A DNA stretch of 64,000 nucleotides, from positions 2,496,001 through 2,560,000 of the forward strand of contig OZ241362.1 of NCBI GenBank assembly GCA_965200315.1, read 5' to 3'. The notes beneath the pieces were generated by a model, which worked only from the letters and a program-made list of their open reading frames with translations, made no database searches and had not been told where the DNA came from. Positions 1-64,000 of this stretch are shown piece by piece. Position 1 is the stretch's first letter. Each line of letters opens with the position of its first letter. The translations under genes and the position numbers were made by a program. This DNA comes from Candidatus Latescibacterota bacterium. Its GTDB lineage: Bacteria; Latescibacterota; UBA2968; UBA8231.

Positions 1-1347
1 GACGACCAAGGCCCTTGGGCCGCCGGCTGTTACGGCAACGCGGAAATCCGCACTCCAGCAATCGACCGCATTGCCCATACGGGTATTCGCTTTGACAATT
101 TCTTCGTCGCAACCCCGGTCTGCTCGCCCAGCCGCGCGAGCTTTTTGACCGGGCGGATTCCCTCGCAGCACGGAGTACACGACTGGATCAGAGAGGGCAA
201 CGTCGGCGCGTCCGCAGCCGCCTATCTCGCCGGCGAGGTGGCTTATACCGACATCCTCGCTGCAAACGGCTGGGTCTGCGGGCTAAGCGGCAAGTGGCAC
301 CTCGGGCACAGCCAACTCGCACAGCACGGCTTTTCACATTGGTACGTGCATCAGCAGGGCGGCGGGCCGTACAACGACGCACCCATGATCCGCGACGGCG
401 AACTGATCACCGAGCCGGGCTACGTGACCACGGCAATCACCAACGACGCGCTGGCGTTTATCGATCGGCATGCCGACGGCGACGCGCCCTTTTACCTAGG
501 CGTCCACTACACCGCGCCGCACAGCCCGTGGACGGGCCACCCGCAGGAAATCGTCGATTCCTACGACAACTGCGCGTTCGACTCCTGTCCGCAGGAAGCG
601 ATCCACCCTTGGGCGGTGGGCCACGCGCTGAGTGAGAACTGCTTGGGCAACCGCGAAATGCTCAAGGGCTATTTCGCGGCGGTGACGGCCATGGACCGCG
701 ACATCGGGCGGATTATCGACAAGCTAGAAGAAAGGGGGCTACGCGAGGCCACGCTGATAGTCTTCGCCAGCGACAATGGCTTTAGCTGCGGCCATCACGG
801 TTTCTGGGGCAAGGGCAACGGCACCTATCCGCCGAACATGTACGAGAATTCGATCAAGGTGCCCTTCGTCGTCAGCCACCCCAGCCGCATACCTGCGGGG
901 CGCGTCCAAGCGGGCATGGTCAGTGCCTACGACTTTATGCCGACCTTGCTCGATTATCTAGAACTACCACTACCCGAGGGCCCCAATTTGCCCGGACAAA
1001 GCGCGCTGCCGCTGTTGTTGGGAGCAGACGACACCGGCCGGCAGGAAGTAGTCATCTACGATGAGTACGGGGCGACGCGGATGATGCGAACCAAGGAGTG
1101 GAAGTACGTCCACCGCTATCCAGATGGGCCGCACGAACTCTACGACCTAGCCAACGACCCGGACGAGCGCACCAATCTGGCGGACGATCCCAGCCAAGCC
1201 AAGCGAATCGGCGAGCTAAAGAGGCGACTGGAAGCGTGGTACAAAAGCTACGCAGTGCCCCAACGCGACGGCCGCCACTTCGCGGTGACTGGCAAGGGGC
1301 AACTCAGGCCGGTCGGCACCGGGACCCAACCTTTCGCGCCGGAGTAG
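1..1347 (+). CDS. Sulfatase (arylsulfatase/choline-sulfatase family), 5'-truncated by window edge
   Basis: Frame is open from base 1 (DDQGPW...). Contains the formylglycine motif CSPSR at ~121-135, plus GKWHLG, SDNG and HELYDL..DP.E..NLA. Confidence 0.93.
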   Translation, partial: DDQGPWAAGCYGNAEIRTPAIDRIAHTGIRFDNFFVATPVCSPSRASFLTGRIPSQHGVHDWIREGNVGASAAAYLAGEVAYTDILAANGWVCGLSGKWHLGHSQLAQHGFSHWYVHQQGGGPYNDAPMIRDGELITEPGYVTTAITNDALAFIDRHADGDAPFYLGVHYTAPHSPWTGHPQEIVDSYDNCAFDSCPQEAIHPWAVGHALSENCLGNREMLKGYFAAVTAMDRDIGRIIDKLEERGLREATLIVFASDNGFSCGHHGFWGKGNGTYPPNMYENSIKVPFVVSHPSRIPAGRVQAGMVSAYDFMPTLLDYLELPLPEGPNLPGQSALPLLLGADDTGRQEVVIYDEYGATRMMRTKEWKYVHRYPDGPHELYDLANDPDERTNLADDPSQAKRIGELKRRLEAWYKSYAVPQRDGRHFAVTGKGQLRPVGTGTQPFAPE

Positions 1348-1348
1348 C

Positions 1349-2194
1349 TTACTCCGGCAACACACTCCGCGCCGGCACAAACCCCAACTCCGCTGCAATC
1401 CGCGCAATATCATACACCGGATCCCGCTCGTGCCCCGCCCGCTCGTAATGCGCCATGTCGATCTTCTCAGCATCTGCCCCATACCAAATCCGCATCAACT
1501 CCGGCACCGTACAGGCCACACAGGCCTGCGTCCCCACTGCGTTCAAAATCCGCACCCCCGCCTTGTGAGCGCTCTCCGCCGCCAGCCGGAAGCACCGCAC
1601 CGCATCGCTCAAATACATACACGAAATCGCCCCCATCCCCCACGGCCCCACCGGCCCCGGCTGCCGTCGCTCAGCTACTCTGTCCTCGGGCCAAATCGAA
1701 GCCAGCCTAATATTGATGAAGTCTAAGTCCTCCCGTTGCCGCGCTAGATAGCGGGTCGTCTCCTCCATCATGTATTTGGAAAAACCGTAGCCGTCGCGGT
1801 CGAGACACGGATGCTCGTCCGACATCGGCAGTTCGAGCGGCCGAAAACGCACCGACTGCATCCCGACCGCCGCGATTGACGAGGCCAATGCAAATTTGCT
1901 GCAACCCCGGTCAATCAGATAGCGCAACAAGCCGTAGGTCCCCATGACATTGACCCGCATGAGATCCGCTTCGGCACCCGCGCCCGTCACCGCCCCCAGA
2001 TGGACCAGCGCATCGAAGTCCCACCGGTCCAACCGGTGCAGATCCTCCAGCCGCGTAAAATCGCCAACCACCACCGCCGCCCCCACGACCTCCGTCGGCT
2101 GGCGCGACAGACAAACCACCTCGTGCTCCGCCGCCATATCCGCGGCCAGCGCCCGACCGATAAAACCACTGGTTCCCGTAATCAATACGCGCAT
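1349..2194 (-). CDS. NAD-dependent epimerase/dehydratase (extended SDR)
   Basis: Starts MRVLITGTSGFIG, with YGFSK catalytic motif. ATG at 2194 follows a GGAGG RBS located inside the duplicated segment. Confidence 0.9.
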   Translation of the reverse strand: MRVLITGTSGFIGRALAADMAAEHEVVCLSRQPTEVVGAAVVVGDFTRLEDLHRLDRWDFDALVHLGAVTGAGAEADLMRVNVMGTYGLLRYLIDRGCSKFALASSIAAVGMQSVRFRPLELPMSDEHPCLDRDGYGFSKYMMEETTRYLARQREDLDFINIRLASIWPEDRVAERRQPGPVGPWGMGAISCMYLSDAVRCFRLAAESAHKAGVRILNAVGTQACVACTVPELMRIWYGADAEKIDMAHYERAGHERDPVYDIARIAAELGFVPARSVLPE

Positions 2195-2506
2195 CTCAAC
2201 CTCCCGGCGGCGCGATCCGTTCCAGTACCAAACCTTCGGGGCGCACAAAATCCTTGTAGCGAACCAAAATTTCCGCCCCATTAATGCTGCGCACAAAACC
2301 CGCCCGCGCCTCCAGCTTCTTCACCTCGATCTCGACCCGATTGGCCCCGCGCCTTATCTCCTCGGCTGCCAAGCGAAAGCGAAACCAGTGCGCCGAAAAA
2401 CCCAACGGGGCTTGCACCGCCATATTTCCAGCGAGCTGTAGGGGAATGGTCAATGCGCGCTCGTCGCTGATTTCGGCTTCAGCGCGGGACAGAACCCGGC
2501 CGTTAA
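2191..2506. repeat. 316-bp direct repeat, copy 1 (orphan duplicate of the 3' end of CDS 4354..5925)
   Basis: Matches 4349..4664 at a constant offset of 2158. I see only two differences: 2412 T vs 4570 C, and 2484 G vs 4642 C. Confidence 0.95.
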
Positions 2507-2515
2507 GTTACGGCC

Positions 2516-3838
2516 TTATGCGGCTTTTGCTTCCGGGTCTTGCAATTCTTCTCTATCGAGATCGCCGTTATCAACAAGGCGTGCGGTAACGGCAAGTGGC
2601 GATACATTGAAGTGCTCGGCGGCATCTTGCTGTTTTTCGTCCGAAAAATCATCGTTCAAAAAAGCCAGCAAAGAATGAATTGGGCAAAGGAGCTCACCAG
2701 CAAAAGCACGCTGCATTTTTTGCCGGTACGTGTACGTGCCGGTCGCCGGATGCAGTAATTCGTTGGGGTCGCCCAAAAGACGATCTACGAGAAGGCGGGC
2801 AATCGCAAATCGACGCCCCTGTTCCCAAGCGGACCTCAGTACAACGCGACCTGTTTTCCGGTTCGCGTCGTCGAGTGCAAAGGCGAGACGCCCCGTTGAG
2901 TCTTGCCTAGATAGAACCTGTTCACTGATGCCGCATAATTCGGCCAGCCTAGTGTTTGGGATAGCATCATCGCCCAAATGTTCCTGCCGACGCAGTTGCT
3001 GCGCAGATCCTACTCCCACCTGCCAAGCGGGTACTTGACTGCTATCGACGTGCTGTGATGTCGAGACGCTTTGCACACCATCGCCAGGGCGCGTGTCAAA
3101 CCCAAACTTTCGCGCCACGTCATGCAACCCCAGCGCGGCTTGGTGATCGTCAGCTACAACTTCCGATATGGCGTCTAGCCCAAGGATGTTGCCCTCCGCG
3201 ATCAGTCGCTCAACCAACTCAGGTTCGGCTTCGTCCGGGTCGAAGCCCAAATAGGCTTCAAATCTTCTATAGAGAGAAATAGCCGGATCCTTCCGTTCGG
3301 AACTTAACTCACTCCATATCGTGTGCAGGTCCGTATTCATATAGGTGCATTCTGCAAGGCGGGTTAGGACACGCCCCACAAAATCATCAATGCCGTCCTC
3401 GAATGTCCAAGCCGGAATGGTCGCTATCCCACCCATCGTATAATGAAGCTGTTCCGTCTGCACTACTTCGGACGGCCTTGCGTTAAAAACAATACGAACG
3501 CCATCCGACTTGATGGTGATGTTCGGCCAGAGCCATCCGCCTCCAATACAGGCTAGATCATGCGCTTCGCTCCAATCCGCGTCTCGGCGGCGCTGTCGCG
3601 CGGGCTCCCAGCGCAGGCGCCACCAATGCCACGCTAACCATTCGGCCAATCTGTATGCCGATAGGTTGGCACCGTTTCGTGGGGTATTCGTCTCGCTGTC
3701 AATGGCTTGGGTAAGGCAGGTCTGACCAACGTGGATGCCGAGTTCTCCCAAAGTCGCTTCGTCCTCAGCCGGCTGGAGCGCGGACTTGGAAACTCGATCG
3801 GCCTCACGTAGCCATCGCGATCTAATCCGTAACGTCAT
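2516..3838 (-). CDS. ImmA/IrrE (peptidase M78)-like protein with degenerate metal-binding motif and uncharacterised N-terminal domain
   Basis: C-terminal GRRFAIARLLVD sits where RxRFTxAHELGH is expected, followed by QRAFAGELLCP and AAEHFNVSPLAV, typical of the ImmA/IrrE fold. ATG at 3838 overlaps the upstream stop (ATGA). Confidence 0.7.
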   Translation of the reverse strand: MTLRIRSRWLREADRVSKSALQPAEDEATLGELGIHVGQTCLTQAIDSETNTPRNGANLSAYRLAEWLAWHWWRLRWEPARQRRRDADWSEAHDLACIGGGWLWPNITIKSDGVRIVFNARPSEVVQTEQLHYTMGGIATIPAWTFEDGIDDFVGRVLTRLAECTYMNTDLHTIWSELSSERKDPAISLYRRFEAYLGFDPDEAEPELVERLIAEGNILGLDAISEVVADDHQAALGLHDVARKFGFDTRPGDGVQSVSTSQHVDSSQVPAWQVGVGSAQQLRRQEHLGDDAIPNTRLAELCGISEQVLSRQDSTGRLAFALDDANRKTGRVVLRSAWEQGRRFAIARLLVDRLLGDPNELLHPATGTYTYRQKMQRAFAGELLCPIHSLLAFLNDDFSDEKQQDAAEHFNVSPLAVTARLVDNGDLDREELQDPEAKAA

Positions 3839-4272
3839 TGGCCGCGTCTTTCCCATTCGCTCCGCACGAACTCGGCAAATCTATCGCCATGCTTCATAGG
3901 ATATCCGTGATATTCACCACGCTCGCGATTAGAAAGTTGAGCCTCATATACTATGCCTTCGGCGGAGACTGCCCACACATTCTGGGGCCAGTCTCCACGT
4001 TGTTGTTCACTGACCATTCCACGACGGATGCCCGATTTGAGCAACTCGGCAGCCTCTCGACAGCAGGTGATTCCAGCTCCATCGCAGATAGTCTTGTCGG
4101 GACGCGGAACTGGTCTGGATAAACCCCAAGCCGCAGGGTTGGATTTATGGTACGGACTGGCCTTGTATCTGGCGTCTTGAGCCATCCGTCCGAGTGTATC
4201 TTTGCTGATCGTACCCAGCAGCGCCACCGTGCTTTTCCTTTTCGTCTTGCTGCGTTTCTGGGGATGCTTCAT
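3835..4272 (-). CDS. Small basic hypothetical protein, possible nuclease-type toxin
   Basis: 145 aa from ATG 4272, with motifs YKASPYHK, WPQNVWAV and VYEAQLSN...YHGYP. Translationally coupled to the downstream gene. Function is inferred. Confidence 0.6.
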   Translation of the reverse strand: MKHPQKRSKTKRKSTVALLGTISKDTLGRMAQDARYKASPYHKSNPAAWGLSRPVPRPDKTICDGAGITCCREAAELLKSGIRRGMVSEQQRGDWPQNVWAVSAEGIVYEAQLSNRERGEYHGYPMKHGDRFAEFVRSEWERRGQ

Positions 4273-4348
4273 AATTCGACCGCGAAAGGGCGGCAAGTAC
4301 CAATAGGGACGGTAAAAGCCGTTTTTTCAAAATAACACCCTTGACGCT

Positions 4349-4664
4349 GCATCTCAACCTCCCGGCGGCGCGATCCGTTCCAGTACCAAACCTTCGGGGC
4401 GCACAAAATCCTTGTAGCGAACCAAAATTTCCGCCCCATTAATGCTGCGCACAAAACCCGCCCGCGCCTCCAGCTTCTTCACCTCGATCTCGACCCGATT
4501 GGCCCCGCGCCTTATCTCCTCGGCTGCCAAGCGAAAGCGAAACCAGTGCGCCGAAAAACCCAACGGGGCCTGCACCGCCATATTTCCAGCGAGCTGTAGG
4601 GGAATGGTCAATGCGCGCTCGTCGCTGATTTCGGCTTCAGCCCGGGACAGAACCCGGCCGTTAA
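4349..4664. repeat. 316-bp direct repeat, copy 2 (in-frame 3' end of CDS 4354..5925 plus following ATG)
   Basis: Near-identical to 2191..2506. Confidence 0.95.
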
Positions 4665-5925
4665 AGCGCATTTCGATCTCGTCCTCAATGCAAAAAAAGG
4701 CAAAGCGCAGCGTCAGGATGGCCGGGCGCATCTCGCCGTCGTGCCGGCCACTTTCCACATCGTCGGCCACCCAAATGTCGAGCGCGACCGTCTCGCCCTC
4801 CAAGAGCGGTTCCGGCACTTGGCGCTCCGGCGTAGAAGTATCTTCCCCGATGACCCCTTCGCGCGGCGGCAGCAGGTAGCGCTTGTCGCGCCGGGCGTGT
4901 GCCTGCGGATAGGCCACCTCGCGCAGGATCTGGTACTCGCGCTCGGCCAAGGGCCAAGGCATATAGCCCAAGTACATCCCGGCGAAGCCCTGCCAAGCGA
5001 GGGTCTGGCTGAGGGCGCGGTACATCTCAATGCTCGGCAACCCCACCCGCTCGTCGTAGATTCGGCGCGGCGGCCGATAATACGCCGCGGCACCCGCATC
5101 CTCGGCCACCTCGGCCAGCCACGGTGCCTGAATACTTGGGTCAACCAGCACATGCTCGTCCTGGCCGACGATCCAGTCGAGGCTACCGGCCCGCAGCCAA
5201 GCCGCCACGTCCAGTCCCACCGCGAGATTGTCTGCCTCTTTTAGATGCACCCGCGCCATAAGCGGAATTTTGCGGCCCTGCCGAGCGCCGATTTCCTCGG
5301 CCAATGCCCGCACCCTAGCCACAAACTCGGTCATCAGCGGCGCGTTTTCCTGTATCTCATCCTTTTTGAAATAGAAGTTGTCAAAGCAAAAATCCAGTTC
5401 CAGCCCATCGGGCCGGTAGCCTTCTAACACTTCGCCGATGATGGCTAGCTTGTCCTCCTGTACGGCCTCTTGCGCGTAGTCGTAACACCACTCCGCCCGG
5501 CCCGCGTCGCCAATGCATACCCCAGCCCCGCGCTGCTCCTTGAGCCGCCCTGAACGCTCGTGTCCCGGGCGGGCAGAATCTTGGAGCTTGAGGCTGGGGA
5601 AAACCTGCATCCCCGTCTCTCGACCGCGCTCAATGACGGCTCGCAACTGGTCGGTGCCCAGCTCTTTGGCCACCTCGACCATCCGCATGATCCGCCAGTC
5701 GATGTAGTTTTCCCACACCTCCTTGCCCTGCCCTACCACGCGGCCGATCTCGCTCTGGTGAAAGAAGACGTCGCTATAACCTAATCCCAAAACCAGCAGA
5801 TCTACGCCCGTGCCCAATACCTCATCTACCGGCCAGTTCAGAAGGTGGCGGCTGGCCGGTGGTTCAAGCCGCTTGGCGTGAAAGTGGTGCGCGTCGTTGT
5901 AGTGAATCAAACGAGGTCGGTCCAT
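4354..5925 (-). CDS. Hypothetical protein, probable glycoside-hydrolase-like TIM barrel with C-terminal beta domain
   Basis: 523-aa ORF with RBS (AGGAG). Motifs LIHYND, DYAQEAV and DGLELDF resemble DUF187/GHL-type barrels. Confidence 0.6.
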   Translation of the reverse strand: MDRPRLIHYNDAHHFHAKRLEPPASRHLLNWPVDEVLGTGVDLLVLGLGYSDVFFHQSEIGRVVGQGKEVWENYIDWRIMRMVEVAKELGTDQLRAVIERGRETGMQVFPSLKLQDSARPGHERSGRLKEQRGAGVCIGDAGRAEWCYDYAQEAVQEDKLAIIGEVLEGYRPDGLELDFCFDNFYFKKDEIQENAPLMTEFVARVRALAEEIGARQGRKIPLMARVHLKEADNLAVGLDVAAWLRAGSLDWIVGQDEHVLVDPSIQAPWLAEVAEDAGAAAYYRPPRRIYDERVGLPSIEMYRALSQTLAWQGFAGMYLGYMPWPLAEREYQILREVAYPQAHARRDKRYLLPPREGVIGEDTSTPERQVPEPLLEGETVALDIWVADDVESGRHDGEMRPAILTLRFAFFCIEDEIEMRFNGRVLSRAEAEISDERALTIPLQLAGNMAVQAPLGFSAHWFRFRLAAEEIRRGANRVEIEVKKLEARAGFVRSINGAEILVRYKDFVRPEGLVLERIAPPGG

Positions 5926-5977
5926 GGCTAAGCTCCTAATTTCTACGGGCGCATCGCCTCATAGTGGGTTCGCCGAC

Positions 5978-7093
5978 TTAGTCCTTCTTTTGGGCCAAGA
6001 CTTGGGCCATGTACGGCTGATGGCCTAAGATCGGTTTTTTGTTGTACATCCGCGAGGGATTGGGAATGAGGCGCAGACTGCGGTCGGCCAGCGGCAGTGC
6101 CACCGGCACACATCCCCGCCGGTGCGACTCGCGCACCGCAATGGCCATTTCGAGGACCTTGACGCCGTTCTCGCCGCTGCCCGGCGGGTCTTCACCCCGC
6201 TCCAGTGCGTCGATAATGGCCTTGCAACTAGCCTTGTTGCGGTCCCCAGGCCAGCGCCAGCCCTCGGCGTCGTACCCGCGCTCTCCGCCGTAGATCGGCC
6301 CTTCCGGCAAGACGCCCTCGATTTTTTTTAACTTCTCCCAACTCGCCCCATCGCCTTCGACGTAGCGGTACAAGCCTGCGAGATTGTCGTCTGCGTAGAA
6401 GACTCCGCCCTCACAGGCCACCTCGTAGCCGCGGCCCCGCGCATCCTTGTCGCGGTAGATAAACGCCTCAATTCCATTGGTGAAGCGCACGTATCCAGCC
6501 CCGCCTTGGTCGTGTTCGCTCAGTGGATCGTCGCTGACCCAGCCCGACACCCACGCCACCTCGGCACAGCCAGCAAAGTGGCGCATCAGCGTAAAGCGCT
6601 GGCAGCCGCCACCCGACATCTCCGTGCCCGACCCGCCGAGCAAGGTGATGCGCTTTACCGCTCCTAATTCGCCCGCACCAATGAACTTTAGGGCCTCTTG
6701 ATAGGCCGGCAAGTTGACGTCCAAGTCGCCTGCGCCAAAGGGGATGCGCCGGTGCTTGCACTCGGCGACCATGCGGTCGGCTTCTGAGAGTGAGGCCGCA
6801 ATCGGCTTTTCGCAGAGGATGGCCTGAACCCCGGCTTGAGCGCAGGCGATGACGACCTCCGGGTTGGCACTGACCGGCAGAATCGGCGCGGCAATGTCGA
6901 GCACCTCTTTTTTTAGCATCTGGCGATAATCGGCATAGCCGGGTATGCCCGTGCGCTTTTGAAACAACGCCAAATTCTCTGGGTCTCCATCGGCCACGGC
7001 CACTAACTCCGTGCGTTCGTCGAGCATATAGGCGCGTGCGTGCTGCGTACCTTTGCGCCCAGCCCCGATCAACCCCACGCGATATTTAGCCAT
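5978..7093 (-). CDS. Gfo/Idh/MocA family oxidoreductase
   Basis: MAKYRVGLIGAG and ILCEKPIA. GGAGG RBS precedes ATG 7093. Confidence 0.9.
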   Translation of the reverse strand: MAKYRVGLIGAGRKGTQHARAYMLDERTELVAVADGDPENLALFQKRTGIPGYADYRQMLKKEVLDIAAPILPVSANPEVVIACAQAGVQAILCEKPIAASLSEADRMVAECKHRRIPFGAGDLDVNLPAYQEALKFIGAGELGAVKRITLLGGSGTEMSGGGCQRFTLMRHFAGCAEVAWVSGWVSDDPLSEHDQGGAGYVRFTNGIEAFIYRDKDARGRGYEVACEGGVFYADDNLAGLYRYVEGDGASWEKLKKIEGVLPEGPIYGGERGYDAEGWRWPGDRNKASCKAIIDALERGEDPPGSGENGVKVLEMAIAVRESHRRGCVPVALPLADRSLRLIPNPSRMYNKKPILGHQPYMAQVLAQKKD

Positions 7094-7125
7094 CGTCGGA
7101 ATCCTCCTTAGATATAGTCCATTTC

Positions 7126-8289
7126 TTAGCCGCTCCGCCCTGTCCGCGCCCACAGCAACCCCAGCGTCACCGCCACTGCCACCAACAAGGGCACCGCCAA
7201 GTGATTGAGCCTATTCCAACCCAACATACCCTCCAAAGGGGCCGCCCCGAAACTGGTCAACACCATCAGGCCAAAGACTAGAAAGTCATTGCACGATTGT
7301 ACCCGCGCCTTTTCCTCGGGCCGGTGCGTCATCGCCAACAGCGACGTTGACCCAACGAAAAGAAAATTCCACCCCACTCCCAATAGTGCCAACCCAGCCG
7401 TGTAGTGATAGAGCCCAACACCACTCAAATTGACCGCAATGGAGCACCCAAGCAACGCAATGCCGGCGAACATGATCTGGTGCTCGCCCCAACGCACGAT
7501 TAGGTGTCCAGTAAAAAAAGACGGCACGTACATGCCCAACACATGCCACTGAATAACCCAAGCCGTATCGGCAAAGGAATGCAAATGCCGCTTCATCGCC
7601 AGCGGCGTGGCATTCATCAACAGTGACATCAGCCCCCAAGCAGCCACCGCCCCGATCACTGCCAGTGCGAAATCCGCCTGCCGCGCAATCTCCCGGAGCG
7701 AACGCCCCCCCGCCCGCTGCTCTTCGGCGCTAGGCGCGGGAAAGGAGACAAAGCAGAGCACCGGCAAAACTAGCGCATGAACGGCGGCAATCCCTAAAAA
7801 AGAGCCAGCGAATAGATAGTCGGGAAACCACTCCCGCGACCACGCCGCCAGATTGGAGCCCGATATTGCGGCAATGACGCCCCCGGCCATCACCAGCGAA
7901 ATAGCGCGACTGCGAAAATCCTCGGCGACTACCTCGCCAGCGGCAAAGCGATAATAGGTGGCAAAGCCATTGACCGCACCAATGCCCAACCCACCCAAAC
8001 AAAGCAGCGCAAAATTGCCTTGGTACACGGCCAGACACCCCACCGCACCTCCGAGGATGCCCAACGCCGCACCCAAAGCAAAACCGAGCTTGCGGCCGCG
8101 CCGCTGCATTAGCTGCGCCGCGGGCACCGTCATTATCATCGTGGCCACCGGCGCCAGTGCCAACGGCAGGGTCGCCAGCGTGGGATTGGGCGTCAACCGC
8201 TGGCCGATGAGCGCCATGCTCGAAAGCATGACGAGACTGGCGGTGCGCGAGAGGGCCTCGCATAAAAAGAGCAGCGAAAGATTTTGCAC
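7126..8289 (-). CDS. MFS transporter
   Basis: About 12 hydrophobic segments, with motifs RRGRKLGF, YRFAAGE, HVLGMYVPSFFTG and LGVGWNF. Confidence 0.9.
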   Translation of the reverse strand: MQNLSLLFLCEALSRTASLVMLSSMALIGQRLTPNPTLATLPLALAPVATMIMTVPAAQLMQRRGRKLGFALGAALGILGGAVGCLAVYQGNFALLCLGGLGIGAVNGFATYYRFAAGEVVAEDFRSRAISLVMAGGVIAAISGSNLAAWSREWFPDYLFAGSFLGIAAVHALVLPVLCFVSFPAPSAEEQRAGGRSLREIARQADFALAVIGAVAAWGLMSLLMNATPLAMKRHLHSFADTAWVIQWHVLGMYVPSFFTGHLIVRWGEHQIMFAGIALLGCSIAVNLSGVGLYHYTAGLALLGVGWNFLFVGSTSLLAMTHRPEEKARVQSCNDFLVFGLMVLTSFGAAPLEGMLGWNRLNHLAVPLLVAVAVTLGLLWARTGRSG

Positions 8290-8319
8290 GCTAGTCAGGC
8301 CAGGCGGCCCCGTCGGTGA

Positions 8320-9378
8320 TTATTTTCTGCGCCGCGTCTCCACCGCTGCGGCCAATTCCTCCAACACCTCCACCGTATCCTCCCACCCAATACAGGCATC
8401 GGTAATGCTCTGCCCATAAACCAACTCCGTGCCTGCCTGCTGTTTCTGGTTGCCCTCGATCAGGTGGCTTTCCAGCATCATCCCGAAAACATCCTGCGTC
8501 CCTCCCGCCACCTGCGCGGCAACCGCGTGTGCAACCGCCGGCTGGCGCTTGTGATCTTTGGCGCTGTTGCCGTGGCTGCAATCGATCATCACGCGATGTG
8601 GCAAGCCCGCCTCTTTGAGCTGGGCCGCGGCCGCGTCGACGCTGGCGTGATCGCAATTGGGGCCATCGCTGCCGCCGCGCAAAATCAGATGACAACTCGC
8701 ATTGCCCGAAGTCCCAACAATCGCCGCAATGCCTTGCTTGGTCACCGAAAGAAAGTGATGCGGATGTCGGGCGGCATCGATGGCGTCGCGGGCAATCTGC
8801 ACATTGCCCGCGGTCCCATTCTTGAAGCCAACGGGCATCGACAGCCCAGAAGCCAATTCGCGGTGAACCTGACTTTCCGTAGTGCGAGCACCAATGGCAC
8901 CCCAAGCAATCAAGTCGGCGATAAATTGCGGCGTGATGGTATCGAGGAATTCGGAACCGGCCGGCAAGCCCATATCCCCCAACTGCACCAGCAGGCCGCG
9001 GGCGGCACGCAAGCCGCTATTGATATTGAAGCTGTCGTCCAAATGCGGGTCGTTGATCAACCCCTTCCAGCCAACGGTCGTGCGCGGCTTCTCGAAATAC
9101 ACGCGCATCACCACGTACAACTCGTCGCTTAGGGCCGCAGCCTTTTCCTTGAGCCGTTCTGCGTATTCGAGCGCGGCTTGGGGGTCGTGAATCGAACATG
9201 GGCCGACCACTACCACCAGCCGGTCGTCCTCTCCGGCCAGTATAGCGTCTAATGCGCGCCGGGCCGCAGCCACGGTATGGGAGGCCGCTTCCGAAACGGG
9301 CAATTCTTCCATCAAAATCGCCGGAGGGATCAAGGGTTTAAGTTGGTTGATGCGTAGATCGTCAGTTGATTCAAACAA
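8320..9378 (-). CDS. aroG: 3-deoxy-D-arabino-heptulosonate 7-phosphate synthase, class I-alpha
   Basis: GPCSIHD, RVYFEKPRTTVGWKGLINDP, AIGARTTESQVHRELASG, DCSHGNS and YGQSITDACIGW. Which feedback isoform (aroF/G/H) it is cannot be determined. Confidence 0.95.
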   Translation of the reverse strand: MFESTDDLRINQLKPLIPPAILMEELPVSEAASHTVAAARRALDAILAGEDDRLVVVVGPCSIHDPQAALEYAERLKEKAAALSDELYVVMRVYFEKPRTTVGWKGLINDPHLDDSFNINSGLRAARGLLVQLGDMGLPAGSEFLDTITPQFIADLIAWGAIGARTTESQVHRELASGLSMPVGFKNGTAGNVQIARDAIDAARHPHHFLSVTKQGIAAIVGTSGNASCHLILRGGSDGPNCDHASVDAAAAQLKEAGLPHRVMIDCSHGNSAKDHKRQPAVAHAVAAQVAGGTQDVFGMMLESHLIEGNQKQQAGTELVYGQSITDACIGWEDTVEVLEELAAAVETRRRK

Positions 9379-9409
9379 GTCTTTCTACTCCTTACTAACT
9401 AATTGATGT

Positions 9410-9557
9410 TACGCAGGTCTTGGGCTGGGCCTGCCTTTCCTGCAAGGACGATTAGGACCCCGTACCCTAAGCCTGCGTAGCGTCGGCTTCGGTTCCCCCT
9501 TCCGCTTCGGAAGGGGGGCTCGTTCCTAGACTGCACAACGTCAGGTACTAAGCAGTC
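9410..9557. promoter_or_regulatory. Three-hairpin structured intergenic element upstream of aroG (candidate leader RNA)
   Basis: Stems at 9529-9557 (GACTGC/GCAGTC), 9495-9517 (CCCCCTTCCG/CGGAAGGGGG) and 9410-9479 (TACGCAGG/CCTGCGTA closing a long interrupted stem). Confidence 0.45.
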
Positions 9558-9584
9558 ATATATATTCACGCGCCGCTCGCCCCC

Positions 9585-10808
9585 CTAACCACCCGGCACC
9601 CAACCCAAAGCGGTAAAATTCTTGCCGGTGAGGCTCCGCATAAAGCGCGCCCGCTCGCGCGCTTCCTCTAGCTCCTCGCGCAGGTCTTCCGGCCGATGTG
9701 CCCGGCCCCGACGCACGGTCAATACCGGCTCGATTTTGCGATTGCCCTGCTCGCGCCGGCCGCGCACGTCTTGGAACTCGAACGTCCCCTCCAGCACCTC
9801 AAACGCCGCCAGATCCGCCACCGTCCCCTCCCGCAGAGTACCTAACTCCTCGCCGCGCCCGATGGCGTCAGCCGCCGCGGCCGTGCTCTGTTGCACGACG
9901 CGCTCCAGCGGCACTCCCAAGTTGAGCAACTTCGACGCGGTCTCCGGCATACTCTCGATCGGGCTGTCCCAGCTATGCGCGTGCAAATCCGTGCTAATCA
10001 CATCGGCGATAAAACCGTCAGCCAGTGCCTGTATTGCGATCCCGTAGTCAAAACTGCCGCCGCCGTGCCCCACGTCGAAGAGCACCCCCCGCTCCCGCGC
10101 TTCCCACACCTGCGGCACCACCGTCCCTGAGTCGTCTACCACGCAGTCTCCCGTGCCTTGATAACAATGGGTCACCACATCGCTGGGCCGCAGCAGGGCG
10201 AGCACCTCCACAATCGGCACCCCTCGGGCGATGTGTACCATCACCGGCACCCCCGCCCACTCGGCCGCCTGCACCGCCAACTGCAAGGGTTTGGTCCCAT
10301 TCTCGCCGACTTGGAACCCGCCCTGCCGCACCTTGACGCCGACGCAGTGCTCCTGCCAATGATGGGCCACAAACGCCGTGCGCTCTGGATCGCCGTACTG
10401 CAAATCGACCATCTCCCCCACCGGCCCACAGGTCAAACCAATCGCCGAAATATGCACGTACGCCAAAACTTGGGTCCGCGCCGGCTCGATCACGTAATCG
10501 ACAAATCCCTCAAAGTTGGCCCACCCCGCGCTGCCAGCATCGACGATTGTCGTCACGCCCGTGGCCAAGCACAGCGCATCGCCGCGGATCCCCCAAGTCG
10601 TGCAGCCGGCGTAGAGGTGCGCGTGGATATCGATCCATCCCGGCGTCAGGAGCTTGCCGGACAGGTCGATCATCTCCGCCGCTGGGGCCGTTATCTCCTC
10701 GGCCACTGCGGCGATCTGCTCCCCGACGATCCCCACGTCGCGGATCCCGTCCACGCCCTGCGCCGGGTCCATCACCCGTGCGCCCTTTAACAACAGATCG
10801 TAGGCCAT
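9585..10808 (-). CDS. Amidohydrolase/deacetylase family metallohydrolase (dihydroorotase-like)
   Basis: MAYDLLLKGARVMDP, PGWIDIHAH, GVTTIVDAGSAG, FDVGHGGGSF and ISTDLH. Confidence 0.9.
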   Translation of the reverse strand: MAYDLLLKGARVMDPAQGVDGIRDVGIVGEQIAAVAEEITAPAAEMIDLSGKLLTPGWIDIHAHLYAGCTTWGIRGDALCLATGVTTIVDAGSAGWANFEGFVDYVIEPARTQVLAYVHISAIGLTCGPVGEMVDLQYGDPERTAFVAHHWQEHCVGVKVRQGGFQVGENGTKPLQLAVQAAEWAGVPVMVHIARGVPIVEVLALLRPSDVVTHCYQGTGDCVVDDSGTVVPQVWEARERGVLFDVGHGGGSFDYGIAIQALADGFIADVISTDLHAHSWDSPIESMPETASKLLNLGVPLERVVQQSTAAAADAIGRGEELGTLREGTVADLAAFEVLEGTFEFQDVRGRREQGNRKIEPVLTVRRGRAHRPEDLREELEEARERARFMRSLTGKNFTALGWVPGG

Positions 10809-10839
10809 TTCCCTTTCTCCATTAAACCACTGCGGCTGC

Positions 10840-10871
10840 TTGACACGCCTAGTCCCAAACCCGTATATAAT
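10840..10871 (+). promoter_or_regulatory. Putative sigma70 promoter for the Ldh_2/dehydrogenase pair
   Basis: TTGACA at 10840-10845 followed by TATATAAT at 10864-10871. Confidence 0.45.
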
Positions 10872-10901
10872 TCGCTTTTTTACCTCAACCAGAGAGCCAT
10901 C

Positions 10902-11903
10902 ATGGGAAACACTCCACCTGCCGAAGGCCTCCGCATCCCAGCCGCTGCCTTGCGCCAACTCACCGCCGACTTTTTCCACAAGGCCGGCACCAACTTGGCC
11001 GACTCCCAGCTCCTCGCCGACCTTTTGACTGCCACCGACCTGCGCGGCGTCCACAGCCACGGCACTTGGCAGGTCCCTGGGTACGTGCATCTGATGCTCG
11101 AAGGCCGCGTCAATCCCCGCCCTAATATAAAGGTGACCCGTTCGACCACCACTGCCCGCGTCTATGACGGCGATGGCGGCATGGGGCATTTTCCCTGCCA
11201 CCAAGCCATGACTTGGGTAGCTGAGACGGCCGCGGAGTACGGCACGGCCGCGGCCACCACCCGCAACCACTTCCACTTTGGCAGCGCCGGCAAGTACTCG
11301 CGGATAGCCGCCGCGGCCGGCTGCGTGGGGATCGCCATCTCCTCGCACCGCTATGACCTGCCGCCGGACTCGCTAGTCAAACGCGTCAACGCCACCTCGC
11401 CTATTAGCATCGCCTTCCCCAATGGGGAGCAACCGCCCCTCGTGCTCGACATGGGCGCACACATGCTGCCCTGGGGCGAGGAACTCTTCGCTCAGATCCC
11501 CTTCGCCTTCTTCAAGGAGCTGGGCATCGGCGCGGTAAACCGGGCACTAGGCGGCGTGCTAGCCGGGATTTACCTGCCGCAATTTATCCCGCCGACATCG
11601 CCTTGGGAATCCAACCAAGGGGCCTTCCTCGCCGCCTTTGACGTGCGCGCCTTTATGCCTTTAGAAGAATTCCAAGCGCAGATGGACGAGTTCGTTGCTG
11701 CCGCGCGCAACATGCGGCCCTTTCCCGGCCTCGACCGCGCCGAGCTGCCCGGCAATCTGGAGTGGGAACGGGAGCGCGAGTACGCCTGCCACGGCATACC
11801 CATCAGCCCCCAACAACAACAGCACCTTCAGGACTTGGCCGACGAACTGGGAGTGCCCACTCCCTTCGCCTCCTACGAACACACTCGCTTTACTGCCCCT
11901 TAG
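10902..11903 (+). CDS. Ldh_2 family oxidoreductase (malate/L-lactate/ureidoglycolate dehydrogenase-like)
   Basis: DLRGVHSHG, DGDGGMG, RNHFHFG and LVLDM. Confidence 0.88.
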   Translation: MGNTPPAEGLRIPAAALRQLTADFFHKAGTNLADSQLLADLLTATDLRGVHSHGTWQVPGYVHLMLEGRVNPRPNIKVTRSTTTARVYDGDGGMGHFPCHQAMTWVAETAAEYGTAAATTRNHFHFGSAGKYSRIAAAAGCVGIAISSHRYDLPPDSLVKRVNATSPISIAFPNGEQPPLVLDMGAHMLPWGEELFAQIPFAFFKELGIGAVNRALGGVLAGIYLPQFIPPTSPWESNQGAFLAAFDVRAFMPLEEFQAQMDEFVAAARNMRPFPGLDRAELPGNLEWEREREYACHGIPISPQQQQHLQDLADELGVPTPFASYEHTRFTAP

Positions 11904-11917
11904 AAGAAGAGGAAGAG

Positions 11918-12916
11918 ATGACCCAACCCCGCATCCTGTCCAGCGTCGAGATCGAATTTCAAGGCCAAAGCCAAGCCCGCGAGCTTATTGAGCGCGCCGG
12001 CTTTGCCGTTGAGGTCCGGCACCCCCAACCCGGCTGGCCCGACGAGGAAACGCGCACCAAGCTAGACGGTTGCGACGCGCTACTGGCCGGTGGCGAAAAC
12101 CTCAACGCCGCCACTATGGACCAAGCAGCACAGCTCAAGATCATCGCCCGCAACGGCGTCGGTTTCGACAAGGTCGACCTCGATTACTGCACTCAGCGCG
12201 GCATCGTCGTCACCAATACTCCAGGTGCCATGGCCGACGCAGTGGCCGACCTGACCTTGGCCCTGCTCCTCGGGCTGGTGCGCTCGCTCAAGTTAGGCGA
12301 CCAGCGGGTCAAAACGGAAGACACCTACGACGTTCCGGTCGGCGAAGACTTGTGCGCCATGACCTTGGGGCTAGTCGGCTGTGGCCGCATCGGCGCCGAG
12401 GTCGTGCGCCGCGCTTGTGGTTTTAAGATGCGGGTCTTGGTCCACGACCCCTATATCGACGACGCGCAAATCCGCGCCTTCGGTGCCGAGCCTGCCGACC
12501 GCGCCGCCCTTCTGTCCCAAGCCGACGCCGTCACCTTGCACCTGCCGCTGACCGAGGAAAACCGCCACCTCGTCAATGCCGAGTTCCTCGGCCTTATGAA
12601 AGAAGGGGCCTACCTGATCAACACCGCCCGCGGCGGTTTAGTGGACGAGGCTGCCCTGATCGCCGCGCTCGACAGCGGCCATCTAGCCGGTGCGGGCCTC
12701 GATTGCCAAGCCACCGAGCCGCCGCAAGGCCAATCCCTTGAACTGGTCTGCCGCAACAAGGTGCTGGCCCTGCCCCACACCGGCTCCAAGACCCTAAGTG
12801 CCCGCAAGCGCATGGCCCTCGTCGCCGCGCAGAGCATCGTCGCGCTGTTGCAGGGCAGAGTCCCCGATCACGTGGTCAACAAAGAAGTGCTGGATAGGTT
12901 GGATTTGGCGGGATAG
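11918..12916 (+). CDS. D-isomer-specific 2-hydroxyacid dehydrogenase (phosphoglycerate dehydrogenase-like)
   Basis: RNGVGFDKVD, GLVGCGRIG, LINTARGGLVDE, AGLD and PHTG. Confidence 0.92.
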   Translation: MTQPRILSSVEIEFQGQSQARELIERAGFAVEVRHPQPGWPDEETRTKLDGCDALLAGGENLNAATMDQAAQLKIIARNGVGFDKVDLDYCTQRGIVVTNTPGAMADAVADLTLALLLGLVRSLKLGDQRVKTEDTYDVPVGEDLCAMTLGLVGCGRIGAEVVRRACGFKMRVLVHDPYIDDAQIRAFGAEPADRAALLSQADAVTLHLPLTEENRHLVNAEFLGLMKEGAYLINTARGGLVDEAALIAALDSGHLAGAGLDCQATEPPQGQSLELVCRNKVLALPHTGSKTLSARKRMALVAAQSIVALLQGRVPDHVVNKEVLDRLDLAG

Positions 12917-12979
12917 TGGGGAACGGCGAGGGCGAGGATGTCGGGAATATTGTCACAGCACTCTCCTCGTCCTAGATCG

Positions 12980-13006
12980 ATAATATACCATTTAATGGTA
13001 TATTAT
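12980..13006. promoter_or_regulatory. Perfect 13-bp inverted repeat, probable operator of the decayed TA locus
   Basis: ATAATATACCATT-T-AATGGTATATTAT lies 7 bp upstream of ATG 13014. Confidence 0.65.
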
Positions 13007-13013
13007 TTTAACC

Positions 13014-13422
13014 ATGCCATAGACAGTTTACCTGACCCAAAGAGCGTATAAGCAACTGGCGAAGCTACCGCAGAGGCTCTGGGACTTGGCCGACCTTGCA
13101 GTGGCTGACATGGAAGAACAGGGTATTAATCCACAAAGCTGGGACACTCTGAAAACCGATGATAACGAGTATCACTTGCGTCTAAACCATCGTTGCGGCG
13201 GTTGAGTGTCTTAGGTACTTGGGTGCTTGGTGGTTAGTGCGTACGTCCTTGGGGGCCCGGCCCGCAGGCCGGCCTGCGGCCGAGACGACCGCGCACCCAG
13301 CCAAGCACCGTAGCTCACGAATAATGTAGGACGGCTATAGAGTGCGCTATCGCGTCCCGGATAGGCAGACCTTGGAAATTGAAGTGTTATATATTGGGCA
13401 CCGACGGGCGGCATACAGATGA
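13014..13422 (+). pseudogene. RelE/ParE-superfamily toxin pseudogene (nonsense codon plus ~142-bp insertion)
   Basis: Manual translation gives MP*TVYLTQRAYKQLAKLPQRL...EYHLRLNHR (13014-13193), which resumes as YRVRYRVPDRQTLEIEVLYIGHRRAAYR* (13336-13422). Confidence 0.8.
13194..13335. mobile_element. Non-coding hairpin insertion (MITE/REP-like) inside the toxin gene
   Basis: Interrupts the RelE-like frame. Arms GGTGCTTGG (13222-13230) and CCAAGCACC (13301-13309), with an internal perfect palindrome CCGCAGGCCGGCCTGCGG (13262-13279). Ends are approximate. Confidence 0.6.
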
Positions 13423-13476
13423 ATCAAGCATTGGAAATCCATCACGACCTAGCTGACGCAATCGTCAAACCCAGTG

Positions 13477-14057
13477 TCACAGTGAACCAAAAACGGCTAA
13501 AGTCTTTTGAGCATGTCTCTCCAACATTGCACCGTATGATGGCCAATTTGGAGGAAGAAGCTCCAAGTCCACCAGCCGACCTTCCAATTGAGCTTTATTA
13601 AAGCAGAACCTCTCTGCCGTTTCTACGAATGACTCAACCAACTCGCAGCTATCAAACTCTTCTACACTAAACGGATAGTTGTCGAACATCGCCAAGACGT
13701 CCCTTGGAGTTGACCGGCGACCTCTCACAAATTCCCGCTTCGACCACACCCTCGTTTTCTCGCACGCACGAGAATCAAAACTGATAGACGTCAGTTCTAC
13801 CAGGGGGCTGCTCCGGTATTGAGCACGAGTACAAGATCGATATCAGATAGCGCGTTTAGAAGGGCTAGGTGCAACGGCATCTCGGGATTACCGAGAACAT
13901 CTTCACCTAATTTGGCCAGCGCGTAGCCATGATCTATAAGGCGGGACACGATCTGCCGACGCTTCTTCAAGTCGGGTGGCTGCGCTTCTCCCGGACCTAG
14001 GACGACTATCCTCAGGTTCTCACGTCGCAGCAGCCTAGCATACGGGTCGGCGTTCAA
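13477..14057 (-). pseudogene. Nucleoside-deoxyribosyltransferase/TIR-like fold protein with a 1-nt frameshift
   Basis: ORFs 13797..14057 and 13477..13749 join if one base is added to the G5 run at 13803-13807 (...NTGAAP-LVELTSISF...VWSKREF). The pattern IVVLGPG...KRRQI...LGED...DLVLVL..G..P..EL is NDT/TIR-like. Confidence 0.55.
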
Positions 14058-14536
14058 ACTTTGGAGCTAGCCTGCTCGTCCATGGAGGACTCAGCAAGCA
14101 ACTTGTCGCCGTACTCGCTGAGCCTGATCCGGGTGGGGCTCGCCTCGCACAAGTTGGCTCCAGCCAAGCGCACTACGGACCTGAGAGCATCGTGCGGCTC
14201 ACCTTCAATCATATTCGGCAGCTCTTCCCACCTAATTGATGTCTTGCGGTCTAAAGCGTCTAGCAACTGTCGAGCGGTCGGGTCCAGATACACCGCGGCT
14301 AAGCGCTCTTGGTTTTGTCGCTCCAACTTCTGCATTTCTACAAACCACCTTGCTAATGCCGATAAATCCACTCGGCCAGAGACGACAGGGACCTCCACAT
14401 CAGAACCGCTGTTTCTGAACACATCCCATCGAAGCGAAAAGTGGGGGAAGGAAGTTGGCTGCTCAAAGTAGTCTGACGAACCCGTCTCTAAGTCTATACC
14501 TGACCACTCAGTGGGGACAACAGGGGAGATAGTCAT
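14054..14536 (-). CDS. Hypothetical protein with possible C-terminal winged helix
   Basis: ATG 14536 lies 2 nt after the upstream stop. The C-terminus ARQLLDAL...RSVVRLAGANLCE...IRLSEYGDKLL is wHTH-like. Its stop overlaps the next start. Confidence 0.55.
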   Translation of the reverse strand: MTISPVVPTEWSGIDLETGSSDYFEQPTSFPHFSLRWDVFRNSGSDVEVPVVSGRVDLSALARWFVEMQKLERQNQERLAAVYLDPTARQLLDALDRKTSIRWEELPNMIEGEPHDALRSVVRLAGANLCEASPTRIRLSEYGDKLLAESSMDEQASSKV

Positions 14537-14538
14537 GG

Positions 14539-15219
14539 CTAACGCCCTTCTCGTGGTTTGAGGATTTTCGTTAAGACCCTTATAAAATCGTGGTATTCTT
14601 GGTCTAAAGCTTGTGCGAGCCACTCTGCCGGAGGTATTTCGTCTCCTAGCTTTATATGAACATTCAGATTAGCCAAGTAGTTTCGGCCTTCGTATAGGTT
14701 CTCTCGGGGCTCAATGCGGAGATCGTATCGTCTATCGCGGGCGGCATACCAGAACCTTGCGGATGCACCCATGATGTCGTACCCGGTATCCCCAAGCACC
14801 TCTTCCTGCACAAGACATCTTAGAAGCATCTTGCTCGGCAGTTCCTCATCTTCAGGTTCCGCTTCAATATGGAAATTGAGACCAACTGCCGCGTAGCCTC
14901 GTTTGCTCTGATTACCGATGTATTCGGCAATTCGGACTACGCGGCTGGGAAAATCTGTCCGCACTGGCATCTCAGCACTTCCATCGTCAAAGTCCATTCT
15001 GTTTGGCCTGATGGTGACAGTGATTTGGTTGCGCATACTTGACAGGACGAGCCCGTCATCAGAGGGACGTCGCTCTGGCGCGTCAATGAATTGACTCAAA
15101 CCCATTAGATCGACCCCAAGTAGCAGTCCCATCTCCTGCCCAACGAACACTCCTGTGGGGCCACCTGCCACGTAAACTACTACTGTCTTTAGCTTCTTGA
15201 CTGAGTCTAGTGCGATCAA
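14539..15219 (-). CDS. Hypothetical protein, TIGR04255-like
   Basis: 226 aa. The pattern ITVTIRPNRMDF...AAVGLNF...LRIEP...ANLNVH resembles TIGR04255-type proteins; not verified by search. Confidence 0.5.
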   Translation of the reverse strand: MIALDSVKKLKTVVVYVAGGPTGVFVGQEMGLLLGVDLMGLSQFIDAPERRPSDDGLVLSSMRNQITVTIRPNRMDFDDGSAEMPVRTDFPSRVVRIAEYIGNQSKRGYAAVGLNFHIEAEPEDEELPSKMLLRCLVQEEVLGDTGYDIMGASARFWYAARDRRYDLRIEPRENLYEGRNYLANLNVHIKLGDEIPPAEWLAQALDQEYHDFIRVLTKILKPREGR

Positions 15220-15440
15220 AGGTTCACCCGTAAACGACCTACTATAGCCGCCGATCCTCCACCCGGACCAAAGAAGTACCCAATTTTAGCAGGCTGCGGA
15301 AAAACGCGGTCATACCGCATATTGCAAGGGTTTTGATACAAAGATAGAAGCCATGAAAACTAGAGGCAACAACGAACGCGAGCAGGCCTGCTAGTGCGCC
15401 CAAGGCATGGTGCATTGCTGTCACCGATCCTCTCCGGCAT

Positions 15441-16229
15441 TCAGGCTGGCCGGCCGCCCTCCTCCAGCCCCACCCCCGGCGGCATAAAAAACTCGTACTG
15501 CTCCGGCGTACCGTAGCCTTCCATCTCCGTCAGCCGCACCCCCGTGCTGTCGAGCGCCGCCTCGACGATCCGCTTGTTGAAGGCACTGACGTTTTCATCG
15601 GCCAGATAGTCGGCCACTGGCATCCACAGACACTCGGCGATCTCGTCCTCTTGGATGCGAATCTCGGTGCTCAGGGGACGCAGGCGGCAGACGAAGTAAA
15701 TATCCGACTTGCCGAAGTGGTAGCCGTGCCAGTGGCGAAAACAGACCAGCGCGTCGAACTCCGTCTCGACTCCGGTCTCTTCAATGACTTCGCGCACCAC
15801 AGCTTCGGCCAAGTGCTCGCCCGCGTGCAACGCGCCGCCGGGCAGCTTGTAGCGCGGCGGACCGGGCGCACGCCGATGGTACTTTTCGCTGACCACCAAC
15901 AGCTCCCGCGCCTCGTTGAGCACCACCCCGCCCGCGCCGATGTAGTGCGAAGCGTGAGCCGGCACATAAGCGCCTTCTTCTAGTTGCAAGGTCATCATTA
16001 AATAACCGTCGCCGCTGTGGTGGAATGTAAACCCGGCTTCCACCGCTATGGGGATCAACGCCGCCTTGGCAATCGGGACTTCCAGCCAGACCACCCGATA
16101 GCCTTCATCCTTCCAAGCCGCCAGCGAAACGCGCAGCCGCTCGGCAAACACCGCCGGCTCGGAGTCAAGTGCCTCTGGTTTGGGAATAATGCCACCGAAT
16201 GGATTAGTCGTTGCCGCAATAGGTTCCAT
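15441..16229 (-). CDS. Nudix hydrolase of NUDT6/plant NUDT2-like architecture
   Basis: N-terminal SLAAWKDEGYRVVWLEVP...GFTFHH domain, then HYIGAGGVV, Nudix box GG...GEHLAEAVVREVIEETG and FGKSDIYFVC. Confidence 0.88.
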   Translation of the reverse strand: MEPIAATTNPFGGIIPKPEALDSEPAVFAERLRVSLAAWKDEGYRVVWLEVPIAKAALIPIAVEAGFTFHHSGDGYLMMTLQLEEGAYVPAHASHYIGAGGVVLNEARELLVVSEKYHRRAPGPPRYKLPGGALHAGEHLAEAVVREVIEETGVETEFDALVCFRHWHGYHFGKSDIYFVCRLRPLSTEIRIQEDEIAECLWMPVADYLADENVSAFNKRIVEAALDSTGVRLTEMEGYGTPEQYEFFMPPGVGLEEGGRPA

Positions 16230-16354
16230 ACCCGCCTCCCTCAATGGCCGCTAGTGATAGCAAACCCCGCTTGGCGTGTCAACCCGTCTAACTTGGCCCA
16301 CTGCCAAGCCGTACTCTATACTATCGCCCGACGCAAAAATACGAGGACTAGCCC

Positions 16355-18193
16355 ATGCAACGCACACTGCACAGAAAGCTCATCGGCCCCAAGGCCCATC
16401 GCCAACTCCTCACCTTCCTCGGCGAGCACCTGCCCCACTTCACGCCCCCCACGTCAGCAGCAGCTTGGCGCGAGCAAGTCCCGACCCTGCGCGCCCAAGT
16501 CCTCGACCTATTCTTCCGCGGCCATCCCGCCGGTCTCCTCGCGGAACAGCCGCAAGTCCACTGGGGCGACCGCATCGAGACGGATGCTGGCTACACCATC
16601 CGCAAGCTGCGCTACGAGGGCTACCCCGGCCTCTGGGTCCCGGCTCTGCTCTACGAGCCTGACCAACTCGGGGAGAAGGCCCCGGCCGTCCTCAACCCCA
16701 ACGGCCACCACGCTGGCGGCAAGGCCATGGACTACAAACAGGCCCGCTGCATCAACCTCGCCAAACGCGGGATGCTAGCGCTCAACACCGAATTTCTGGG
16801 GATGGGCGAACTCCGCGCGGACATCGACCACAATCGCATCGCCCACCTCGACCTGTGCGGCATCGCTGGCATCGGCGTGTTCTATCTCTTGATGAAACGC
16901 GGCCTCGATGTGCTGCTTGCCCACCCCAAGGCCGATCCCGAGCGCGTAGGGATGACCGGCCTGTCGGGCGGCGGCTGGCAGACGGCCTTACTCTCGGCCC
17001 TCGACGAACGGGTCAAAGTCATAGTCCCGGTCGCCGGTCATTCGGCTGTTTGGCAGCGCCGGGGCTGCATCGAGGACATTGGCGACCAAGAGCAATGCCC
17101 GGCTGACCTCTGCACAATCGCCGACTACGACGCGCTCTCTGCGCTCTTTGCGCCGCGGCCGACCTTGCTCATCTACAACCGCCACGACGACTGCTGCTTC
17201 CAGACGCGGCGAGCGCGCAAATCCATCTACGAACCCATCCGACCGGTCTTCACACTCCTCGACGCCCGCGACAACATCGCCCTCCACGACAACACCGACC
17301 CCGGCACCCACAACTACGAGCGCGACAACCGCCGCCAACTCTACAAATTTCTCAACCAACGCTGGGGATTGGAAACATCCGACGACGACCTGCCCTATAG
17401 CGACGAATTGCAAACCGAAGAAGCCCTCGCCATCGGCCTGCCCCCGGACAACGCCACCCTGATCTCCATCGCGCAGGCAGCTCTTGGCAAGATCAGAACG
17501 CGCAAAAGAAAAGCGTACGCTCCGGCCGCCGCACGCCAAGCACTCGCCTCGTTACTCAAGCTGCCGCAGTGGAAGAATCGATCCCGGCAAAAAGTCGGCA
17601 GCGCGCAAAAGCGCAAAGACGGCACCATCCAACACTACCTATTGCACCTCGACGATACCTGGACCCTGCCGCTGACCGAATACGCGCCGCCGCGCCCCCG
17701 AGGCACCGAGCTGCTCATCGCCGATGGCGGCCGCGGTGCGCTCGCCGCTCCGCTAGCCACCGCCCTCGCGCGAGGCCGCCGAGTGCTCGTCGCCGACATC
17801 TTCGCTACCGGCGAGCTCCACACCGACCCGCGCCACCAGATGCTGGTCGCTACTGCTGGCCAGCGCCCGCTCGGCATCCAAGTCGGCCAAGTGCTCGCGC
17901 TGTTGGCGACGGCAAGCCAAAAGAGCCGGGCACTACACCTGACGGCTCACGGCCGCGTCTGCCCGGTCGTCGCGCTAATCACCGCCGCGCTCAAACCCCA
18001 AGCACTCGCCTCGCTGACGACCAACGCCCTCATTGACTCCCTCGGCCGCCTCATCGACTGGCCGCTGTCCTACGACGCCGTCCCATCCCTTTACTGCTTT
18101 GGCCTGCTGGCCAAATTCGACATCCCCGACCTCATTGCACTCTCAGCACCCGTGCCGCTTGCCGATCCCCATCGCGGACCGCTGCGCCGCTGA
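16355..18193 (+). CDS. Alpha/beta hydrolase (acetylxylan esterase-like), two-domain
   Basis: PAVLNPNGH, nucleophile elbow GLSGGG, APRP, DCCF and HNY. Confidence 0.8.
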   Translation: MQRTLHRKLIGPKAHRQLLTFLGEHLPHFTPPTSAAAWREQVPTLRAQVLDLFFRGHPAGLLAEQPQVHWGDRIETDAGYTIRKLRYEGYPGLWVPALLYEPDQLGEKAPAVLNPNGHHAGGKAMDYKQARCINLAKRGMLALNTEFLGMGELRADIDHNRIAHLDLCGIAGIGVFYLLMKRGLDVLLAHPKADPERVGMTGLSGGGWQTALLSALDERVKVIVPVAGHSAVWQRRGCIEDIGDQEQCPADLCTIADYDALSALFAPRPTLLIYNRHDDCCFQTRRARKSIYEPIRPVFTLLDARDNIALHDNTDPGTHNYERDNRRQLYKFLNQRWGLETSDDDLPYSDELQTEEALAIGLPPDNATLISIAQAALGKIRTRKRKAYAPAAARQALASLLKLPQWKNRSRQKVGSAQKRKDGTIQHYLLHLDDTWTLPLTEYAPPRPRGTELLIADGGRGALAAPLATALARGRRVLVADIFATGELHTDPRHQMLVATAGQRPLGIQVGQVLALLATASQKSRALHLTAHGRVCPVVALITAALKPQALASLTTNALIDSLGRLIDWPLSYDAVPSLYCFGLLAKFDIPDLIALSAPVPLADPHRGPLRR

Positions 18194-18203
18194 GGACAAC
18201 CCC

Positions 18204-19280
18204 CTATCCATATTTTTCCCGGAGACACCGCGCCGCTTCCACCTCGTTTTTGAGCTTGGTATAAACCTCGTCGATATCGACTTTCACCGCCGATCCGGGA
18301 GCGAATCCGCAGTCCGGGTTGAGCACCACCCGCTCGGGTGCCAAGTACTCCAACGCCTGTTCCACCCGCCCGACGATCGTCTCCGACTCGTCGACCTCTC
18401 CCGGATGCACCCCCACACAACCCAAGCCGATCTCCAAATCTTCGCGCAGCGCCTTAAACACCTCCGCATCCCCTGTGCCCGGACTGGTAAATTCCATAGT
18501 CAGATGGTGTACCTTCAGGCGATTGAGATAGGGGATGATCGGGCCGTAGTCGCCGGTGTGACATACCTCGCCGCGGACCCGGGCACCCGCGCGGCGGCAC
18601 AAATGCACGGCCAAGCGCACCCCGGTGGCTCCCTCCACCACCTCATTGGTCATCGCCACCGCAAAGTCGGCCTCGGCCTCGGGGTCGTCATATCCGGCTC
18701 GCACCTCGTCATCAACGAGCAGGCATAGATGCGGATCGTCGATCTGCACTATATCGGCACCGGCCTCGCACAATAGCGCCAACTCGCGGCGCAGAATCGG
18801 CACACAAGCCTCGACGAATCCATTGCGGGTCGGATAGGCTCCGCGCGATTGTTCCGCATCCCACATCCGCTCGCCCAATAGCGCCGGTGCCGGCAAGGTG
18901 GCCTTGATTTTGCGCGAGCTAACCTTCTTGAGAAATTCTATTTCCCGCGCGATAAACCCTTTTTCTTTCGGCACCAACTCGCCCGTGACGATGGTCCACG
19001 GCCTGCCGTCCGCATTCCGGCTCACCTCAAAGCCATGCGCCAATTCGGCGATTACGCCGATATACGAGGCGCGCCGCCATTCACCATCGGTGATCACGTC
19101 CAATCCCGCCGCCTCCTGCAACGCCACCGCATAGGCCACGGCCGCGTCCATCACCTTCCCCGGCCGTTCAGCGTCTGTTGGCCGCTCACCCATCACCGCC
19201 TCGCGCACGAAATCCGGTCGCGGCAGCGAGCCGACCACAGCCGCCGGAAAGAGCGTCCCGTAGTATTGGCGCGTTGACAT
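18204..19280 (-). CDS. Cobalamin-independent methionine synthase II family (catalytic-domain-only MetE-like) protein
   Basis: VVGSLPRP, GLDVITDGEWRR, zinc ligands HLC...E...PDCGF. Alternative start at 19292. Confidence 0.88.
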   Translation of the reverse strand: MSTRQYYGTLFPAAVVGSLPRPDFVREAVMGERPTDAERPGKVMDAAVAYAVALQEAAGLDVITDGEWRRASYIGVIAELAHGFEVSRNADGRPWTIVTGELVPKEKGFIAREIEFLKKVSSRKIKATLPAPALLGERMWDAEQSRGAYPTRNGFVEACVPILRRELALLCEAGADIVQIDDPHLCLLVDDEVRAGYDDPEAEADFAVAMTNEVVEGATGVRLAVHLCRRAGARVRGEVCHTGDYGPIIPYLNRLKVHHLTMEFTSPGTGDAEVFKALREDLEIGLGCVGVHPGEVDESETIVGRVEQALEYLAPERVVLNPDCGFAPGSAVKVDIDEVYTKLKNEVEAARCLREKYG

Positions 19281-19281
19281 A

Positions 19282-20040
19282 TTAGCCTCCATCTAACCAG
19301 CGCGCATTGGCTAGCGCGACGTCCTCTTCCGTGTCAATTTCCATGTACTCGCCATTGGTGGCGACCATGTGCAAGGCCGATCCTGCGTCCAGCATTTCCT
19401 CGAAAAGATGAATCAGATAAGCCTTTTCAAATGGCATGTCGTACTTCCAAGTTTGCCCGGCGTACTTTGCCTTCACCCGCTGATAATGCGCCCGCAAGGA
19501 CCGCGCCCCCGCCACACCGAACCGCGCCACGCCAATATACTCGCCGCTGGCTACTGACCCAAGCATAGCGCGGTTGATCGCCACGACCCGATCGCCCTCG
19601 GCCACGATCTTTTCGGCATCGTCTTCGGGGTGCTGGCTGCGATCTATATAGCGCGTGCGCCAATCCGTATCAACGCAGAGCGCGATATCGCCCTCGTGCT
19701 CCAGTGCTCGACGCACGACCGCAGGACGGTAGAGAATGTCGGAATAGGAACAGACAAAACCATCGGCCATATACTTCTCGGCGCAAAAGAGCGAGGCCAA
19801 GATATTGTTGTGCTGCCAGTTGGCGTTATGGCAATAAATCAGATGCGGATAGTCGGCTTGGATCTGCTCAATGCGATAGCCGCCGACAAAGACCGGTGTC
19901 TCTAGCCCGACCGCGGCCAGCGTCTCGAGCATCCAGTCGAGGATCCGCCGGCCGCCGATGCGTACATAGCATTTGGGCTGCTCGTCGGTCAGGGAGTTGA
20001 GCCGGCTGCCACGGCCGGCACCGATGATGATGGGGCGCAC
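19282..20040 (-). CDS. Phosphocholine cytidylyltransferase (LicC/PntC)-like nucleotidyltransferase
   Basis: IIIGAGRGSRL...PKC, YSDILY, GEYIG and YMEIDTEED. GTG start at 20040 follows AGGAG. Confidence 0.85.
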   Translation of the reverse strand: MRPIIIGAGRGSRLNSLTDEQPKCYVRIGGRRILDWMLETLAAVGLETPVFVGGYRIEQIQADYPHLIYCHNANWQHNNILASLFCAEKYMADGFVCSYSDILYRPAVVRRALEHEGDIALCVDTDWRTRYIDRSQHPEDDAEKIVAEGDRVVAINRAMLGSVASGEYIGVARFGVAGARSLRAHYQRVKAKYAGQTWKYDMPFEKAYLIHLFEEMLDAGSALHMVATNGEYMEIDTEEDVALANARWLDGG

Positions 20041-20083
20041 TAGCTCTCCTTTCGTTTTGACGCTTAGACTGGTAAGCACAAAA

Positions 20084-20108
20084 CGGCCTGCTGATTTCCA
20101 GCAGGCCG
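20084..20108. terminator. Hairpin downstream of the Uma2 gene
   Basis: CGGCCTGCTG-ATTTC-CAGCAGGCCG, followed by TTTT on the minus strand. Confidence 0.6.
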
Positions 20109-20130
20109 CTACGCATTCTTACTTACTGCA

Positions 20131-20682
20131 CTAGGCGAATAACGCCGCGACCGCTACCTCCCATCCCGGCACCACCTCCCCACCCTCCAACACATCGCCT
20201 TCTCGCAATACATCCACAGCACCCGCAGTCCGATGCACCGCCACCGTCCGCTGCTGCGGCTCGACGACAACCACCATCTGCGTCCCTGCCGCCAACCAAT
20301 CGGCTACCTTTTCCGCGACCTCCCCGTAGCGGTCCCCCGGCGAGACCACCTCCACCACCAAATCGGGCGCTCCCGGCCAATAGCCCTCCACTGCGCCAAC
20401 CGCATCCAGCCGCGCTTGGCACACGAAAGCTGCATCCGGTGCCCGCACAGTGTCCGGGTGAGACGCCAACCGGAACCCGGTTTCTGCCGCATAGACCGCT
20501 CCCAAGCCATGAGCTTCCACGTGTTGGGCCAAGCGCCAAGCGCTGCGCATCGCGATCTTTCCGTGTTCATTCCCCGCAGGCGTCATCTTGCGCACCTCCC
20601 CGCGCACTAGTTCGTAGCGAAACCCGTCGTCCGGTAGTCGTGCCAAATCCGCTGCCGTGGCAATATGTTCGACAATGGTCAT
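20131..20682 (-). CDS. Uma2 (DUF820) family putative endonuclease
   Basis: RYELVRGEV, AETGFRL, VRAPDAAF, APDLVVEVVSPGD and KVADWLAAG. Confidence 0.92.
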   Translation of the reverse strand: MTIVEHIATAADLARLPDDGFRYELVRGEVRKMTPAGNEHGKIAMRSAWRLAQHVEAHGLGAVYAAETGFRLASHPDTVRAPDAAFVCQARLDAVGAVEGYWPGAPDLVVEVVSPGDRYGEVAEKVADWLAAGTQMVVVVEPQQRTVAVHRTAGAVDVLREGDVLEGGEVVPGWEVAVAALFA

Positions 20683-20861
20683 GGGTTATCGTCTTCGCCC
20701 CCTTGAGCTTCAATCCGAGTCGCTAGCCAATCCATCGGGTCTGTCACCCCGTCCAGCGTCCCAAGAGCGATCTGCGCCAAAATTTCTTTGCACGGCTCTT
20801 TGTAAGGACTACTTTCACCAGCGGCATACATAGGTATATTCGCATCTATAAGAACCTTCAC
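20679..20861 (-). pseudogene. vapC: Truncated VapC PIN-domain toxin
   Basis: MKVLIDANIPMYAAG..PYKEPC is a PIN N-terminus. Similarity ends at about GVTD, giving only 60 aa. Confidence 0.7.
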
Positions 20862-21103
20862 GCCTGTGCTCCCGCAATGATTTCGCGCTCCATAAGGGAC
20901 CGCTCTCCAACTGGGGCTTCAAGAGCGTATAAACGCTCCACTGCTATCAATTTCTCGTCGCTAGAGGTGATGTTGTACTGCTCCTGCACGGCTTTGCGGA
21001 TCAAAGTCCCCACTGAAGCGCATTCGCGCTCGGCGACTTCTGCCAGATAAACAGCCATCTCCTCCTAAAACAACACTTCAACACGCCGGGTCAATTGGAA
21101 CAT
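20858..21103 (-). pseudogene. RHH/CopG-type antitoxin (VapB-like) with in-frame TAG
   Basis: MFQLTRRVEVLF*EEMAVYLAEVAERECASVGTLIRKAV; its stop overlaps the vapC start. Confidence 0.65.
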
Positions 21104-21225
21104 AAGTTCCTCCAGATATACTTGTAGATGCAGAATATATCCGCCGCCTTTTGCTGCCACAACCTCAAGTGGAGAGCATCTCCCTAGCACCTTATATTGA
21201 ACTCTTACATATAGAAAGGATGAAT

Positions 21226-22497
21226 ATGTCCGCAAAAATGCCCCTCGCCATCGTCGGCTGCGGCGGCATGGGCCACCGCCACCTCTACGGCCTCGCCGAG
21301 CTGCAAAGCACCGGCCTGTCGCCCTTTGAACTGGTGGGTGCTTGCGACCCCAATCTCGACAATGCCCACTCGCTCGCCGACCAAGCCGAAGAGCGGCTGG
21401 GCACGCGCCCCCAGCCCGTCAAAGACCTCGCTGAGCTGGCTTCCGTCGCCCCGGTCCAAGCCGTCGATATCACCACCCTACCGGCCCATCACCACACCGT
21501 GGCGATCGAGGCTATGGAGCGCGGCTGGCACGCGATGTGCGAAAAACCTATGGGGCTTACCGCCCGCGCCTGCCAGCAAATGATCGCCAAGGCCCAAGAG
21601 ACCGGTTGCGTCCTCTCGGTAGCCGAAAATTACCGCCGCGACCCAGTAAACCGCCTTGCCAAATCCCTGATCGACGCCGGGGTCATTGGGCGTCCGCGCC
21701 TGATGCAGCAAATTGCCATAGGCGGAGGCGACGGCATGCTCATTTCAGTGTGGCGGCACCAAAAGAACGCCAGCGGCGTCCTCCTCGACGTGGGCGTTCA
21801 CTTCGCCGACATCATGGAATACTTCCTCGGTGAGGCTGATACGGCCTACGCGCAGACGCGCCTGCACGAACCGATCCGCAAAAACCCCGTAGCCGGTCGC
21901 ACCGACACCAGCAGCGGCTCGCCAGGTGGCGTCTACGAACGCTGGCAAAAAGACATGCCGGCCGAGTTTGAGGCCACCGCGGACGACGCGGCCTACGCCA
22001 CCATCCTCTTCAAAAGCGGCGCGGTCGCCCAGTACATTGAAGACCACGCGGCGCACGGCCAAAACCTGCGGCGGCGCTCCATCCACGGCAGCCTCGGCTC
22101 GCTGGAACTGCCCGGCGACCGCTCGGGCGACCGCCTCACACTCCACCTCGCCGGCACTGACCCCATAGACGACCAAGCTCTCCTCGACTTAGTGCCCGAT
22201 CACCGCCTCGACGAAGTCACGGCCGCGCTCTTTGGCGGCGACCGGCTCTTCGAGTACCATTTTCCCTTTCCCGAGACCGACTGCAAGCTAATCGCCGTCG
22301 AATACCACGAGCTCGGCACCTGTATCCAACAGGGGCGACAGCCCGAAGTCGATGCCCGGCAAGGTGCGCGCTCTGTGGGCCTGTCCTACAGCCTGCTGGA
22401 GTCGCAAGTCGCCGGCCGTGCGCTCTCCGTCGATGCGGTCTGCGACGACCAGATCAGTGCCTACCAAGCCGAGATCAACGAGCATCTGAGGCTATAG
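21226..22497 (+). CDS. Gfo/Idh/MocA family oxidoreductase
   Basis: AIVGCGGMG, MCEKPMG, VAENYR and LLDVGVHFAD. Confidence 0.9.
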   Translation: MSAKMPLAIVGCGGMGHRHLYGLAELQSTGLSPFELVGACDPNLDNAHSLADQAEERLGTRPQPVKDLAELASVAPVQAVDITTLPAHHHTVAIEAMERGWHAMCEKPMGLTARACQQMIAKAQETGCVLSVAENYRRDPVNRLAKSLIDAGVIGRPRLMQQIAIGGGDGMLISVWRHQKNASGVLLDVGVHFADIMEYFLGEADTAYAQTRLHEPIRKNPVAGRTDTSSGSPGGVYERWQKDMPAEFEATADDAAYATILFKSGAVAQYIEDHAAHGQNLRRRSIHGSLGSLELPGDRSGDRLTLHLAGTDPIDDQALLDLVPDHRLDEVTAALFGGDRLFEYHFPFPETDCKLIAVEYHELGTCIQQGRQPEVDARQGARSVGLSYSLLESQVAGRALSVDAVCDDQISAYQAEINEHLRL

Positions 22498-23298
22498 ATG
22501 GCCGCTATCCTCTGCCCTCGCTGCCACAAGATAGTCAGTGCCGACGCCTCAACCTGCCCCCATTGTGGCCAGCGCAAACCCGGGCTGTGGGGCGCGACGG
22601 CCACCATGCGCAGGCTCGGCTTACAGTTGAATTTCCCGCACTTAATCACCGTGTTTTGCGGTGTGCTCTACCTGCTCGCGTTGGCCTTGGATCCATCGGC
22701 GATTTTCCAGACGCAGGGCCTGATGCAGATTCTCTCGCCCAGCATCCAAGCCAGCTTCAAACTCGGCGTTACCGGCACCGTACCCATTTTCGCCTACAAA
22801 TTCTGGTGGACGCCGATCACCGCCATCTACCTGCACGGCGGCCTGCTGCACATCTTCTTCAACATGATGTGGGTGCGCCAGCTTGGCCCGGTCGTAGAAG
22901 AGCTCTTCGGCCCCTTTCGCCTCTTTGCGATCTTCACGATCGCCGGCATTACCGGCTTTATCGCCTCAACCCTAGCCGGCCACGAACTCACGCTGGGGGC
23001 CTCCGGCTCGATCTTCGGCCTCTTGGCCGCGGCCATTGCCTACGGCCGGCGCGCCGGTTCCCAGCTTTTTACCCGACAATTTCTCCAGTGGGCGGCCTTG
23101 CTCTTCATCATGGGCTTTGTAATGCCCGGCGTCGATAACTGGGCGCACGGCGGCGGCTTCGTCGGCGGTTACGCAGCGGCTTATGTCTTCAGCCGCAGCT
23201 CGGAGCGCGAGGGCTTGGGGGCTTATCTGGCCGGTGGTTTGTGCCTGCTGGCCACAGTCGGCGCGTTCGCCTTGCAATTTATCGCCGTGTTTTTGTAG
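22498..23298 (+). CDS. Rhomboid intramembrane serine protease with N-terminal zinc ribbon
   Basis: CPRC...CPHC, LHGGLLHIFFNM, GASG and DNWAHGGG. Confidence 0.92.
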   Translation: MAAILCPRCHKIVSADASTCPHCGQRKPGLWGATATMRRLGLQLNFPHLITVFCGVLYLLALALDPSAIFQTQGLMQILSPSIQASFKLGVTGTVPIFAYKFWWTPITAIYLHGGLLHIFFNMMWVRQLGPVVEELFGPFRLFAIFTIAGITGFIASTLAGHELTLGASGSIFGLLAAAIAYGRRAGSQLFTRQFLQWAALLFIMGFVMPGVDNWAHGGGFVGGYAAAYVFSRSSEREGLGAYLAGGLCLLATVGAFALQFIAVFL

Positions 23299-23306
23299 CC
23301 CGCTTC

Positions 23307-23951
23307 ATGCCCGACGAACTCATCGCACTCTTCGATGGCCAGGGACAATCCATAGGCAGCAAAAGTCGCACCGCCGCCTACCGCGACGGCGACCGCGTCG
23401 GCTTGGTCTTCGTCTGGGCGGCTTGGCGCACGTCCTCCGGCGTCGCCCGCACTCTATTGCAGATCCGCTCGCGCCCCGGCGATCCCTACCTCGGCAGCCT
23501 CGACGCTCCAGCCGGCGGCCACATCCGGGCCGGCGAAACGCCTGCGGCAGCGGCGCACCGCGAATTCGCCGAAGAGGTGGGCATCGCCCTGACACCCGCC
23601 GAGTTGGTCTTCCTCGGCCAGCAACCCCTCCAAGGCACTGGGCACTCCGCCATGCAGTTTTTCTACCTCTGCACACGGCCTATCTCATTGGAAGAAACCG
23701 TATTCAACGAAGAAGTGGGGGCCTTCGTCGAGGTCGGGCTCGACGATTTCGACTCCTTGGTCTACGGACGAACTGCGTCGATCCAAGGTCAGGCCCGCTA
23801 CAAAGAGACACCAAACGAAACAAGGCCACGGGAAATTACGCCCGCAGCCTTTGCCGCCTATTCCGCGCCGATCATGGATGCCATTCGCCGCTCGGCTAGC
23901 GCGGTCCGCACCTATCTCGATACCGGACAAATAAACGCGACTATCTGCTGA
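23307..23951 (+). CDS. Nudix hydrolase (IDI-like)
   Basis: LLQIRS and AGGHIRAGETPAAAAHREFAEEVG. Confidence 0.85.
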   Translation: MPDELIALFDGQGQSIGSKSRTAAYRDGDRVGLVFVWAAWRTSSGVARTLLQIRSRPGDPYLGSLDAPAGGHIRAGETPAAAAHREFAEEVGIALTPAELVFLGQQPLQGTGHSAMQFFYLCTRPISLEETVFNEEVGAFVEVGLDDFDSLVYGRTASIQGQARYKETPNETRPREITPAAFAAYSAPIMDAIRRSASAVRTYLDTGQINATIC

Positions 23952-25374
23952 TGTAGCGCTCCAGATGCGCCAGCGCCCGGCCGCTGTCGATGGCCTCCCG
24001 AGCCTCGGCCAACCCCTCCTCAGCACTCGCACTTAGGCCCAGATAATAGTCGGCCAAGCTCGCGTTGAATACTATGCGGTCGTAAACAGGTCCCCGTTCG
24101 CCCCTGAGTGCCGCCACGCCCATAGCGGCAAAAGCCCGCCCACTCACCTCCGCCGGACGCGGGCTTTGCTGGTAGCAAAAGCCGTACTCCCGCGGATCCA
24201 CATCGCAAGCTACTGTCTCCAATCGGTTCCCAACCCGGCGGAATCCCTGCACGTAGTTGACGGCCTTGCGCCGAGCGTCCGAGGGCTTGCCCAAGCGCAG
24301 TCCGCAATGGCTGCTCCCTTCCTCGCCCTTGATCGCCAGCCCGGCCTCCAAGCCGCGTTCCTGCATCAGCCCCAACAGCTTGTCTTCGTAGCCGGCGTGG
24401 TAAAAACCCGCGATCATGCCGTTCCAAGCCGCACCAGAAAACAATTGCTGGGCCTTCTCGGTGGTGGCCCAAGGCGGGCGTTTGGCGATGTGAGCGCGCA
24501 AATGGCGCAATGCGTACGCACGGGGGGCGTACTCGCGCTGACTCACGTATGCGAACCCAACGGCCGGGTCTTCGATGCAACGGGCCGCCGTCGCCAGCGA
24601 CAGATCGACTCGCGCACCCAAAGCCGCTAGCACCCCTTCCTCGGTAACACCGCGCTTGGGCGGCATTTCGGCGACGCCGTGTAGCACGGTCGCCCGGCCC
24701 AAGGCCGCACGCACGGCCGCAACAAAGAGCGTTGGGCGGAAATAGCGCGCTGCACCGTCAAAAGGCTGGCCAAAATGCGTTAGCCTCTCCACTTGCAGCG
24801 CGGACACCTCCTCGGCGGGAAGCACGACGTCGAGATGAGCGCGAATTTCTTCCTTATTTTCGATGTTCATCCGCTGGCCGATCAAGAACGCGGCCATCAG
24901 CGAGGGGCGCACCGCACCCGCTAGCATGGCCCCGAGCGCACCGCGCACTTCCTCGTAGCCCAAGTGCCCGCCCTGCAAAACTGGGCGCAGAGCCGCAACC
25001 ACTCGCGCTTCGCCTGCGCCGCAAGAGGCTAAATCAGGTGCCATCCCCAACAAGAAGCGCAAATCCTCGGGCATCTGGCTGAGCGCATCCCCATAGCGGT
25101 CAAACGCCTCGACCTCGGCCGCGCTCCAACCGGTCTGTGTACCAAAGGTGCGGCGGATGGACATCGCCGCGAAAAATGCGCCCATCTGGGCTGGAGAAAC
25201 CTGCTCTGCGTGGGGCAAGGCCCCCTTGAGCGAGGCGAAAATCAGTTCGAGGATCCGCCCAGGATTTGGGTCGCCCTCTTTTTTCCCCAGCGGGCGGCTC
25301 TGGTGCGGCCCGGTACAGACGCGCATCTGTGCGGCGAGCACCTCCTCGTTGGGGCCGGGGTAGGGATCGGACAT
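23941..25374 (-). CDS. Anthranilate phosphoribosyltransferase-like (glycosyltransferase family 3, YbiB-type) protein
   Basis: AQMGAFF, HFGQPFDG, LHGVAEMPPKRGVT, IAKRPPWATTEK, KGEEGS and AREAIDSGRA. Lacks the canonical TrpD GTGGD motif. Confidence 0.75.
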   Translation of the reverse strand: MSDPYPGPNEEVLAAQMRVCTGPHQSRPLGKKEGDPNPGRILELIFASLKGALPHAEQVSPAQMGAFFAAMSIRRTFGTQTGWSAAEVEAFDRYGDALSQMPEDLRFLLGMAPDLASCGAGEARVVAALRPVLQGGHLGYEEVRGALGAMLAGAVRPSLMAAFLIGQRMNIENKEEIRAHLDVVLPAEEVSALQVERLTHFGQPFDGAARYFRPTLFVAAVRAALGRATVLHGVAEMPPKRGVTEEGVLAALGARVDLSLATAARCIEDPAVGFAYVSQREYAPRAYALRHLRAHIAKRPPWATTEKAQQLFSGAAWNGMIAGFYHAGYEDKLLGLMQERGLEAGLAIKGEEGSSHCGLRLGKPSDARRKAVNYVQGFRRVGNRLETVACDVDPREYGFCYQQSPRPAEVSGRAFAAMGVAALRGERGPVYDRIVFNASLADYYLGLSASAEEGLAEAREAIDSGRALAHLERYISR

Positions 25375-25513
25375 GGTTTAGGCTCCTGTTTGAGTCGAAA
25401 GGAGAGAGAAACTACCGTGCTTCAACGCAATCGTTCGGGAATGGCAAGGAACATGTTCGGTCATCGAGGCTGACATGCTCGGCAATTTTGGAAATTATTC
25501 CATATATTTATTT

Positions 25514-25551
25514 ATTATGATAATTTGTGTTATTGATTATGATAATTTGTG
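25514..25551. promoter_or_regulatory. 16-bp direct repeat in AT-rich divergent promoter region
   Basis: ATTATGATAATTTGTG at 25514-25529 and 25536-25551 (22-bp period). Confidence 0.5.
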
Positions 25552-25633
25552 GCGATCAGCATCCGGCCTATAAGCATATAAGCACGTTCACCGCAAAGAC
25601 AGAGTTTTTCTTTTTTAAAGAAAGAGAGCCTCC

Positions 25634-25864
25634 ATGAGTCTTGTGCGATTTATCCGATTAGCATTACACAGCCCCAAAGTTACAACTCGTACCGAGGAGG
25701 ACAGACGCCTAGCCGATAGGCGCATCGTTAGCCGCCTATCGAGTGGCAACATTCGCTTACAGCGCGGCGAGTATGTCACGCGAGAAGACATTGAGGAAGA
25801 ATATGAGCGCGTCAAGTCCTTCAATTTCGATGGAGGATGTACGAGGCCGCAGAGGCGGGAATAA
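25634..25864 (+). CDS. Small hypothetical protein
   Basis: 76-aa ORF after a purine-rich RBS; overlaps the next ORF. Confidence 0.5.
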   Translation: MSLVRFIRLALHSPKVTTRTEEDRRLADRRIVSRLSSGNIRLQRGEYVTREDIEEEYERVKSFNFDGGCTRPQRRE

Positions 25865-26208
25865 TCTCGGTGCTAGATTCGATAAATCAATTCCGAAAGG
25901 ACTACAAGAATATCGTCGTCAAAGATGTAGTGGATGACTATGCCAGCATTCTCGTACAGGCCCGAAAAGCGCAAGACCTGCTCGCTCGTGGGCGGTCAGA
26001 TCAAATGTCGTCGTCCGAGCGGGCTTCCTGTTACATGGAAACGTTTCGACAACTGCGCGACGCCAGCGAAATGCTCGAAGCTAGTCGCGACGACCTCAAC
26101 GCCAAACAGTCCAAACAAGCGCAAGACAACAGGCGGTTCATTGTCCGCTGCCTGCTGATTCTACTCGGAGTTGTCGTTGCGGCGGCAGGTATAGCGATCA
26201 GCATGTAA
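25837..26208 (+). CDS. Hypothetical helical protein with C-terminal transmembrane anchor
   Basis: 123 aa, coiled-coil-like, with hydrophobic tail FIVRCLLILLGVVVAAAGIAISM. May be N-truncated. Confidence 0.55.
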   Translation: MYEAAEAGIISVLDSINQFRKDYKNIVVKDVVDDYASILVQARKAQDLLARGRSDQMSSSERASCYMETFRQLRDASEMLEASRDDLNAKQSKQAQDNRRFIVRCLLILLGVVVAAAGIAISM

Positions 26209-26276
26209 ACGGTCATAACGGCCGGTGGCCAATTCCCATCTCAGAAACCTACTCTCTCCTTATTCCCGAGGAAACC

Positions 26277-26684
26277 ATGCGCTACCTATCCCTTCTGTTC
26301 CTCGTCGCCATCGCGGCTTGTGGTTCGCCCGACCCGGCCCCTCCGGCGCTGATTGACTACATCGCGGCCCAAGAAGCCTTGGCCGACGACGATCTGGACC
26401 GGGCGCAAAAAGCACTGCAAGGCTTGGTGCAAAATGCCAGCCCAACGCTCAAGCCGCTGGCGGAAAAAGCCGCAAGCGCCGCCGACCTCGTCGCAGTGCG
26501 CACGGCGTTCAAGCCGTTGTCCGAGGAAGTGATGAAAAACCCTATACCCGAAGGCTACGTCGTGGCGTACTGCCCAATGGCCGATGGCGACAGGGGAGCG
26601 CACTGGGTGCAGAAAGACCAGCCCCAAATCGCCAATCCCTACTTCGGCTCTTCCATGCTCCGCTGCGGGGTATTCAAGGAGTAG
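26277..26684 (+). CDS. DUF3347-type lipoprotein
   Basis: Lipobox IAAC, YCPMA...GAHW and IANPYFGSSMLRCG. Confidence 0.85.
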   Translation: MRYLSLLFLVAIAACGSPDPAPPALIDYIAAQEALADDDLDRAQKALQGLVQNASPTLKPLAEKAASAADLVAVRTAFKPLSEEVMKNPIPEGYVVAYCPMADGDRGAHWVQKDQPQIANPYFGSSMLRCGVFKE

Positions 26685-26696
26685 CGGCATCCGCAC

Positions 26697-27434
26697 ATGA
26701 TCCGCGTAGAATCCGCTACTCGCCGCTACGGCTTTTTGACCGCGGTTGACGAAGTCAGCTTCGCCGTCGACCAAGGCGAGATCGTCGGCTTCGTCGGCCC
26801 CAATGGTGCTGGCAAGAGCACCATGCTCAAGATGCTCTCCACCTTTATCCACCCCACAGCCGGCACCATCGCCATCGACGGGCTCGACGTGGTGGAGCAT
26901 CCGCTCGCCGTGCGCCGCCGCATCGGCTACCTATCGGGCGACACCCCGCTCTACCAAGAGATGCGCGTCGATAAGTTCCTCCGCTTCATCGCCCGGGCCC
27001 GCGGCCTTGAAGGCGACGCCTTGCAGCAGGGCTTGGCGCGTGCGGTCGCGCTCTGCGGGCTCGAAGACGTGCTCACCCAGCGCGTCAAGGAGTGCTCCAC
27101 CGGGTTCCGCCAGCGCATCGGCCTAGCTACCGCCATGGTCCACGATCCGCCGGTGTTGCTCCTCGACGAGCCAACTCACGGCTTCGACCCCTTGCAGGTG
27201 CTGGCTTTCCGCGACACCTTGCGCACGCTCAGCTCGGGCCGAGCGATCCTCTTTAGCACCCACATCATCGGCGATGTCGAAGCCATTGCCGACCGCGTGT
27301 TGATCATCCACCAAGGGCGTCTGCTCGGCGATGGCCGAGTCGAACAGTTGGCCGCAGACGCCGGCATCCCTGGGGCTGGTCTCGAAGCGGTCTTCGCCCA
27401 CCTAGTCCGCACCACAACCCCTGCCCATGTCTGA
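26697..27434 (+). CDS. ABC transporter ATP-binding protein (GldA-like)
   Basis: Walker A GPNGAGKST, degenerate signature CSTGFRQR, LLDEPT and STH. Confidence 0.92.
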   Translation: MIRVESATRRYGFLTAVDEVSFAVDQGEIVGFVGPNGAGKSTMLKMLSTFIHPTAGTIAIDGLDVVEHPLAVRRRIGYLSGDTPLYQEMRVDKFLRFIARARGLEGDALQQGLARAVALCGLEDVLTQRVKECSTGFRQRIGLATAMVHDPPVLLLDEPTHGFDPLQVLAFRDTLRTLSSGRAILFSTHIIGDVEAIADRVLIIHQGRLLGDGRVEQLAADAGIPGAGLEAVFAHLVRTTTPAHV

Positions 27435-28194
27435 CGCGCAACGCCTTTCTACTGCCGAGTGCCTGCGCGGCGTGCGCATCGTCTTCGACCGCGAGCTAGA
27501 GGCCTACTTCGACTCGCCTATTGCCTATGCGTACGCCGCGGTCTTCTTGGTGCTTTCCTGCACTACCTTTATGAACTCCTTTTTTCTCGACGGGGTCGTC
27601 GATATGGGGCCGTATTTCACCGTGCTGCCCTTCCTGTTGATCCCCTTCGTCCCAGCTATTACCATGCGGGCTTGGGCCGAGGAACGCGCCCAACACACCT
27701 TCGAGCTGCTGATGACCCTGCCGCTGCACTCCTTGCAGGTCGTGCTGGGCAAGTATCTGGCGGCCCTCTGCTTCTACGCGATCGTCCTCGCCGGTAGCCT
27801 GCCCATCGTACTGATGCTCCTCTTCCTCGGCGACCCCGATCTCGGGCGTATATGCGCCAGCTATCTCGGCGCACTGTTGTTGGGTGCTTTCTTCCTATCC
27901 TTCGGCCTGTTTGCCTCTGGCCTGACCCGCGACCAGATCGTCGCCTTTGTACTCTCTGCGCTCTTCGGCTTCTTTTTCGTGCTCAGCGGGCACGAGAAAG
28001 TCGTAGAGGTCCTCGACGGACTAGTGCCGGCCTATCAGCCGGGCACTTGGCTGTACGAAACCATATCGGTCCTGCCCCACTACGAGGCTTTTGGCCGCGG
28101 CGTAATCGCCCTCGCCGACCTGCTGTACTTCGCGTTGATGAGCGGCTTTTTCGTCTCGATGAACTACCTCAGCCTCCAGAGATCCAAGTATTGA
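27427..28194 (+). CDS. ABC-2 permease (GldF-like)
   Basis: RELEAYFDSPIAY, PAITMRAWAEER...ELLMTLP, VLGKYLA and DQIVAF. Confidence 0.9.
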   Translation: MSDAQRLSTAECLRGVRIVFDRELEAYFDSPIAYAYAAVFLVLSCTTFMNSFFLDGVVDMGPYFTVLPFLLIPFVPAITMRAWAEERAQHTFELLMTLPLHSLQVVLGKYLAALCFYAIVLAGSLPIVLMLLFLGDPDLGRICASYLGALLLGAFFLSFGLFASGLTRDQIVAFVLSALFGFFFVLSGHEKVVEVLDGLVPAYQPGTWLYETISVLPHYEAFGRGVIALADLLYFALMSGFFVSMNYLSLQRSKY

Positions 28195-31100
28195 AGCGGC
28201 ACTTCTTGCTCCAAACTGCGCTGGCTTTCGCGCTGCTGTTGGGCATCGTCGCGTACGCCGGCCGCCTTCTGAACCTGACGGGGAGCTGGGCCCTAGACTT
28301 AGCGGGCGACGACATCGCCACGCTCGCGCCAGCGACCGAGCGCTACCTCCGCTCCTTAGAAACCCCGCTCTCCATCACCTACTTTGCCACCGCCCGCGAA
28401 AACATGCCGGCGCATCTCAAAGACCTCGAGCCCCAAGTTCGCCGACTGCTGTCGGCTATGCGCGATCGTGCGCCCGGCCGCATCGACTATCGGGTCATCG
28501 ACCCAGACCAGAGCGGGCGCACGGGCATTGGCTATGCGGCTAGCAAGAAGGCCTCCTCCTTTAGCGTGCGGCGGGTGTTGCACGACGAGCATTCCGAGCA
28601 AAAAATCTGGTCCTCGCTGGTAATCGCACGCGCCGATGCGCCTGCAGTGTTCGTCCAAAGCATAGAGCCGGAACACCTGCCTTATCTAGAAGAGTACGTC
28701 ATCGCCCAACTACAGGCCGGGCGCGAGCCGCCGCAACCGATCTTTGGCGTCTCGGCACCGCCGCCCTTCCAGCTTTTGGCGGCCTTTCTCAACGAGGCCG
28801 GGCCTGTCGTCGAGCTAGACCTCAACAGCAATCCTACCATCCCCCCGGAAATCGACGTGCTGTTCTGGGTACAGCCCGAAGTCGCCACGCCCGAGCACAC
28901 CCGGCAGTTGCTGGCCTTCTTAGAATCCGGCCGCAGTGCAGTGCTTGCCGGCAGTACCTACCAGATCGGCTACTCCCCACAGGAGGACGCGATCTCCTAT
29001 TGGGTCCACCACGCGCCGCCTGCTTGGGGGCAACTGCTCCAGCCCTTGGGCATCCGACCAGTGCCGGATCTGCTCGTCGATAAAAACACCGGGCCGGTCA
29101 CCCTCGACTCAGGCGAAGTCGTCGCGCCCTTTCACCTCCGGGTGCTGCCCGCTTTTTACAACATGAAGAGCTTTGCCGCACCCGGTCGCGGCGGGCTTAA
29201 CTTCGTGGCCGCTAGTGCGCTCGAAGTCGATCCGCAGGCCGTACAAGCCAAGGGCTTCCACGCGGAAATCGTCGGCACCACCACCGAAAGCCCCCGCGTC
29301 CTGCCCCTGCCCGCCGGCCCCTTCACCGACGCCGACTTAACCGGCGGCTTGCCCGTGCCCAAACAAAACTTGCTGGTCCTGCTCAAGCCGGACGATCCTT
29401 GGCAGGGGCAGCTATTCGTCTTGGCCAGCGCGTCACCCTTTCAAGACGGCATCATCAACCAACCCGGCTATGCCCACCGCGTCTTCCTGCAAAACCTCAT
29501 CCGCACCTACGGCCAACCGGAGCGCGTATTGCGGGGGCGCGTGGAAAAGGGCGGGCCTCAACGGCTCGTTCCGCCCGACGCACTCGCCCGTTTCTTTTGG
29601 CGATTTTCTGCGGTCTTTTTGGTGCCGCTGGTGTTTGTGGGCTTCGGCGTTAGGCATTATCTGCGCTACGGCCGCCCGAGCTGGGCGGCCGGCCGTTGGG
29701 GCCGGCCGCTCGGCCTCGCCTGCTTGGTACTTCTCGTTGGTGCGCTCGTCTGGCGCAGCCGCGGCCCCTATCTCGACCTGACAGCCGACCAGATCAACAC
29801 GCCCTCGCCGCTTTTGGGTCGCTTGTTGCAGGGCACGTCCCTATCCGCCGAGTTGATCGCCACGCATCGGGCCTCCATGCCCCGAAAGCTCAAAGACGCC
29901 GAAGACCACATCCGCACCTTGCTCGCCGACTGCAACATTCCCCTGCGCGTGATCCGGCCCGACGCGCTGGCCCCGGACCAACAGCAGGCACTCACCGCCG
30001 AGGGGCTGGCACCCTTCCCGGCCGAAAGGGTCCTCAACGACACCCTCGCCACCCAATATCTATGGAGCGGCTTGCGTCTGCTCGGCAACGCGCACAACCT
30101 CGCCGTGCCGCGCCTCGACCAGCACACCCTGCCCCATCTCGAGTTCCTTTTAGCCGCAGCCGCCCACAGCCTGCAACAGGGGCGCAAAATGCGCGTGGCC
30201 GTCATCTCCGACCTGCCGCGCCTCTCGCCGGCCGAAGCCCTCGAAGACTATCAGAAGAAGGGCCTCATCGCCCCGGGCGGCACCGACGTGTACAGCGGCT
30301 TAAAAGCCCTGCTCGCCGACTATCTCTACGACGTCCACTACATCAACCCCCGCACGCCGAGCATGCCCGCAGACGTAGATGTGTTGGTGTGGATGCAGCC
30401 GCGCCGCGACTCAGGCCCGATCCTGCTGCTGCTGAGCCAGCATCTCTCACGGGGCGGCAAGGCCATAGTCGCCATGCAGCACTTCAACATCCAGCAGCGC
30501 CAGTACCGAGGCTCGGGGTTTCAGACCGTGTACTGGCCCCAGCCCCAATTCCAAGACTTCGACCGCTACCTCCAGCTCTTTGGAGTCGAACAGCTCCGCG
30601 AAGTGCTCTTCGACCGCACCCAGTCGCACCTCGACTTAGAAACCCAAGTCAACCGCACAGCCGTGCGCGAGTACGACCCGCAAAAGGTCGCCTTGCCTTT
30701 CCTGATCCGCGCCGTCGGCCAGCACTACGATCTCACTTCGCCGATTACCCGACACCTCGGCGACCTGCTCTTTATCTGGGGAAATCGCTTTGCCCTGCAC
30801 CCGGCAGAGCTAAGTAGTGCGGGAATAACGGCCCAAATCCTGCTCTCCACTTCGCCTCAAGCCTGGGCGTACCCGTGGCAGGGCGGTTGGCTGCCACCCG
30901 AGGTCTTCGCCCCGCAGACCTACCTGCCCGGCCCCCAACCCCTAGTCGCGTTGCTTACCGGGCCTTTTCCCGAGGTCGCTTTTGCCGAAGACGAGGAGGG
31001 CCGCGCCGTGCTCCAGCGCGTGGGCGAGACCCCGCGGCAAGCAGGTGCCCTACTCCTAATCGGCTCTTCGGAAATGTTCAAAAACGAGCACCTGTTGGCC

Positions 31101-31313
31101 CCGGGCTTTCAGCACGATCAATTCTTGCTCAACGCCGTGGCGTACAACGCTTATGGCGAAGAGCTAGCCGCCTTACAGGCTCGGCGGCCAACTCCGCGCG
31201 GCTTTCCCTTCCAGAGCACCGAGGCCAAACGCCTGTGGCGCGTGTTCGTGGTGGGCGCAGGGCCGCTGCTGTTTTTGGGCTATGCCCTCTATCGCCGCAC
31301 GAGGCGAACATGA
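28191..31313 (+). CDS. GldG-like ABC auxiliary protein with two tandem GldG modules
   Basis: TTG start overlaps the permease stop. Two repeats of TM-DL...-WS.L-...P..VDVL.W.QP-...PF..R-...FL.N-TM. Confidence 0.78.
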   Translation: MKRHFLLQTALAFALLLGIVAYAGRLLNLTGSWALDLAGDDIATLAPATERYLRSLETPLSITYFATARENMPAHLKDLEPQVRRLLSAMRDRAPGRIDYRVIDPDQSGRTGIGYAASKKASSFSVRRVLHDEHSEQKIWSSLVIARADAPAVFVQSIEPEHLPYLEEYVIAQLQAGREPPQPIFGVSAPPPFQLLAAFLNEAGPVVELDLNSNPTIPPEIDVLFWVQPEVATPEHTRQLLAFLESGRSAVLAGSTYQIGYSPQEDAISYWVHHAPPAWGQLLQPLGIRPVPDLLVDKNTGPVTLDSGEVVAPFHLRVLPAFYNMKSFAAPGRGGLNFVAASALEVDPQAVQAKGFHAEIVGTTTESPRVLPLPAGPFTDADLTGGLPVPKQNLLVLLKPDDPWQGQLFVLASASPFQDGIINQPGYAHRVFLQNLIRTYGQPERVLRGRVEKGGPQRLVPPDALARFFWRFSAVFLVPLVFVGFGVRHYLRYGRPSWAAGRWGRPLGLACLVLLVGALVWRSRGPYLDLTADQINTPSPLLGRLLQGTSLSAELIATHRASMPRKLKDAEDHIRTLLADCNIPLRVIRPDALAPDQQQALTAEGLAPFPAERVLNDTLATQYLWSGLRLLGNAHNLAVPRLDQHTLPHLEFLLAAAAHSLQQGRKMRVAVISDLPRLSPAEALEDYQKKGLIAPGGTDVYSGLKALLADYLYDVHYINPRTPSMPADVDVLVWMQPRRDSGPILLLLSQHLSRGGKAIVAMQHFNIQQRQYRGSGFQTVYWPQPQFQDFDRYLQLFGVEQLREVLFDRTQSHLDLETQVNRTAVREYDPQKVALPFLIRAVGQHYDLTSPITRHLGDLLFIWGNRFALHPAELSSAGITAQILLSTSPQAWAYPWQGGWLPPEVFAPQTYLPGPQPLVALLTGPFPEVAFAEDEEGRAVLQRVGETPRQAGALLLIGSSEMFKNEHLLAPGFQHDQFLLNAVAYNAYGEELAALQARRPTPRGFPFQSTEAKRLWRVFVVGAGPLLFLGYALYRRTRRT

Positions 31314-32317
31314 TTCGCTTGCTCTGCGCGTTGGGGGCCTTGCTGGTCCTGCTCGTCCTCGGGGAGAGCACACTGCGCGAGCATCAGCGCGCTGGGCGTC
31401 GCACCACCGGGGCTTTGCGCCTCTTGACGCCCACGCCGACCTCAGCAGTCGATCAGATTGAGGTCCACGCCGCCGGACGCCGCTGGCACTACGTCCGGCG
31501 CGGGAACGCCTGGTATTTCCCCGCGTATCACCGCGCCTTTGCCCTCAACCGCCGCGTCGAGCACCTGCTCCAGAGCCTGCTCGCTACTCCGGCGACCTTT
31601 GTCTCGGCCGAGCCTGGGGACTTGGCCCGCTATGGCCTCGGTCCGGGTAGCGTCCGCATCCACCTGCTCGACCCACAGGGGCGTCCCTTGCTAGAAGTGC
31701 GCCAAGGGCGCGGTGCCCCCGGGGCCCGCGCCGGGGAATCGTATGTCCAGCGCGTTGGTGCCGACAGCATCTTCCGCCTCCACGCCCACCCGGCCCACGC
31801 CCTCGACACCGCGCCACCCGCTCCTATGCTCGACCGCCGCGTCTTGCCTCAAGCCTTGCAGCGCAAGGGCCTCCAGCGCATCGCCTTTGCCGGCGACCCT
31901 TCCTATCCGGTGCAATCCCTCAGCCGCCAGCTAAAAGCCATGAAGGCACCGGGCCCTATGATGCCGACCTACGAGTGGGTCGCCCTCTCTGCGACTGGTG
32001 AGGAGACCTGCCTCTCCGCGAATGTAGAAGCCTACGCCGACTTCCTCAAACGCCTGACGTGGTCGGCGTTGCACGATCCGGGCCGCACCGATGCCTTTGC
32101 CCGAGCCAGCTACCTCTACCTTGAAGACGAAGAAGGGACAATAGACACCCTCGCCATTGGCGCAGCCGACGACCGAGGCCGCTACCTCCGCCTTCACACC
32201 ACTGGCCACGTCTTCTCCATAACGCCTGAAAAAGCCCCACTCCTCTTCCCCACTCGCTCCGCCCTGCTCGACACGCTCTCCCAACCCTCGCCCTACCACC
32301 AAGTCGAGCCGTTCTAG
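31310..32317 (+). CDS. DUF4340-like protein
   Basis: N-terminal TM and DLARYGL...GESYVQR; usual fourth gene of GldAFG-like clusters. ATGA overlap. Confidence 0.7.
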   Translation: MIRLLCALGALLVLLVLGESTLREHQRAGRRTTGALRLLTPTPTSAVDQIEVHAAGRRWHYVRRGNAWYFPAYHRAFALNRRVEHLLQSLLATPATFVSAEPGDLARYGLGPGSVRIHLLDPQGRPLLEVRQGRGAPGARAGESYVQRVGADSIFRLHAHPAHALDTAPPAPMLDRRVLPQALQRKGLQRIAFAGDPSYPVQSLSRQLKAMKAPGPMMPTYEWVALSATGEETCLSANVEAYADFLKRLTWSALHDPGRTDAFARASYLYLEDEEGTIDTLAIGAADDRGRYLRLHTTGHVFSITPEKAPLLFPTRSALLDTLSQPSPYHQVEPF

Positions 32318-32329
32318 GCTCACTTAGCC

Positions 32330-32764
32330 ATGCTCTATTGCAACCTGCTGCGCCACCAGTGGAAAGAGTTCATCCGCAACCCCTCTTGGAGTGGCATAAG
32401 CGTCGCCTACGCCATTTTTCTAATTCTGCTAGCCCTGTACTTCCTGCTCGTCCTCGCCCTTTCGGGTGCCATGCTCGGTCGTCTGCTAACTAGCCAAGAG
32501 CCCGCAGCCGATGTCGTCCTCGTAGTCAATCGGCACTTATTGAGCGGTTTCTTGCTCTTATTCCTAGCCCGCTTGCTCTTCCAAAACACGCCGCAGATAG
32601 CAATGGGTCCCTATCTTCACTTACCCATTTCCCGGCCCGCTCTAACGCGATTTTTCTCTTTCGCGGCCCTGTTCCACCTGCAAACCTACTGCCGCTGGCT
32701 TTCTTCATTCCGTTCTGGATCAGCAATCTACAAGTCCAAAATTTGCAAAAGCGCTACGGCCTAA
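32330..32764 (+). pseudogene. DUF5687-like ABC permease, truncated
   Basis: LLRHQWKEFIRNP...PYLHLPISR N-terminus. The frame breaks near 32680-32730 and runs into the ATPase sequence. Confidence 0.6.
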
Positions 32765-33429
32765 CCACGGTCCTCAACCTGCCCACACTCGATATCGACA
32801 GCGGTGCTAGCTTCGGCTTGGTGGGCAACAACGGTGCTGGCAAAACCACCTTTTTGCGCCTCGTCCTCGATCTGATCCGCCCAAACGAGGGCCAAGTACT
32901 GATCAACGGGCAAAACGTGTCCCAAGACGCCGCTTGGAAGAGCTGCACGGGATCTTACCTAGGCCCTAGCTTCCTGATCGACTATCTGACGCCCGTGGAA
33001 TACATCCACTTCGTCGGCAGCCTGTACGGGATGAACCCGGTCCAGATAGAGGAAAAATGGGGCCACTACCGCCCCTTTTTCGGCGATCAACCACTCGACG
33101 GGAGCGAGTATATCCGCAATTTATCCGCGGGCTCACAAAAAAAGATGGGGCTTGTCGCAGCCTTGATGGTCGAGCCGCGGCTACTGGTACTAGACGAGCC
33201 TTTCGCCAATCTCGATCCGACGAGCCAAATCCGCCTCAAAGACATGCTGAAAACCCTCGACCAAACCGCCGATACTACGCTCATTATCTCCAGCCACGAT
33301 CTCAACCACATCACTGAGGTCTGCCGCCGGATCGCCGTCATTGAGCGCGGCATCATCGTGCGCGATATCCGCACGGCCCCGGATACGCTGCGGGAATTGG
33401 AGTGCTACTTTGCCGTCGAGGAAACGTAA
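32743..33429 (+). CDS. ABC transporter ATP-binding protein (native start possibly deleted)
   Basis: GNNGAGKTT, LSAGSQKK, LDEPFANLDPTSQ and SSHDLNH. In-frame LQVQNL precedes the TTG with no ATG. Confidence 0.85.
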   Translation: MQKRYGLTTVLNLPTLDIDSGASFGLVGNNGAGKTTFLRLVLDLIRPNEGQVLINGQNVSQDAAWKSCTGSYLGPSFLIDYLTPVEYIHFVGSLYGMNPVQIEEKWGHYRPFFGDQPLDGSEYIRNLSAGSQKKMGLVAALMVEPRLLVLDEPFANLDPTSQIRLKDMLKTLDQTADTTLIISSHDLNHITEVCRRIAVIERGIIVRDIRTAPDTLRELECYFAVEET

Positions 33430-33459
33430 AGGTTTAGTCGCGCTGCTCCACCTATAACA

Positions 33460-33492
33460 CCAAATGGGACCTCGATTTGAGGTCCCATTTGG
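33460..33492. terminator. Hairpin between convergent genes
   Basis: CCAAATGGGACCTC-GATTT-GAGGTCCCATTTGG. Confidence 0.75.
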
Positions 33493-33514
33493 TTAACGCG
33501 CTGTGCAGCGGCTG

Positions 33515-36500
33515 CTACCTGAGCAGCAGCATCTTCTTGACCTTGAGAAATTCTCCGCCCACCTGCAAGCGGTACAAATACATCCCCGAAGACAAGCTGT
33601 GGCCGCTGTCATCGGTTGCGTCCCACTCCACTGCGTAGCGACCCGCGCTCTGATGCTCGGCCACCAGCGTCCGCACCGGCTGACCCATTATGTTATAGAC
33701 AGTCAACTCCACGTCTGCCGCCTGCGGCAACGCATACTGGATCGTCGTCGTCGGATTGAACGGGTTCGGGAAGTTGTCCGCCAACGCGAATGCAGTCGGC
33801 CGCGGTTGAATTGCCGCCTTCGCCGCTCTTGGGTCGCTTATCGCGATCTCTACCGAGTCCCCCTCCAGCCCGTCAATCGTACCGATCAGCCTAATGATCT
33901 CGTCGCCTTCCTCCAAGTTGTCGGCTCTTGGATCAACGTGAAAGTTCACCCTCCCTGTTATCGAGCCGGCCATAATCTCAATTTTAGGAGTAAATAACGC
34001 GGCGTAGTCCAAATCGCGCGTGGCGGTGGAAGCGTTATCTATAGACAAACGCACGGTCGCGGCCTCTGCCAACGCCTTGCCGTCCAACGTGGCGGTCACC
34101 GCAATAGTGGTCAAATCGTCATTTTCACTCAACGTGCTCGGGTCCGCCGACAGCGCGATGGACGTACTCGGCGTTTCGTCGTCTCGGATCGCGATGTTGG
34201 TCACTATAGTCTGCCCGGTCGATACGAGCGTGGCCTGCACCCCTATCGCCTCCAAGCCCTCTTCATTATTGTCGTTGATCGGCGTGAGGACCAGCACCGC
34301 CGTCCCCTCGGTAGCGCCGGCCGGAATGGTGATAAGCACTTCGAGATTTACTGTGTAGTCCACATCGCGCGTCGCCTCCGTCCCCTCACTTGGGGCCACA
34401 ATAGCGAGCTGCACGCTCTCGTCTGCCGCCGCGGCGGCCTCCAAGGTAAACGTCAGCGAGACTTCCATCTCCGCAGCGTCCTCGCGGATCATCGCAGGTG
34501 CTGCCATCAGCCCAGCGGCCACAACCATAGGAACCTCCGCAGCGGGATTGACTTCAATGGTGAAGACCAGCGCTGCGCTTTCGCCCGAATCAATGTCGAC
34601 CGCCGTGTACGTAACTTCGACCGCACCGGCGGTGGCTTGCGTAGGCGTACCCGAAAGCGTCCGCGTGGCCGAATTAAACCACAAACCCGCTGGCAGAGCC
34701 GAGACGCTATACGCCGGGTGACAGTCCCTATCCGTAACTTCCGGCAGCACCAAATCGACAATCGCCGTGCCCACAGTGTAGGCCCGGGCGGCAATCGCAG
34801 CGCCCGCAGCAAAGGACAGCACTATCCCTTCCTCAGCTCTTACAGTAATAGCAAAGGACAGCACTGCCGCTTCGCCATCTCTATCGGTCGCCGTGTACGT
34901 AATTTCGACCGCACCGGCGGTGGCTTGCGCAGGCGTACCCGAAAGCGTCCGCGTGGCCGCGTCAAATGACAAGCCCGCTGGCAGAGCCGAGACCTGGTAC
35001 GTCAGATCGCCATCGCCGGTAGCCTCCGGCAGCACCAAACTGGTAATCGCCGTGCCCACAGTGTAGGCCCGGGCGGCAATCGCAGCACCCGCAGCAAAGG
35101 AAGGCACAGTGCCCTCGCTGCCGTCTCGCAGCGTTACATCTACCGTGCCGACCGTCAAATTGACCGCTTCGCCATCGGCATATTGGGCGGAGACTTGCCG
35201 GTTGGCATACGGCACCGTCAGCCTAATTTTCTCTTCGCCTTCCTCAGCCCCGTCGTCAATCGGGATGATGGTGATCGTCGTCGTCCCCGACACCGCGCCG
35301 GCCGGAATCGTCAGAGGACGCAGGACGGCCGTGTAGTCTACATCGCGCGTCGCCTCGGCCACATCGACGACCTCGTTATCCGCGTTTGTATTTTTGGGAT
35401 CGGGGTCAATGATCAGCAGCACGATCACGTCTTGGTCAAACACCCTCCCGTCCAATGTGCCGGTCACCGCAACATCGGTCCTACCAGCCCCCTCGCTTAG
35501 CCTAGTCGGAGTCGCCGTCAGCGAGATGCTCGTGCTGTTCGCGTCGTCGTCGGCGATGGCTATCGTTTTAATCGCCGATACGTCGCCGACTGCGATCTGT
35601 ATGTATATCAAACCGCGCGCAACCTCTGCGCTGTCGTTGTAGGGAGTAATGGTGAAGGTCGTCGTTCCCTCAGCCGCACCGGCTGGGATGATAAACGGCG
35701 CAAAAGACAGCGTGTAATGCACATCGCGCGTCGGCGCGCTCGTCACCGCACCCCCCGACGGCAACCTCTCACCTACTGACAACACACGCAGCCGCACCGT
35801 CTCGTCCTTAGCCAAGGCATTTGTCAATGAGACTTTCAACTCGATGGTCGTCTCACCGGCGTCCTCGCGCACACTCTCTTGACTAAGCGTAATGGCATCG
35901 GCCGTGGCAGCGACCCCTTTCGTCATTTTGAGATCCAACGGGCGAATCGTTAGCCCATTTGCAATCTGTATCCCCTCATTATTCGCATCACTATCGGGCG
36001 TAGCCACCCGAATCGTGCCCGGCAGCCGGTTTCTAGGAGTGATGATAATCGTCGCCGTCCCCGACACTTTATTGCGCGGAATCGTCAGCGGCGCCAGCGT
36101 CACCGTGTAGTCCAAATCGCGCTGCGCCTCGCGATTGTCCTTGGTCGCATCCGCATCGTCGATAGTGCCGTCGCCATTGGTATCGGCGTTGGGATTGGCC
36201 CCCAAGTCGGGATGATCGCCAATGGTCAAGACGAAACTTGTCGCCTGTCTTAGTACCTTGCCATTTAGGGTCGCCGTCACGGCGATCTCGGTCGCACCAT
36301 CGAACCTATTTAGCTCGACAATATCGGCCGACAGAGCGATGTTTTGGCTGTCCTTGTCGTCGTCAATAAGCGTGATCGTCGCCGACTCGACCGTCTTAAT
36401 GCCAGCATTGCCGCGGATCTCGACAGGAAGATCTGTGTCAACGACATCATTGTTAATCGGGGTGAGGGTGATCGTAGCCGTGGCACTTTTCTCGCCAGCC

Positions 36501-36781
36501 GGAATCCTGAGCAGGGTCAGCCTTATGTAGAAGCGACTATTAAGCCCCTCATGGGAGACACTCAAGAGCACATACGTATCCGTATCCGCCGCTGTGTCAT
36601 CCGTAGTTTGGGCTGTTACAGCGATATCGGTCGCGCCGGCATCCTCGCGTACGCTCTCGGGATTTACCGACAGTTTTAAGTCCTGCGCCGCAGCCTCCCC
36701 AGCCCACCCCAACACCAAACCAACAGCCAGCAGCCAAGGCACACAGGCCAGACGTTGCATAAACAACTTTGTATATAACAT
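33515..36781 (-). CDS. Large secreted protein: Calx-beta/Ig-like repeats, two putative Ig (He_PIG) domains, C-terminal FlgD-Ig/T9SS-type sorting domain
   Basis: Signal peptide ending EAAAQ; repeated ATRDVDY...TIPAG...TITP.DD; LPAGLSFDAATRTLSGTP; C-terminal FALADNFPNPFNP...SSGMYLYRL...KKMLLLR. Confidence 0.85.
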   Translation of the reverse strand: MLYTKLFMQRLACVPWLLAVGLVLGWAGEAAAQDLKLSVNPESVREDAGATDIAVTAQTTDDTAADTDTYVLLSVSHEGLNSRFYIRLTLLRIPAGEKSATATITLTPINNDVVDTDLPVEIRGNAGIKTVESATITLIDDDKDSQNIALSADIVELNRFDGATEIAVTATLNGKVLRQATSFVLTIGDHPDLGANPNADTNGDGTIDDADATKDNREAQRDLDYTVTLAPLTIPRNKVSGTATIIITPRNRLPGTIRVATPDSDANNEGIQIANGLTIRPLDLKMTKGVAATADAITLSQESVREDAGETTIELKVSLTNALAKDETVRLRVLSVGERLPSGGAVTSAPTRDVHYTLSFAPFIIPAGAAEGTTTFTITPYNDSAEVARGLIYIQIAVGDVSAIKTIAIADDDANSTSISLTATPTRLSEGAGRTDVAVTGTLDGRVFDQDVIVLLIIDPDPKNTNADNEVVDVAEATRDVDYTAVLRPLTIPAGAVSGTTTITIIPIDDGAEEGEEKIRLTVPYANRQVSAQYADGEAVNLTVGTVDVTLRDGSEGTVPSFAAGAAIAARAYTVGTAITSLVLPEATGDGDLTYQVSALPAGLSFDAATRTLSGTPAQATAGAVEITYTATDRDGEAAVLSFAITVRAEEGIVLSFAAGAAIAARAYTVGTAIVDLVLPEVTDRDCHPAYSVSALPAGLWFNSATRTLSGTPTQATAGAVEVTYTAVDIDSGESAALVFTIEVNPAAEVPMVVAAGLMAAPAMIREDAAEMEVSLTFTLEAAAAADESVQLAIVAPSEGTEATRDVDYTVNLEVLITIPAGATEGTAVLVLTPINDNNEEGLEAIGVQATLVSTGQTIVTNIAIRDDETPSTSIALSADPSTLSENDDLTTIAVTATLDGKALAEAATVRLSIDNASTATRDLDYAALFTPKIEIMAGSITGRVNFHVDPRADNLEEGDEIIRLIGTIDGLEGDSVEIAISDPRAAKAAIQPRPTAFALADNFPNPFNPTTTIQYALPQAADVELTVYNIMGQPVRTLVAEHQSAGRYAVEWDATDDSGHSLSSGMYLYRLQVGGEFLKVKKMLLLR

Positions 36782-36830
36782 TACTTGATCTCCCTGAGAA
36801 GAGTGGTTGACTATTGGTCTGTAATATAAA

Positions 36831-36866
36831 AAATGGGGTCTCAAACCGCAGTTTGAGACCCCATTT
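36831..36866 (-). terminator. Intrinsic terminator after second large secreted gene
   Basis: AAATGGGGTCTCAAAC-CGCA-GTTTGAGACCCCATTT, with a T-run on the minus strand. Confidence 0.8.
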
Positions 36867-36890
36867 CGTTAACGGGCTATGTAGTGATTG

Positions 36891-39800
36891 CTACTTGAGC
36901 AGCAGCATCTTCTTGATTTCGAGGAACTCCCCGCCCACCTGCAAGCGGTAGAAATACATCCCCGAAGACAAGCTATGCCCACTGTCATCGGTCGCGTCCC
37001 ACTCCATGACATACCGACCCGCGCTCTGATGCTCAGCCACCAGCGTCCGAACCGGCTGACCAACTACATTATAGACGGTCAGCTCCACATCCGCCGCCTG
37101 CGGCAACGCATACTGGATCGTCGTCGCTGGGTTGAACGGGTTCGGGAAGTTGTCCGCCAACGCGAAGGCGGTCGGCAGCGTCTGCAACGATAGCAACGCG
37201 GTCGCGCCGTTGGCGTCCGTAACCGTGTACGTATAGGCAGTTTCGGCCGCCGCGCTCGGCGTACCCGAAATCGTCCGCGTGGCCGCGTCAAACGTCAGGC
37301 CCGCCGGCAAGGCCGGCGAAATACTATACGTCAGCGGCGCAGTGCCGCCCAAAGCCTCCGGCAGCACGAGGGCTTCCACCCGCTGGCCAACGATGAATTC
37401 GCGGATTTCAGCCAAGTCGTGCGAGGCCATCGGAACGACTTTGCTAGAACCGAAAAAGTCGAAGAAATCGCCAAACGACAGCTTCGCATTGACCTTAATG
37501 GTGAAAGTCAACGCCGCGGCCTTCCCATCGCTATCGACCACCGTGTAGATGATGGAGACCGCTTCGTCAGTCACTGTCGAAGGAGCGCCCGAAATCGTCC
37601 GCGTGGCCGCGTCAAACGACAAGCCCGCCGGCAGGGCCGAGATGCTGTACCTCAGCGGTAGAGTGCCGCCCAAAGCCTCCGGCAGCACGAGCGGGGGAAT
37701 CGGCGTCCCAGCGGTGTACGATTGGTTTGGGATCGTGGTGCCGTCGGCGAAGGCGAGGGTCGAATCACCCGGATCATCCGGATCAGGCGTCATCGGTGCT
37801 TGGTCGCCGAGGGTGATCTCTGCCTCATCTCCCATCAATCCGTTAATTGCACCAATCAGCTTGATGGTCTCGTTGCCCTCCGCTAGATCGTCGTCCACTA
37901 TGCGGATCCTAAGCTGCGTGGCCCCCATTATCGAGCCGGCTGGAATCTCAATCAGTGGATTGGCGAATAGTGCGGCATAGTCCACATCGCGCGACGCTGT
38001 TGACACCACATCAATGGCCACGACCACAGTTGCGTTCTCGGCCAACGCCTTGCCATCCAACGTGGCGGTTACCGTAACCTCAACCTCACCGCTTCCTTCA
38101 ATTATCGTGTGCGGATTCACCGACAGCTCAATGGAAGTACTCGGCGTCTCGTCGTCGGCGATCTCGATATTCGTCAATAGCATCGCACCAGATGAGAATG
38201 TAGCCCGCACACCTAACGCTCTCACGCTATCCATCTCGGTGTTGTTAATAGGAGCGAGGGTAAGCGTTGTCGTCCCAACGGTAGCACCGGCCGGAATGGT
38301 GACAACCGATCCCAGTTTCGCAGTGTAGTCCACATCGCGCACAGCCGGCGTACCTTCGCTTGGACCTACAATCGTGAACGTCACTTGCTCGGCTGTGCCC
38401 CTAGCCGCGTCCAAGGTCAAGGTCAGCAAAATTTGCGTCGCCTCAGCGTCCTCGCGGATTGACGAAAGATCCGCTGTCAATTCAGCATTCGTAGCTGCAA
38501 TCGGCGTCTCAGCAGTATTGACCGAGATAGAAAAAATCAACGCGGTGGCATTCTTTTCGCCGTCAATGACCGTGTAGATGATGTTGACTGGGGCATCGGT
38601 CACTGCCAAAGGCGTACCCGAAAGCGTCCGCGTTGAATCGTCAAACGCCAAGCCCGCGGGCAGCGTCGAGATGCTGTATGTCAAGTCGCCCGTGCCGCCC
38701 GTAGCTGCCGGCAGTACGAGCGGCTCAATCGCCGTTCCAACTGTGTACACTTGGGCGGAGATCGTATCGGCAGCGGTAAAGGCCGGGCGCGTCGGATCAC
38801 TAGGCGGAGGCTGCTCATCTTCTTCGATGGCATCTTTCAGCGTTATCCTCGCTGGATCAACCGTCAGCTCTTGGAGGTCCCCGTCATCGTCTTCGGCTGC
38901 AGGCAGTTTAGACGACAGCGTCCCCAAGCCGATCTTCTCGCCATCGTCCTTGAGGTCGTCGGCGGTAGGGGTAATGGTGATCTTCTCCATCCCCGACACC
39001 GAGCCAGCCGGAATCACCAAAGGAAGGAGCGAAGCGGTGTAATCTACATCGCGCGTCGCCGCTTTGTCATCATCGTTCACCTTGCCATCGCCGTTGATAT
39101 CGTCGTTAATGACCAACACTACGACCACGTTGTCTTTGAACTCCTTCCCGCTCAAGGTGCCGGTCACCGTAACCTCGGTCGCTCCCTCGCCCTCGCTTAT
39201 CTCGGTCGGATTCACCTCTAGCGTGATCGAATCGCTCGTCGTGTCGTCATCAGTAATCAGGATGCCTGTGGAGAGGTCTTGGTCTCCAACCCTCGCTTTC
39301 ACCTTGAACGCCCGCGGCTGGTCTCCTTTGTTGTTGTCAACGGGAGTGACCATGATCGTCGTCGTCCCTTCTGTCTCGCCCTTCGGGATGGTGAGCGACG
39401 GCACTTCCGCAGTGTAATCCACATCGCGCGTCGCATTGACCGCACTGTCGAAAGCGTCGCCTAGATCGTCGCTCGCATCCTCAATAGTGAACCGCACCGT
39501 CTCGTCGCTCAACAAGGCGTTCTGTAAGGAAACTTTCAGCATAATCTCCCTCGGCCCAGAGTCCTCGCGTATTGAGAAAGGAGTCGCTGTCAGCCCTTTA
39601 ATCGCTTTAGCCGGCTCGGGCGTTATCTCGATTGCCTTACGCTCAACCGTTATGGGCTGTTCGTCGTCATTAGAAAGGTCGGCGTCATCAGGAGCCTCCA
39701 ACCAGATGTTGCCGGATCCTACATCTTTGGGCCGGATGGTAATCGTCGTCGTCCCTGACACCCTCCGGTCAGGAATGGTTATCGTAGAAAGCGTCGCTGA

Positions 39801-41207
39801 ATAGTCCACATCACGCGTCGCGCTATTTTCACCTGTCTCATCGATAACCAAGGAAAAACTCAAGTCTTTTCTTAGCGTCTTTCCATCCAGAGTAGCCTTC
39901 ACTTCGATGTCGGTCGCACCACCCTTCTGGCTTATATCGGCATCGGAAAACTCGAGATTGATCTTCGTGCTGGGCTTGTCAGTATCAATCAATGTAATGG
40001 ACACAGGCTTGACTTTTTCACCAGAAGCGGCCGTACCCTCAATAGTAATAATAAGATCTGAAACGCCGGTTTCATCCGGAACGCTGGTTCCATCCGGAAC
40101 GGGGATAAAGTTGATCTGCCCTTCGGCCTCCTTCTTTCCCTCCTCAATCACGAGTGTAGGTAGCGTTATGCGGAAGCGGCTATTGAGCCCCGTAACGGAT
40201 TGGAGGCTCAAGATCACATAGGTGTCTTTGGACTCCGCAGTATCATCGCTAACTTTGACTTTCACCGTGATATCTTGCGGCTCGGCGTCTTCGCGTACAC
40301 TACTGGAGCTTACCGATAGTACGTAATCAAATGAACGCATCACGGTAACGGTAACGGAGAGATCACTGTCATAAGAGAGCTCAAACTGGTCGTCAACCTC
40401 GAGCGTATGATTATCAGGCAACGTGAACACCAAGGTCGCACTAGGACCAAAAGACGAAAGGCCATTAACAATCTGCCAGCGGTAATCATCGGTGGTCCCC
40501 ACACTCGACAGGGCTACAGCCTCACTCCCAGCACCATCGGGATCGAGAGACAACACCACCGGATTTGTGACAGACGGATCAGACGGATCTGTGCCAAACT
40601 TGGCATCATCCGTGACGTCGAAACGGAAGCTATTGTCCGTATCAATCATCCCGATGTCACTCAACTGGACCGTCAACGTATTTTCCGACAGAGTCGCGCT
40701 GGCAGTCGCACCCGACGGAATCGCCGACTTATTAATTGTCACTTCAACAGAGAGAGCACCGCCATAAGAGAGTTCAAACTGGTCGTCAGCCACGAGCGTA
40801 TGATCATCAGGCAACGTGAACACCAAGGTCGCACTAGGACCAAAAGACGAACCAGTAGGAATCTGCCAGCGGCGATTATTCGGGTTATCCAAAAGCGGCA
40901 GGGGTGTAGCCGCCTGACCCGTATTCTCAGCACCATCGGGATCGAGAGACAACTCCGGATCTGTGCCAAACTTGTCATCATTCGTGCCGTCGAACGTGAC
41001 GTCGAAACGGGAGCCAGCGGACCAGCGAATGGTCCCAATATTGCTTAATTCAACCGTCAACGTATTGCCCGCCAGGGTCGCGCTGCCAGTCGCACTCGAT
41101 GGCGTTTGCGCTGCTGCTTCCCCTACCCAGCCCAAGCAAGCGAGCAGCAACCAAGGCACACAGGCCAAACGCTGCATCTGAATCAATGATTTTGTACGTA
41201 ATAGCAT
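36891..41207 (-). CDS. Large secreted paralogue: two novel N-terminal repeats, Calx-beta/Ig-like repeats, three He_PIG domains, FlgD-Ig/T9SS-type C-terminal domain
   Basis: Same signal peptide (QRLACVPWLL...GEAAAQ) and core as 33515..36781; EF-hand-like DINGDGKVNDDD; C-terminal NFPNPFNP domain. Confidence 0.85.
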   Translation of the reverse strand: MLLRTKSLIQMQRLACVPWLLLACLGWVGEAAAQTPSSATGSATLAGNTLTVELSNIGTIRWSAGSRFDVTFDGTNDDKFGTDPELSLDPDGAENTGQAATPLPLLDNPNNRRWQIPTGSSFGPSATLVFTLPDDHTLVADDQFELSYGGALSVEVTINKSAIPSGATASATLSENTLTVQLSDIGMIDTDNSFRFDVTDDAKFGTDPSDPSVTNPVVLSLDPDGAGSEAVALSSVGTTDDYRWQIVNGLSSFGPSATLVFTLPDNHTLEVDDQFELSYDSDLSVTVTVMRSFDYVLSVSSSSVREDAEPQDITVKVKVSDDTAESKDTYVILSLQSVTGLNSRFRITLPTLVIEEGKKEAEGQINFIPVPDGTSVPDETGVSDLIITIEGTAASGEKVKPVSITLIDTDKPSTKINLEFSDADISQKGGATDIEVKATLDGKTLRKDLSFSLVIDETGENSATRDVDYSATLSTITIPDRRVSGTTTITIRPKDVGSGNIWLEAPDDADLSNDDEQPITVERKAIEITPEPAKAIKGLTATPFSIREDSGPREIMLKVSLQNALLSDETVRFTIEDASDDLGDAFDSAVNATRDVDYTAEVPSLTIPKGETEGTTTIMVTPVDNNKGDQPRAFKVKARVGDQDLSTGILITDDDTTSDSITLEVNPTEISEGEGATEVTVTGTLSGKEFKDNVVVVLVINDDINGDGKVNDDDKAATRDVDYTASLLPLVIPAGSVSGMEKITITPTADDLKDDGEKIGLGTLSSKLPAAEDDDGDLQELTVDPARITLKDAIEEDEQPPPSDPTRPAFTAADTISAQVYTVGTAIEPLVLPAATGGTGDLTYSISTLPAGLAFDDSTRTLSGTPLAVTDAPVNIIYTVIDGEKNATALIFSISVNTAETPIAATNAELTADLSSIREDAEATQILLTLTLDAARGTAEQVTFTIVGPSEGTPAVRDVDYTAKLGSVVTIPAGATVGTTTLTLAPINNTEMDSVRALGVRATFSSGAMLLTNIEIADDETPSTSIELSVNPHTIIEGSGEVEVTVTATLDGKALAENATVVVAIDVVSTASRDVDYAALFANPLIEIPAGSIMGATQLRIRIVDDDLAEGNETIKLIGAINGLMGDEAEITLGDQAPMTPDPDDPGDSTLAFADGTTIPNQSYTAGTPIPPLVLPEALGGTLPLRYSISALPAGLSFDAATRTISGAPSTVTDEAVSIIYTVVDSDGKAAALTFTIKVNAKLSFGDFFDFFGSSKVVPMASHDLAEIREFIVGQRVEALVLPEALGGTAPLTYSISPALPAGLTFDAATRTISGTPSAAAETAYTYTVTDANGATALLSLQTLPTAFALADNFPNPFNPATTIQYALPQAADVELTVYNVVGQPVRTLVAEHQSAGRYVMEWDATDDSGHSLSSGMYFYRLQVGGEFLEIKKMLLLK

Positions 41208-41254
41208 TACTCTATCTCCCCAAGTTAAGAGCAATTACTGGTGGTTTTAGAATC

Positions 41255-41289
41255 GTGGGATAGGGCTTCGCGTTGAAGCCCTATCCCAC
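41255..41289. terminator. Hairpin after third large secreted gene
   Basis: GTGGGATAGGGCTTC-GCGTT-GAAGCCCTATCCCAC. Confidence 0.7.
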
Positions 41290-41310
41290 CAACTCGCTGT
41301 GCAGTGGGTG

Positions 41311-43776
41311 TTACTTGAGCAGCAGCATCTTCTTGACTTCGAGGAACTCGCCGCTCGCCTCCAAGCGGTAGAAATACATCCCCGACGACAAGCTGTGCCC
41401 GCTGTCGTTGGTCGCGTCCCACTCCACGACATAGCGACCGGCACTCTGATGCTCGGCGACCAGCGTCCGCACCGGCTGACCCAGCACATTATACACCGTC
41501 AACGCCACGTCCGCCGCCTGCGGCAACGCATACTGAATCGTCGTCGCCGGGTTGAACGGATTCGGATAGTTGTCGGCCAACGAGAACACCGCCGGCCGCG
41601 TCTGCACCTGCACCGGAGCCGGCCGCGCCAAGCGGTTGAAGCCAAACGCGCTGTCATACGTCTGGGTGTCGGTGACCTCGATGCGCGTACTCTCGATCTC
41701 CACGGTCGGACGGAAAACCAAGCTCAGGGCCACCGCGCCGTCGGCGACGAGGGCGCCGTGGGTGGCCACCGTCAACACACCGGCTTGGTCGGCCAACACC
41801 TGCGGCGTAGCCAACGCGCTACCCCCCAGCGGCTGATCGGTTCGCACCTCGACGAACGCCAGCTTGTCGGCCTCATACTGCACCTGCAAGCCGTAGCCCT
41901 TGAGCGCGGTAAAGTCCGCCAAGCGCACATCGAGGACAAAGTCCTCACCCACGTTGGGCAGCGCTGTCCGCGCATCCAAGTACAGCCGCGCATCGGCATT
42001 CAGACCCGCGAACATCGGCACACGCTTACCCGCCGCCGCCGTGCTGCGACCAAAGTTGTCGGCAAACACGAAGAAGTCGTCGAAGTCAATCGCGGCGTTC
42101 GGTGCCAGGTCAAACGCCGGATCAAACCCAGCGTCCGCAGCCGTCAAACCAAAGAAATCAGCTAGAATGAAGAAGTCGTCAAAGCCCACGCGATCGTCCG
42201 CGCCGAACAGACCGAAGATCGCACGACCTTCGCTATCCACCACGCTGTTGCGCACGGCTATGGCCGTCTGTTCGACATCGGAATCCGTCTCGTTGTCCAA
42301 GTCGTAGGGCCGCACCTGATAGGTGTAGCGCACACCATTGAGCGCCGTCTCATCGACAAACGAGACTGTGCCGCGCGCAACTTGCCCGATCATAACGAAC
42401 TCGTCTTCGCCCGCAGCGCGGCGATAGATGCTGTAGCCATAGACGCCAAGGATTGGCTCGTAAGGAACCGGGCCGGTGGCTCCGGCAACGCCCTGCAAGA
42501 TCTGGTCGGACGGTGAGCGCATCCACCTCAGGACGACGCGGCCGCCCTCGTCATTGGGCGCATCCAAGGCACTGAATGACGGTACGGGAAACGGCGGGAT
42601 ATCATCGATAGCGCGAACCGCCTCTTCTGTAACAATGACTTCCGACAGTTGCACCCCACCCTCGACGCTCTGCATCCTCGGGGCCACACCTTGCGCGAAA
42701 GCGAGGGCTTCTGGCAGCAGCGAGGCGAACACCGGCGCGTCGCCTGCTTGCGCCGCTTCCCTGCTGGCCATCAGCGTCTCGGCCATCAGCTCGTAGGGCT
42801 GGTTCAGGCTTTCAGCATCAACGAACGCGGCCTTAGCAGCCTCAACAACGAGCGTGGTGCGACCGTCGCGCTCAGCGGCAATGCCCCAACGGGTGGAGAC
42901 ATTATCGAGCGTGGCGACGATGGCGCGACCCATCTCCACGCCCGGCACGGCATCCACCATGGCCCAAGGAACCATTTCATTGTTCTCCGCAGGTATTTCG
43001 CGGAAGATGCGATAGCCGTCTAGCGTCTTGTGATCGTCCGACAGGTCCCAAGACAGCAGCAAAAAGCCGCCTTGGTCGCCGAGGCCATCGGCACCCTTGT
43101 AGTCTTCGGCCACCAACGCGTTGGGAGCATCCAACGGCGGCAGCACCACCTCAATGCTGATCGCTGGCAGTGGAGCACTCGCGCCATTAGCGTCCGTAAC
43201 CGTGATCGCGACTGTGGCCGTACCTACCTCGGAGGGCGTACCCGAAATCGTCCGCGTGGCCGCGTCGTACGATACGCCAGCGGGAAGCCCTGACACACTG
43301 AGTGTATAAGGCGGGGTTCCCCCTCCCAACTGCAATATAGAGTCGTCCGGCAACGTCACCGGCTCTATAGCCGTGCCTACCTCATACGTCAAAACACCTG
43401 TTGAGGCATCCGGCGCCTGCACCTCCGACGCCTGCACCTCAATGGTAAAAGGCGGCAGCGACACACTAGCACTGACGGCGTCCGTAACAGTGTAGGTGTA
43501 CTCTGTGGCAGGGGCCGCCACTAGCGGCGTACCCGAAATCGTCCGCGTGGCCGCGTCAAACGCCAAGCCCTCAGGCAAAGCTGGCGTGAGGCTATACGCA
43601 AACGGCGGCGTACCGCCCGTGATCTCTGGCAGCGTCACCGGCTCTATAGCCGTGCCTACCTCATACGTCAGCACTACGGCATCCTGTGCATCGGCCGAGG
43701 TGGTATGAACACTGGGAAAGAAACCGCTTGCCCCTAAAAGAGCTAGCAGAAAAAAACTCGAAAACGCTCGTTTCAT
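41311..43776 (-). CDS. Secreted protein: two He_PIG domains, FN3-like domains, dockerin/EF-hand-like pair, cohesin-like domain, FlgD-Ig/T9SS-type C-terminal domain
   Basis: Signal peptide; FDAATRTISGTP twice; GYSIYRR...SFVD...YTYQVR; VGFDDFFILADFFG and IDFDDFFVFADNFG; LKGYGLQVQYE; NYPNPFNP. Confidence 0.82.
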   Translation of the reverse strand: MKRAFSSFFLLALLGASGFFPSVHTTSADAQDAVVLTYEVGTAIEPVTLPEITGGTPPFAYSLTPALPEGLAFDAATRTISGTPLVAAPATEYTYTVTDAVSASVSLPPFTIEVQASEVQAPDASTGVLTYEVGTAIEPVTLPDDSILQLGGGTPPYTLSVSGLPAGVSYDAATRTISGTPSEVGTATVAITVTDANGASAPLPAISIEVVLPPLDAPNALVAEDYKGADGLGDQGGFLLLSWDLSDDHKTLDGYRIFREIPAENNEMVPWAMVDAVPGVEMGRAIVATLDNVSTRWGIAAERDGRTTLVVEAAKAAFVDAESLNQPYELMAETLMASREAAQAGDAPVFASLLPEALAFAQGVAPRMQSVEGGVQLSEVIVTEEAVRAIDDIPPFPVPSFSALDAPNDEGGRVVLRWMRSPSDQILQGVAGATGPVPYEPILGVYGYSIYRRAAGEDEFVMIGQVARGTVSFVDETALNGVRYTYQVRPYDLDNETDSDVEQTAIAVRNSVVDSEGRAIFGLFGADDRVGFDDFFILADFFGLTAADAGFDPAFDLAPNAAIDFDDFFVFADNFGRSTAAAGKRVPMFAGLNADARLYLDARTALPNVGEDFVLDVRLADFTALKGYGLQVQYEADKLAFVEVRTDQPLGGSALATPQVLADQAGVLTVATHGALVADGAVALSLVFRPTVEIESTRIEVTDTQTYDSAFGFNRLARPAPVQVQTRPAVFSLADNYPNPFNPATTIQYALPQAADVALTVYNVLGQPVRTLVAEHQSAGRYVVEWDATNDSGHSLSSGMYFYRLEASGEFLEVKKMLLLK

Positions 43777-43941
43777 GGTTCTCTCCTTGAAAGTAGTAAT
43801 GGTAACTTAGCAGACACTTGTTCATCGTAGCGCAATAGCAAGGGAAACTGGCCCTTGACGACTGGCCCGAAAGTTTCTTATAACAATTCTTAGTTATTAA
43901 AGATAATAATCACAAGCACTTTTTCGCAATCTGGCGGCTGC

Positions 43942-44787
43942 ATGATAATCGACGTCCACAGCCACGCTTGGCAATATCCCGAGCATTTCACCGACCAATT
44001 TCGCCAACAAGCGGCCCAAGTGGCCAAAGCAGACGGGTCCCTCGATCTAACCGTAACTTATGCTGCCTATCGCGCGGGCGCACAAAACTGCGACAAGACC
44101 ATCGTCTTCGGCGGCAAGGCCCGACGCTCTGGCGTCTGGATTGACGACCGCTATGTCGCCGATTACGTCGCCGCTCACCCAGAGGCACTGATCGGCTTCC
44201 TCTCGCTCGACCCCACCCAAGATGGCTGGCAGCAAGAAATGGCTTACGGTCATCAAGACCTCGGCCTCAAGGGCATCAAATTGCTTTCCATGTACGCCGG
44301 CTTCTATCCGTACGACCACAGCCTCGACCCGCTGTGGCACTACGCCGCCGAGCACGGCCTGCCCGTGCTGCTGCACACCGGCACCACTTTCGTCGCCCAA
44401 GCCCCGATCGACTGCACCTTGCCGCGCCATCTCGACCCAGTGGCCATCCGCTTCCCGCAGGTCAAGATTATCATGGCCCATCTAGCGCATCCCTACGAGG
44501 GCGAGTGCGTGGCCGTCATCCGCAAACATCCCAACGTGTACGCCGACGTCAGCGCCCTCCACTATCGGCCCTTCCAGCTCTACCACAGCCTGATGCTGGT
44601 GCAGGAATACGGAGTCTGGCACAAGTTGCTCTTTGGCAGCGACTATCCCTTTACGACGATTGACGCCTCCATTGAGGCGCTGTACGGATTGAATAAAATG
44701 CTCGATGGCACGGCTCTACCGCGCTTGGACGAGCGCGAGATTCACGCCTTAATCCACCGCGACAGCCTCGACATTTTGGGGCTTTAA
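43942..44787 (+). CDS. Amidohydrolase_2 family protein
   Basis: IIDVHSH, LKGIKL, PVLLHTG, IIMAHLAHP and KLLFGSDYP. Upstream TTGACG-18-TATAAC promoter-like site. Confidence 0.9.
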   Translation: MIIDVHSHAWQYPEHFTDQFRQQAAQVAKADGSLDLTVTYAAYRAGAQNCDKTIVFGGKARRSGVWIDDRYVADYVAAHPEALIGFLSLDPTQDGWQQEMAYGHQDLGLKGIKLLSMYAGFYPYDHSLDPLWHYAAEHGLPVLLHTGTTFVAQAPIDCTLPRHLDPVAIRFPQVKIIMAHLAHPYEGECVAVIRKHPNVYADVSALHYRPFQLYHSLMLVQEYGVWHKLLFGSDYPFTTIDASIEALYGLNKMLDGTALPRLDEREIHALIHRDSLDILGL

Positions 44788-44882
44788 GGCTTGTGCCAGA
44801 TCGCTTTTTCTCAATTAATAGCTCTAGCTCCTAGTAATATAGCTCTAGCTCCTCCATCCACTTCTTTCAAAGGAATCGCTCT

Positions 44883-45785
44883 ATGAAGTACTTACTTTTT
44901 AGTGCGTTGTCCCTCTTCCTTGTCCGCGCACCTGTGGTGGCTGAAGACGAAGCGGATGCAGAGGATGTCTATGAAATGGGAGAAGTGATCATCATCGACT
45001 CCAAGCAGCCGCAGACGCCGGGGAATGTAACCCAGAAAATCTCCATTTCTCCATTATCACCACCGATGAACTGGGCTCTTTAGTCCTCGGCAACGGCAAC
45101 CTACTCCTACACCCCAGGCAAAGTGCGCCGCCGGCAATCTGCATCTCTTCTTCGGGGGGCACCACGAGGATTCGGATTACACCTACTACGGAACCTTTGA
45201 CGAGGGGGGCAACAGAAACTCTTGGCTGAATATGGATGACGACCCTGAGTATGAGAAAACCAAGATGTACATGCGAGGGACCTATTTCCTCGACGACAGC
45301 GGCCAACGGGCCTCCATCTACGCCCACCGCACCTAGCACACCGGCGATACCGGACGCATCAATCGGGACTTCGGCCGCATCTACACCACCCTGAACGCCG
45401 GATACGCGACCCCAATCTCCGACAAAGCCACCGTCCAAGCCAAGGTCGGCTACCGCGACTACGTACGCCGCTGGGAGTTGGAGATCACTCACCGCCTCGA
45501 CGAGACAGTGGAGTGGTTCGCCAACTACACCTACACCAATGCCGAGGTGAAGGAGCACGAGGAAGAGAGCAAGGTCGGTGCCAAGATCAACTTTGTGCCG
45601 CAGAACGCCATAGGTGCCGGGGTTCACCTTACCTTTCCGCAGGGCTTGCGGGCGACGGTCACTGTGCAGTCTTACAGCGGCATCTACCAAGACATCAACA
45701 AGGATTCCGCCCCCCTCGACGGGTACATCTTGGTGAATAGTTCCTCAGTGACCCGTACAAGCTACAAACGATTGTCCACCGGACT
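44883..45785 (+). pseudogene. TonB-dependent receptor remnant (internal deletions, frameshifts, TAG at 45334)
   Basis: Signal peptide and DVYEMGEVII TonB-box-like segment. Later barrel-like pieces WFANYTYTNAEV, NFVPQN and LDGYILVN. Far shorter than an intact receptor. Confidence 0.65.
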
Positions 45786-46241
45786 ATGGGCAACCTGCAC
45801 AATTCGAGCTGGGCCAAGCTGAACTCCGCAGCCCCGGGGGTGGGTATCGGCGTGGTCTGGCTCTTCCTCTTTCGCTGGCGCATGAACGTGCTGGCCCAAG
45901 GCGACGAAGAAGCGCGCGCCGTCGGCCTGAACCCAGAGCGAGAGCGGGTGCTGATCCTCATTCCGGCAACCTTAGCCGCTTCGGCGACGATTGCCGTGGC
46001 TGGCGTCATCAGCATGATTGGCCTCGCCGTGCCGCACATGGTGCGCATGATGCTGGGGTCAGACAACCGCCACACCCTGCCGGCCTCCTTTGCCTTTGGT
46101 GGGGCCTTTCTGCTGCTGGTCGATACCTGCTCGCGCACGTTGGCCTCCTTTGAAATTCCGGTCGGGGTCTTCACTACCCTGCTCGGCGGGCCGTTTTTCA
46201 TCTTCCTTCTCAAAAAGGCGCGAATCGGATGGGAGACTTAG
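45786..46241 (+). pseudogene. FecCD/BtuC-family permease, C-terminal half only
   Basis: MNVLAQGDEEARAVGLN, GVISMIGLAVPHMVR and EIPVGVFTTLLGGPFF. Confidence 0.75.
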
Positions 46242-46274
46242 CAGCAGCCATTCATGATGCCTAAGAGGTGATTT

Positions 46275-46351
46275 AGTGGTCAGTGGCCAGTAGCCAGTGG
46301 TTGGTCCCCCCGGCCCCTAGGGTGCGGTGCGGCGACTGGCCAGTGACCACT
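46275..46351. repeat. REP-like hairpin built from CAGTGGY heptamers between convergent genes
   Basis: AGTGGTCAGTGGCCAGT (46275-46291) and ACTGGCCAGTGACCACT (46335-46351) form an inverted repeat with one mismatch. Confidence 0.6.
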
Positions 46352-46354
46352 CTC

Positions 46355-47431
46355 TCAGCCGCTGTTCAGAATTATATCGCGGTCGTCGCCGCGCAGCGGC
46401 AACTCAACCCAAGCACCGCCAGCGCGGTGGGAGGCATGAAAGGCAATGATCGCCTCTAGGGTACGCACGGCTTCCCTCGCGTCGTAGGAGAAAGGTCTCC
46501 ATCCGTCGAGCCAATTGACAATCTCGGCAACGGCTCGGTCCATGCCGCTGTCCGGGGAGGCATCGGGCAAAAACTCGCGGTCGTCGCCGCGCACGATCTC
46601 AATGTCGCGGTTGCGGCAGATGGCGTAGCCTTCGGTGCCGTGGAAGCGGTGGCGCAGTGGCGCAGTGCCGTAGTCGGCCGCGTCAACGGTGCAAATCAAG
46701 TCGCCCTGCGGCGCGCCATCGGCTGCGGGCAAATCGCGTCCAAGTCGTAGCAAGCCCCAGCCGCCGGGATCGGTGAAGGCTGCGCCGCGACAGTCGGGTT
46801 TCCCCGACAGGTCGAGAGTGCCGGAGACAGCGGTCACCGGCAGGCCGGTGACCATTTGCACGGCGTCGATCATGTGCGTACCGACGTTGCCGAGGCGGCC
46901 AGAGGTCCACTGGAGCGAGGCCGAGGTCAACGTGCCGAGGGCACCAGCGGCGATGCGGTCGCGCAGCACCCGGTAGCCGGGGTGGAAGCGCAGGTTGTGG
47001 TTGATGACGAGCAGAGCATCGGCCTTGTTGCAGGTGGACAGCATGCCCTCGGCCTCGGCGACCGTCGCCGCAACGGGCTTTTCGCAGTAGATGGCGCGAG
47101 CGCCAGCTTCTACTGCCGCTTGGGTGATCTCGGCGTGGACGGGGGTGTACGTGGCGATCGAGACGATGTCGAGGGGCGCGGCTGCGCGGAGCATCTCGCG
47201 CCAGTCGGCGAACACGGGCACCTCGTAGCGTGCATGGAAGCGCTCGCGCCGCCCACCGTCGCGGCTGCTGCCAGCAACTAAATCGATCCGGTCGTGGTTG
47301 CACAGTGCCTCCACGTGCGTACCGTCGAGGTCCTCGACGCGCTGGCCGAGGGCGTCGCCCGAGACCTGATCCGCACCTCCGATAAAGCCCAATCCCACGA
47401 TCGCTGCACGGTATCTCGTTTCTTCTGCCAT
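46355..47431 (-). CDS. Gfo/Idh/MocA family oxidoreductase
   Basis: AAIVGLGFIG, IYCEKPVA, INHNLRF and GTHMID. Confidence 0.9.
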   Translation of the reverse strand: MAEETRYRAAIVGLGFIGGADQVSGDALGQRVEDLDGTHVEALCNHDRIDLVAGSSRDGGRRERFHARYEVPVFADWREMLRAAAPLDIVSIATYTPVHAEITQAAVEAGARAIYCEKPVAATVAEAEGMLSTCNKADALLVINHNLRFHPGYRVLRDRIAAGALGTLTSASLQWTSGRLGNVGTHMIDAVQMVTGLPVTAVSGTLDLSGKPDCRGAAFTDPGGWGLLRLGRDLPAADGAPQGDLICTVDAADYGTAPLRHRFHGTEGYAICRNRDIEIVRGDDREFLPDASPDSGMDRAVAEIVNWLDGWRPFSYDAREAVRTLEAIIAFHASHRAGGAWVELPLRGDDRDIILNSG

Positions 47432-47507
47432 GGTGTTCCTCCTTAGACGTTGCTCCAAACCCATCAGGCCCCGAGGCCAAGTACCGGGGATTCGTAATTC
47501 CTAATTC

Positions 47508-48656
47508 CTAAATTCTCAAGCCGAGCACACGCGCACAGGCACCTCCCATGATCGCAGTTAGCTCTTCGGCAGAGAGGAACTCGCAATAGTCCTCAATCCA
47601 GCGGCGCGACTGGCGATAGGTGCAAAACCGGTTTTGGAAGGGCATGTCAGTACCCCACAGCAGCCGCTCGGCACCAATGCGCTCGACCATCTGCTCAAGC
47701 GTCGGCCACAGCTCGCGGTATGGGTAGTCGAACAAATCGCCGAGGCGCACCGGGAAGCAGACCTCCAAGCTCAGATTCGGATTGTCGAAGGGGGCCCATA
47801 TCTCGTCGGGCAGTTCGATCCGGCTGGGAGAACCGGCGGGATCATCGTCGAGGAAGAGACGCCACGGGAAGCCGTGCGTGAGGCTGCACAACACATCCGG
47901 GTAGCGCTCCATCCAACGCACCAAGATGTCGAGCTCGGCCAAGTAGCCGCGACGACGGCTCTCTGCGGTCTGCAACACCGATGCTTCGCCCGGCCCGGTG
48001 CCGAGCGTAAAAAACACGGGCACGCCGAGCGCGGCCACTGCCTCCCAGAACGGACGCAGATGCTCCCCGTCCCACGGATCGGAACGATAGTAGTAAGCGT
48101 GGGGCGGGTTGAACTTGATCGCGTGCAGACCATGCCGCTCGACGGCGGCGACGGTCTCGGTGATAACGGCATCGAGTTCGCCGGCCAAGCGCCACTCATC
48201 GACAGGGGCCATCGAATAGATGCGCTCTGGATCGACGGCGACTGACTCCGCTTGGAACGCGGGATCGCGGCCCAGCATGGCATCGACGTGCAACAGGACC
48301 TTATCGACGCCAGCGTAGTCCATCTCGGCCAGTAGGTTGTGCGGCGTGTACTCCAAGTGGGGCAAATTGGGCGGATAGAACTGCTTGGTGAAGTCCTCAC
48401 CGTCAATTGTCCACACCACTCGTCCCTTGTAGTGGTCAACGCGAAAGTTGACGTCGGGTAGGTTGTCGAAGTCCATGGCCCCACCGGGAGCTGCCAGCAC
48501 ATCGGAAGAAGCCGGTGCGCGGTCGCGGATGCGCCAAGCAGGCTGGTGGTGGGAGGCCTGACCGCCTTGGACCCAGCGCAGGTGGTCGGCGGCGGTGGGA
48601 TGCCCGGCCGGAGAGTCGGCGGGGGGGAAGCAGTAGGCGTGGGAGTCGATAATCAT
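47508..48656 (-). CDS. Amidohydrolase_2-like protein
   Basis: MIIDSHAY, EMDYAGVD, THGFP and RLLWGTDMP. Confidence 0.82.
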   Translation of the reverse strand: MIIDSHAYCFPPADSPAGHPTAADHLRWVQGGQASHHQPAWRIRDRAPASSDVLAAPGGAMDFDNLPDVNFRVDHYKGRVVWTIDGEDFTKQFYPPNLPHLEYTPHNLLAEMDYAGVDKVLLHVDAMLGRDPAFQAESVAVDPERIYSMAPVDEWRLAGELDAVITETVAAVERHGLHAIKFNPPHAYYYRSDPWDGEHLRPFWEAVAALGVPVFFTLGTGPGEASVLQTAESRRRGYLAELDILVRWMERYPDVLCSLTHGFPWRLFLDDDPAGSPSRIELPDEIWAPFDNPNLSLEVCFPVRLGDLFDYPYRELWPTLEQMVERIGAERLLWGTDMPFQNRFCTYRQSRRWIEDYCEFLSAEELTAIMGGACARVLGLRI

Positions 48657-48686
48657 GGGCAGCACCTTGGCAGTCGCGGCCAGAAG

Positions 48687-49592
48687 TCACGAGAGCTCGC
48701 GCGCAAATTCATAAGTCCAGTCGACGACTCGGAAACCGTGGTTGGTATAGAATAGGAAAGCGCGGTCGTTGTCAAAAGCGGTGCTGATGGCACCGTGGCG
48801 ATAGCCGCGCTCGCGCGCCAAGTACATGGCGTGTGCCAGCAGGAAGCGTCCGAGGCCGCGACCTTGGTGTTCCTCTTCCACGCCGAGCCAGTCGCAGAAC
48901 GCGAAGTCGTGGGCCTCGTCGGCAGAAGAGGATTCGGCACCGCTGACCAACTCGCACTCGCCGATACCCTCGCCATCCTGAATGGCTCGGACCCGCAATC
49001 CCGGTCGGAGACCGGCCCCGGGGCGATTCTCGACGCAAAGCTCGTAGTCGAGGCCGCTAGCATCGCCAGCCAGCTTCGGCTGCATGTCCAGCCAGTCGAG
49101 AAACACTTCGCCGCCGGTCTTGGCGTAGCCGTGGAAGCGCACCAGAGCCTGCACGTGGTCGAGGTGATCGGACAGGTAGGCGTGGGGGAAGGCGTAAAAC
49201 AGGTAACGCCAAGGTTGCGGCATGACGACGCTGCGCCGCAGATCCCGTTCGTGCATCCAAAATTCGGCCGCGGCCAACAGCGCATCGCCCACAGCGCGCT
49301 CGCCGCGGCGGTAGGCTAAAAAGCGAATCACGCCGATCTCATCCTTCTGCCACTTGTTCGTCGCTTGGCGGCCGACGTGGACGAATCCGTCGCCACCTGA
49401 GCCTGCCACAAGGACCTCCTGCTCGAGAAGCTGCGTTTCCTCGCGCTCGATTTCACCTGCCTGCAGCGTTTCATCCAGAGAGGATGGTGCCACCGGCCAG
49501 CAGTGAGGAACGCGGCCAACGAGCAGTGTGTTGTAAAGGTCGCAGATGGCGGACAGATCGTCCGTCAAATAGGGTCGGATCGCGATTGTCAT
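48687..49592 (-). CDS. Tandem GNAT N-acetyltransferase
   Basis: IRPY..DDL; C-terminal acetyl-CoA motif LGVEEEHQGRGLGRFLL and NDRAFLFYTNHGF. Confidence 0.85.
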   Translation of the reverse strand: MTIAIRPYLTDDLSAICDLYNTLLVGRVPHCWPVAPSSLDETLQAGEIEREETQLLEQEVLVAGSGGDGFVHVGRQATNKWQKDEIGVIRFLAYRRGERAVGDALLAAAEFWMHERDLRRSVVMPQPWRYLFYAFPHAYLSDHLDHVQALVRFHGYAKTGGEVFLDWLDMQPKLAGDASGLDYELCVENRPGAGLRPGLRVRAIQDGEGIGECELVSGAESSSADEAHDFAFCDWLGVEEEHQGRGLGRFLLAHAMYLARERGYRHGAISTAFDNDRAFLFYTNHGFRVVDWTYEFARELS

Positions 49593-49938
49593 GGTCGGCA
49601 AGAACGGAGGACAAGCGCGGCATCGGCTCACGTGAAACGCATGGGCGTCAGCACGATGCAGTCGTTTCTCCTAGATACATCTAACTAACTATCTGAGTCC
49701 TCTATGGAATATTTATCCTGTCCAAAGAAGGCTATATCTCTTAGAGAATGATGTCAACGAAAAGGGTCGTTTGGAAGTCTTAGCACATCGAATTCAAGGA
49801 TAGAGAGCAGCTTGACCCACTATCAGAAACGCCGTTTTATTCGGTCCTATCCACTGTCGCCTCCAACCTCGTACAACCATGACTCCAAATACCTCAAGAT
49901 ATTCTCTGCGCCGAAATCACCCGCCGTGTCATGGGGTC

Positions 49939-50142
49939 ATGCCCAAGAAAATCAGAGAATTAATCCAAGCCTTAAGAAAAGCGGGATTTTACGAAATTTC
50001 TGGTGGAGGCAAAGGATCGCATAGAAACTTTGCCCATGACCGATATCACAGCGTCGTTACACTCAGCAAAAATCTTGGGAATGACGCAAAACCGTATCAA
50101 GAAAAGCAAGTTCAAGGCGCAATGAAGCAACTTGAAAAATGA
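49939..50142 (+). CDS. hicA: HicA family mRNA interferase toxin
   Basis: MPKKIRELIQALRKAGF...GKGSHRNFAH...DAKPYQEKQV, 67 aa. Confidence 0.88.
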   Translation: MPKKIRELIQALRKAGFYEISGGGKGSHRNFAHDRYHSVVTLSKNLGNDAKPYQEKQVQGAMKQLEK

Positions 50143-50309
50143 AAGCCATTGATAGATATCATAAGCGACCGCTCGTGGATCGCTTCTCGGGCGACGGCCG
50201 CTGGATTCAGCGGCTACCCATCGCGAGTGCAGTGGTCATCATCATCGTCGGCTGCGCCATAACCTTCAAAACGCTGATGGACTCGGGGGTTATTCTCATC
50301 AATGTGTGA
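50139..50309 (+). pseudogene. HicB N-terminal stub fused to a membrane-protein C-terminus
   Basis: ATGA overlap with hicA. MKAIDRYHK is followed by the unrelated hydrophobic segment RPLVDRF...LPIASAVVIIIVGCAITF, reminiscent of RcnA/HoxN-type transporter tails. Confidence 0.5.
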
Positions 50310-50444
50310 GCATTGAGAAGCAGCGAAGTTCTAGAAAAAGATGTCCCGCCACTACGCGGTAATGGTCATGTGTGGTGCTTGACTTGATTATTGGAACTTA
50401 TATCTTTGGAGCATTGAACCCTGTTCAACAGGAGCCTTCTCCCC

Positions 50445-50645
50445 ATGAAATTCCTCCACCACTTCCTGTTAGGCTTCGCCACGCTTTTTGACCTCGCCGG
50501 CCTCCTAACTACGGAAAAGCGCACCGCGTTGCCGCAATGCTCCGATGCCGAAGCTATTTACTCCGATTGGCTAGCTGTCTTTGGAGATCTACAGGATGCT
50601 TTTCAAACGGTGACGAATGGCCCGGCGAAAGAAGAAACCGTCTAA
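50445..50645 (+). CDS. Small hypothetical protein
   Basis: AGGAG RBS, upstream TTGACT-16-TATCTT, motif DAEAIYSDW.AV.GDL..A; overlaps the DUF2335 gene. Confidence 0.6.
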   Translation: MKFLHHFLLGFATLFDLAGLLTTEKRTALPQCSDAEAIYSDWLAVFGDLQDAFQTVTNGPAKEETV

Positions 50646-51075
50646 ACCCTCCCGCCGCCGTCGGGGTCTAACCCCTCGTTCTACTACCAACAAGCCGATG
50701 TCGCCGCGCACTCGTGAGGAGCTTATCAGTGCCGAGGCGCGGTTTTTCCAAGGACCGATCCCCGATCCGCAAACCCTCCAAGAATACCAACAAGTCGATC
50801 CCAATTTTCCCGAGCGCATTTTGGCGATGGGGGAAGCCCAATCGGCCCATCGCCAGCAGCAGGAAAGGTACCACCTCAAAGGAAGTACTATAGCTCGATT
50901 CGTCGGACTCGGCTTAGCCTTTCTATCTGTGCTAGTGATTTGCGGCGTCGGCACCTACGCGATAAAACTGGGCCACGCCAAGGAAGGCTGCGGAGTCATT
51001 GCCGCTGTGGTGGTTAGCTTGGCCGGTACTTTTATCTGGGGGCGTACGAAGGTACAGCGGGAAAACGGCGAGTAA
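50617..51075 (+). CDS. DUF2335 membrane protein
   Basis: FQGPIPDPQTLQEY...PERILAMGEAQSAHR plus two TM helices. Confidence 0.85.
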   Translation: MARRKKKPSKPSRRRRGLTPRSTTNKPMSPRTREELISAEARFFQGPIPDPQTLQEYQQVDPNFPERILAMGEAQSAHRQQQERYHLKGSTIARFVGLGLAFLSVLVICGVGTYAIKLGHAKEGCGVIAAVVVSLAGTFIWGRTKVQRENGE

Positions 51076-51106
51076 CTGATCAAAGAGCAGAACGGTCTAT
51101 CACCGC

Positions 51107-52600
51107 TCAAGGAAGCTGCGTACTGCCCATCAGATAGCGGTCCACCTCGCGGGCGGCACCTCGGCCCTCGTGAATGGCCCATACGACTAGGCTCTGGCCG
51201 CGCCGCATGTCGCCAGCCGCGAAAACACCTTCGATGCTGGTGGCGTATTTTTCGTGCTCGGCGTGGGCGTTGGAGCGCTCGTCGCGCTCAACGCCGAGCT
51301 GTTCGAGCATCGCGTCCTCTGGCCCGCTAAACCCCATCGCCAACAGCACCAAGTCGGCCGGCCACACCTTCTCGGTGCTCTCGATTGGCACGGGCGTGAA
51401 GCGGCCGTTTTCATCCTTATCCCACTCAATGTTGACCGTATGTAGCTCCTTGACGCGGCCCTCGTCGTCGCCAACGAACTGCTGGGTCATAATTAGATAC
51501 GTGCGCGGGTCGTCGCCGAAGCGGGCTTTGGCCTCCTCTTGGCCGTAGTCGAGCTTATAGACGTTGGGCCACTGCGGCCAAGGGTTGTTGGGCGCACGCT
51601 CGTCCGGCGGCCGCGGCATGATCTCGAATTGCGAGAGCGTCTTGCATCCGTGGCGCATCGACGTGCCGACGCAGTCGGTGCCGGTGTCGCCGCCGCCGAT
51701 GACGATCACGTGCTTGTCCTGGGCCGAAATGTAGTTGCCGTCGGCGTGATTGGAGTCGAGCAGGCTCTGGGTGTTGGCATGCAAAAAGTCCATCGCAAAG
51801 TAGATGCCCTGCAGATCCCGCCCCTCAATCGGCAAATCGTTGGGCTTGGTGGCCCCACCGCAGAGCACGACCGCGTCGTTTCCTGCCACTAGCTCGGTCG
51901 CCGGAAGATCCACGCCGATCTCAGTGCGAGAGACGAACTTGACCCCCTCGGCCTCCATCAGATCAATCCGCCGCTGCACCACCTTTTTCTTGTCGAGCTT
52001 CATGTTGGGGATCCCGTACATCAGCAGGCCGCCGATGCGATCGGCCCGCTCGTACACAGTAACCCAGTGGCCGGCGCGGTTGAGCTGGGCGGCACAGGCC
52101 AAGCCCGCGGGGCCGGAGCCGACGACAGCGACCTTCTTGCCGGTGCGCTTGTCGGGCGGTTCGGGCACGACCCAGCCCATCTCAAAGCCCTTATCGACAA
52201 TGGCGCACTCGACGCTCTTGATCGTCACCGGCGGAGCGTTGATCCCCACCACGCAGGCCCCCTCGCAAGGTGCCGGGCAGACCCGGCCAGTAAACTCCGG
52301 GAAGTTGTTGGTCTTGTGCAATCGCTCTAGCGCCTCCTGCCACAATCCACGATAGACCAAGTCGTTCCATTCGGGGATTAGGTTGTTGATCGGGCAGCCA
52401 GAGCCTTTGTCGCCCTGACTGACGATGTCGCCCAAGTGGCAGAAGGGGATGCCGCAATCCATGCAGCGCGCACCCTGATCGCGCAGACGCCCGTCGGGAA
52501 AGTGCTCGTGGAACTCGTCCCAGTCCGCGACGCGCTCTAGCGGGTCGCGGTCTTTTGGCAACTCGCGTGCAAACTCGATGAATCCAGTGGGTTTACCCAT
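51107..52600 (-). CDS. gltD: Glutamate synthase small subunit
   Basis: [41 protein letters not shown] and [14 protein letters not shown]. Confidence 0.97.
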
Positions 52601-52613
52601 TGATTTTTTCCTA

Positions 52614-55600
52614 TTAGGACGCTTCGGCCATGGCCTCGCGGAAGGCGACTAGCGCGGCCTCGTCGCCGGTCAGCCCGCGTTCCTCGACGCGCTTGAAGGC
52701 GTTGAGCATCTTGCGGTAGTCGCGCGGCATGACCTTGACGAACCGGGGCAGTACCGCGTCCCATTGGTCCAAGACCTGCTGACCGAGTGCGCTGTGAGTG
52801 TGCTGCACGTGGCGCTCGATCATGGTCCGCAGTTCGGCGATGTCCTCGGCGTCCTCTACCGGTCCCATGTCGGCCATCTCGTCGTTGAAGCGGATCGCAA
52901 AGTCGCTCTCTTCATCGAGCACGTAGGCAATGCCGCCCGACATCCCAGCGCCAAAATTGCGCCCCGTGAGGCCCAGCACCACCACCCGCCCGCCGGTCAT
53001 GTACTCGCAGCCGTGGTCGCCGACGCCCTCTACTACGGCGTGAACGCCGCTATTGCGTACGCAGAAGCGCTCGCCGGCAATGCCGTGGATATACGCCTCG
53101 CCGGAAGTGGCACCATAGAAGGCGACGTTGCCGCAGATGATGTTCTCCCACGGCACGAAGGTGGAGCCTTTGGGCGGATAGAGCACTAGCTTGGCACCCG
53201 AAAGCCCTTTGCCGAAGTAATCGTTGGCGTCGCCTTCAACCTCCATGGTCAGGCCCCTAGGAGTAAAGGCGGCAAAGCTCTGGCCAGCGGCACCCGTGAA
53301 CTTGAGGTGAATGGTGTCCTCGGGCAGGCCCTCGGGACCGTAGCACCGCGTCACCTCGCTGCCGAGGATGGTGCCCGCGACTCGGTTGGTATTTTCGATC
53401 GGCAATTCCGCCGCGACCGGCTCGCCGTTTTCAAGAGCCGGTTTGCACAGCTCCAACAAAGTGGTGTTGTCGAGCACCTCGTCTAGCCCGTGATCTTGCG
53501 GGATCTGGCAGTAGCGCCCGACCTCGAGCCCGACCTCGGGCTGGTGCAAGATCGGCGTCAAGTCGATGCCGGCCGTCTTCCACAGCGCAATGGCCTTCTT
53601 GGGCTCGAGCCGGTCGGTGCGGCCAATCATCTCATTGACCGTGCGGAAGCCGAGCGCGGCCATGATCTCGCGCATGTCCTCGGCGACAAAGCGCAGAAAG
53701 TTGACCACGTGATCGGGGGTGCCGGTGAACTTGGCGCGCAGTTCCGGATTTTGGGTCGCCACGCCCACCGGACAGGTGTCGAGATGACAGACCCGCATCA
53801 TAATGCAGCCCATTGCAACCAGCGCCGTAGTAGCGAAGCCGAATTCTTCGGCACCCAGCAACGCGGCAATGACCACGTCGCGCCCGGTCTTGAGCTGGCC
53901 GTCGGTCTCGACGACGATGCGGCTGCGCAGGTCGTTGAGCACCAGCGTCTGGTGAGTTTCGGCCAGCCCCAGTTCCCAAGGCAGGCCGGCGTGCTTAATC
54001 GAAGTCTGCGGCGAAGCTCCGGTGCCGCCGTCGTGGCCCGAAATCAGCACCACATCCGCGTGGCCCTTGGCCACCCCCGCGGCGACCGTGCCGACCCCGA
54101 ACTCGGAGACCAGCTTGACGTTGATGCGCGCATTGACGTTTGAATTTTTGAGATCGTGGATTAGCTGCGCCAAGTCCTCAATCGAGTAGATGTCGTGGTG
54201 CGGCGGCGGCGAGATTAGCTCCACGCCCGGGGTCGAGTGGCGCACCTTGGCAATCCAAGGATAGACCTTGGGACCGGGCAACTCGCCGCCCTCGCCCGGC
54301 TTGGCACCTTGAGCCATTTTGATTTGCAACTCTTTGGCTTGGGTCAGATAGTGGCTCGTCACACCGAAACGACCGGAGGCCACCTGCTTGATGGCACTGT
54401 TTTTGGAGTCGCCGTTGGGCTCGATCACGTAGCGGGCCGGGTCTTCGCCGCCCTCGCCGGTATTGCTCTTGCCGCCGAGGCGGTTCATGGCGATGGCCAA
54501 GCCTTCGTGTGCCTCCTTGCTGATCGAGCCGTAGGACATCGCCCCGCTCTTGAAGCGCCGGGTGATCTCCTCAACCGGCTCGACCTCCTCAATGGGCACC
54601 GGCTCGCCATCGCCCTTGAACTCCAACAGGCTTCGCAACGTGGCCAAGCGCTCGGATTGGTCGTTGATCAACTCGGCGTACTGCTTGTACACCGCGTAGT
54701 CGTTGGCGCGCGACGCCCTCTGCAGCAGGTGGATCGTCTTGGGGTTGAACAGGTGATGCTCGCCGCCCTTGCGCCATTGATAGTGCCCGCCCACATCGAG
54801 GGTGCGGCCGTTGGTCGGAATCCGGGGAAAAGCCGCCTCGTGGCGCACTAGGGCCTCGCGGGCAATGTCCTCAAGGCCCATGCCCTTCACTTGGGTCGTG
54901 GTCCAAGTAAAGTACTGATCTACCACTTCTTGATTCAGCCCCACGGTCTCGAAAATCTGCGCTCCCCGATACGACTTGATCGTCGAGATGCCCATCTTGG
55001 CCATCACCTTGACCGTGCCCTTGATCGCCGCGTAGATGTAGCGCTCCTCGGCCTCCTCATAGGTATAGCCTTCGAGCATGTTTTCGCGGATCATGTCGTT
55101 GAGGCTCTCAAAAGCCATGTAGGGGTTGATCGCCTGAGCACCGTAGCCCAAAAGCAGGCAGAAGTGATGCACCTCGCGCGGCTCGCCCGACTCGAGCGCC
55201 AAGCCGACGCGAGTGCGAGTCTCCAGCCGCACCAAGTGATGGTGGACCCCAGACACGGCCAACAGCGCCGGAATCGGCGCGTGGTCGGCATCTATTCCCC
55301 GGTCCGAGAGGATGATCAGGTTGCACCCCTCGGCGATGGCCGCATCGACCTTGGCGCACAGCGCGTCCATGGCTTTGGCGAGGCCGGCCTCGCCGTCTTG
55401 GCGCTTGAACAGGATCGGAATCGTCTCCGCCTTGTGGCCAGAGAGATTGACCTGCCGCAGCTTTTCCAGCTCGTCGTTTTTGAGAACCGGCCGCTGCAAG
55501 GTAATCTGGCGGCAGCTTGCCGGCTCGGGCACCAGCAAATTGCGCTCGGGGCCGATTTTGGTCTCGGCCGAGGTAATCAATTCCTCGCGCAACGGGTCGA

Positions 55601-57194
55601 GCGGAGGATTGGTAACTTGGGCGAAGTGCTGCTTGAAGTAGTTGTAGAGAAGCTGCGGTCGCTCCGCCAGCGCCGCCAGCGCCGCGTCGTTGCCCATGGA
55701 ACCGACCGGGTCCTTGAGCACCTGGACCATCGGCTTGAGGAAGACGCGCAGGTCTTCAAACGTATAGCCGAAGGCCTGCTGCCAGTGAAGCACTTCCTCG
55801 TGGCTTTCTAACAAGGGCGTACCTTCAGCTTCGGGCAGGTCCTCGAGCGCGACTAGGTTGGCGTCGAGCCACGCCTGATAGGGATGCTCGGTGGCGATCT
55901 GGTGCTTGATCTCCTCGTCGCTGATGATTCGGCCCTCCGCCGTATCGACCAAGAGCATTCGGCCCGGTTGTAGCCGGCCTTTGAAGACGACGTCCTCCGG
56001 CGGAATGCTCAGTACGCCCGTCTCCGAGGACAGCACCAAGGTATCGTCTTTGGCAATGTAGTAGCGCGAGGGCCTGAAGCCGTTGCGGTCGAGCATGCCG
56101 CCGACGACGACTCCATCGGTAAAGGCCACCGAGGCCGGCCCGTCCCACGGCTCCATCAGGCAGCTATGGTACTCGTAAAAGGCCCGCTTCTCAGTGCTCA
56201 TGGTCTCGTGGTTTTCCCAAGGCTCGGGAATCATCATCATCACCGCGTGCGCCAACGAGCGCCCCCCCAAGGTCAGCAGTTCGAGCGCATTGTCGAATTT
56301 GGCCGAATCAGAACCGTCTTCGTGGATGATGGGGAAGAGCTTGGCGATGTCATCGCCGAAGTACTCGGACGCCAGCATCCCCTCGCGCGCACGCATCCAA
56401 TTGCCGTTGCCGCGCACGGTGTTTATCTCGCCGTTGTGGATGATATAGCGGTAGGGGTGCGCCCGCTCCCAGCTCGGGAAGGTGTTGGTGCTAAAGCGCG
56501 AATGCACCAATGCAATGGCCGCCTCGAAGCGCTCGTCGCTCAAATCGGAGAAGTAGTCCACGACTTGGTCGGAGATCAGCATGCCCTTATAGACGATGGT
56601 GCGGGAAGAAAGACTGGCCAAATAAAAGAAGTCCCCAGCGGCAATTTCGCCACTGTAGCGAATCGCGTTTTCGGCGCACTTGCGGATGACGTAGAGCTTG
56701 CGCTCAAAGGCCAGCGCGTCGTCGCCTCGCACCTCGCCGCGACCGATAAAGACCTGGCGCTGAACTGGCTCGCGCAGCTTGGCGGTGTGGCCCAATGCAG
56801 CGTTGTGGGTGGGCACATCCCGCCAGCCGAGAAGGCGCTGGCCCTCTTGTTCGACGATGCGGACGAAGCGCTCTTCGCAGACTTGACGCTGAATCGGGTC
56901 GGGCGGCAAAAACAACATGCCCACTCCGTACTCGCCCGGCGAGGGCAACTCAAAGTCGCAGATGGCACGAAAGAACTTGTGGGGCAACTGCACCAACACG
57001 CCGGAACCATCGCCCGTATTGGCCTCGCAACCGCAGGCACCTCGGTGCTTGAGATGCTCCAAGACCTCCAAGGATTGGCGCACCAATTTGTGCGATTTGT
57101 AGCCCTTGATGTTGACTACAAAGCCGATCCCACAGGCGTCGCTTTCGCGGACTGGATCGTAAAGACCCTGTTTTTGCGGGTATCCGTGGGTCAT
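52614..57194 (-). CDS. gltB: Glutamate synthase large subunit
   Basis: [62 protein letters not shown] and GCEYMTGG. Start assigned to MTHGYPQ. Confidence 0.97.
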
Positions 57195-57234
57195 TTTAAT
57201 TTTCCCTTGCTCAATCTTCTGAAAAAGAAGGTTT

Positions 57235-57333
57235 AATATATGAATTGCGGCTACGCTGTCAAACACCCTTACGCCAGTTTCCACAACTTTCTTGAAATAT
57301 CCCTTGACAGCACTATCGTATATGGCCTAAATT
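57235..57333. promoter_or_regulatory. Back-to-back sigma70-like promoters for gltBD and the divergent regulator
   Basis: Minus strand: TTGACA (57262-57257)-16-TATATT. Plus strand: TTGACA (57304-57309)-18-TAAATT. Confidence 0.55.
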
Positions 57334-57369
57334 GCGCTAAATTTTACTTTTAAATGGACAATTCAGGCC

Positions 57370-57945
57370 ATGAGACATTTTGACGAACAAGAACTGCAGA
57401 TCGTCCGCACCCTCATCCGCAACCCCCGCTGCTCGGACAATCGCATCAGCACCTTGACCGGCGTGCCGGTGCGCACCGTCAGCCGCAAGCGCACCCGCCT
57501 CGAACAGGAAGACATCCTCTTCTACTACGCGGCGGTCGATATGCAGGCCCAAGGCACGGGCCGCTTCTCGACCCAGCACATGCTCACCATCAAGTTTAAA
57601 CTGGGCATCACCCGCAGCCAGATCGTGCAGGAAATCCGCTCCGAACCCAATGTCGCCAACGTCTTCAGCGAGCTAATCCGCGACAGCTATATCGCCGAAG
57701 TAGATGGCCACATCGCGTTGGTGATGGTCGTCGAAGGCGAGTCCGACAGCGATGTGGCTGAAAGTGTCCAAGGTAAGATCATCCCCTCGCTGCAAAAAAA
57801 CCACGGCGAGGACTCCATCCAAGAGATGCAAACCATCCGCCTGTTGGACCCCATCAGGCGGATGCACAACTATTTGCCCATGGTAAATACGCAGGCGGGG
57901 TTCATCGTGGAATCTTGGCCCGACGACGCTATTTTCGTCGAGTAA
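57370..57945 (+). CDS. Lrp/AsnC-like transcriptional regulator
   Basis: N-terminal FDEQELQIVRTLIRNPRCSDNRIS..TGVPVRTVSRKRTRLEQE HTH; divergent from gltB. Confidence 0.7.
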   Translation: MRHFDEQELQIVRTLIRNPRCSDNRISTLTGVPVRTVSRKRTRLEQEDILFYYAAVDMQAQGTGRFSTQHMLTIKFKLGITRSQIVQEIRSEPNVANVFSELIRDSYIAEVDGHIALVMVVEGESDSDVAESVQGKIIPSLQKNHGEDSIQEMQTIRLLDPIRRMHNYLPMVNTQAGFIVESWPDDAIFVE

Positions 57946-57951
57946 CGGCCC

Positions 57952-59325
57952 CTATCCGCTCTCCTTTACCGCGGCGACCAAATCCAACACAGCCTCCTTG
58001 GCGCTGCCAAAAAACATCAGCGCATTTTCCGCGGCAAAAAGCGGATTGGGCAGCCCGGCAAACCCCGGGCTCAGGCTCCGCTTAATCACCACCACCGTGC
58101 GCGCATTATCCACGTCGAGGATCGGCATCCCGGCAATCGGTCCGGAATCCGCGTCGCGGGCGAGGGGATTGACCACATCGTTGGCGCCGATAATCAGCGC
58201 CACATCGGTCTGCTGGAAGGTCGGGTTGGCCCGATCCATCTCCACTAGCTTGTCGTAGGGCACTTCGGCCTCGGCCAACAACACGTTCATGTGGCCCGGC
58301 ATCCGACCCGCCACCGGATGGATGGCGTATTCGACCGCGACGCCGCGCTCTTCGAGCAAGTTGGCCAAGTCCCGCACGGCGTGTTGCGCTTGGGCCACGG
58401 CCATGCCGTAGCCAGGGACCACCACCACGCGCCGGGCCGTGTCGAACAGCAGCGCAATTTCTTCAGCCGAGGTTGACTTGATCTTGCCGGCATAGACCTC
58501 GTCGTCGCTGGTTCCGCTTGCGACCTCGGCACCGACGCCGCCGAAGAACACATTGCCCAGCGAGCGATTCATGGCTCGGCACATGATTTGCGTCAAAATC
58601 AGCCCCGAGGCCCCCACCAGCGATCCCGCAATAATCAGCACGTTGTTGTCGAGCACAAAGCCAGTAGCGGCTGCCGCCAGCCCCGAACACGAATTGAGCA
58701 AGGCGATCACCACCGGCATATCGGCTCCGCCTATGGGCACCACGAGCAATAGGCCCAACAGCGAAGCCGCGCAGACCATGGCCCAGAAGGCGTTCGGCTC
58801 GCCCAACACCAACCAAGCACCCAAGCCCACACTGCCGAGGGCCAGCACCCCGTTGCCAAACTGCTGGCCGGGAAACCGGACCAAGCCCTTGAGAACTTCC
58901 ATCAGCTTGAGGAAGGCCACGATACTACCCCAGAAGGTCACCGCGCCGATGATTCCAGAGGCAGCCGTGGCAGCCGTGAATTGGTAGGAAGGAGCCTGCG
59001 CCTCAATCAGCGCCGCGCCAGCCACCAACGCGGAGGCACCGCCGCCCAAGCCGTTAAAAACCGCCACCAACTCGGGCATGGAGGTTAGGGGCGTTTTTAC
59101 CGCGAGGACCATGCCAACCAGCGCACCTACTACTGCACCGAGCAAAATGTATTCGCCGGAGAGAATCCGCTGGTCCAGCAAGGTGGCGACGACGGCCAAC
59201 AACATCCCCAAGGCCCCCAGCAAATTGCCGCGCACGGCCGTGCGTGGGTGCGTCAATCCCTTGAGGCCGAGAATGAAAAGGACCGAGGCGACCAAGTAGG
59301 CGAAGTTAATCAGGGTCGCGCCCAT
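57952..59325 (-). CDS. pntB: NAD(P) transhydrogenase subunit beta
   Basis: MPELVA.FNG.GG, GGADMPVVI, VPGYGMAVAQAQH, HPVAGRMPGHMNVLLAEA and GANDVVNP. Confidence 0.97.
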   Translation of the reverse strand: MGATLINFAYLVASVLFILGLKGLTHPRTAVRGNLLGALGMLLAVVATLLDQRILSGEYILLGAVVGALVGMVLAVKTPLTSMPELVAVFNGLGGGASALVAGAALIEAQAPSYQFTAATAASGIIGAVTFWGSIVAFLKLMEVLKGLVRFPGQQFGNGVLALGSVGLGAWLVLGEPNAFWAMVCAASLLGLLLVVPIGGADMPVVIALLNSCSGLAAAATGFVLDNNVLIIAGSLVGASGLILTQIMCRAMNRSLGNVFFGGVGAEVASGTSDDEVYAGKIKSTSAEEIALLFDTARRVVVVPGYGMAVAQAQHAVRDLANLLEERGVAVEYAIHPVAGRMPGHMNVLLAEAEVPYDKLVEMDRANPTFQQTDVALIIGANDVVNPLARDADSGPIAGMPILDVDNARTVVVIKRSLSPGFAGLPNPLFAAENALMFFGSAKEAVLDLVAAVKESG

Positions 59326-59328
59326 GCG

Positions 59329-59610
59329 CTAGTCCCGCCTCCTAAACATCCCCAACATGCGGTGCGTCACCATGAACCCACCCACCACGTTGATCGTAGC
59401 AAAGATGACAGCCGCCAACCCCAAATAGGTCGCCAAGGCCGAGTGTTCGGAACCGGCCGAGAGCAGCGCACCGATCAGGGCGATGCCCGAGATGGCGTTG
59501 GACCCGGACATCAGCGGCGTGTGCAGAGTCGGCGGGATCTTGGTGATGATTTCAAAGCCGACGAAGACGGCCAGTGCAAACACCGTCAGCGCGGCCACTA
59601 AGACATCCAC
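59329..59610 (-). CDS. pntA: NAD(P) transhydrogenase subunit alpha part 2
   Basis: PPTLHTPLMSGSNAISG and NVVGGFMVTHRML. Confidence 0.95.
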   Translation of the reverse strand: MDVLVAALTVFALAVFVGFEIITKIPPTLHTPLMSGSNAISGIALIGALLSAGSEHSALATYLGLAAVIFATINVVGGFMVTHRMLGMFRRRD

Positions 59611-60758
59611 TATACGATTCCTTTGCGAATGCGCGGATGGACGATCTCACCGTCGCGCAACACCAAGGTCTCGCGCGTGATTTCGTCTTCCATGTCGAAT
59701 TGTAACTCCCCTTCGCCCGCCAAGTGCCGGAAGAAGGTCGCTATATTGTGCGAGTACATTTGGCTGGCGTGGTACGGCACGGTCGCCGGCAGATTGAGCG
59801 GCCCCATGATCTGCACTCCGTCCTCTACGACGGTCTCCATAGGGCGCGTCAGCTCGCAGTTGCCACCGCGCTCAGCGGCCAAATCGACGATGACCGACCC
59901 CGGCCCCATGTTCTTCACGGCCTCAGCCGTAATCAGCAGGGGAGCAGGTTGTCCCGGTATGGCGGCCGTGGCGATGATCACGTCGCTCTGGCCAGCGACC
60001 TTGGCCAACTCCTCGCGCTGGCGGCGGTAGAACACCTCGTCTTGCGCCCGGGCATACCCACCCGCGTCCTCGGAATCGCCGGCGTCGATATCCAACTCCA
60101 CGAACTCGGCTCCGAGGCTCTCTACCTGTTCTTTGACTGCCGGCCGCACGTCGTACGCCCGGATGACCGCTCCTAGGCGACGGGCCGTGGCAATGGCCTG
60201 AAGACCGGCGACCCCAGCACCGACGACCAGCACCCGAGCTGGGGTCAACGTGCCAGCGGCTGTCATCAAGAGCGGAAACATGCGCGGCAGGGCCGCAGCG
60301 GCCAAAAGCACCGCTTTGTAGCCGGCGATCGTGGCCATAGACGAGAGCACATCCATGCTCTGGGCACGGGTAATGCGCGGAATCAGTTCCATGGCGAACA
60401 GAGTCGCTCCAGCACCGGCCAGCGCAGACAGCTCTGGACCAGCGGTCAGCGGGTCCGAAGCCCCGATGAGAACCTGACCAGAGCGGATCCGAGCCAAGTC
60501 AGCGCGGCCAGCTTCCGGGTTCGCGCCGAGAGTGCGCACCTGTAGCACTACGTCGGCGCACGCGAACACTTCGTCGCGGTTGGCAGCTATCTCAGCACCG
60601 CGCTCGGCATAGGCCGCATCGGCATAGCTAGCTGCGGCACCCGCGCCCGGTTCTATTAGGATATTCGCGTTGCAGGCCGACAACCCGGACACGGCCTCCG
60701 GGACCAAGGCGACCCGATGCTCACCAGCGAAGGTCTCTCGTGCGATACCAACGATCAT
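59610..60758 (-). CDS. pntA: NAD(P) transhydrogenase subunit alpha part 1
   Basis: GEHRVALVP, PRITRAQSMDVLSS, GAGVAGLQAIATA and DLAAERGGNC. Confidence 0.96.
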   Translation of the reverse strand: MIVGIARETFAGEHRVALVPEAVSGLSACNANILIEPGAGAAASYADAAYAERGAEIAANRDEVFACADVVLQVRTLGANPEAGRADLARIRSGQVLIGASDPLTAGPELSALAGAGATLFAMELIPRITRAQSMDVLSSMATIAGYKAVLLAAAALPRMFPLLMTAAGTLTPARVLVVGAGVAGLQAIATARRLGAVIRAYDVRPAVKEQVESLGAEFVELDIDAGDSEDAGGYARAQDEVFYRRQREELAKVAGQSDVIIATAAIPGQPAPLLITAEAVKNMGPGSVIVDLAAERGGNCELTRPMETVVEDGVQIMGPLNLPATVPYHASQMYSHNIATFFRHLAGEGELQFDMEDEITRETLVLRDGEIVHPRIRKGIV

Positions 60759-60761
60759 TTA

Positions 60762-61052
60762 TCAGTGGTGGGACACCAGCTTGTCGTGGTGTTTTTTGAG
60801 CTGGCTTTCGATTTTAGATTCGGCTTCGGCGAGGGCCTTGTAGAGATTGTCCTCTACCCCTGTGGCCGCAAACGTGCGCTGCGGCACCTTAACGATAATT
60901 TCCACTTTGTCGTCGTGTTTTTCCTTGTCGAGGACGACTTCGCAATCCACGATGCGGTCGAAGTAGTTTTCGAGTTTAGTACAAGAACTAGCAATGTGTG
61001 CTTTGGTTTCTTCTGAAATTTTGCCGTGGCGCGTACTGATTCTAGGCCGCAT
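60762..61052 (-). CDS. hpf: Ribosome hibernation promoting factor / RaiA
   Basis: ISTRH, KLENYFDRI and NLYKAL...KIESQLKKHHDK; short form of 96 aa. Confidence 0.88.
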   Translation of the reverse strand: MRPRISTRHGKISEETKAHIASSCTKLENYFDRIVDCEVVLDKEKHDDKVEIIVKVPQRTFAATGVEDNLYKALAEAESKIESQLKKHHDKLVSHH

Positions 61053-61098
61053 CTCCTAATCCTTTCTCTTTAGACAAAATTTAATCGCCGGCTCGCAT

Positions 61099-62382
61099 TT
61101 AGGACCGCTCAGCAAGGGGCTGATAGGTCCGCTGCACCGAGCCGGTGTAAATCTGGCGTGGACGGCTGATTTTAGTGGCCTTGCTCTCCTCGTACCAATG
61201 CGCGATCCAGCCCGGCATGCGGCCGATGGCGAAGATCACGGTGAACATCTCCTTGGGAATGCCGAGGGCGCGGAGAATGACGCCGCTGTAGAAATCCACG
61301 TTGGGATAGAGCTTGCGCTGGATGAAGTACTCGTCCCCAAGCGCCACCGCTTCCAGCTCTTTCGCTATGTCGAGCAGGGGGTCGTTGATGTGGAGCTTGG
61401 CCAGCACTTTCTCGCAGCTCTTTTTGATGATCTTGGCGCGCGGGTCAAAATTCTTGTACACCCGATGCCCGAACCCCATCAAGCGGATCCCAGCCTTCTT
61501 GTCCTTGACCTGAGTGACGTAATCATCAACCGAGATGTTTTCGTCGCGGATTTTCTCTAGCATGTTCACCACGGCCACATTGGCCCCACCGTGCAGCGGC
61601 CCCCACAGGGCGGAGACGCCCGCCGATACCGAGGCGAAGAGATTGGCCTCGCTGCTGCCGACCATCCTCACGGTAGAGGTGCTGCAATTCTGCTCGTGGT
61701 CGGCGTGGAGGAGGAAAATCAAATCCAGCGCGTCAACCAGCGCCGGGTCCGCATCAAACTCGTTGTACGGCTGGCTGAACATCATGTGCAGAAAATTCTC
61801 CGCGTACCGCTTCTTCGGGTGCGGGTACTCGATGTGATGGCCTAGCTGCTGGCGGTGGGAATAGGCGGCAATAGTGCGGACCTTGGACATGATGCGCGCG
61901 GCCGCTTCGGTGAAGGTCTCCTCGTCCTGAATTTCCAACAACTCGGGATAGTAGCAACTCAAGGCATTGAGCACCGAAGACAACACGGCCATCGGCGGCG
62001 AGTTGGGCGGAAAGAGGCTGAAGTGTTGCTTGAGCTCCTCGCGCAGCATCTGGTGCTTGGTCAGCAGCTCACTGAACTCGTCTAGTTGCGCGGCGTTGGG
62101 CAACTCGCCCCAGATCAGCAAATAGGCAACCTCGATGAAGCGGCTGTACTCGGCCAAATCCTCGATCGCGTAGCCTCGGTAGCGCAGGATGCCCGCATCG
62201 CCGTCGATAAAGGTGATATCGCTCCGGCAAGAGCCCGTATTGCCATAGCCAGGATCTAGGGAGATATACCCAGTCTCAGCACGCAATTTGGCAATATCGA
62301 GCGCCTTTTCGCCCTCGCTGCCGACGACGACGGGCAGCTCAACGCTCTGGTCCCCGGCCTGCAAGCGAGCAGTTTCCGCCAT
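61099..62382 (-). CDS. gltA: Citrate synthase (type II)
   Basis: ITFIDGDAGILRYRGY, LHADHEQNCSTS, GPLHGGAN, MGFGHRVYKNFDPRA and YPNVDFYSG. Confidence 0.97.
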   Translation of the reverse strand: MAETARLQAGDQSVELPVVVGSEGEKALDIAKLRAETGYISLDPGYGNTGSCRSDITFIDGDAGILRYRGYAIEDLAEYSRFIEVAYLLIWGELPNAAQLDEFSELLTKHQMLREELKQHFSLFPPNSPPMAVLSSVLNALSCYYPELLEIQDEETFTEAAARIMSKVRTIAAYSHRQQLGHHIEYPHPKKRYAENFLHMMFSQPYNEFDADPALVDALDLIFLLHADHEQNCSTSTVRMVGSSEANLFASVSAGVSALWGPLHGGANVAVVNMLEKIRDENISVDDYVTQVKDKKAGIRLMGFGHRVYKNFDPRAKIIKKSCEKVLAKLHINDPLLDIAKELEAVALGDEYFIQRKLYPNVDFYSGVILRALGIPKEMFTVIFAIGRMPGWIAHWYEESKATKISRPRQIYTGSVQRTYQPLAERS

Positions 62383-62556
62383 GTCTTGTTCTCCTTAATC
62401 AATGTAACTCAGTCGCCGAGGGCACTGAGTCGCACCCCCAGTGAGATAGATATGCCGTTTTAATTCAGATAGTAGGCCCTAAAATTTGCACTGTCAATTG
62501 TCGCCGATGCCTAGTAGTGGGTCGCTTTGCATTTCTTAGAAACGGTCTGAAAACCA

Positions 62557-62590
62557 CAGTGGATAGTGGTCAGTGGTCAGTGATCAGGCC
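62557..62590. repeat. Short heptamer tandem repeat (CAGTGGT-like)
   Basis: CAGTGGA-TAGTGGT-CAGTGGT-CAGTGAT-CAG; same unit as at 46275-46300. Confidence 0.55.
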
Positions 62591-62649
62591 GCACCCCAGC
62601 CCCCAAGGTACAGAAATATCAATAAAATAAATTAAATTAATTAACGTCA

Positions 62650-62870
62650 CCTCGTGCTCCGACACGAGGCAACAATTGGGTCGCCGCCCCTTGAGAGGAG
62701 AGGCACCAACCGCCGCTTTCTGGTGTCTCCTTGGGGTCGCGGGCGTCCTGTCCGCGACCCGCGGGGAGACCCTAATGCCGGGTACTTAGCAGGTGCCCAA
62801 AATTTTCAAAGGGACCCACTACTCGGCGCTTGCTGTAGGTGCTTGATACCCGTGAAAATTGGGTGGCGAC
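62650..62870 (+). ncRNA. Candidate structured non-coding RNA (unassigned; loosely 6S-like closing stem and bubble)
   Basis: Closing stem 62680-62689 / 62861-62870, inner stem AGGCACC/GGTGCTT and two apical hairpins. G-U pairs favour the + strand. AT-rich tract just upstream. Confidence 0.45.
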
Positions 62871-62879
62871 AACCCCTGA

Positions 62880-64000
62880 CTACTGGCGCGGAATCACCGG
62901 CAAGAGTACGTAAGACGGATGCGCACTGGAGTGTTGCACCGTCTGTTGCGCTCTGCGCATTTCGGTATCCGTGCCGAGGTCGTTGCCGGTGTTGTGGTTT
63001 CTGTCGAAGCGCGGGAAATTGGACGAGGACACTTCAATCCTGACCCTGTGCCCCTTCTTGAAGACATTGCCTGTAACGGCGAGATCAATCTCGTACTGGT
63101 ATGTTTGACCGGGCTGGAGCAACTTGGGTGCGGCGAAGCCCTCGCGATAGCGCGCCCGGACGATGCCATCGCAGAGATTCTTGGCGTATCCACTAATTGA
63201 CACGTCCACCAGCTTGGCGGTCCAGTCGGTATCTAGCCCGTCGGTAGCCGCGTATAGAACGACCCTGATCGGCCCCGTCACCTCGAGATCGGCTGCCAAA
63301 GGCTCGCTGGTGTAGCAAAGCACGTCGGACCTCATTTCCACATCGCGCTGGTCGTACGGCCCCCAAGGCACAATGTGGGGCGAGCAACAGTTGTTTCCGC
63401 CCACAGTCTGCACGGGAAAATCGGGATCGTACACAAAGTGATCCGCCGGCTCTTCACCCGGCTCCTCCGGCGCTAGACGACCGTCGCCCAACAGCGTGTT
63501 GGCGTTGCCAGACGAGTGTAGATACCACTTTTGCCAGTCGGTTCTAGCCAGTGGCCATTCGCGCTCGTCTCTCCATTCATTGACGCCCATGATGAAGAGC
63601 CTAAGCGGGGCCTCGCCGACGATGCCGTTGTCGAGGCCCTTCAGCCAATAATCAAACCAACGCAACTCCAACGCCTCCAAGTCGTACAGCGAGTTCGCCC
63701 CGAAGTCGATGTCGCCGGTCTTGGTAGAAACACTGAGCGCGTGCGGCCAAGGACCGACGATGAGCTGACTTTGCCTAGCCTCGGGCGTCCGCCCGTGCAG
63801 CCTTAGACCGTTGAAGTTGATAAAGGTGTTGTGAGAGTAGAGGTCGTACCAGCCTCCCATTATCAGGGCCGGGGCCGCGATTTCGCCCCACTTGTTTTCG
63901 ACGTTGACCGAGTCCCAGTAGGAATCGTATTCGGTGTGCGTTACCCAATCCCGCCAAAACTGTAGGGTGCGGCCCGCTTGTTGATCCATGTCGATGAGTG
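62880..64000 (-). CDS. CocE/NonD family hydrolase (Xaa-Pro dipeptidyl-peptidase-like), 5'-truncated by window edge
   Basis: MGGWYD, IVGPWPH, RWFDYWLKG, RSDVLCYTS and SSSNFPRFDRN. Confidence 0.92.
   Translation of the reverse strand, partial: LIDMDQQAGRTLQFWRDWVTHTEYDSYWDSVNVENKWGEIAAPALIMGGWYDLYSHNTFINFNGLRLHGRTPEARQSQLIVGPWPHALSVSTKTGDIDFGANSLYDLEALELRWFDYWLKGLDNGIVGEAPLRLFIMGVNEWRDEREWPLARTDWQKWYLHSSGNANTLLGDGRLAPEEPGEEPADHFVYDPDFPVQTVGGNNCCSPHIVPWGPYDQRDVEMRSDVLCYTSEPLAADLEVTGPIRVVLYAATDGLDTDWTAKLVDVSISGYAKNLCDGIVRARYREGFAAPKLLQPGQTYQYEIDLAVTGNVFKKGHRVRIEVSSSNFPRFDRNHNTGNDLGTDTEMRRAQQTVQHSSAHPSYVLLPVIPRQ

Follow-up and report, generated by a model that had tools for sequence, protein, structure and literature searches.

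Introduction

Insertion with long target duplication was reportedly described for restriction-modification units by Nobusato and colleagues in 2000 (Gene 259:99). The same kind of insertion is treated in the available text of Furuta, Abe and Kobayashi (2010; PMC2853133), where restriction-modification units were collected as inserts of <20 kb with a direct duplication of >30 bp, no linked mobility gene and repeats that are not high-copy. That text proposes a life cycle of insertion, amplification through the repeats and release, with breakage by the unit's own enzyme as a common cause.

Here we analyze a locus of a Candidatus Latescibacterota bacterium with a comparable architecture. It lies in a 64-kb stretch of DNA (64,000 nucleotides, called the window), and positions are counted from the first nucleotide of that stretch. 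As in the restriction-modification cases of PMC2853133, as far as that text is available, the unit is a few kb long, carries neither integrase nor transposase, is spread across phyla and is associated with direct duplications of target DNA, tens to hundreds of bp in length, that vary from locus to locus. Within the window, the insert measures 1842 bp and the duplication 316 bp, a scan of the cassette and of 16 ORFs around it found no mobility gene, and the repeat is present twice only in 64 kb.

Results

A two-gene insert is bracketed by a duplicated host gene end

The features of the locus are as follows.

1349..2194, minus strand: NAD-dependent epimerase/SDR, 281 aa, intact, the downstream host gene (Pfam Epimerase, E 5.6e-22)
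2191..2506, minus strand: direct repeat copy A, a fragment of the gene A 3′ end (alignment and ORF calls)
2485..2515, minus strand: cassette tail, made up of 9 nt past the large-gene stop and ~22 nt from the start of copy A; this ~30-nt stretch also lies behind the stop of related cassettes at other sites, as a gene A stub
2516..3838, minus strand: large cassette gene, 440 aa, putative antitoxin/sensor; its ATG at 3838 overlaps the small-gene stop as ATGA
3835..4272, minus strand: small cassette gene, 145 aa, putative effector/toxin (ORF and homologue alignment)
4273..4348, minus strand: leader, 76 bp, from copy B to the start codon of the small ORF (alignment with sister locus L015)
4349..4664, minus strand: direct repeat copy B, the functional copy, in which gene A's 3′ end and stop are joined by the ribosome-binding site and ATGC of the next gene
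4354..5925, minus strand: host gene A, 523 aa, an intact ORF with no Pfam or NCBIfam family

Pairwise alignment of 2191-2506 with 4349-4664 gave two direct repeats of 316 bp each with exactly two mismatches. A repeat search of the window reported 2191-2490 and 4349-4648 as a 99% identical pair, and blastn of the window against itself returned 2187-2506 and 4344-4664 (99.07% over 321 columns, one gap, E 2e-164), an E-value that excludes a chance origin of the pair. The same blastn run found no third copy in the 64 kb. The 1842 bp between the repeats (2507-4348) hold two ORFs only, 4272->3835 (145 aa) and 3838->2516 (440 aa), on the minus strand like all genes around the insert. The insert's GC content is ~51-59% per 300-bp segment, mostly 53-57%, and that of the flanks is 58-67%. 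Neither cassette protein matched a recombinase family in the family, PADLOC and PHROGs searches, a scan of 16 ORFs located at 1-20 kb in the window gave no integrase or transposase domain, and none of the 25 longest of 54 inverted-repeat pairs joined the two insert ends. We conclude that the insert is a foreign, recombinase-free two-gene unit bracketed by a long duplication of a host 3′ end. The preliminary description had reported such direct repeats around two genes without a recombinase, and alignment, self-blastn and the family searches confirm it.

Transposons, IS elements and integron cassettes are likewise discrete small units found at many sites, and integron cassettes share with this unit that they hold little more than ORFs and no recombinase of their own. 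Unlike IS elements, the cassette has no transposase and no terminal inverted repeats, and its target duplications are 10-100 times longer; unlike integron cassettes, it has no attC-like conserved end, does not lie in an array, and has no integron integrase among the scanned ORFs. An IS element or DNA transposon was rejected on the absence of a transposase and of inverted-repeat insert ends and on the measured 316-bp duplication, which exceeds a transposon target duplication by far; the preliminary description had pointed this out for IS elements.

Copy B comprises the last ~103 codons of gene A and its TGA stop, followed by GGAGG and the ATGC that opens the downstream gene. In copy A, the gene A fragment is preceded by an in-frame stop codon and contains an 85-aa ORF (2453->2196); this copy supplies the epimerase (2194->1349) with the native ribosome-binding site and ATG, the same as in copy B. 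By virtue of the 316-bp duplication, neither gene A nor the epimerase's translation start is lost. The ORFs and the sequence thus agree with the earlier reading of the repeat as a gene A 3′ end, stop and epimerase start that leaves both host genes intact, and the two differences between the copies (CGG/CGC and CAG/CAA) proved synonymous in the host frame, as had been claimed. The gene A family counts 2014 representatives at E<=1e-3, and the C-terminal motif at the repeat start is conserved in 20/20 aligned homologues. Domain search identified a sulfatase, an SDR, a GFO/IDH/MocA oxidoreductase and an MFS transporter as neighbours; from these families, a catabolic operon is a plausible host setting, and plausible only.

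The 76-bp leader is common to the window and sister locus L015 only, not to cassettes elsewhere, and has no similarity to the DNA upstream of the cassettes in loci L001 and L002. A sigma-70-like match spans the junction, with its -35 in host DNA and its -10 in the leader, at a score not above that of shuffles.

The sister genome carries the same insertion

The only related genome compared carries the cassette as well. In this sister assembly (loci L015 and L013) the left junction and leader are identical to those of the window; identity is 88-90% in the flanks and 93.7% in the cassette. Gene A and its ortholog in L015 share 91% protein identity, and the epimerase is 91% identical to its ortholog in L013. 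The right repeat of the sister is eroded to ~20 + 23 bp, and its left junction shows a 4-bp microhomology (GCGT) with the host sequence after the repeat.

A near-identical repeat of 316 bp is a classic site of assembler error, and two strain variants of the gene A-epimerase junction could have been stitched around an unrelated contig. However, in the sister assembly, an independent one, gene A likewise runs into this leader and cassette, and the cassette tail into the epimerase; the large protein of the window is listed on a 5.36-Mb contig in the protein collection; and the architecture recurs in other genomes, isolates included. We consider an assembly artefact extremely improbable.

Within the repeat stretch, the gene A ortholog of the sister differs at 14/51 four-fold sites, whereas the two copies in the window differ at 2/316 positions. 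Either the donor allele was therefore nearly identical to that of the host, or the copies have been homogenised since. This bears on the proposal that a circle of the cassette and one gene A segment, excised for example from a relative, integrated by a single RecA-mediated crossover, the repeats being mosaics of donor and recipient. Single-crossover integration of a circle with a 3′-terminal gene fragment gives exactly the order fragment-insert-fragment, and recombination between the repeats can remove such a Campbell-type insert again. The architecture of the locus is exactly this end product, as obtained by insertion-duplication in the laboratory, where a 3′-terminal fragment likewise leaves the upstream gene intact. 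That both repeat differences are synonymous fits two functional alleles, an argument that is weak with two sites. At four-fold sites, the cassette is less diverged from the sister (19/170) than five flanking genes (195/957, p = 0.004), which suggests exchange after the host split, but not significantly less than the adjacent epimerase (21/132, p = 0.24). In locus L053 the minus-strand host ORFs to either side of the cassette overlap a 599-bp duplication and can be read as one host gene split by an internal fragment.

A circle, however, must hold the target fragment beforehand, so that the Campbell model cannot explain first arrivals at many different targets. A donor as diverged as the sister is excluded by 2/316 vs. 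14/51, and nine short cassette contigs bore no circle signature. In contrast to the laboratory case, the event here is a natural one, and no vector backbone, origin or circle was seen. Campbell-type integration of the window's cassette is plausible but unproven, and we rate it as possible, although clearly the less likely course; the arrival of a relative's allele on a circle, as put forward in the preliminary description, was not substantiated by these comparisons.

Related cassettes share two ORFs in unrelated contexts

The cassette belongs to a large family without annotation: a relative is encoded in 526 of 600 pattern-matching stretches in species-representative genomes, and the best 80 of these 526 loci were studied in detail. 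By record titles, the 80 loci belong to Latescibacterota, Gemmatimonadota, Binatia, Acidobacteriota, Chloroflexota, Alpha-, Beta- and Gammaproteobacteria, Myxococcota, Spirochaetia and others. In at least 74 of them, the small gene sits immediately upstream of the large gene, and large genes without a small-gene match were found in four. Other toxin-antitoxin and defence genes are frequent in the neighbourhood of the cassettes.

Across unrelated contexts, DNA homology between related cassettes runs only from about -30..0 of the small-ORF start to about 0..+70 past the large-ORF stop. Paired cassettes illustrate this: L006 and L011 are 87% identical over -13..+69, L052 and L065 83% over -27..+11, and L001 and the window 87% over -3..+31. 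The locus could also be what is left of a larger island with an integrase, the repeats being its att sites; in favour of this, a recombinase lies close to the cassette in a few loci (L022, L016 and L066). Related cassettes in unrelated contexts, however, have only the two ORFs in common and their homology ends at the ORF ends, which argues against a larger integrase-bearing parent. The repeats are host coding sequence, different at each locus. No mobility gene was detected among 14 neighbours scanned in L001, L002 and L040, and the 16 scanned window ORFs (1-20 kb) include no recombinase. An island remnant is thus largely refuted, and we give it next to no credence.

Long flanking repeats recur at other loci

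Flanking direct repeats were detected by blastn in 14 of the 80 loci. Among the 71 loci with 1-kb flanks, 13 scored above the maximum of 213 mismatched-pair controls, nine of them strongly, and 58 at or below it, that is, with no detectable flanking repeat. Strong repeats were found at 9/71 cassette loci vs. 2/168 control gene pairs in the same loci (Fisher p = 3.9e-4), although this within-locus control is imperfect, with 12/168 pseudo-cassettes above the weak threshold. The strong repeats are locus-specific and 27-600 bp long. Long duplications of host DNA, specific to each locus, thus often accompany homologous cassettes elsewhere, which answers a check set out in the preliminary description.

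The repeats sit in host genes that vary by locus (ilvC, a sugar transferase, a CapD-like gene and a serine recombinase). In Thauera sp. 2A1 (L026) the cassette is accompanied by a 297-bp copy of a host gene 3′ end that ends 1 nt past the stop, a geometry as in the window. The nine strong repeats include weak cases: that of L066 is a simple-sequence tract, that of L022 measures 27 bp in the flank test (106 bp at 75% by blastn), and L076 and L079 represent one event, both counted. Among the 14 blastn loci, L051 resembles a palindromic repeat element. Three of these 14 have a recombinase or transposase no more than ~2.2 kb away (L022, with an adjacent serine recombinase; L016, with a tyrosine integrase 1.4 kb upstream; and L066, with a DDE transposase 1.6 kb downstream); its absence from that distance in the other 11 speaks against an island remnant. 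From the two sister pairs (window/L013 and L076/L079), we infer that repeat-less loci may once have had repeats and later lost them.

The same data bear on the possibility of an autonomous cassette, in which one protein or both (the small one as a nuclease, for instance) would make widely staggered breaks or otherwise catalyze an insertion that leaves 60-800-bp duplications. The mobility unit is exactly two ORFs in many contexts, long flanking repeats are enriched relative to control gene pairs, other mobility genes are nearby in few loci, and breakage by the unit's own enzyme has been proposed for restriction-modification units in the available text of PMC2853133. Yet neither protein has a nuclease, transposase or recombinase family or fold, the cassettes have no conserved terminal sequences or inverted repeats, and the 64-kb window holds a single copy. 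Moreover, unrelated cargo of the defence type is bracketed likewise in the same genome sets (ThsB-TIR with an AAA ATPase and DUF4276 in L003, a methylase-HNH fusion in L072), which indicates a host or general process. An autonomous element is thus very unlikely.

A stub of gene A is carried by cassettes at other sites

Cassettes at other genomic sites carry a gene A stub of 17-35 bp. In L001, L002 and L040, the 21-35 bp directly past the stop align to the repeat start inside gene A (18/21, 25/33 and 24/35 matches, respectively, in local alignments compared with shuffles; the L040 alignment merely equals the best shuffle). The stub encodes the gene A motif conserved in 20/20 homologues, and no gene A homologue was found within 10 kb in these three loci. 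Judged by sequence, the stub is an apparent footprint of past cassette movement.

Such a stub could serve as an anchor: a linear cassette with a 3′ gene A piece from an earlier stay would pair with gene A, and its other end would be joined illegitimately downstream of the gene on the sister chromosome, so that the interval is duplicated. This would amount to homology-facilitated illegitimate recombination that gives a duplication rather than a deletion. The repeat begins exactly where the cassette tail at other sites starts matching gene A, and the GCGT microhomology at the sister left junction is consistent with this route. However, the gene A site as the ancestral home of the cassette clade explains the stub equally well, copy A and the window's own gene A have the same sequence along the stub and thus give no sign of a diverged incoming one, the other repeat-flanked loci were without junction microhomology on inspection, and an anchor of 20-35 bp is short for RecA. 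Homing by such an anchor is in our judgement improbable.

The two cassette proteins are predicted to form a complex

The small protein has 298 homologues, none functionally named, and 17 invariant alignment columns; its conserved motifs include YHGYP and PQNVW. It has no match in Pfam, NCBIfam, PADLOC or PHROGs. Foldseek searches of PDB and BFVD with its AF2 model (pLDDT 80.8) gave nothing at E<=0.001; the best E-values were 0.9 (PDB) and 0.4 (BFVD), with faint RelE/HigB/ParE-like rows at a probability of ~0.1. The small protein is most likely an effector or toxin, a role to which the fold and family searches lent no support.

The large protein has 584 homologues, again none functionally named, and combines a new N-terminal domain of ~250 aa, which fits no known family, with an ImmA/IrrE (M78)-like domain at the C-terminus. 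Pfam Peptidase_M78 scored 16.4 bits, below the gathering cutoff of 22, over profile positions 74-122 of 123 only, and hhalign against a genuine M78 protein aligned the C-terminal block only (probability 26%). The best structural matches cover the C-terminal ~170 residues: CapP, a CBASS-associated protease (7t5t), was the top Foldseek PDB match (E 1e-2, probability 1.00, 171 columns), followed by IrrE/PprI (8sln and 3dti, the latter IrrE with probability 0.80). These are active zinc proteases with HEXXH, whereas HExxH occurs in 1/120 relatives and is absent from the large protein of the window; the equivalent helix reads AR[LVIF][LF]xD in 114/120. A genuine M78 metalloprotease was rejected on the missing HEXXH and the Pfam score below cutoff, though the fold is similar. 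The C-terminus is most likely a catalytically dead ImmA/IrrE-like domain. PADLOC-DB v2 gave no significant match to a known anti-phage defence system for either protein, and only sub-threshold hits for the large one (RmrA, E 0.006; capP, E 0.009). No CBASS genes are adjacent to the cassette.

A model of the two proteins in complex scored 0.71 vs. 0.00 for the best of three controls, a mark reached by 116/157 solved complexes and 2/215 mismatched pairs (own alignments used, counts only rough). At least 91% of contacts are common to the runs, and the partner pLDDT is at least 80. The predicted interface includes 7/17 invariant residues of the small protein and the invariant GGGWLWP loop of the large one. 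The two proteins are thus predicted to bind each other, and in the model the large protein's N-terminal domain most likely lies over the conserved face of the small one.

The module looks like a toxin-antitoxin-like addiction or defence pair. Type II toxin-antitoxin operons with a COG2856 (ImmA/IrrE) partner, as described in the available text of Makarova et al. (2009; PMC2701414), are likewise mobile, overlapping two-gene operons with an ImmA/IrrE-like domain and lie near other toxin-antitoxin or defence genes; a tight complex is predicted for the cassette pair. The cassette differs in that its M78 domain lacks HEXXH, that Pfam detects no Xre helix-turn-helix, that its ~250-aa N-terminal domain matches no known family, and that its small partner matches no known toxin family or fold.

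As a separate observation, the small gene is broken and the large gene kept in sister locus L015, which, like the four loci with a large gene only, is no more than an indirect hint on the toxin and antitoxin roles.

Discussion

We consider it fairly probable that the insert is a copy of a widespread, horizontally mobile two-gene module, a toxin-antitoxin-like pair, that entered by insertion with long target duplication. The cassette would have been joined just past the stop codon of gene A, and 316 bp of sequence native to the host would have been copied beyond its other end; the duplication would have arisen at insertion. The repeats may later serve homologous recombination: gene conversion, excision of a circle of one repeat and the cassette, re-integration by a single crossover, and amplification. 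Homologous recombination between the repeats would homogenise them, and may be why the copies are still 99.4% identical. The redundant copy would later be eroded by deletion, as in sister genomes. RecA-mediated excision or amplification between the repeats may reasonably be inferred by analogy with restriction-modification units, in which it has a precedent (PMC2853133).

Compared with those units, the architecture matches and the cargo class does not: the cassette has no methylase or restriction domain. The stub of a former target, carried by cassettes here, is not described for restriction-modification units in the available text of PMC2853133. The cases in that text rest on empty-site comparisons, whereas among the loci compared here no empty site, with gene A immediately beside the epimerase, turned up.

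Insertion with long target duplication has so far been described for restriction-modification systems, and the cargo here is of another kind. With one protein family at many sites, independent insertions of the same element can be compared. The module would then exemplify a known mode of movement of selfish genes that lack their own recombinase.

A host gene end is duplicated around the two-gene cassette

A repeat search of the window returned direct repeats at 2191-2490 and 4349-4648 with 99% identity. Pairwise alignment of 2191-2506 with 4349-4664 was gap-free, with 2 mismatches in 316 bp, and self-blastn of the whole window gave the match as 2187-2506 and 4344-4664 (99.07% over 321 columns, E 2e-164), with no third copy in the 64 kb. 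The repeats, copy A (2191-2506) and copy B (4349-4664), enclose the 1842-bp cassette, and all genes of this stretch lie on the minus strand in the following order.

Gene order of the cassette stretch (window coordinates)
5925 to 4354, minus, gene A, a host gene of 523 aa
between the gene A repeat copy and the small ORF, minus, 76-bp leader
4272 to 3835, minus, small ORF, 145 aa
3838 to 2516, minus, large ORF, 440 aa; its ATG overlaps the small ORF stop as ATGA (4 bp)
between the large ORF stop and copy A, spacer of nine bases
2506 to 2191, minus, copy A, repeating the final 316 bp of the gene A region
2194 to 1349, minus, epimerase/SDR gene

The repeat ends with the gene A stop, a GGAGG inside the last gene A codons and the ATGC that opens the epimerase gene, which leaves gene A complete and the epimerase with its native start of translation. 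The two differences between the copies, described as synonymous in the preliminary description, are indeed so (CGG/CGC and CAG/CAA in the gene A frame). G+C content, taken per 300-bp window, is about 51-59% in the insert (mostly 53-57%) vs. 58-67% in both flanks.

Within copy A, the C-terminal end of gene A persists as an 85-aa ORF with a TTG start (2196-2453, minus strand), and its translation could hold the epimerase in translational coupling, as at the original junction. A sigma-70-like promoter match crosses the left junction (4329-4357, minus strand), with the -35 TTGAGA in the end of the host repeat and an extended -10 in the leader; the insertion may have created a hybrid promoter there, and the sigma-70 consensus may not be that of the host. 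Matches in the promoter and terminator scan were no better than those of shuffles, and positions 1-9000 gave no Rfam match at E<=0.1. A hairpin at the right junction was discarded as evidence, being weakly conserved, with a compensatory change in 1 of 9 pairs and two pairs broken in 2 of 5 sequences. The repeat cluster at 33-44 kb (33476-43776, minus strand) was also set aside: it consists of three tandem paralogous surface-protein genes (1109, 1447 and 821 aa) unconnected with the cassette. These genes share three ~330-bp repeats of 85-88% identity and many shorter ones, and encode He_PIG and FlgD_ig domains, with a Por_Secre_tail (type IX secretion) sorting domain in two.

Cassette homology is confined to the two genes

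At E<=0.001, the large protein had 584 relatives among 8000 candidates scored and the small protein 298 among 318, none of them carrying a functional name. A one-genome-per-species scan yielded at least 600 pattern matches, and 526 of those listed encode a relative; the best 80 of these 526 confirmed loci (labelled L001 and so on) were analyzed. They come from Latescibacterota, Gemmatimonadota, Binatia, Vicinamibacterales, Bryobacterales, Dehalococcoidia, Caldilineaceae, Alpha-, Beta- and Gammaproteobacteria, Myxococcota, Spirochaetia, Desulfovibrionaceae and Chthonomonadaceae. Under a strict distance criterion the small gene immediately precedes the large one in 71 of the 80 loci, and inspection adds L021, L035 and L055; 2 of the 80 begin inside the large gene at a contig edge, and L060, L064, L067 and L074 gave no small-gene match. 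Orientation showed no clear bias (nearest upstream neighbour co-oriented in 46 loci, divergent in 30). The large protein had no match in a phage collection and eight weak matches on plasmids (25-32%, one annotated ImmA/IrrE), and long flanking repeats were absent from two plasmid loci.

All cassette regions, with 1.5 kb of flank on each side, were compared all against all at the DNA level. Where related cassettes lie in unrelated surroundings, homology runs only from ~30-0 bp before the small ORF to ~0-70 bp past the large ORF stop.

Extent of DNA homology between related cassettes (identity; bp relative to small ORF start and large ORF stop)
L006 and L011, 87%, -13 to +69
L052 and L065, 83%, -27 to +11
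L007 and L058, 82%, -25 to +12
L001 and window, 87%, -3 to +31

The 400 bp upstream in L001 and L002 had no similarity to the leader or repeat of the window. In three independent contexts the homologous stretch opens at the start codon itself and closes shortly after the stop, about the size of a transcript. The preliminary description had named the possibility that the cassette is the remnant of a larger integrase-bearing element; homology that is confined to the two ORFs in unrelated contexts argues against such an origin.

Some cassettes elsewhere carry a short stub of gene A. In L001, L002 and L040 the DNA past the large ORF stop aligns to the window 22-35 bp into copy A. Local alignments of the tails with gene A all fall in the same register (L001 18/21, L002 25/33, L040 24/35 and L013, from a sister assembly, 16/17), with scores of 13-17 vs. 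shuffle maxima of 12-14, L040 tying its shuffles. This stretch of gene A encodes an RFNG-type motif whose asparagine is invariant in 20 aligned homologues (down to ~20% identity); hence the stub sequence is native to gene A. Apart from L015, also of the sister assembly, no examined locus has a gene A homologue within 10 kb of the cassette. On the simplest reading, this cassette clade would earlier have occupied a gene A site with an identical right junction and taken the repeat stub along on moving; alternatively, the stub may have been the homology anchor at cassette entry into gene A.

Long direct repeats bracket related cassettes at other loci

The suggestion that homologous cassettes elsewhere might also be flanked by long host-gene duplications was borne out: in self-blastn of the individual loci, 14 of the 80 had direct repeats on either side of the cassette.

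Direct repeats around cassettes at other loci (length, identity)
L026, 297 bp, 95.6%
L053, 599 bp, 95%
L076, 214 bp, 99%
L079, 90 bp, 99%
L038, 141 bp, 96%
L077, 793 bp, 92%
L056, 64 bp, 97%
L020, 112 bp, 79%
L022, 106 bp, 75%

Insert sizes elsewhere (1849, 1856, 1774, 1916 and 1942 bp) are similar to the 1842 bp of the window. The repeats are locus-specific and lie in host genes, among them a ketol-acid reductoisomerase gene, a sugar transferase gene, a CapD-like polysaccharide gene and the end of a serine recombinase gene. The geometry of the window recurs in L026, from the isolate Thauera sp. 2A1, where the left repeat comprises the final 297 bp of the host gene and stops one base past the host TGA, followed by a 37-nt leader and the small ORF.

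A more sensitive test scored the 71 loci that have 1 kb of flank on each side against 213 mismatched upstream/downstream pairs, which reached a maximum of 28.2 bits. Thirteen of the 71 exceeded this value and 9 were strong (>=46 bits), and the remaining 58 showed nothing above the mismatched-pair controls. The within-locus control consisted of 168 neighbouring gene pairs of comparable span from elsewhere in the same loci; 12 exceeded 28.2 bits and 2 were strong, so that strong repeats occur at 9/71 cassettes vs. 2/168 control pairs (p = 3.9e-4). The count is weakened by L066, whose repeat is a simple-sequence tract; L076 and L079 represent one event counted as two loci, and the L051 repeat unit, with complementary sequence at its start and end, may be a repeat element.

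Further paralogous copies of the duplicated host segment (88-99%) lie nearby in L026 (6810-12152), L077 (8334-16012) and L038 (6045-9323), which places these cassettes inside small tandem gene families with a history beyond a single insertion. In L071 (2663-19637) a 6.7-kb segment with a type III-like restriction-modification pair (methylase and ResIII) is duplicated at 99.5% around the cassette and a PqiA-like gene; this duplication, far larger than those elsewhere and found in a short-read-binned MAG, may be an assembly artefact.

Many homologues, including those of L019 and L021, are on contigs of ~2.0-2.6 kb, near the length of the cassette together with a single repeat copy (2158 bp in the window). 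Assembly may have broken at the flanking repeats, and short contigs are frequent in metagenomes anyway. Terminal overlap, as a sign of a circular form, was absent from 9 short cassette-bearing contigs.

Sister genomes suggest decay and possible recombination of the repeats

L015 and L013 are two scaffolds of one Latescibacterota assembly and are collinear with the window (flanks 88-90% and cassette 93.7% identical), a likeness that would also place the window in this phylum. In L015 the left junction and leader are identical to those of the window, and the small gene lacks ~340 bp (about codons 3-111) at 9881-9905, with the leader and the large gene kept up to the contig end, which falls inside the large gene; this is consistent with the loss of a putative toxin. 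In L013 little of copy A remains: past the cassette tail come only ~20 bp of the repeat start and the final 23 bp of gene A, and after these the epimerase start. L076 and L079 have upstream and downstream host DNA and cassette in common, with right repeats of 214 vs. 90 bp. From these two pairs, window/L013 and L076/L079, we infer that deletion wears down the fragment copy and that many of the loci without repeats go back to older insertions.

At four-fold sites, 195/957 positions (20.4%) differ between the window and its sister over five flanking genes (MFS 41/204, oxidoreductase 32/175, gene A 62/237, epimerase 21/132, sulfatase 39/209). The large cassette gene, at 19/170 (11.2%), is less diverged than these five genes (p = 0.004); it was not distinguishable from the epimerase alone (p = 0.24). 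In the repeat portion of gene A, 14/51 four-fold sites differ from the ortholog vs. 2/316 bases between the two copies in the window. Copies this alike despite a diverged ortholog point to their recent recombination, or to recent regeneration from the window lineage's own allele, and gene conversion, excision with re-integration, or amplification with collapse would be candidate routes. The likeness fits, but does not prove, the idea that the cassette is a reversible plug-in.

The cassette resembles insertions with long target duplication

Neither cassette protein matched a recombinase, transposase or nuclease family in Pfam, NCBIfam, PADLOC or PHROGs, and no terminal inverted repeats were found at the insert ends. 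The 16 ORFs scanned at 1-20 kb of the window included no integrase or transposase; among them are genes for a sulfatase, the SDR, gene A, a GFO/IDH/MocA oxidoreductase, an MFS transporter, DAHP synthase, an amidohydrolase, a 2-hydroxyacid dehydrogenase and a Nudix enzyme. The neighbourhood recombinase count covered subsets of the 507 neighbour ORFs of the 80 loci. A diversity-generating retroelement, with variable and template repeats, was rejected, since a reverse transcriptase is absent and the two differences show no preference for adenine.

The founding paper on insertion with long target duplication is that of Nobusato et al. in 2000; the route, recognized by comparing genomes, has so far been described only for restriction-modification genes. 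Members of this class are repeat-bracketed and recombinase-free. Restriction-modification units of this kind have an insert of <20 kb, a duplication of >30 bp and no other mobile element; the class is defined by genome comparisons, and DNA breakage by the unit has been proposed, along with a life cycle in which the unit inserts, is amplified through its repeats and is then released (PMC2853133). A later review takes up this type of insertion again (PMC3874152). The architecture of the cassette fits this class, whose defining comparison is with an empty site, and its cargo, an uncharacterized two-gene family, differs from the known restriction-modification genes. A listing-level search of the full-text literature found no extension to non-restriction-modification cassettes, a weak negative.

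Other repeat-bracketed inserts were seen in the cassette loci. In L003 (686-3805), 328-bp direct repeats (91%) enclose a 2.5-kb insert with a ThsB-TIR-like gene, an AAA_21/AAA_15 ATPase gene and a gene for a DUF4276 protein, 6 kb from the two-gene cassette of that locus. In L072 (2085-5579), 84-bp direct repeats (88%) enclose 3.3 kb encoding an N6/N4 methylase-HNH fusion and a 425-aa protein, which looks like a restriction-modification-like unit with long target duplication. Such defence-type cargo suggests that the route is general rather than cassette-specific. The transcript-sized unit would suit a self-mobilizing element of a new kind, in which the cassette's own proteins, or an RNA or single-strand intermediate, drive insertion with 60-800-bp target duplications; we regard this as very improbable. 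Were it true, the long target duplication route would have a machinery of its own, open to study in an element of 1.8 kb.

The two proteins are predicted to form a complex

In a structure search with the AF2 model of the large protein (pLDDT 79), the C-terminal ~170 residues matched CapP (7t5t: E 1e-2, probability 1.0) and IrrE/PprI. This agrees with sub-threshold Pfam M78 and PADLOC capP matches and with Atlas clusters named ImmA/IrrE (PF06114 on 16% of members); a PDB sequence profile search gave nothing relevant. HExxH is present in only 1 of 120 large-protein relatives, the equivalent helix reading AR-L-L-x-D in 114, and in hhalign against a genuine M78 protein only the C-terminal FAGELLCP block aligns. 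Because of this M78-like C-terminus, the near absence of HExxH and the restricted alignment, we call the large protein a putative pseudo-protease.

The small protein (model pLDDT 80.8) had no match in Pfam, NCBIfam, PADLOC or PHROGs, a best E of 0.57 in the PDB sequence profile search, nothing at E<=0.001 with Foldseek against PDB and BFVD, and only 'hypothetical' clusters in the ESM Atlas. Nine matches to longer fused forms carried no informative domain; one fused form, which includes an aminotransferase domain, may have been joined to a host gene by read-through.

Complex prediction supports binding of the small and large proteins. The pair scored 0.71 (best of 3 controls, 0.00). Of 157 solved complexes 116 reached this mark, as did 2 of 215 mismatched pairs; these counts are only roughly valid here, our own alignments having been used. 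Runs agreed in at least 91% of contacts, with partner pLDDT of at least 80. The predicted interface sets the N-terminal domain of the large protein, including its invariant GGGWLWP loop, against the most conserved motifs of the small protein, with 7 of the latter's 17 invariant residues. The small gene is lost and the large one kept in L015 and four other loci. Neighbours at several loci are of toxin-antitoxin or defence type (CcdB, Uma2, HigB-like, Schlafen/AlbA_2, ResIII, DruA-like, a type III restriction-modification system and, on a Massilia plasmid, dptH). Taken together, the predicted complex, the 4-bp overlap, the small-gene losses and these neighbours make a putative toxin-antitoxin-like addiction or defence pair the most likely function, one that we hold with about even confidence and doubt.

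Significance

To the known route the cassette adds a very widespread, wholly unannotated two-gene module with the same behaviour at many independent sites, including isolates like Thauera sp. 2A1. The sister-genome pairs offer a view of how a redundant repeat decays, and the carried-over stub would be a record of a former target. The cassette is a compact natural system to learn (i) how recombinase-free selfish or defence cassettes enter new sites without gene breakage; and (ii) whether flanking repeats render them reversible or amplifiable. The protein pair is a candidate for a new family, of toxin-antitoxin or defence type, with a dead ImmA/IrrE domain at its base.

Follow-up and report, generated by a model that had tools for sequence, protein, structure and literature searches.

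A cassette of two overlapping minus-strand genes in the window, a 64,000-nt stretch of contig OZ241362.1 from Candidatus Latescibacterota bacterium, is foreign to its host, is conserved as a pair across many phyla, and is flanked by long direct repeats of host DNA. We consider it moderately probable that this pair is a toxin-antitoxin-like module of type II with its toxin gene first, possibly directed against phages, that travels as a small selfish cassette. The first gene encodes a small putative toxin. The second encodes a larger protein, its putative antitoxin or regulator, which appears to retain an ImmA/IrrE (peptidase M78)-like scaffold from which the metal site has been lost (Table 1).

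Table 1. Positions of the cassette, its parts and the flanking host sequences in the window
Feature	Position	Strand	Description
Small gene	3835..4272	minus	145 aa; putative toxin
Large gene	2516..3838	minus	440 aa; putative antitoxin/regulator
N-terminal half of large protein, residues 1-250	3089..3838	minus	Strand-rich domain, then helical domain
Trp-rich helix of large protein, residues 64-79	3649..3602	minus	
GGGWLWP loop of large protein, residues 99-105	3544..3524	minus	
Possible helix-turn-helix (HTH), residues about 271-312	2903..3028	minus	Weak, scattered HTH profile matches
ImmA/IrrE (M78)-like domain without metal site, residues about 319-425	2564..2884	minus	
ARLLVD	2800..2783	minus	At the expected HExxH position of the active-site helix
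RQKMQRAFAGELLCP	QRAFAGELLCP within it at 2713..2681	minus	Corresponds to the helix bearing the third metal ligand
YHGYP of small gene	3912..3898	minus	
PYHK of small gene	4155..4144	minus	
Leader, upstream repeat copy to small-gene start	4273..4348	minus	76 nt
3' tail after large-gene stop	2485..2515	minus	Hairpin with 6-bp stem, then sequence common to cassettes L001, L002 and L040
Upstream copy of 316-nt direct repeat	4349..4664		Last ~300 nt of host gene X, its TGA, and the ATG of host gene Y with the base after it
Downstream copy of direct repeat	2191..2506		99% identical to upstream copy; 3'-end fragment of X, then real start of Y
Host gene X	4354..5925	minus	523 aa
Host gene Y	ATG 2194..2192		NAD-dependent epimerase

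Organization and linkage of the gene pair

The ATGA overlap described in the original prediction is present: plus-strand positions 3835-3838 read tcat, which on the minus strand contains both the ATG of the large gene (3838..3836) and the TGA of the small gene (3837..3835). The sequence motifs quoted with it were likewise all found (GRRFAIARLLVD, QRAFAGELLCP, AEHFNVS, LAEWLAWHWWRLRWEP, GGGWLWPNI, PYHK and YHGYP). The starts at 4272 (small gene) and 3838 (large gene) match those of homologues; longer open reading frames (ORFs) from a TTG at 4296 or an ATG at 3856 have no such support. The large-gene start codon lies -28 to +2 nt from the small-gene stop in 65 of 65 loci with both genes intact, and the overlap is 4 nt in 38 of these, counts in which small gaps are favored because the script chose the start nearest to the small-gene stop.

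Both proteins have hundreds of homologues. At least 526 loci encoding a relative occur among the 600 motif-matching stretches examined from contigs representing one genome per species. In the best 80 loci, which were kept for comparison and come from many phyla, the small gene is directly upstream of the large gene on the same strand in 73, and two of the seven exceptions are cut by a contig end. RosmerTA-type pairs are likewise two adjacent co-directional genes that travel together. No other gene recurs in the neighborhood of these 80 loci, where every additional cluster present in at least seven consists of antisense ORFs over the module. Pairwise distances of the small and large proteins from 65 loci are correlated (Mantel r = 0.77; none of 999 permutations reaches this value), which indicates co-inheritance. 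Three pairwise comparisons give dN/dS ratios of 0.23-0.28 for each gene, and both are under purifying selection. The proposed pair is a real, obligately linked and horizontally mobile two-gene module in which only these two genes are conserved.

The small protein forms 875 clusters at 50% identity, and the best 150 of these 875 representatives are mostly 100-190 aa long, the longest having 297, 232 and 222 aa. Copies of the cassette are found on eight plasmid records, and no relative of the large protein occurs among 50,697 phage records. Scans of Pfam, NCBIfam, PADLOC and PHROGs assign neither protein to a family and give no credible match for the small one. Among the rows listed in the NetFlax supplement, none corresponds to the two named plasmid protein accessions. 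The few source names seen for these proteins are almost all "hypothetical protein", and current annotation misses or truncates the small gene in some records, for example in two plasmids.

A scaffold without its metal site

The N-terminal half of the large protein matches no known family. The proposal that the remainder is an ImmA/IrrE-like scaffold with a lost metal site applies to the family as a whole. Peptidase_M78 matches are weak but recur, in 15 of the 22 full-length sequences scanned and in 18 of 25 C-terminal ones (best E = 2.4e-4); the protein in the window scores 16.4 bits at full length and 19.3 bits as a C-terminal piece, below the gathering cutoff of 22 bits. Its best PADLOC match, also weak, is RmrA (E = 0.0059; residues 277-424), and capP is matched at E = 0.0084. 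The top fold match in the PDB is CapP (7t5t; probability 1.00, E = 0.017, TM 0.26/0.39 over 171 columns). Further matches to IrrE (3dti/3dte) and PprI (8sln) have probabilities of 0.51-0.72, and these three proteins are the sole related set among the top structural matches. Profile searches of the PDB with the full protein and with its C-terminal domain return no M78 protein, and we regard the M78 assignment as weak. A second M78-like match in one locus (L075) proved to be a decayed second copy of the same family.

HExxH is absent throughout the large protein and from all 81 sequences of the family that were examined. A substitute motif, RRF..AR[LF][LI].[DE], is conserved, and the later motif reads RQK.QRAFA. 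We take ARLLVD to stand at the HExxH position from the predicted order of the helices and a presumed spacing to a helix of the "E..AN.FA..LL.P" type. The predicted order itself, a hairpin followed by an "active-site" helix and a second helix with ..AFA.E.L.P, is presumably that of the M78 family. With this placement, a conserved Arg and an Asp/Glu, which are Arg348 and Asp352 in the window protein, replace the two HExxH histidines and a Gln replaces the Glu that would be the third ligand, so that the C-terminal part cannot cut protein and the large protein cannot be a zinc peptidase.

The original prediction also saw no obvious XRE HTH in this protein. An HTH is possible at residues about 271-312, which directly precede the M78-like part and are predicted to form a small bundle of helices. 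Profile matches to this type of motif are scattered among 25 family members (HTH_DeoR in four, HTH_Tnp_ISL3 in three and HTH_17 in three; best E = 0.0011). The possible HTH and the M78-like part together may descend from antitoxins of the ImmA/RmrA type.

The small protein and the polarity of the pair

Residues 1-14 of the small protein form a basic, Lys/Arg-rich N-terminal tail, and residues 71-144 form a core of a helix, three strands and a helix. Invariant in 66 of 66 sequences are Y36, H42, C63, P96, E110, Y121-H122-G123-Y124 and W140. In the small protein of a divergent plasmid copy from Tistrella, H122 is replaced by K and Y124 by W. If the protein is the effector, then it could be an enzyme whose invariant Tyr, His, Lys, Arg, Cys and Glu residues come together in a single site, with a basic tail that probably binds nucleic acid.

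The His-containing motifs of this protein had been likened to those of small RNase toxins, an idea that no search backs. Neither the sequence searches nor the fold searches of the PDB and BFVD match it to a nuclease or RNase (no fold match at E <= 0.001; best probability 0.35), and the label "RNase" is consequently unsupported. Sequence and profile searches of the PDB also find no match, and in a protein atlas it falls into unnamed clusters only. The residues needed for a barnase/T1-type "YHEY", HEPN Rx4-6H, GIY-YIG, His-Me finger or ADP-ribosyltransferase triad are unconserved in it, or the corresponding fold is not matched. A part in polymorphic toxins was also considered; of ten longer carriers found, the three that were inspected are frameshift-type read-throughs of the small and large genes. 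The word toxin is putative for this protein and is taken solely from its context.

Damage to the two genes is unequal. Among 77 loci uncut by a contig end, both genes are intact in 68 and both are damaged in three; in six the small gene is frameshifted, a remnant or absent beside an intact large gene, and the reverse is seen in none, a count that is biased because the loci were found via, and ranked by, the large protein and broken large genes are under-sampled. Three of the six broken small genes are disrupted by one frameshift each; two of these three come from chromosome-scale records of genome bins, and some of the cases may be assembly errors. At the same locus as in the window, a related public genome bin (L015) carries a small gene that has lost about 340 nt. 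Two loci (L060 and L067) have an orphan large gene and no trace of a small one, which suggests that the large protein is tolerated alone.

These orphans bear on the opposite polarity, in which the large protein would act as effector or toxin, with the small basic protein as its antitoxin or as a DNA-binding regulator. We find this reading very improbable. The Lys/Arg-rich tail of the small protein could bind DNA, and the large-protein domain of unknown function has many invariant acidic and basic residues. The small gene also comes first here, and antitoxin-first is the commonest order among toxin-antitoxin pairs overall (PMC10440598); the same paper gives the ImmA/Rosmer antitoxin node (NetFlax D25) as toxin-first in 58% of systems. 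However, besides the orphan large genes, the invariant His, Glu, Tyr and Cys of the small protein look catalytic, and the ImmA-type protein is the antitoxin in RosmerTA, where its deletion was unobtainable (PMC10440598; bioRxiv 10.1101/2022.05.11.491447).

Predicted complex

The two proteins are predicted to bind each other, with a complex score of 0.71 versus 0.01 for the best control. This mark is reached by 116 of 157 solved complexes and by 2 of 215 mismatched pairs, counts that hold only roughly here because the prediction used our own alignments. At least 95% of contacts are reproduced between runs, with a partner pLDDT of at least 81. Predicted contacts involve residues 10-213 of the large protein and residues 1-14, 39-44, 56-66, 107-115 and 122-135 of the small protein, which include the invariant H42, K60, C63, E110, H122 and Y124. 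The Trp-rich N-terminal half of the large protein covers these invariant residues in the model. It had been proposed that the peptidase fold itself gates a nuclease. The predicted contact is made by the N-terminal half and not by the dead peptidase domain, so the peptidase fold is probably not the direct gate of the small protein. The C-terminal part may now serve as a regulator or signal-binding module that controls expression or release.

In our preferred reading, the large protein would neutralize the small one stoichiometrically through its N-terminal half. In the model, the invariant GGGWLWP loop and the Trp-rich helix could plug the conserved site of the small protein, and an acidic face of the helical domain may hold its basic tail.

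The same interface could instead belong to an obligate two-subunit machine, for example a defence or DNA-processing enzyme, in which the complex does the work and the small protein by itself does no harm. It is large (120-136 contacts) and made of residues invariant in both chains, which would fit a composite active site. Tight translational coupling and strict co-inheritance would also fit such a machine, related cassettes have no autoregulatory leader in common, and diverged Dehalococcoidia genome bins retain the module at a single housekeeping locus. As read from the contact list alone, however, the interface buries rather than extends the conserved site of the small protein. The large gene also occurs without an intact small gene in the six loci described above, with the sampling bias noted there, and the nearest described architecture is a toxin-antitoxin pair. 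We consider the two-subunit machine unlikely.

Foreign origin and flanking repeats

The cassette is foreign. Its GC3 is 0.53-0.55 versus 0.69-0.79 in five host genes, and a Gemmatimonadota protein is 77% identical to the cassette protein in the window, where the flanks match a Latescibacterota record. The 316-nt direct repeats enclose an insert of 1842 nt that contains just the two genes, and neither a transposase nor an integrase lies between them. The 3' tail from position 2506 downward doubles as the start of the direct repeat. Homology to L001, the closest cassette at another locus (87% identical), begins 3 nt ahead of the start and ends 31 nt beyond the stop, so that hardly more than the two ORFs is shared. 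A related genome bin (L013/L015) has the same insertion and has lost about 270 nt from the downstream repeat copy.

The 76-nt leader is not shared with L001. A promoter-like match spans the junction of repeat and leader, but the scan found two matches versus 1.3 expected in shuffled sequence, which is not above chance. Closely related cassettes have no common promoter or operator, which is atypical of a toxin-antitoxin operon that regulates itself. Rfam and tRNA scans found nothing in the region or elsewhere in the window.

Direct repeats of host DNA of at least 50 nt lie on both sides of the module in 11 of the 70 loci that could be tested, versus 5 of 131 control positions of the same size in the same loci (one-sided Fisher p = 0.004). 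The module-flanking repeats are 64-792 nt long and 69-99.5% identical; such repeats flank the cassette in the window and in L020 and L051. The remaining 59 of the 70 loci have none. A foreign cassette between direct repeats of host DNA matches the "insertion with long target duplication" of Furuta, Abe and Kobayashi (2010; PMC2853133), and the window cassette agrees with their limits on size, gene content and repeat length (insert below 20 kb, no mobility gene inside, direct repeats above 30 bp).

The repeats raise the possibility that the cassette encodes its own insertion machinery, a new minimal transposable unit in which the small protein is a DNA nickase or nuclease and the large protein is a DNA-binding or targeting factor, the two together making long target duplications. 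The excess of repeats over control positions, their presence in the window, L020 and L051, the restriction of the shared unit to almost exactly two ORFs without a transposase or integrase, and the combination of a basic tail with a His/Glu/Lys site in the small protein are all compatible with this idea. Yet the same signature is carried by unrelated cassettes, a DUF3800 gene between 1038-nt repeats in L038 and a DUF2806 gene between repeat units in L077, and by restriction-modification genes of all types (PMC2853133). Because the signature is common to restriction-modification genes, the process is probably host-driven or generic. Most loci also lack a repeat, some control positions have one, and fold and profile comparisons show no likeness of either protein to a recombinase or transposase. 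An insertion machinery of its own appears highly unlikely to us, and a cassette with toxin-antitoxin-like function remains the reading that we prefer. It would be a promoter-poor unit of about the size of its two ORFs that is transferred across phyla and whose landing can duplicate a long stretch of the target.

The association with defence islands that had been suggested is weak. Nine of 72 flanking ORFs match PADLOC models (one of them a generic oxidoreductase), and neighbors are mostly housekeeping genes; in the other half of the neighbors, Pfam classes 5 of 70 as defence-type, and these shares are descriptive, being given without a genome-wide baseline. In Dehalococcoidia genome bins with 67-73% nucleotide identity, the module is kept between the genes for an FAD-dependent oxidoreductase and the glycine-cleavage P-protein.

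Comparison with described systems

The pair had been put forward as new. Its architecture is only partly so: a toxin with an ImmA-type antitoxin is already the pattern of RosmerTA and Xre-COG2856 modules. Xre-COG2856 modules, reportedly described by Makarova, Wolf and Koonin in 2009, are mobile two- or three-gene modules in which an HTH and COG2856 protein accompanies varied small toxin genes. Their proteins keep the metalloprotease motif, are not known to have a counterpart of the Trp-rich N-terminal domain, and belong with a different partner family.

The closest known kind is RosmerTA (RmrT/RmrA). These systems occur on mobile DNA (PMC10440598; bioRxiv 10.1101/2022.05.11.491447), and the former paper describes diverse toxins paired with an HTH-ImmA antitoxin. 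The likeness lies in a two-gene operon on mobile DNA, often with the toxin gene first, that encodes a toxin, here a putative one, of no recognized family and a larger ImmA-type antitoxin, often with a small HTH. Unlike RmrA, 81 of 81 large proteins lack the Zn-peptidase motif. The large protein also has about 260 new N-terminal residues that make the predicted toxin contact, and the small-protein family is not in PADLOC.

The C-terminal ~110 residues of the large protein resemble ImmA, IrrE (PprI) and CapP (Peptidase_M78, COG2856) through their weak but repeated profile matches. In contrast to those proteins, HExxH and the Glu third ligand are missing, the M78-like domain is C-terminal in a 440-aa protein, and no separate gene for an XRE repressor substrate is conserved beside it in the 80 loci.

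As a mode of insertion, the nearest likeness is to the cases of Furuta et al. There, restriction-modification genes of all types have long target duplications with repeats of 46-423 bp (PMC2853133), and each case is identified by comparison with a sister genome in which the site is empty. The window cassette is similarly a compact module without transposase or integrase between host direct repeats, whose length varies among loci, but it carries a toxin-antitoxin-like pair instead of restriction-modification genes, and the one related genome bin with which it was compared (L013/L015) carries the same insertion. A limited literature search found no report of long target duplication for a toxin-antitoxin-like pair.

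Implications

One further reading joins function to mobility. The pair would be a self-spreading addiction module in which the pseudo-ImmA part, as a non-proteolytic sensor of a ligand such as single-stranded DNA or a phage product, releases a toxin of new fold from the Trp-rich clamp, and this toxin, acting on DNA, would drive the insertion with long target duplication. We think this improbable. If it is true, then it would give a first mechanistic handle on a still-unexplained mode of mobility that was described for restriction-modification genes in and before 2010.

If our preferred reading of a toxin-antitoxin-like cassette holds, then the pair represents a large family, spread across many phyla, that has no family assignment in the scanned libraries. 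Its toxin would have an uncatalogued fold and chemistry. Its antitoxin would be a clear example of a zinc-peptidase scaffold retained as a pseudo-enzyme and would have a separate, dedicated neutralizing domain with a predicted interface. The cassette extends the signature of long target duplication from restriction-modification genes to a toxin-antitoxin-like cassette, and this supports the idea that addictive modules have a route of genome entry in common.

A conserved pair of genes

The small and big genes described in the table below are real, conserved genes. As originally predicted, they are coupled by an ATGA at 3835-3838, where the ATG of the big gene overlaps the TGA of the small gene, and all of the motifs quoted with that prediction are found in the two proteins. 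Homologue alignments favor the start codons at 4272 and 3838 over longer ORFs. Relatives at E <= 0.001 number 584 among 8000 candidates scored for the big protein and 298 among 318 candidates for the small protein, and a small-protein profile retrieves 875 cluster representatives, with most of the best 150 having 100-190 aa. No precomputed Pfam domain occurs on any homologue among the matches listed, and nearly all of the few source names given are 'hypothetical protein'. Three comparisons yield dN/dS values of 0.23-0.28 for both genes alike.

Locations of features in the window and of domains in the big protein
Feature	Location	Strand or protein	Basis or remark
Small gene, 145 aa	4272..3835	-	ORF
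Big gene, 440 aa	3838..2516	-	ORF
Insert	2507-4348		between 316-nt direct repeats
Direct repeat copies	2191-2506 and 4349-4664		316 nt, 99% identical
3' tail and X-internal copy	2472-2515 and 4620-4664		
Sigma-70-like match	4329-4357	-	TTGAGA, 17 nt, TG-TATTTT
Host gene X, 523 aa	4354-5925	-	
Three tandem paralogues (1109, 1447, 821 aa)	33515-43776	-	
Strand-rich N-terminal domain with Trp-rich helix	residues 1-142	big protein	AlphaFold model
Helical domain	residues 143-250	big protein	AlphaFold model
Short helical bundle	residues about 271-312	big protein	AlphaFold model
C-terminal domain	residues about 319-425	big protein	AlphaFold model

The two genes form one unit. In a scan that covered a single genome for each species, at least 526 of 600 motif-matching stretches examined encode a relative of the big protein, with hosts in Latescibacterota, Gemmatimonadota, Acidobacteriota, Binatia, Dehalococcoidia, Spirochaetia, Desulfovibrionaceae, and Alpha-, Beta- and Gammaproteobacteria. 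A gene-neighborhood survey, proposed earlier as a check for obligate co-occurrence, places the small gene directly upstream of the big gene on the same strand in 73 of the 80 best loci. When all flanking ORFs are clustered, only these two genes recur, and the remaining recurrent clusters are antisense ORFs across the module. A big-gene start is possible -28 to +2 nt from the small-gene stop in all 65 loci that have both genes intact, and 38 of these have the 4-nt overlap. Distances between small proteins also correlate with those between big proteins (Mantel r 0.77; 0 of 999 permutations reach this value).

The small gene also precedes the big gene in two plasmid copies. Annotation truncates it to only 80 aa in the Massilia plasmid (L081, 2522-2947), and it is absent from the incomplete gene table of the Tistrella plasmid (L082, 2382-2960). 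In an Acidithiobacillus caldus plasmid (L083, 3001-3669), the big-gene homologue is reduced to its N-terminal ~180 residues; an ISL3-family transposase gene ends just upstream of it, and IscB and N-6 DNA methylase genes are nearby. Another locus (L075, 592-1063) has a decayed second big-gene copy, with C-terminal motifs and frameshifts, 5 kb upstream of an intact module. Dehalococcoidia bins (L042, L043 and L050) carry the module in one housekeeping locus, with matching flanks also in L046, L048 and L059. Its neighbors there are a FAD-dependent oxidoreductase gene and, on the other side in L042 and L043, a glycine-cleavage P-protein gene. Because the genomes sharing this locus have diverged to 67-73% nucleotide identity, long retention is indicated rather than recent transfer alone.

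Architecture of the two proteins

The AlphaFold model of the big protein (mean pLDDT 84.6) has four parts. It was originally proposed to keep an ImmA/IrrE scaffold that has lost catalysis. The loss is clear, as the HExxH motif occurs nowhere in the big protein or in any of 81 family sequences, down to 33% identity, but the scaffold matches are weak. The C-terminal domain has weak Peptidase_M78 matches in 15/22 and 18/25 family members (best E 2.4e-4), the window protein itself scores under the Pfam cutoff, and PADLOC matches to RmrA (E 0.0059) and capP are likewise weak. Among PDB structures, this domain is closest to CapP; IrrE and PprI come next. From helix order and M78 family spacing, we take the HExxH site to be occupied by AR[LF][LI].[DE], whose Arg and acidic residue are conserved in the family alignment; a later family motif is RQK.QRAFA.E.L.P. 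This conserved replacement and the uniform absence of HExxH suggest that the metal site was already lost when the family arose and that the scaffold was retained. The N-terminal 250 residues have no match in profile, sequence or PDB fold searches.

In the small-protein model (pLDDT 79), a basic, disordered tail and a pair of conserved loops accompany a helix/three strands/helix core. Ten residues (Y36, H42, C63, P96, E110, Y121, H122, G123, Y124 and W140) are invariant in 66/66 small proteins, and K43, R57, K60, S88 and W100 are nearly so; the Tistrella plasmid protein has Lys and Trp in place of His122 and Tyr124. This conserved pattern looks enzymatic. However, no sequence or fold search returns a recognisable match, which leaves the earlier suggestion of an RNase unsupported.

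Predicted complex and polarity

Structure prediction of the pair, which had been recommended as a check, gives a score of 0.71 versus 0.01 for the best control. This score is attained by 116 of 157 solved complexes and 2 of 215 mismatched pairs, counts that are only rough because our own alignments fed the prediction. At least 95% of contacts agree between runs, and partner pLDDT is at least 81. The prediction supports binding of the two proteins, short of proof. Contacts on the big protein fall within residues 10-213 and include the invariant GGGWLWP loop and the Trp helix, while those on the small protein involve the tail (1-14) and residues 39-44, 56-66, 107-115 and 122-135. Single big-protein residues within 100-103 touch 59-61, 110 and 124-127 of the small protein together, so that its conserved residues would compose one site covered by the loop. 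Such an interface would look like an antitoxin occluding an active site. It had been proposed that the dead peptidase fold gates the partner; the pair is indeed predicted to bind, but contact is made by the N-terminal half instead, and the model thus assigns the putative neutralizing role to this new half.

The pattern of gene decay fits the small protein as the putative toxin. The sample is biased, however, as the loci were selected via the big protein. Among 77 loci not interrupted by a contig end, both genes are intact in 68 and both are damaged in 3. The small gene alone is damaged or absent in 6 (three frameshifts, some of which may be assembly errors, one remnant, and two with no trace), and the reverse case, an intact small gene beside a damaged big gene, does not occur. 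The corresponding locus of a related Latescibacterota bin in public data lacks about 340 nt of the small gene.

Insertion between long direct repeats

The cassette is foreign, with a GC3 of 0.53-0.55 versus 0.69-0.79 in five host genes. The repeats that bound it are host DNA comprising the last ~300 nt of X, its stop codon, and the ATG of Y, an epimerase gene that was formerly a translationally coupled neighbor of X. Since the X 3' end and Y start codon are duplicated, both host genes remain intact. The related genome bin (L013 1-660, L015 5440-6527) shares this insertion but lacks about 270 nt inside the downstream repeat copy. Its cassette is closer to that of the window (about 94% identical) than are its flanks (88-90%).

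Repeats of at least 50 nt, sought within 1.2 kb on each side, flank the module in 11 of 70 testable loci versus 5 of 131 control positions (Fisher p 0.004), and L020 and L051 have the same signature. It agrees with the 'insertion with long target duplication' described, in the available text of one report, for restriction-modification genes with 46-423 bp repeats and no known mechanism (PMC2853133). The signature is not specific to the module. In one locus (L038, 2045-5326), direct repeats of 1038 nt (98.7% identical) enclose a single DUF3800 gene just upstream of a module that has its own 141-nt repeats, so unrelated cassettes also carry the signature; in L077 (3062-13209), repeat units enclose a DUF2806 gene. 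In L077, L026 (2799-8155) and L056 (1-9383), host segments are repeated in nested arrays and separated by different cassettes, and these loci resemble hot spots where duplication-insertion recurs. A tandem duplication of a 1.6-kb segment is present in L026, where the second copy contains the module along with a 293-nt repeat of its own.

After the big-gene stop, a 3' tail of 31-44 nt is common to related cassettes elsewhere (L001 7327-7357, L002 and L040). Starting with its tenth base, the tail also matches perfectly a coding segment inside X, at the point where the repeat starts. Earlier cassette copies may have picked up this scrap of X and taken it along; alternatively, insertion may have relied on homology provided by the tail. 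At the 5' end, the cassette and its closest counterpart at another locus become homologous 3 nt before the start codon, and consequently no promoter moves with the cassette. A sigma-70-like match across the junction of host repeat and cassette leader would be a hybrid promoter, as a candidate only; promoter-like matches at the cassette are no more frequent than in shuffled sequence.

Genomic context and relation to known systems

The defence-island enrichment originally listed as a check comes down to a mild association at most, judging from raw neighbor counts. PADLOC matches at E <= 1e-10 occur in 9 of 72 flanking ORFs, including DISARM DrmC/DrmD, several candidate systems, and one generic oxidoreductase, and Pfam assigns 5 of the other 70 flanking ORFs to restriction-modification, GmrSD or Druantia-type systems. 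Housekeeping genes prevail among the immediate neighbors (ilvC, ilvD, enolase, acetate kinase, an HlyD/AcrB pair, and glycine-cleavage genes). In the Massilia plasmid, the module is flanked by dptH on one side and by a gene for a patatin-like phospholipase on the other. In the window, X has no Pfam match at E <= 0.001 and belongs to a cluster of sulfatase, epimerase, Gfo/Idh/MocA oxidoreductase and MFS transporter genes. The tandem paralogues have He_PIG Ig-like repeats, a FlgD-Ig/type IX secretion-type C-terminal sorting domain, and common internal repeats that are 65-87% identical.

By analogy, the module may share its putative working mode with RosmerTA and the NetFlax ImmA hub. The available text on RosmerTA describes toxins of unknown function with a Zn-peptidase antitoxin (PMC10440598; bioRxiv 10.1101/2022.05.11.491447). 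That on NetFlax describes a hub of ImmA antitoxins, which often carry a small HTH at the N terminus, within a zone of phage defence; 58% of the systems of this hub are toxin-first (PMC10440598). Compared with RosmerTA as described there, the module would add a new clamp domain and a new putative toxin family. The hallmark given for RmrA in the available text is a zinc peptidase, which the big protein lacks.

The original interpretation is thus partly right: its linked pair and dead scaffold are retained here, and the two proteins are predicted to bind, but its RNase is unsupported and its peptidase fold is probably not the direct gate. On balance, we lean toward an undescribed, toxin-first toxin-antitoxin or defence cassette. 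The new N-terminal clamp of the big protein would neutralize a small effector with a new fold, and the dead ImmA-type domain may persist as a regulatory or sensing remnant.
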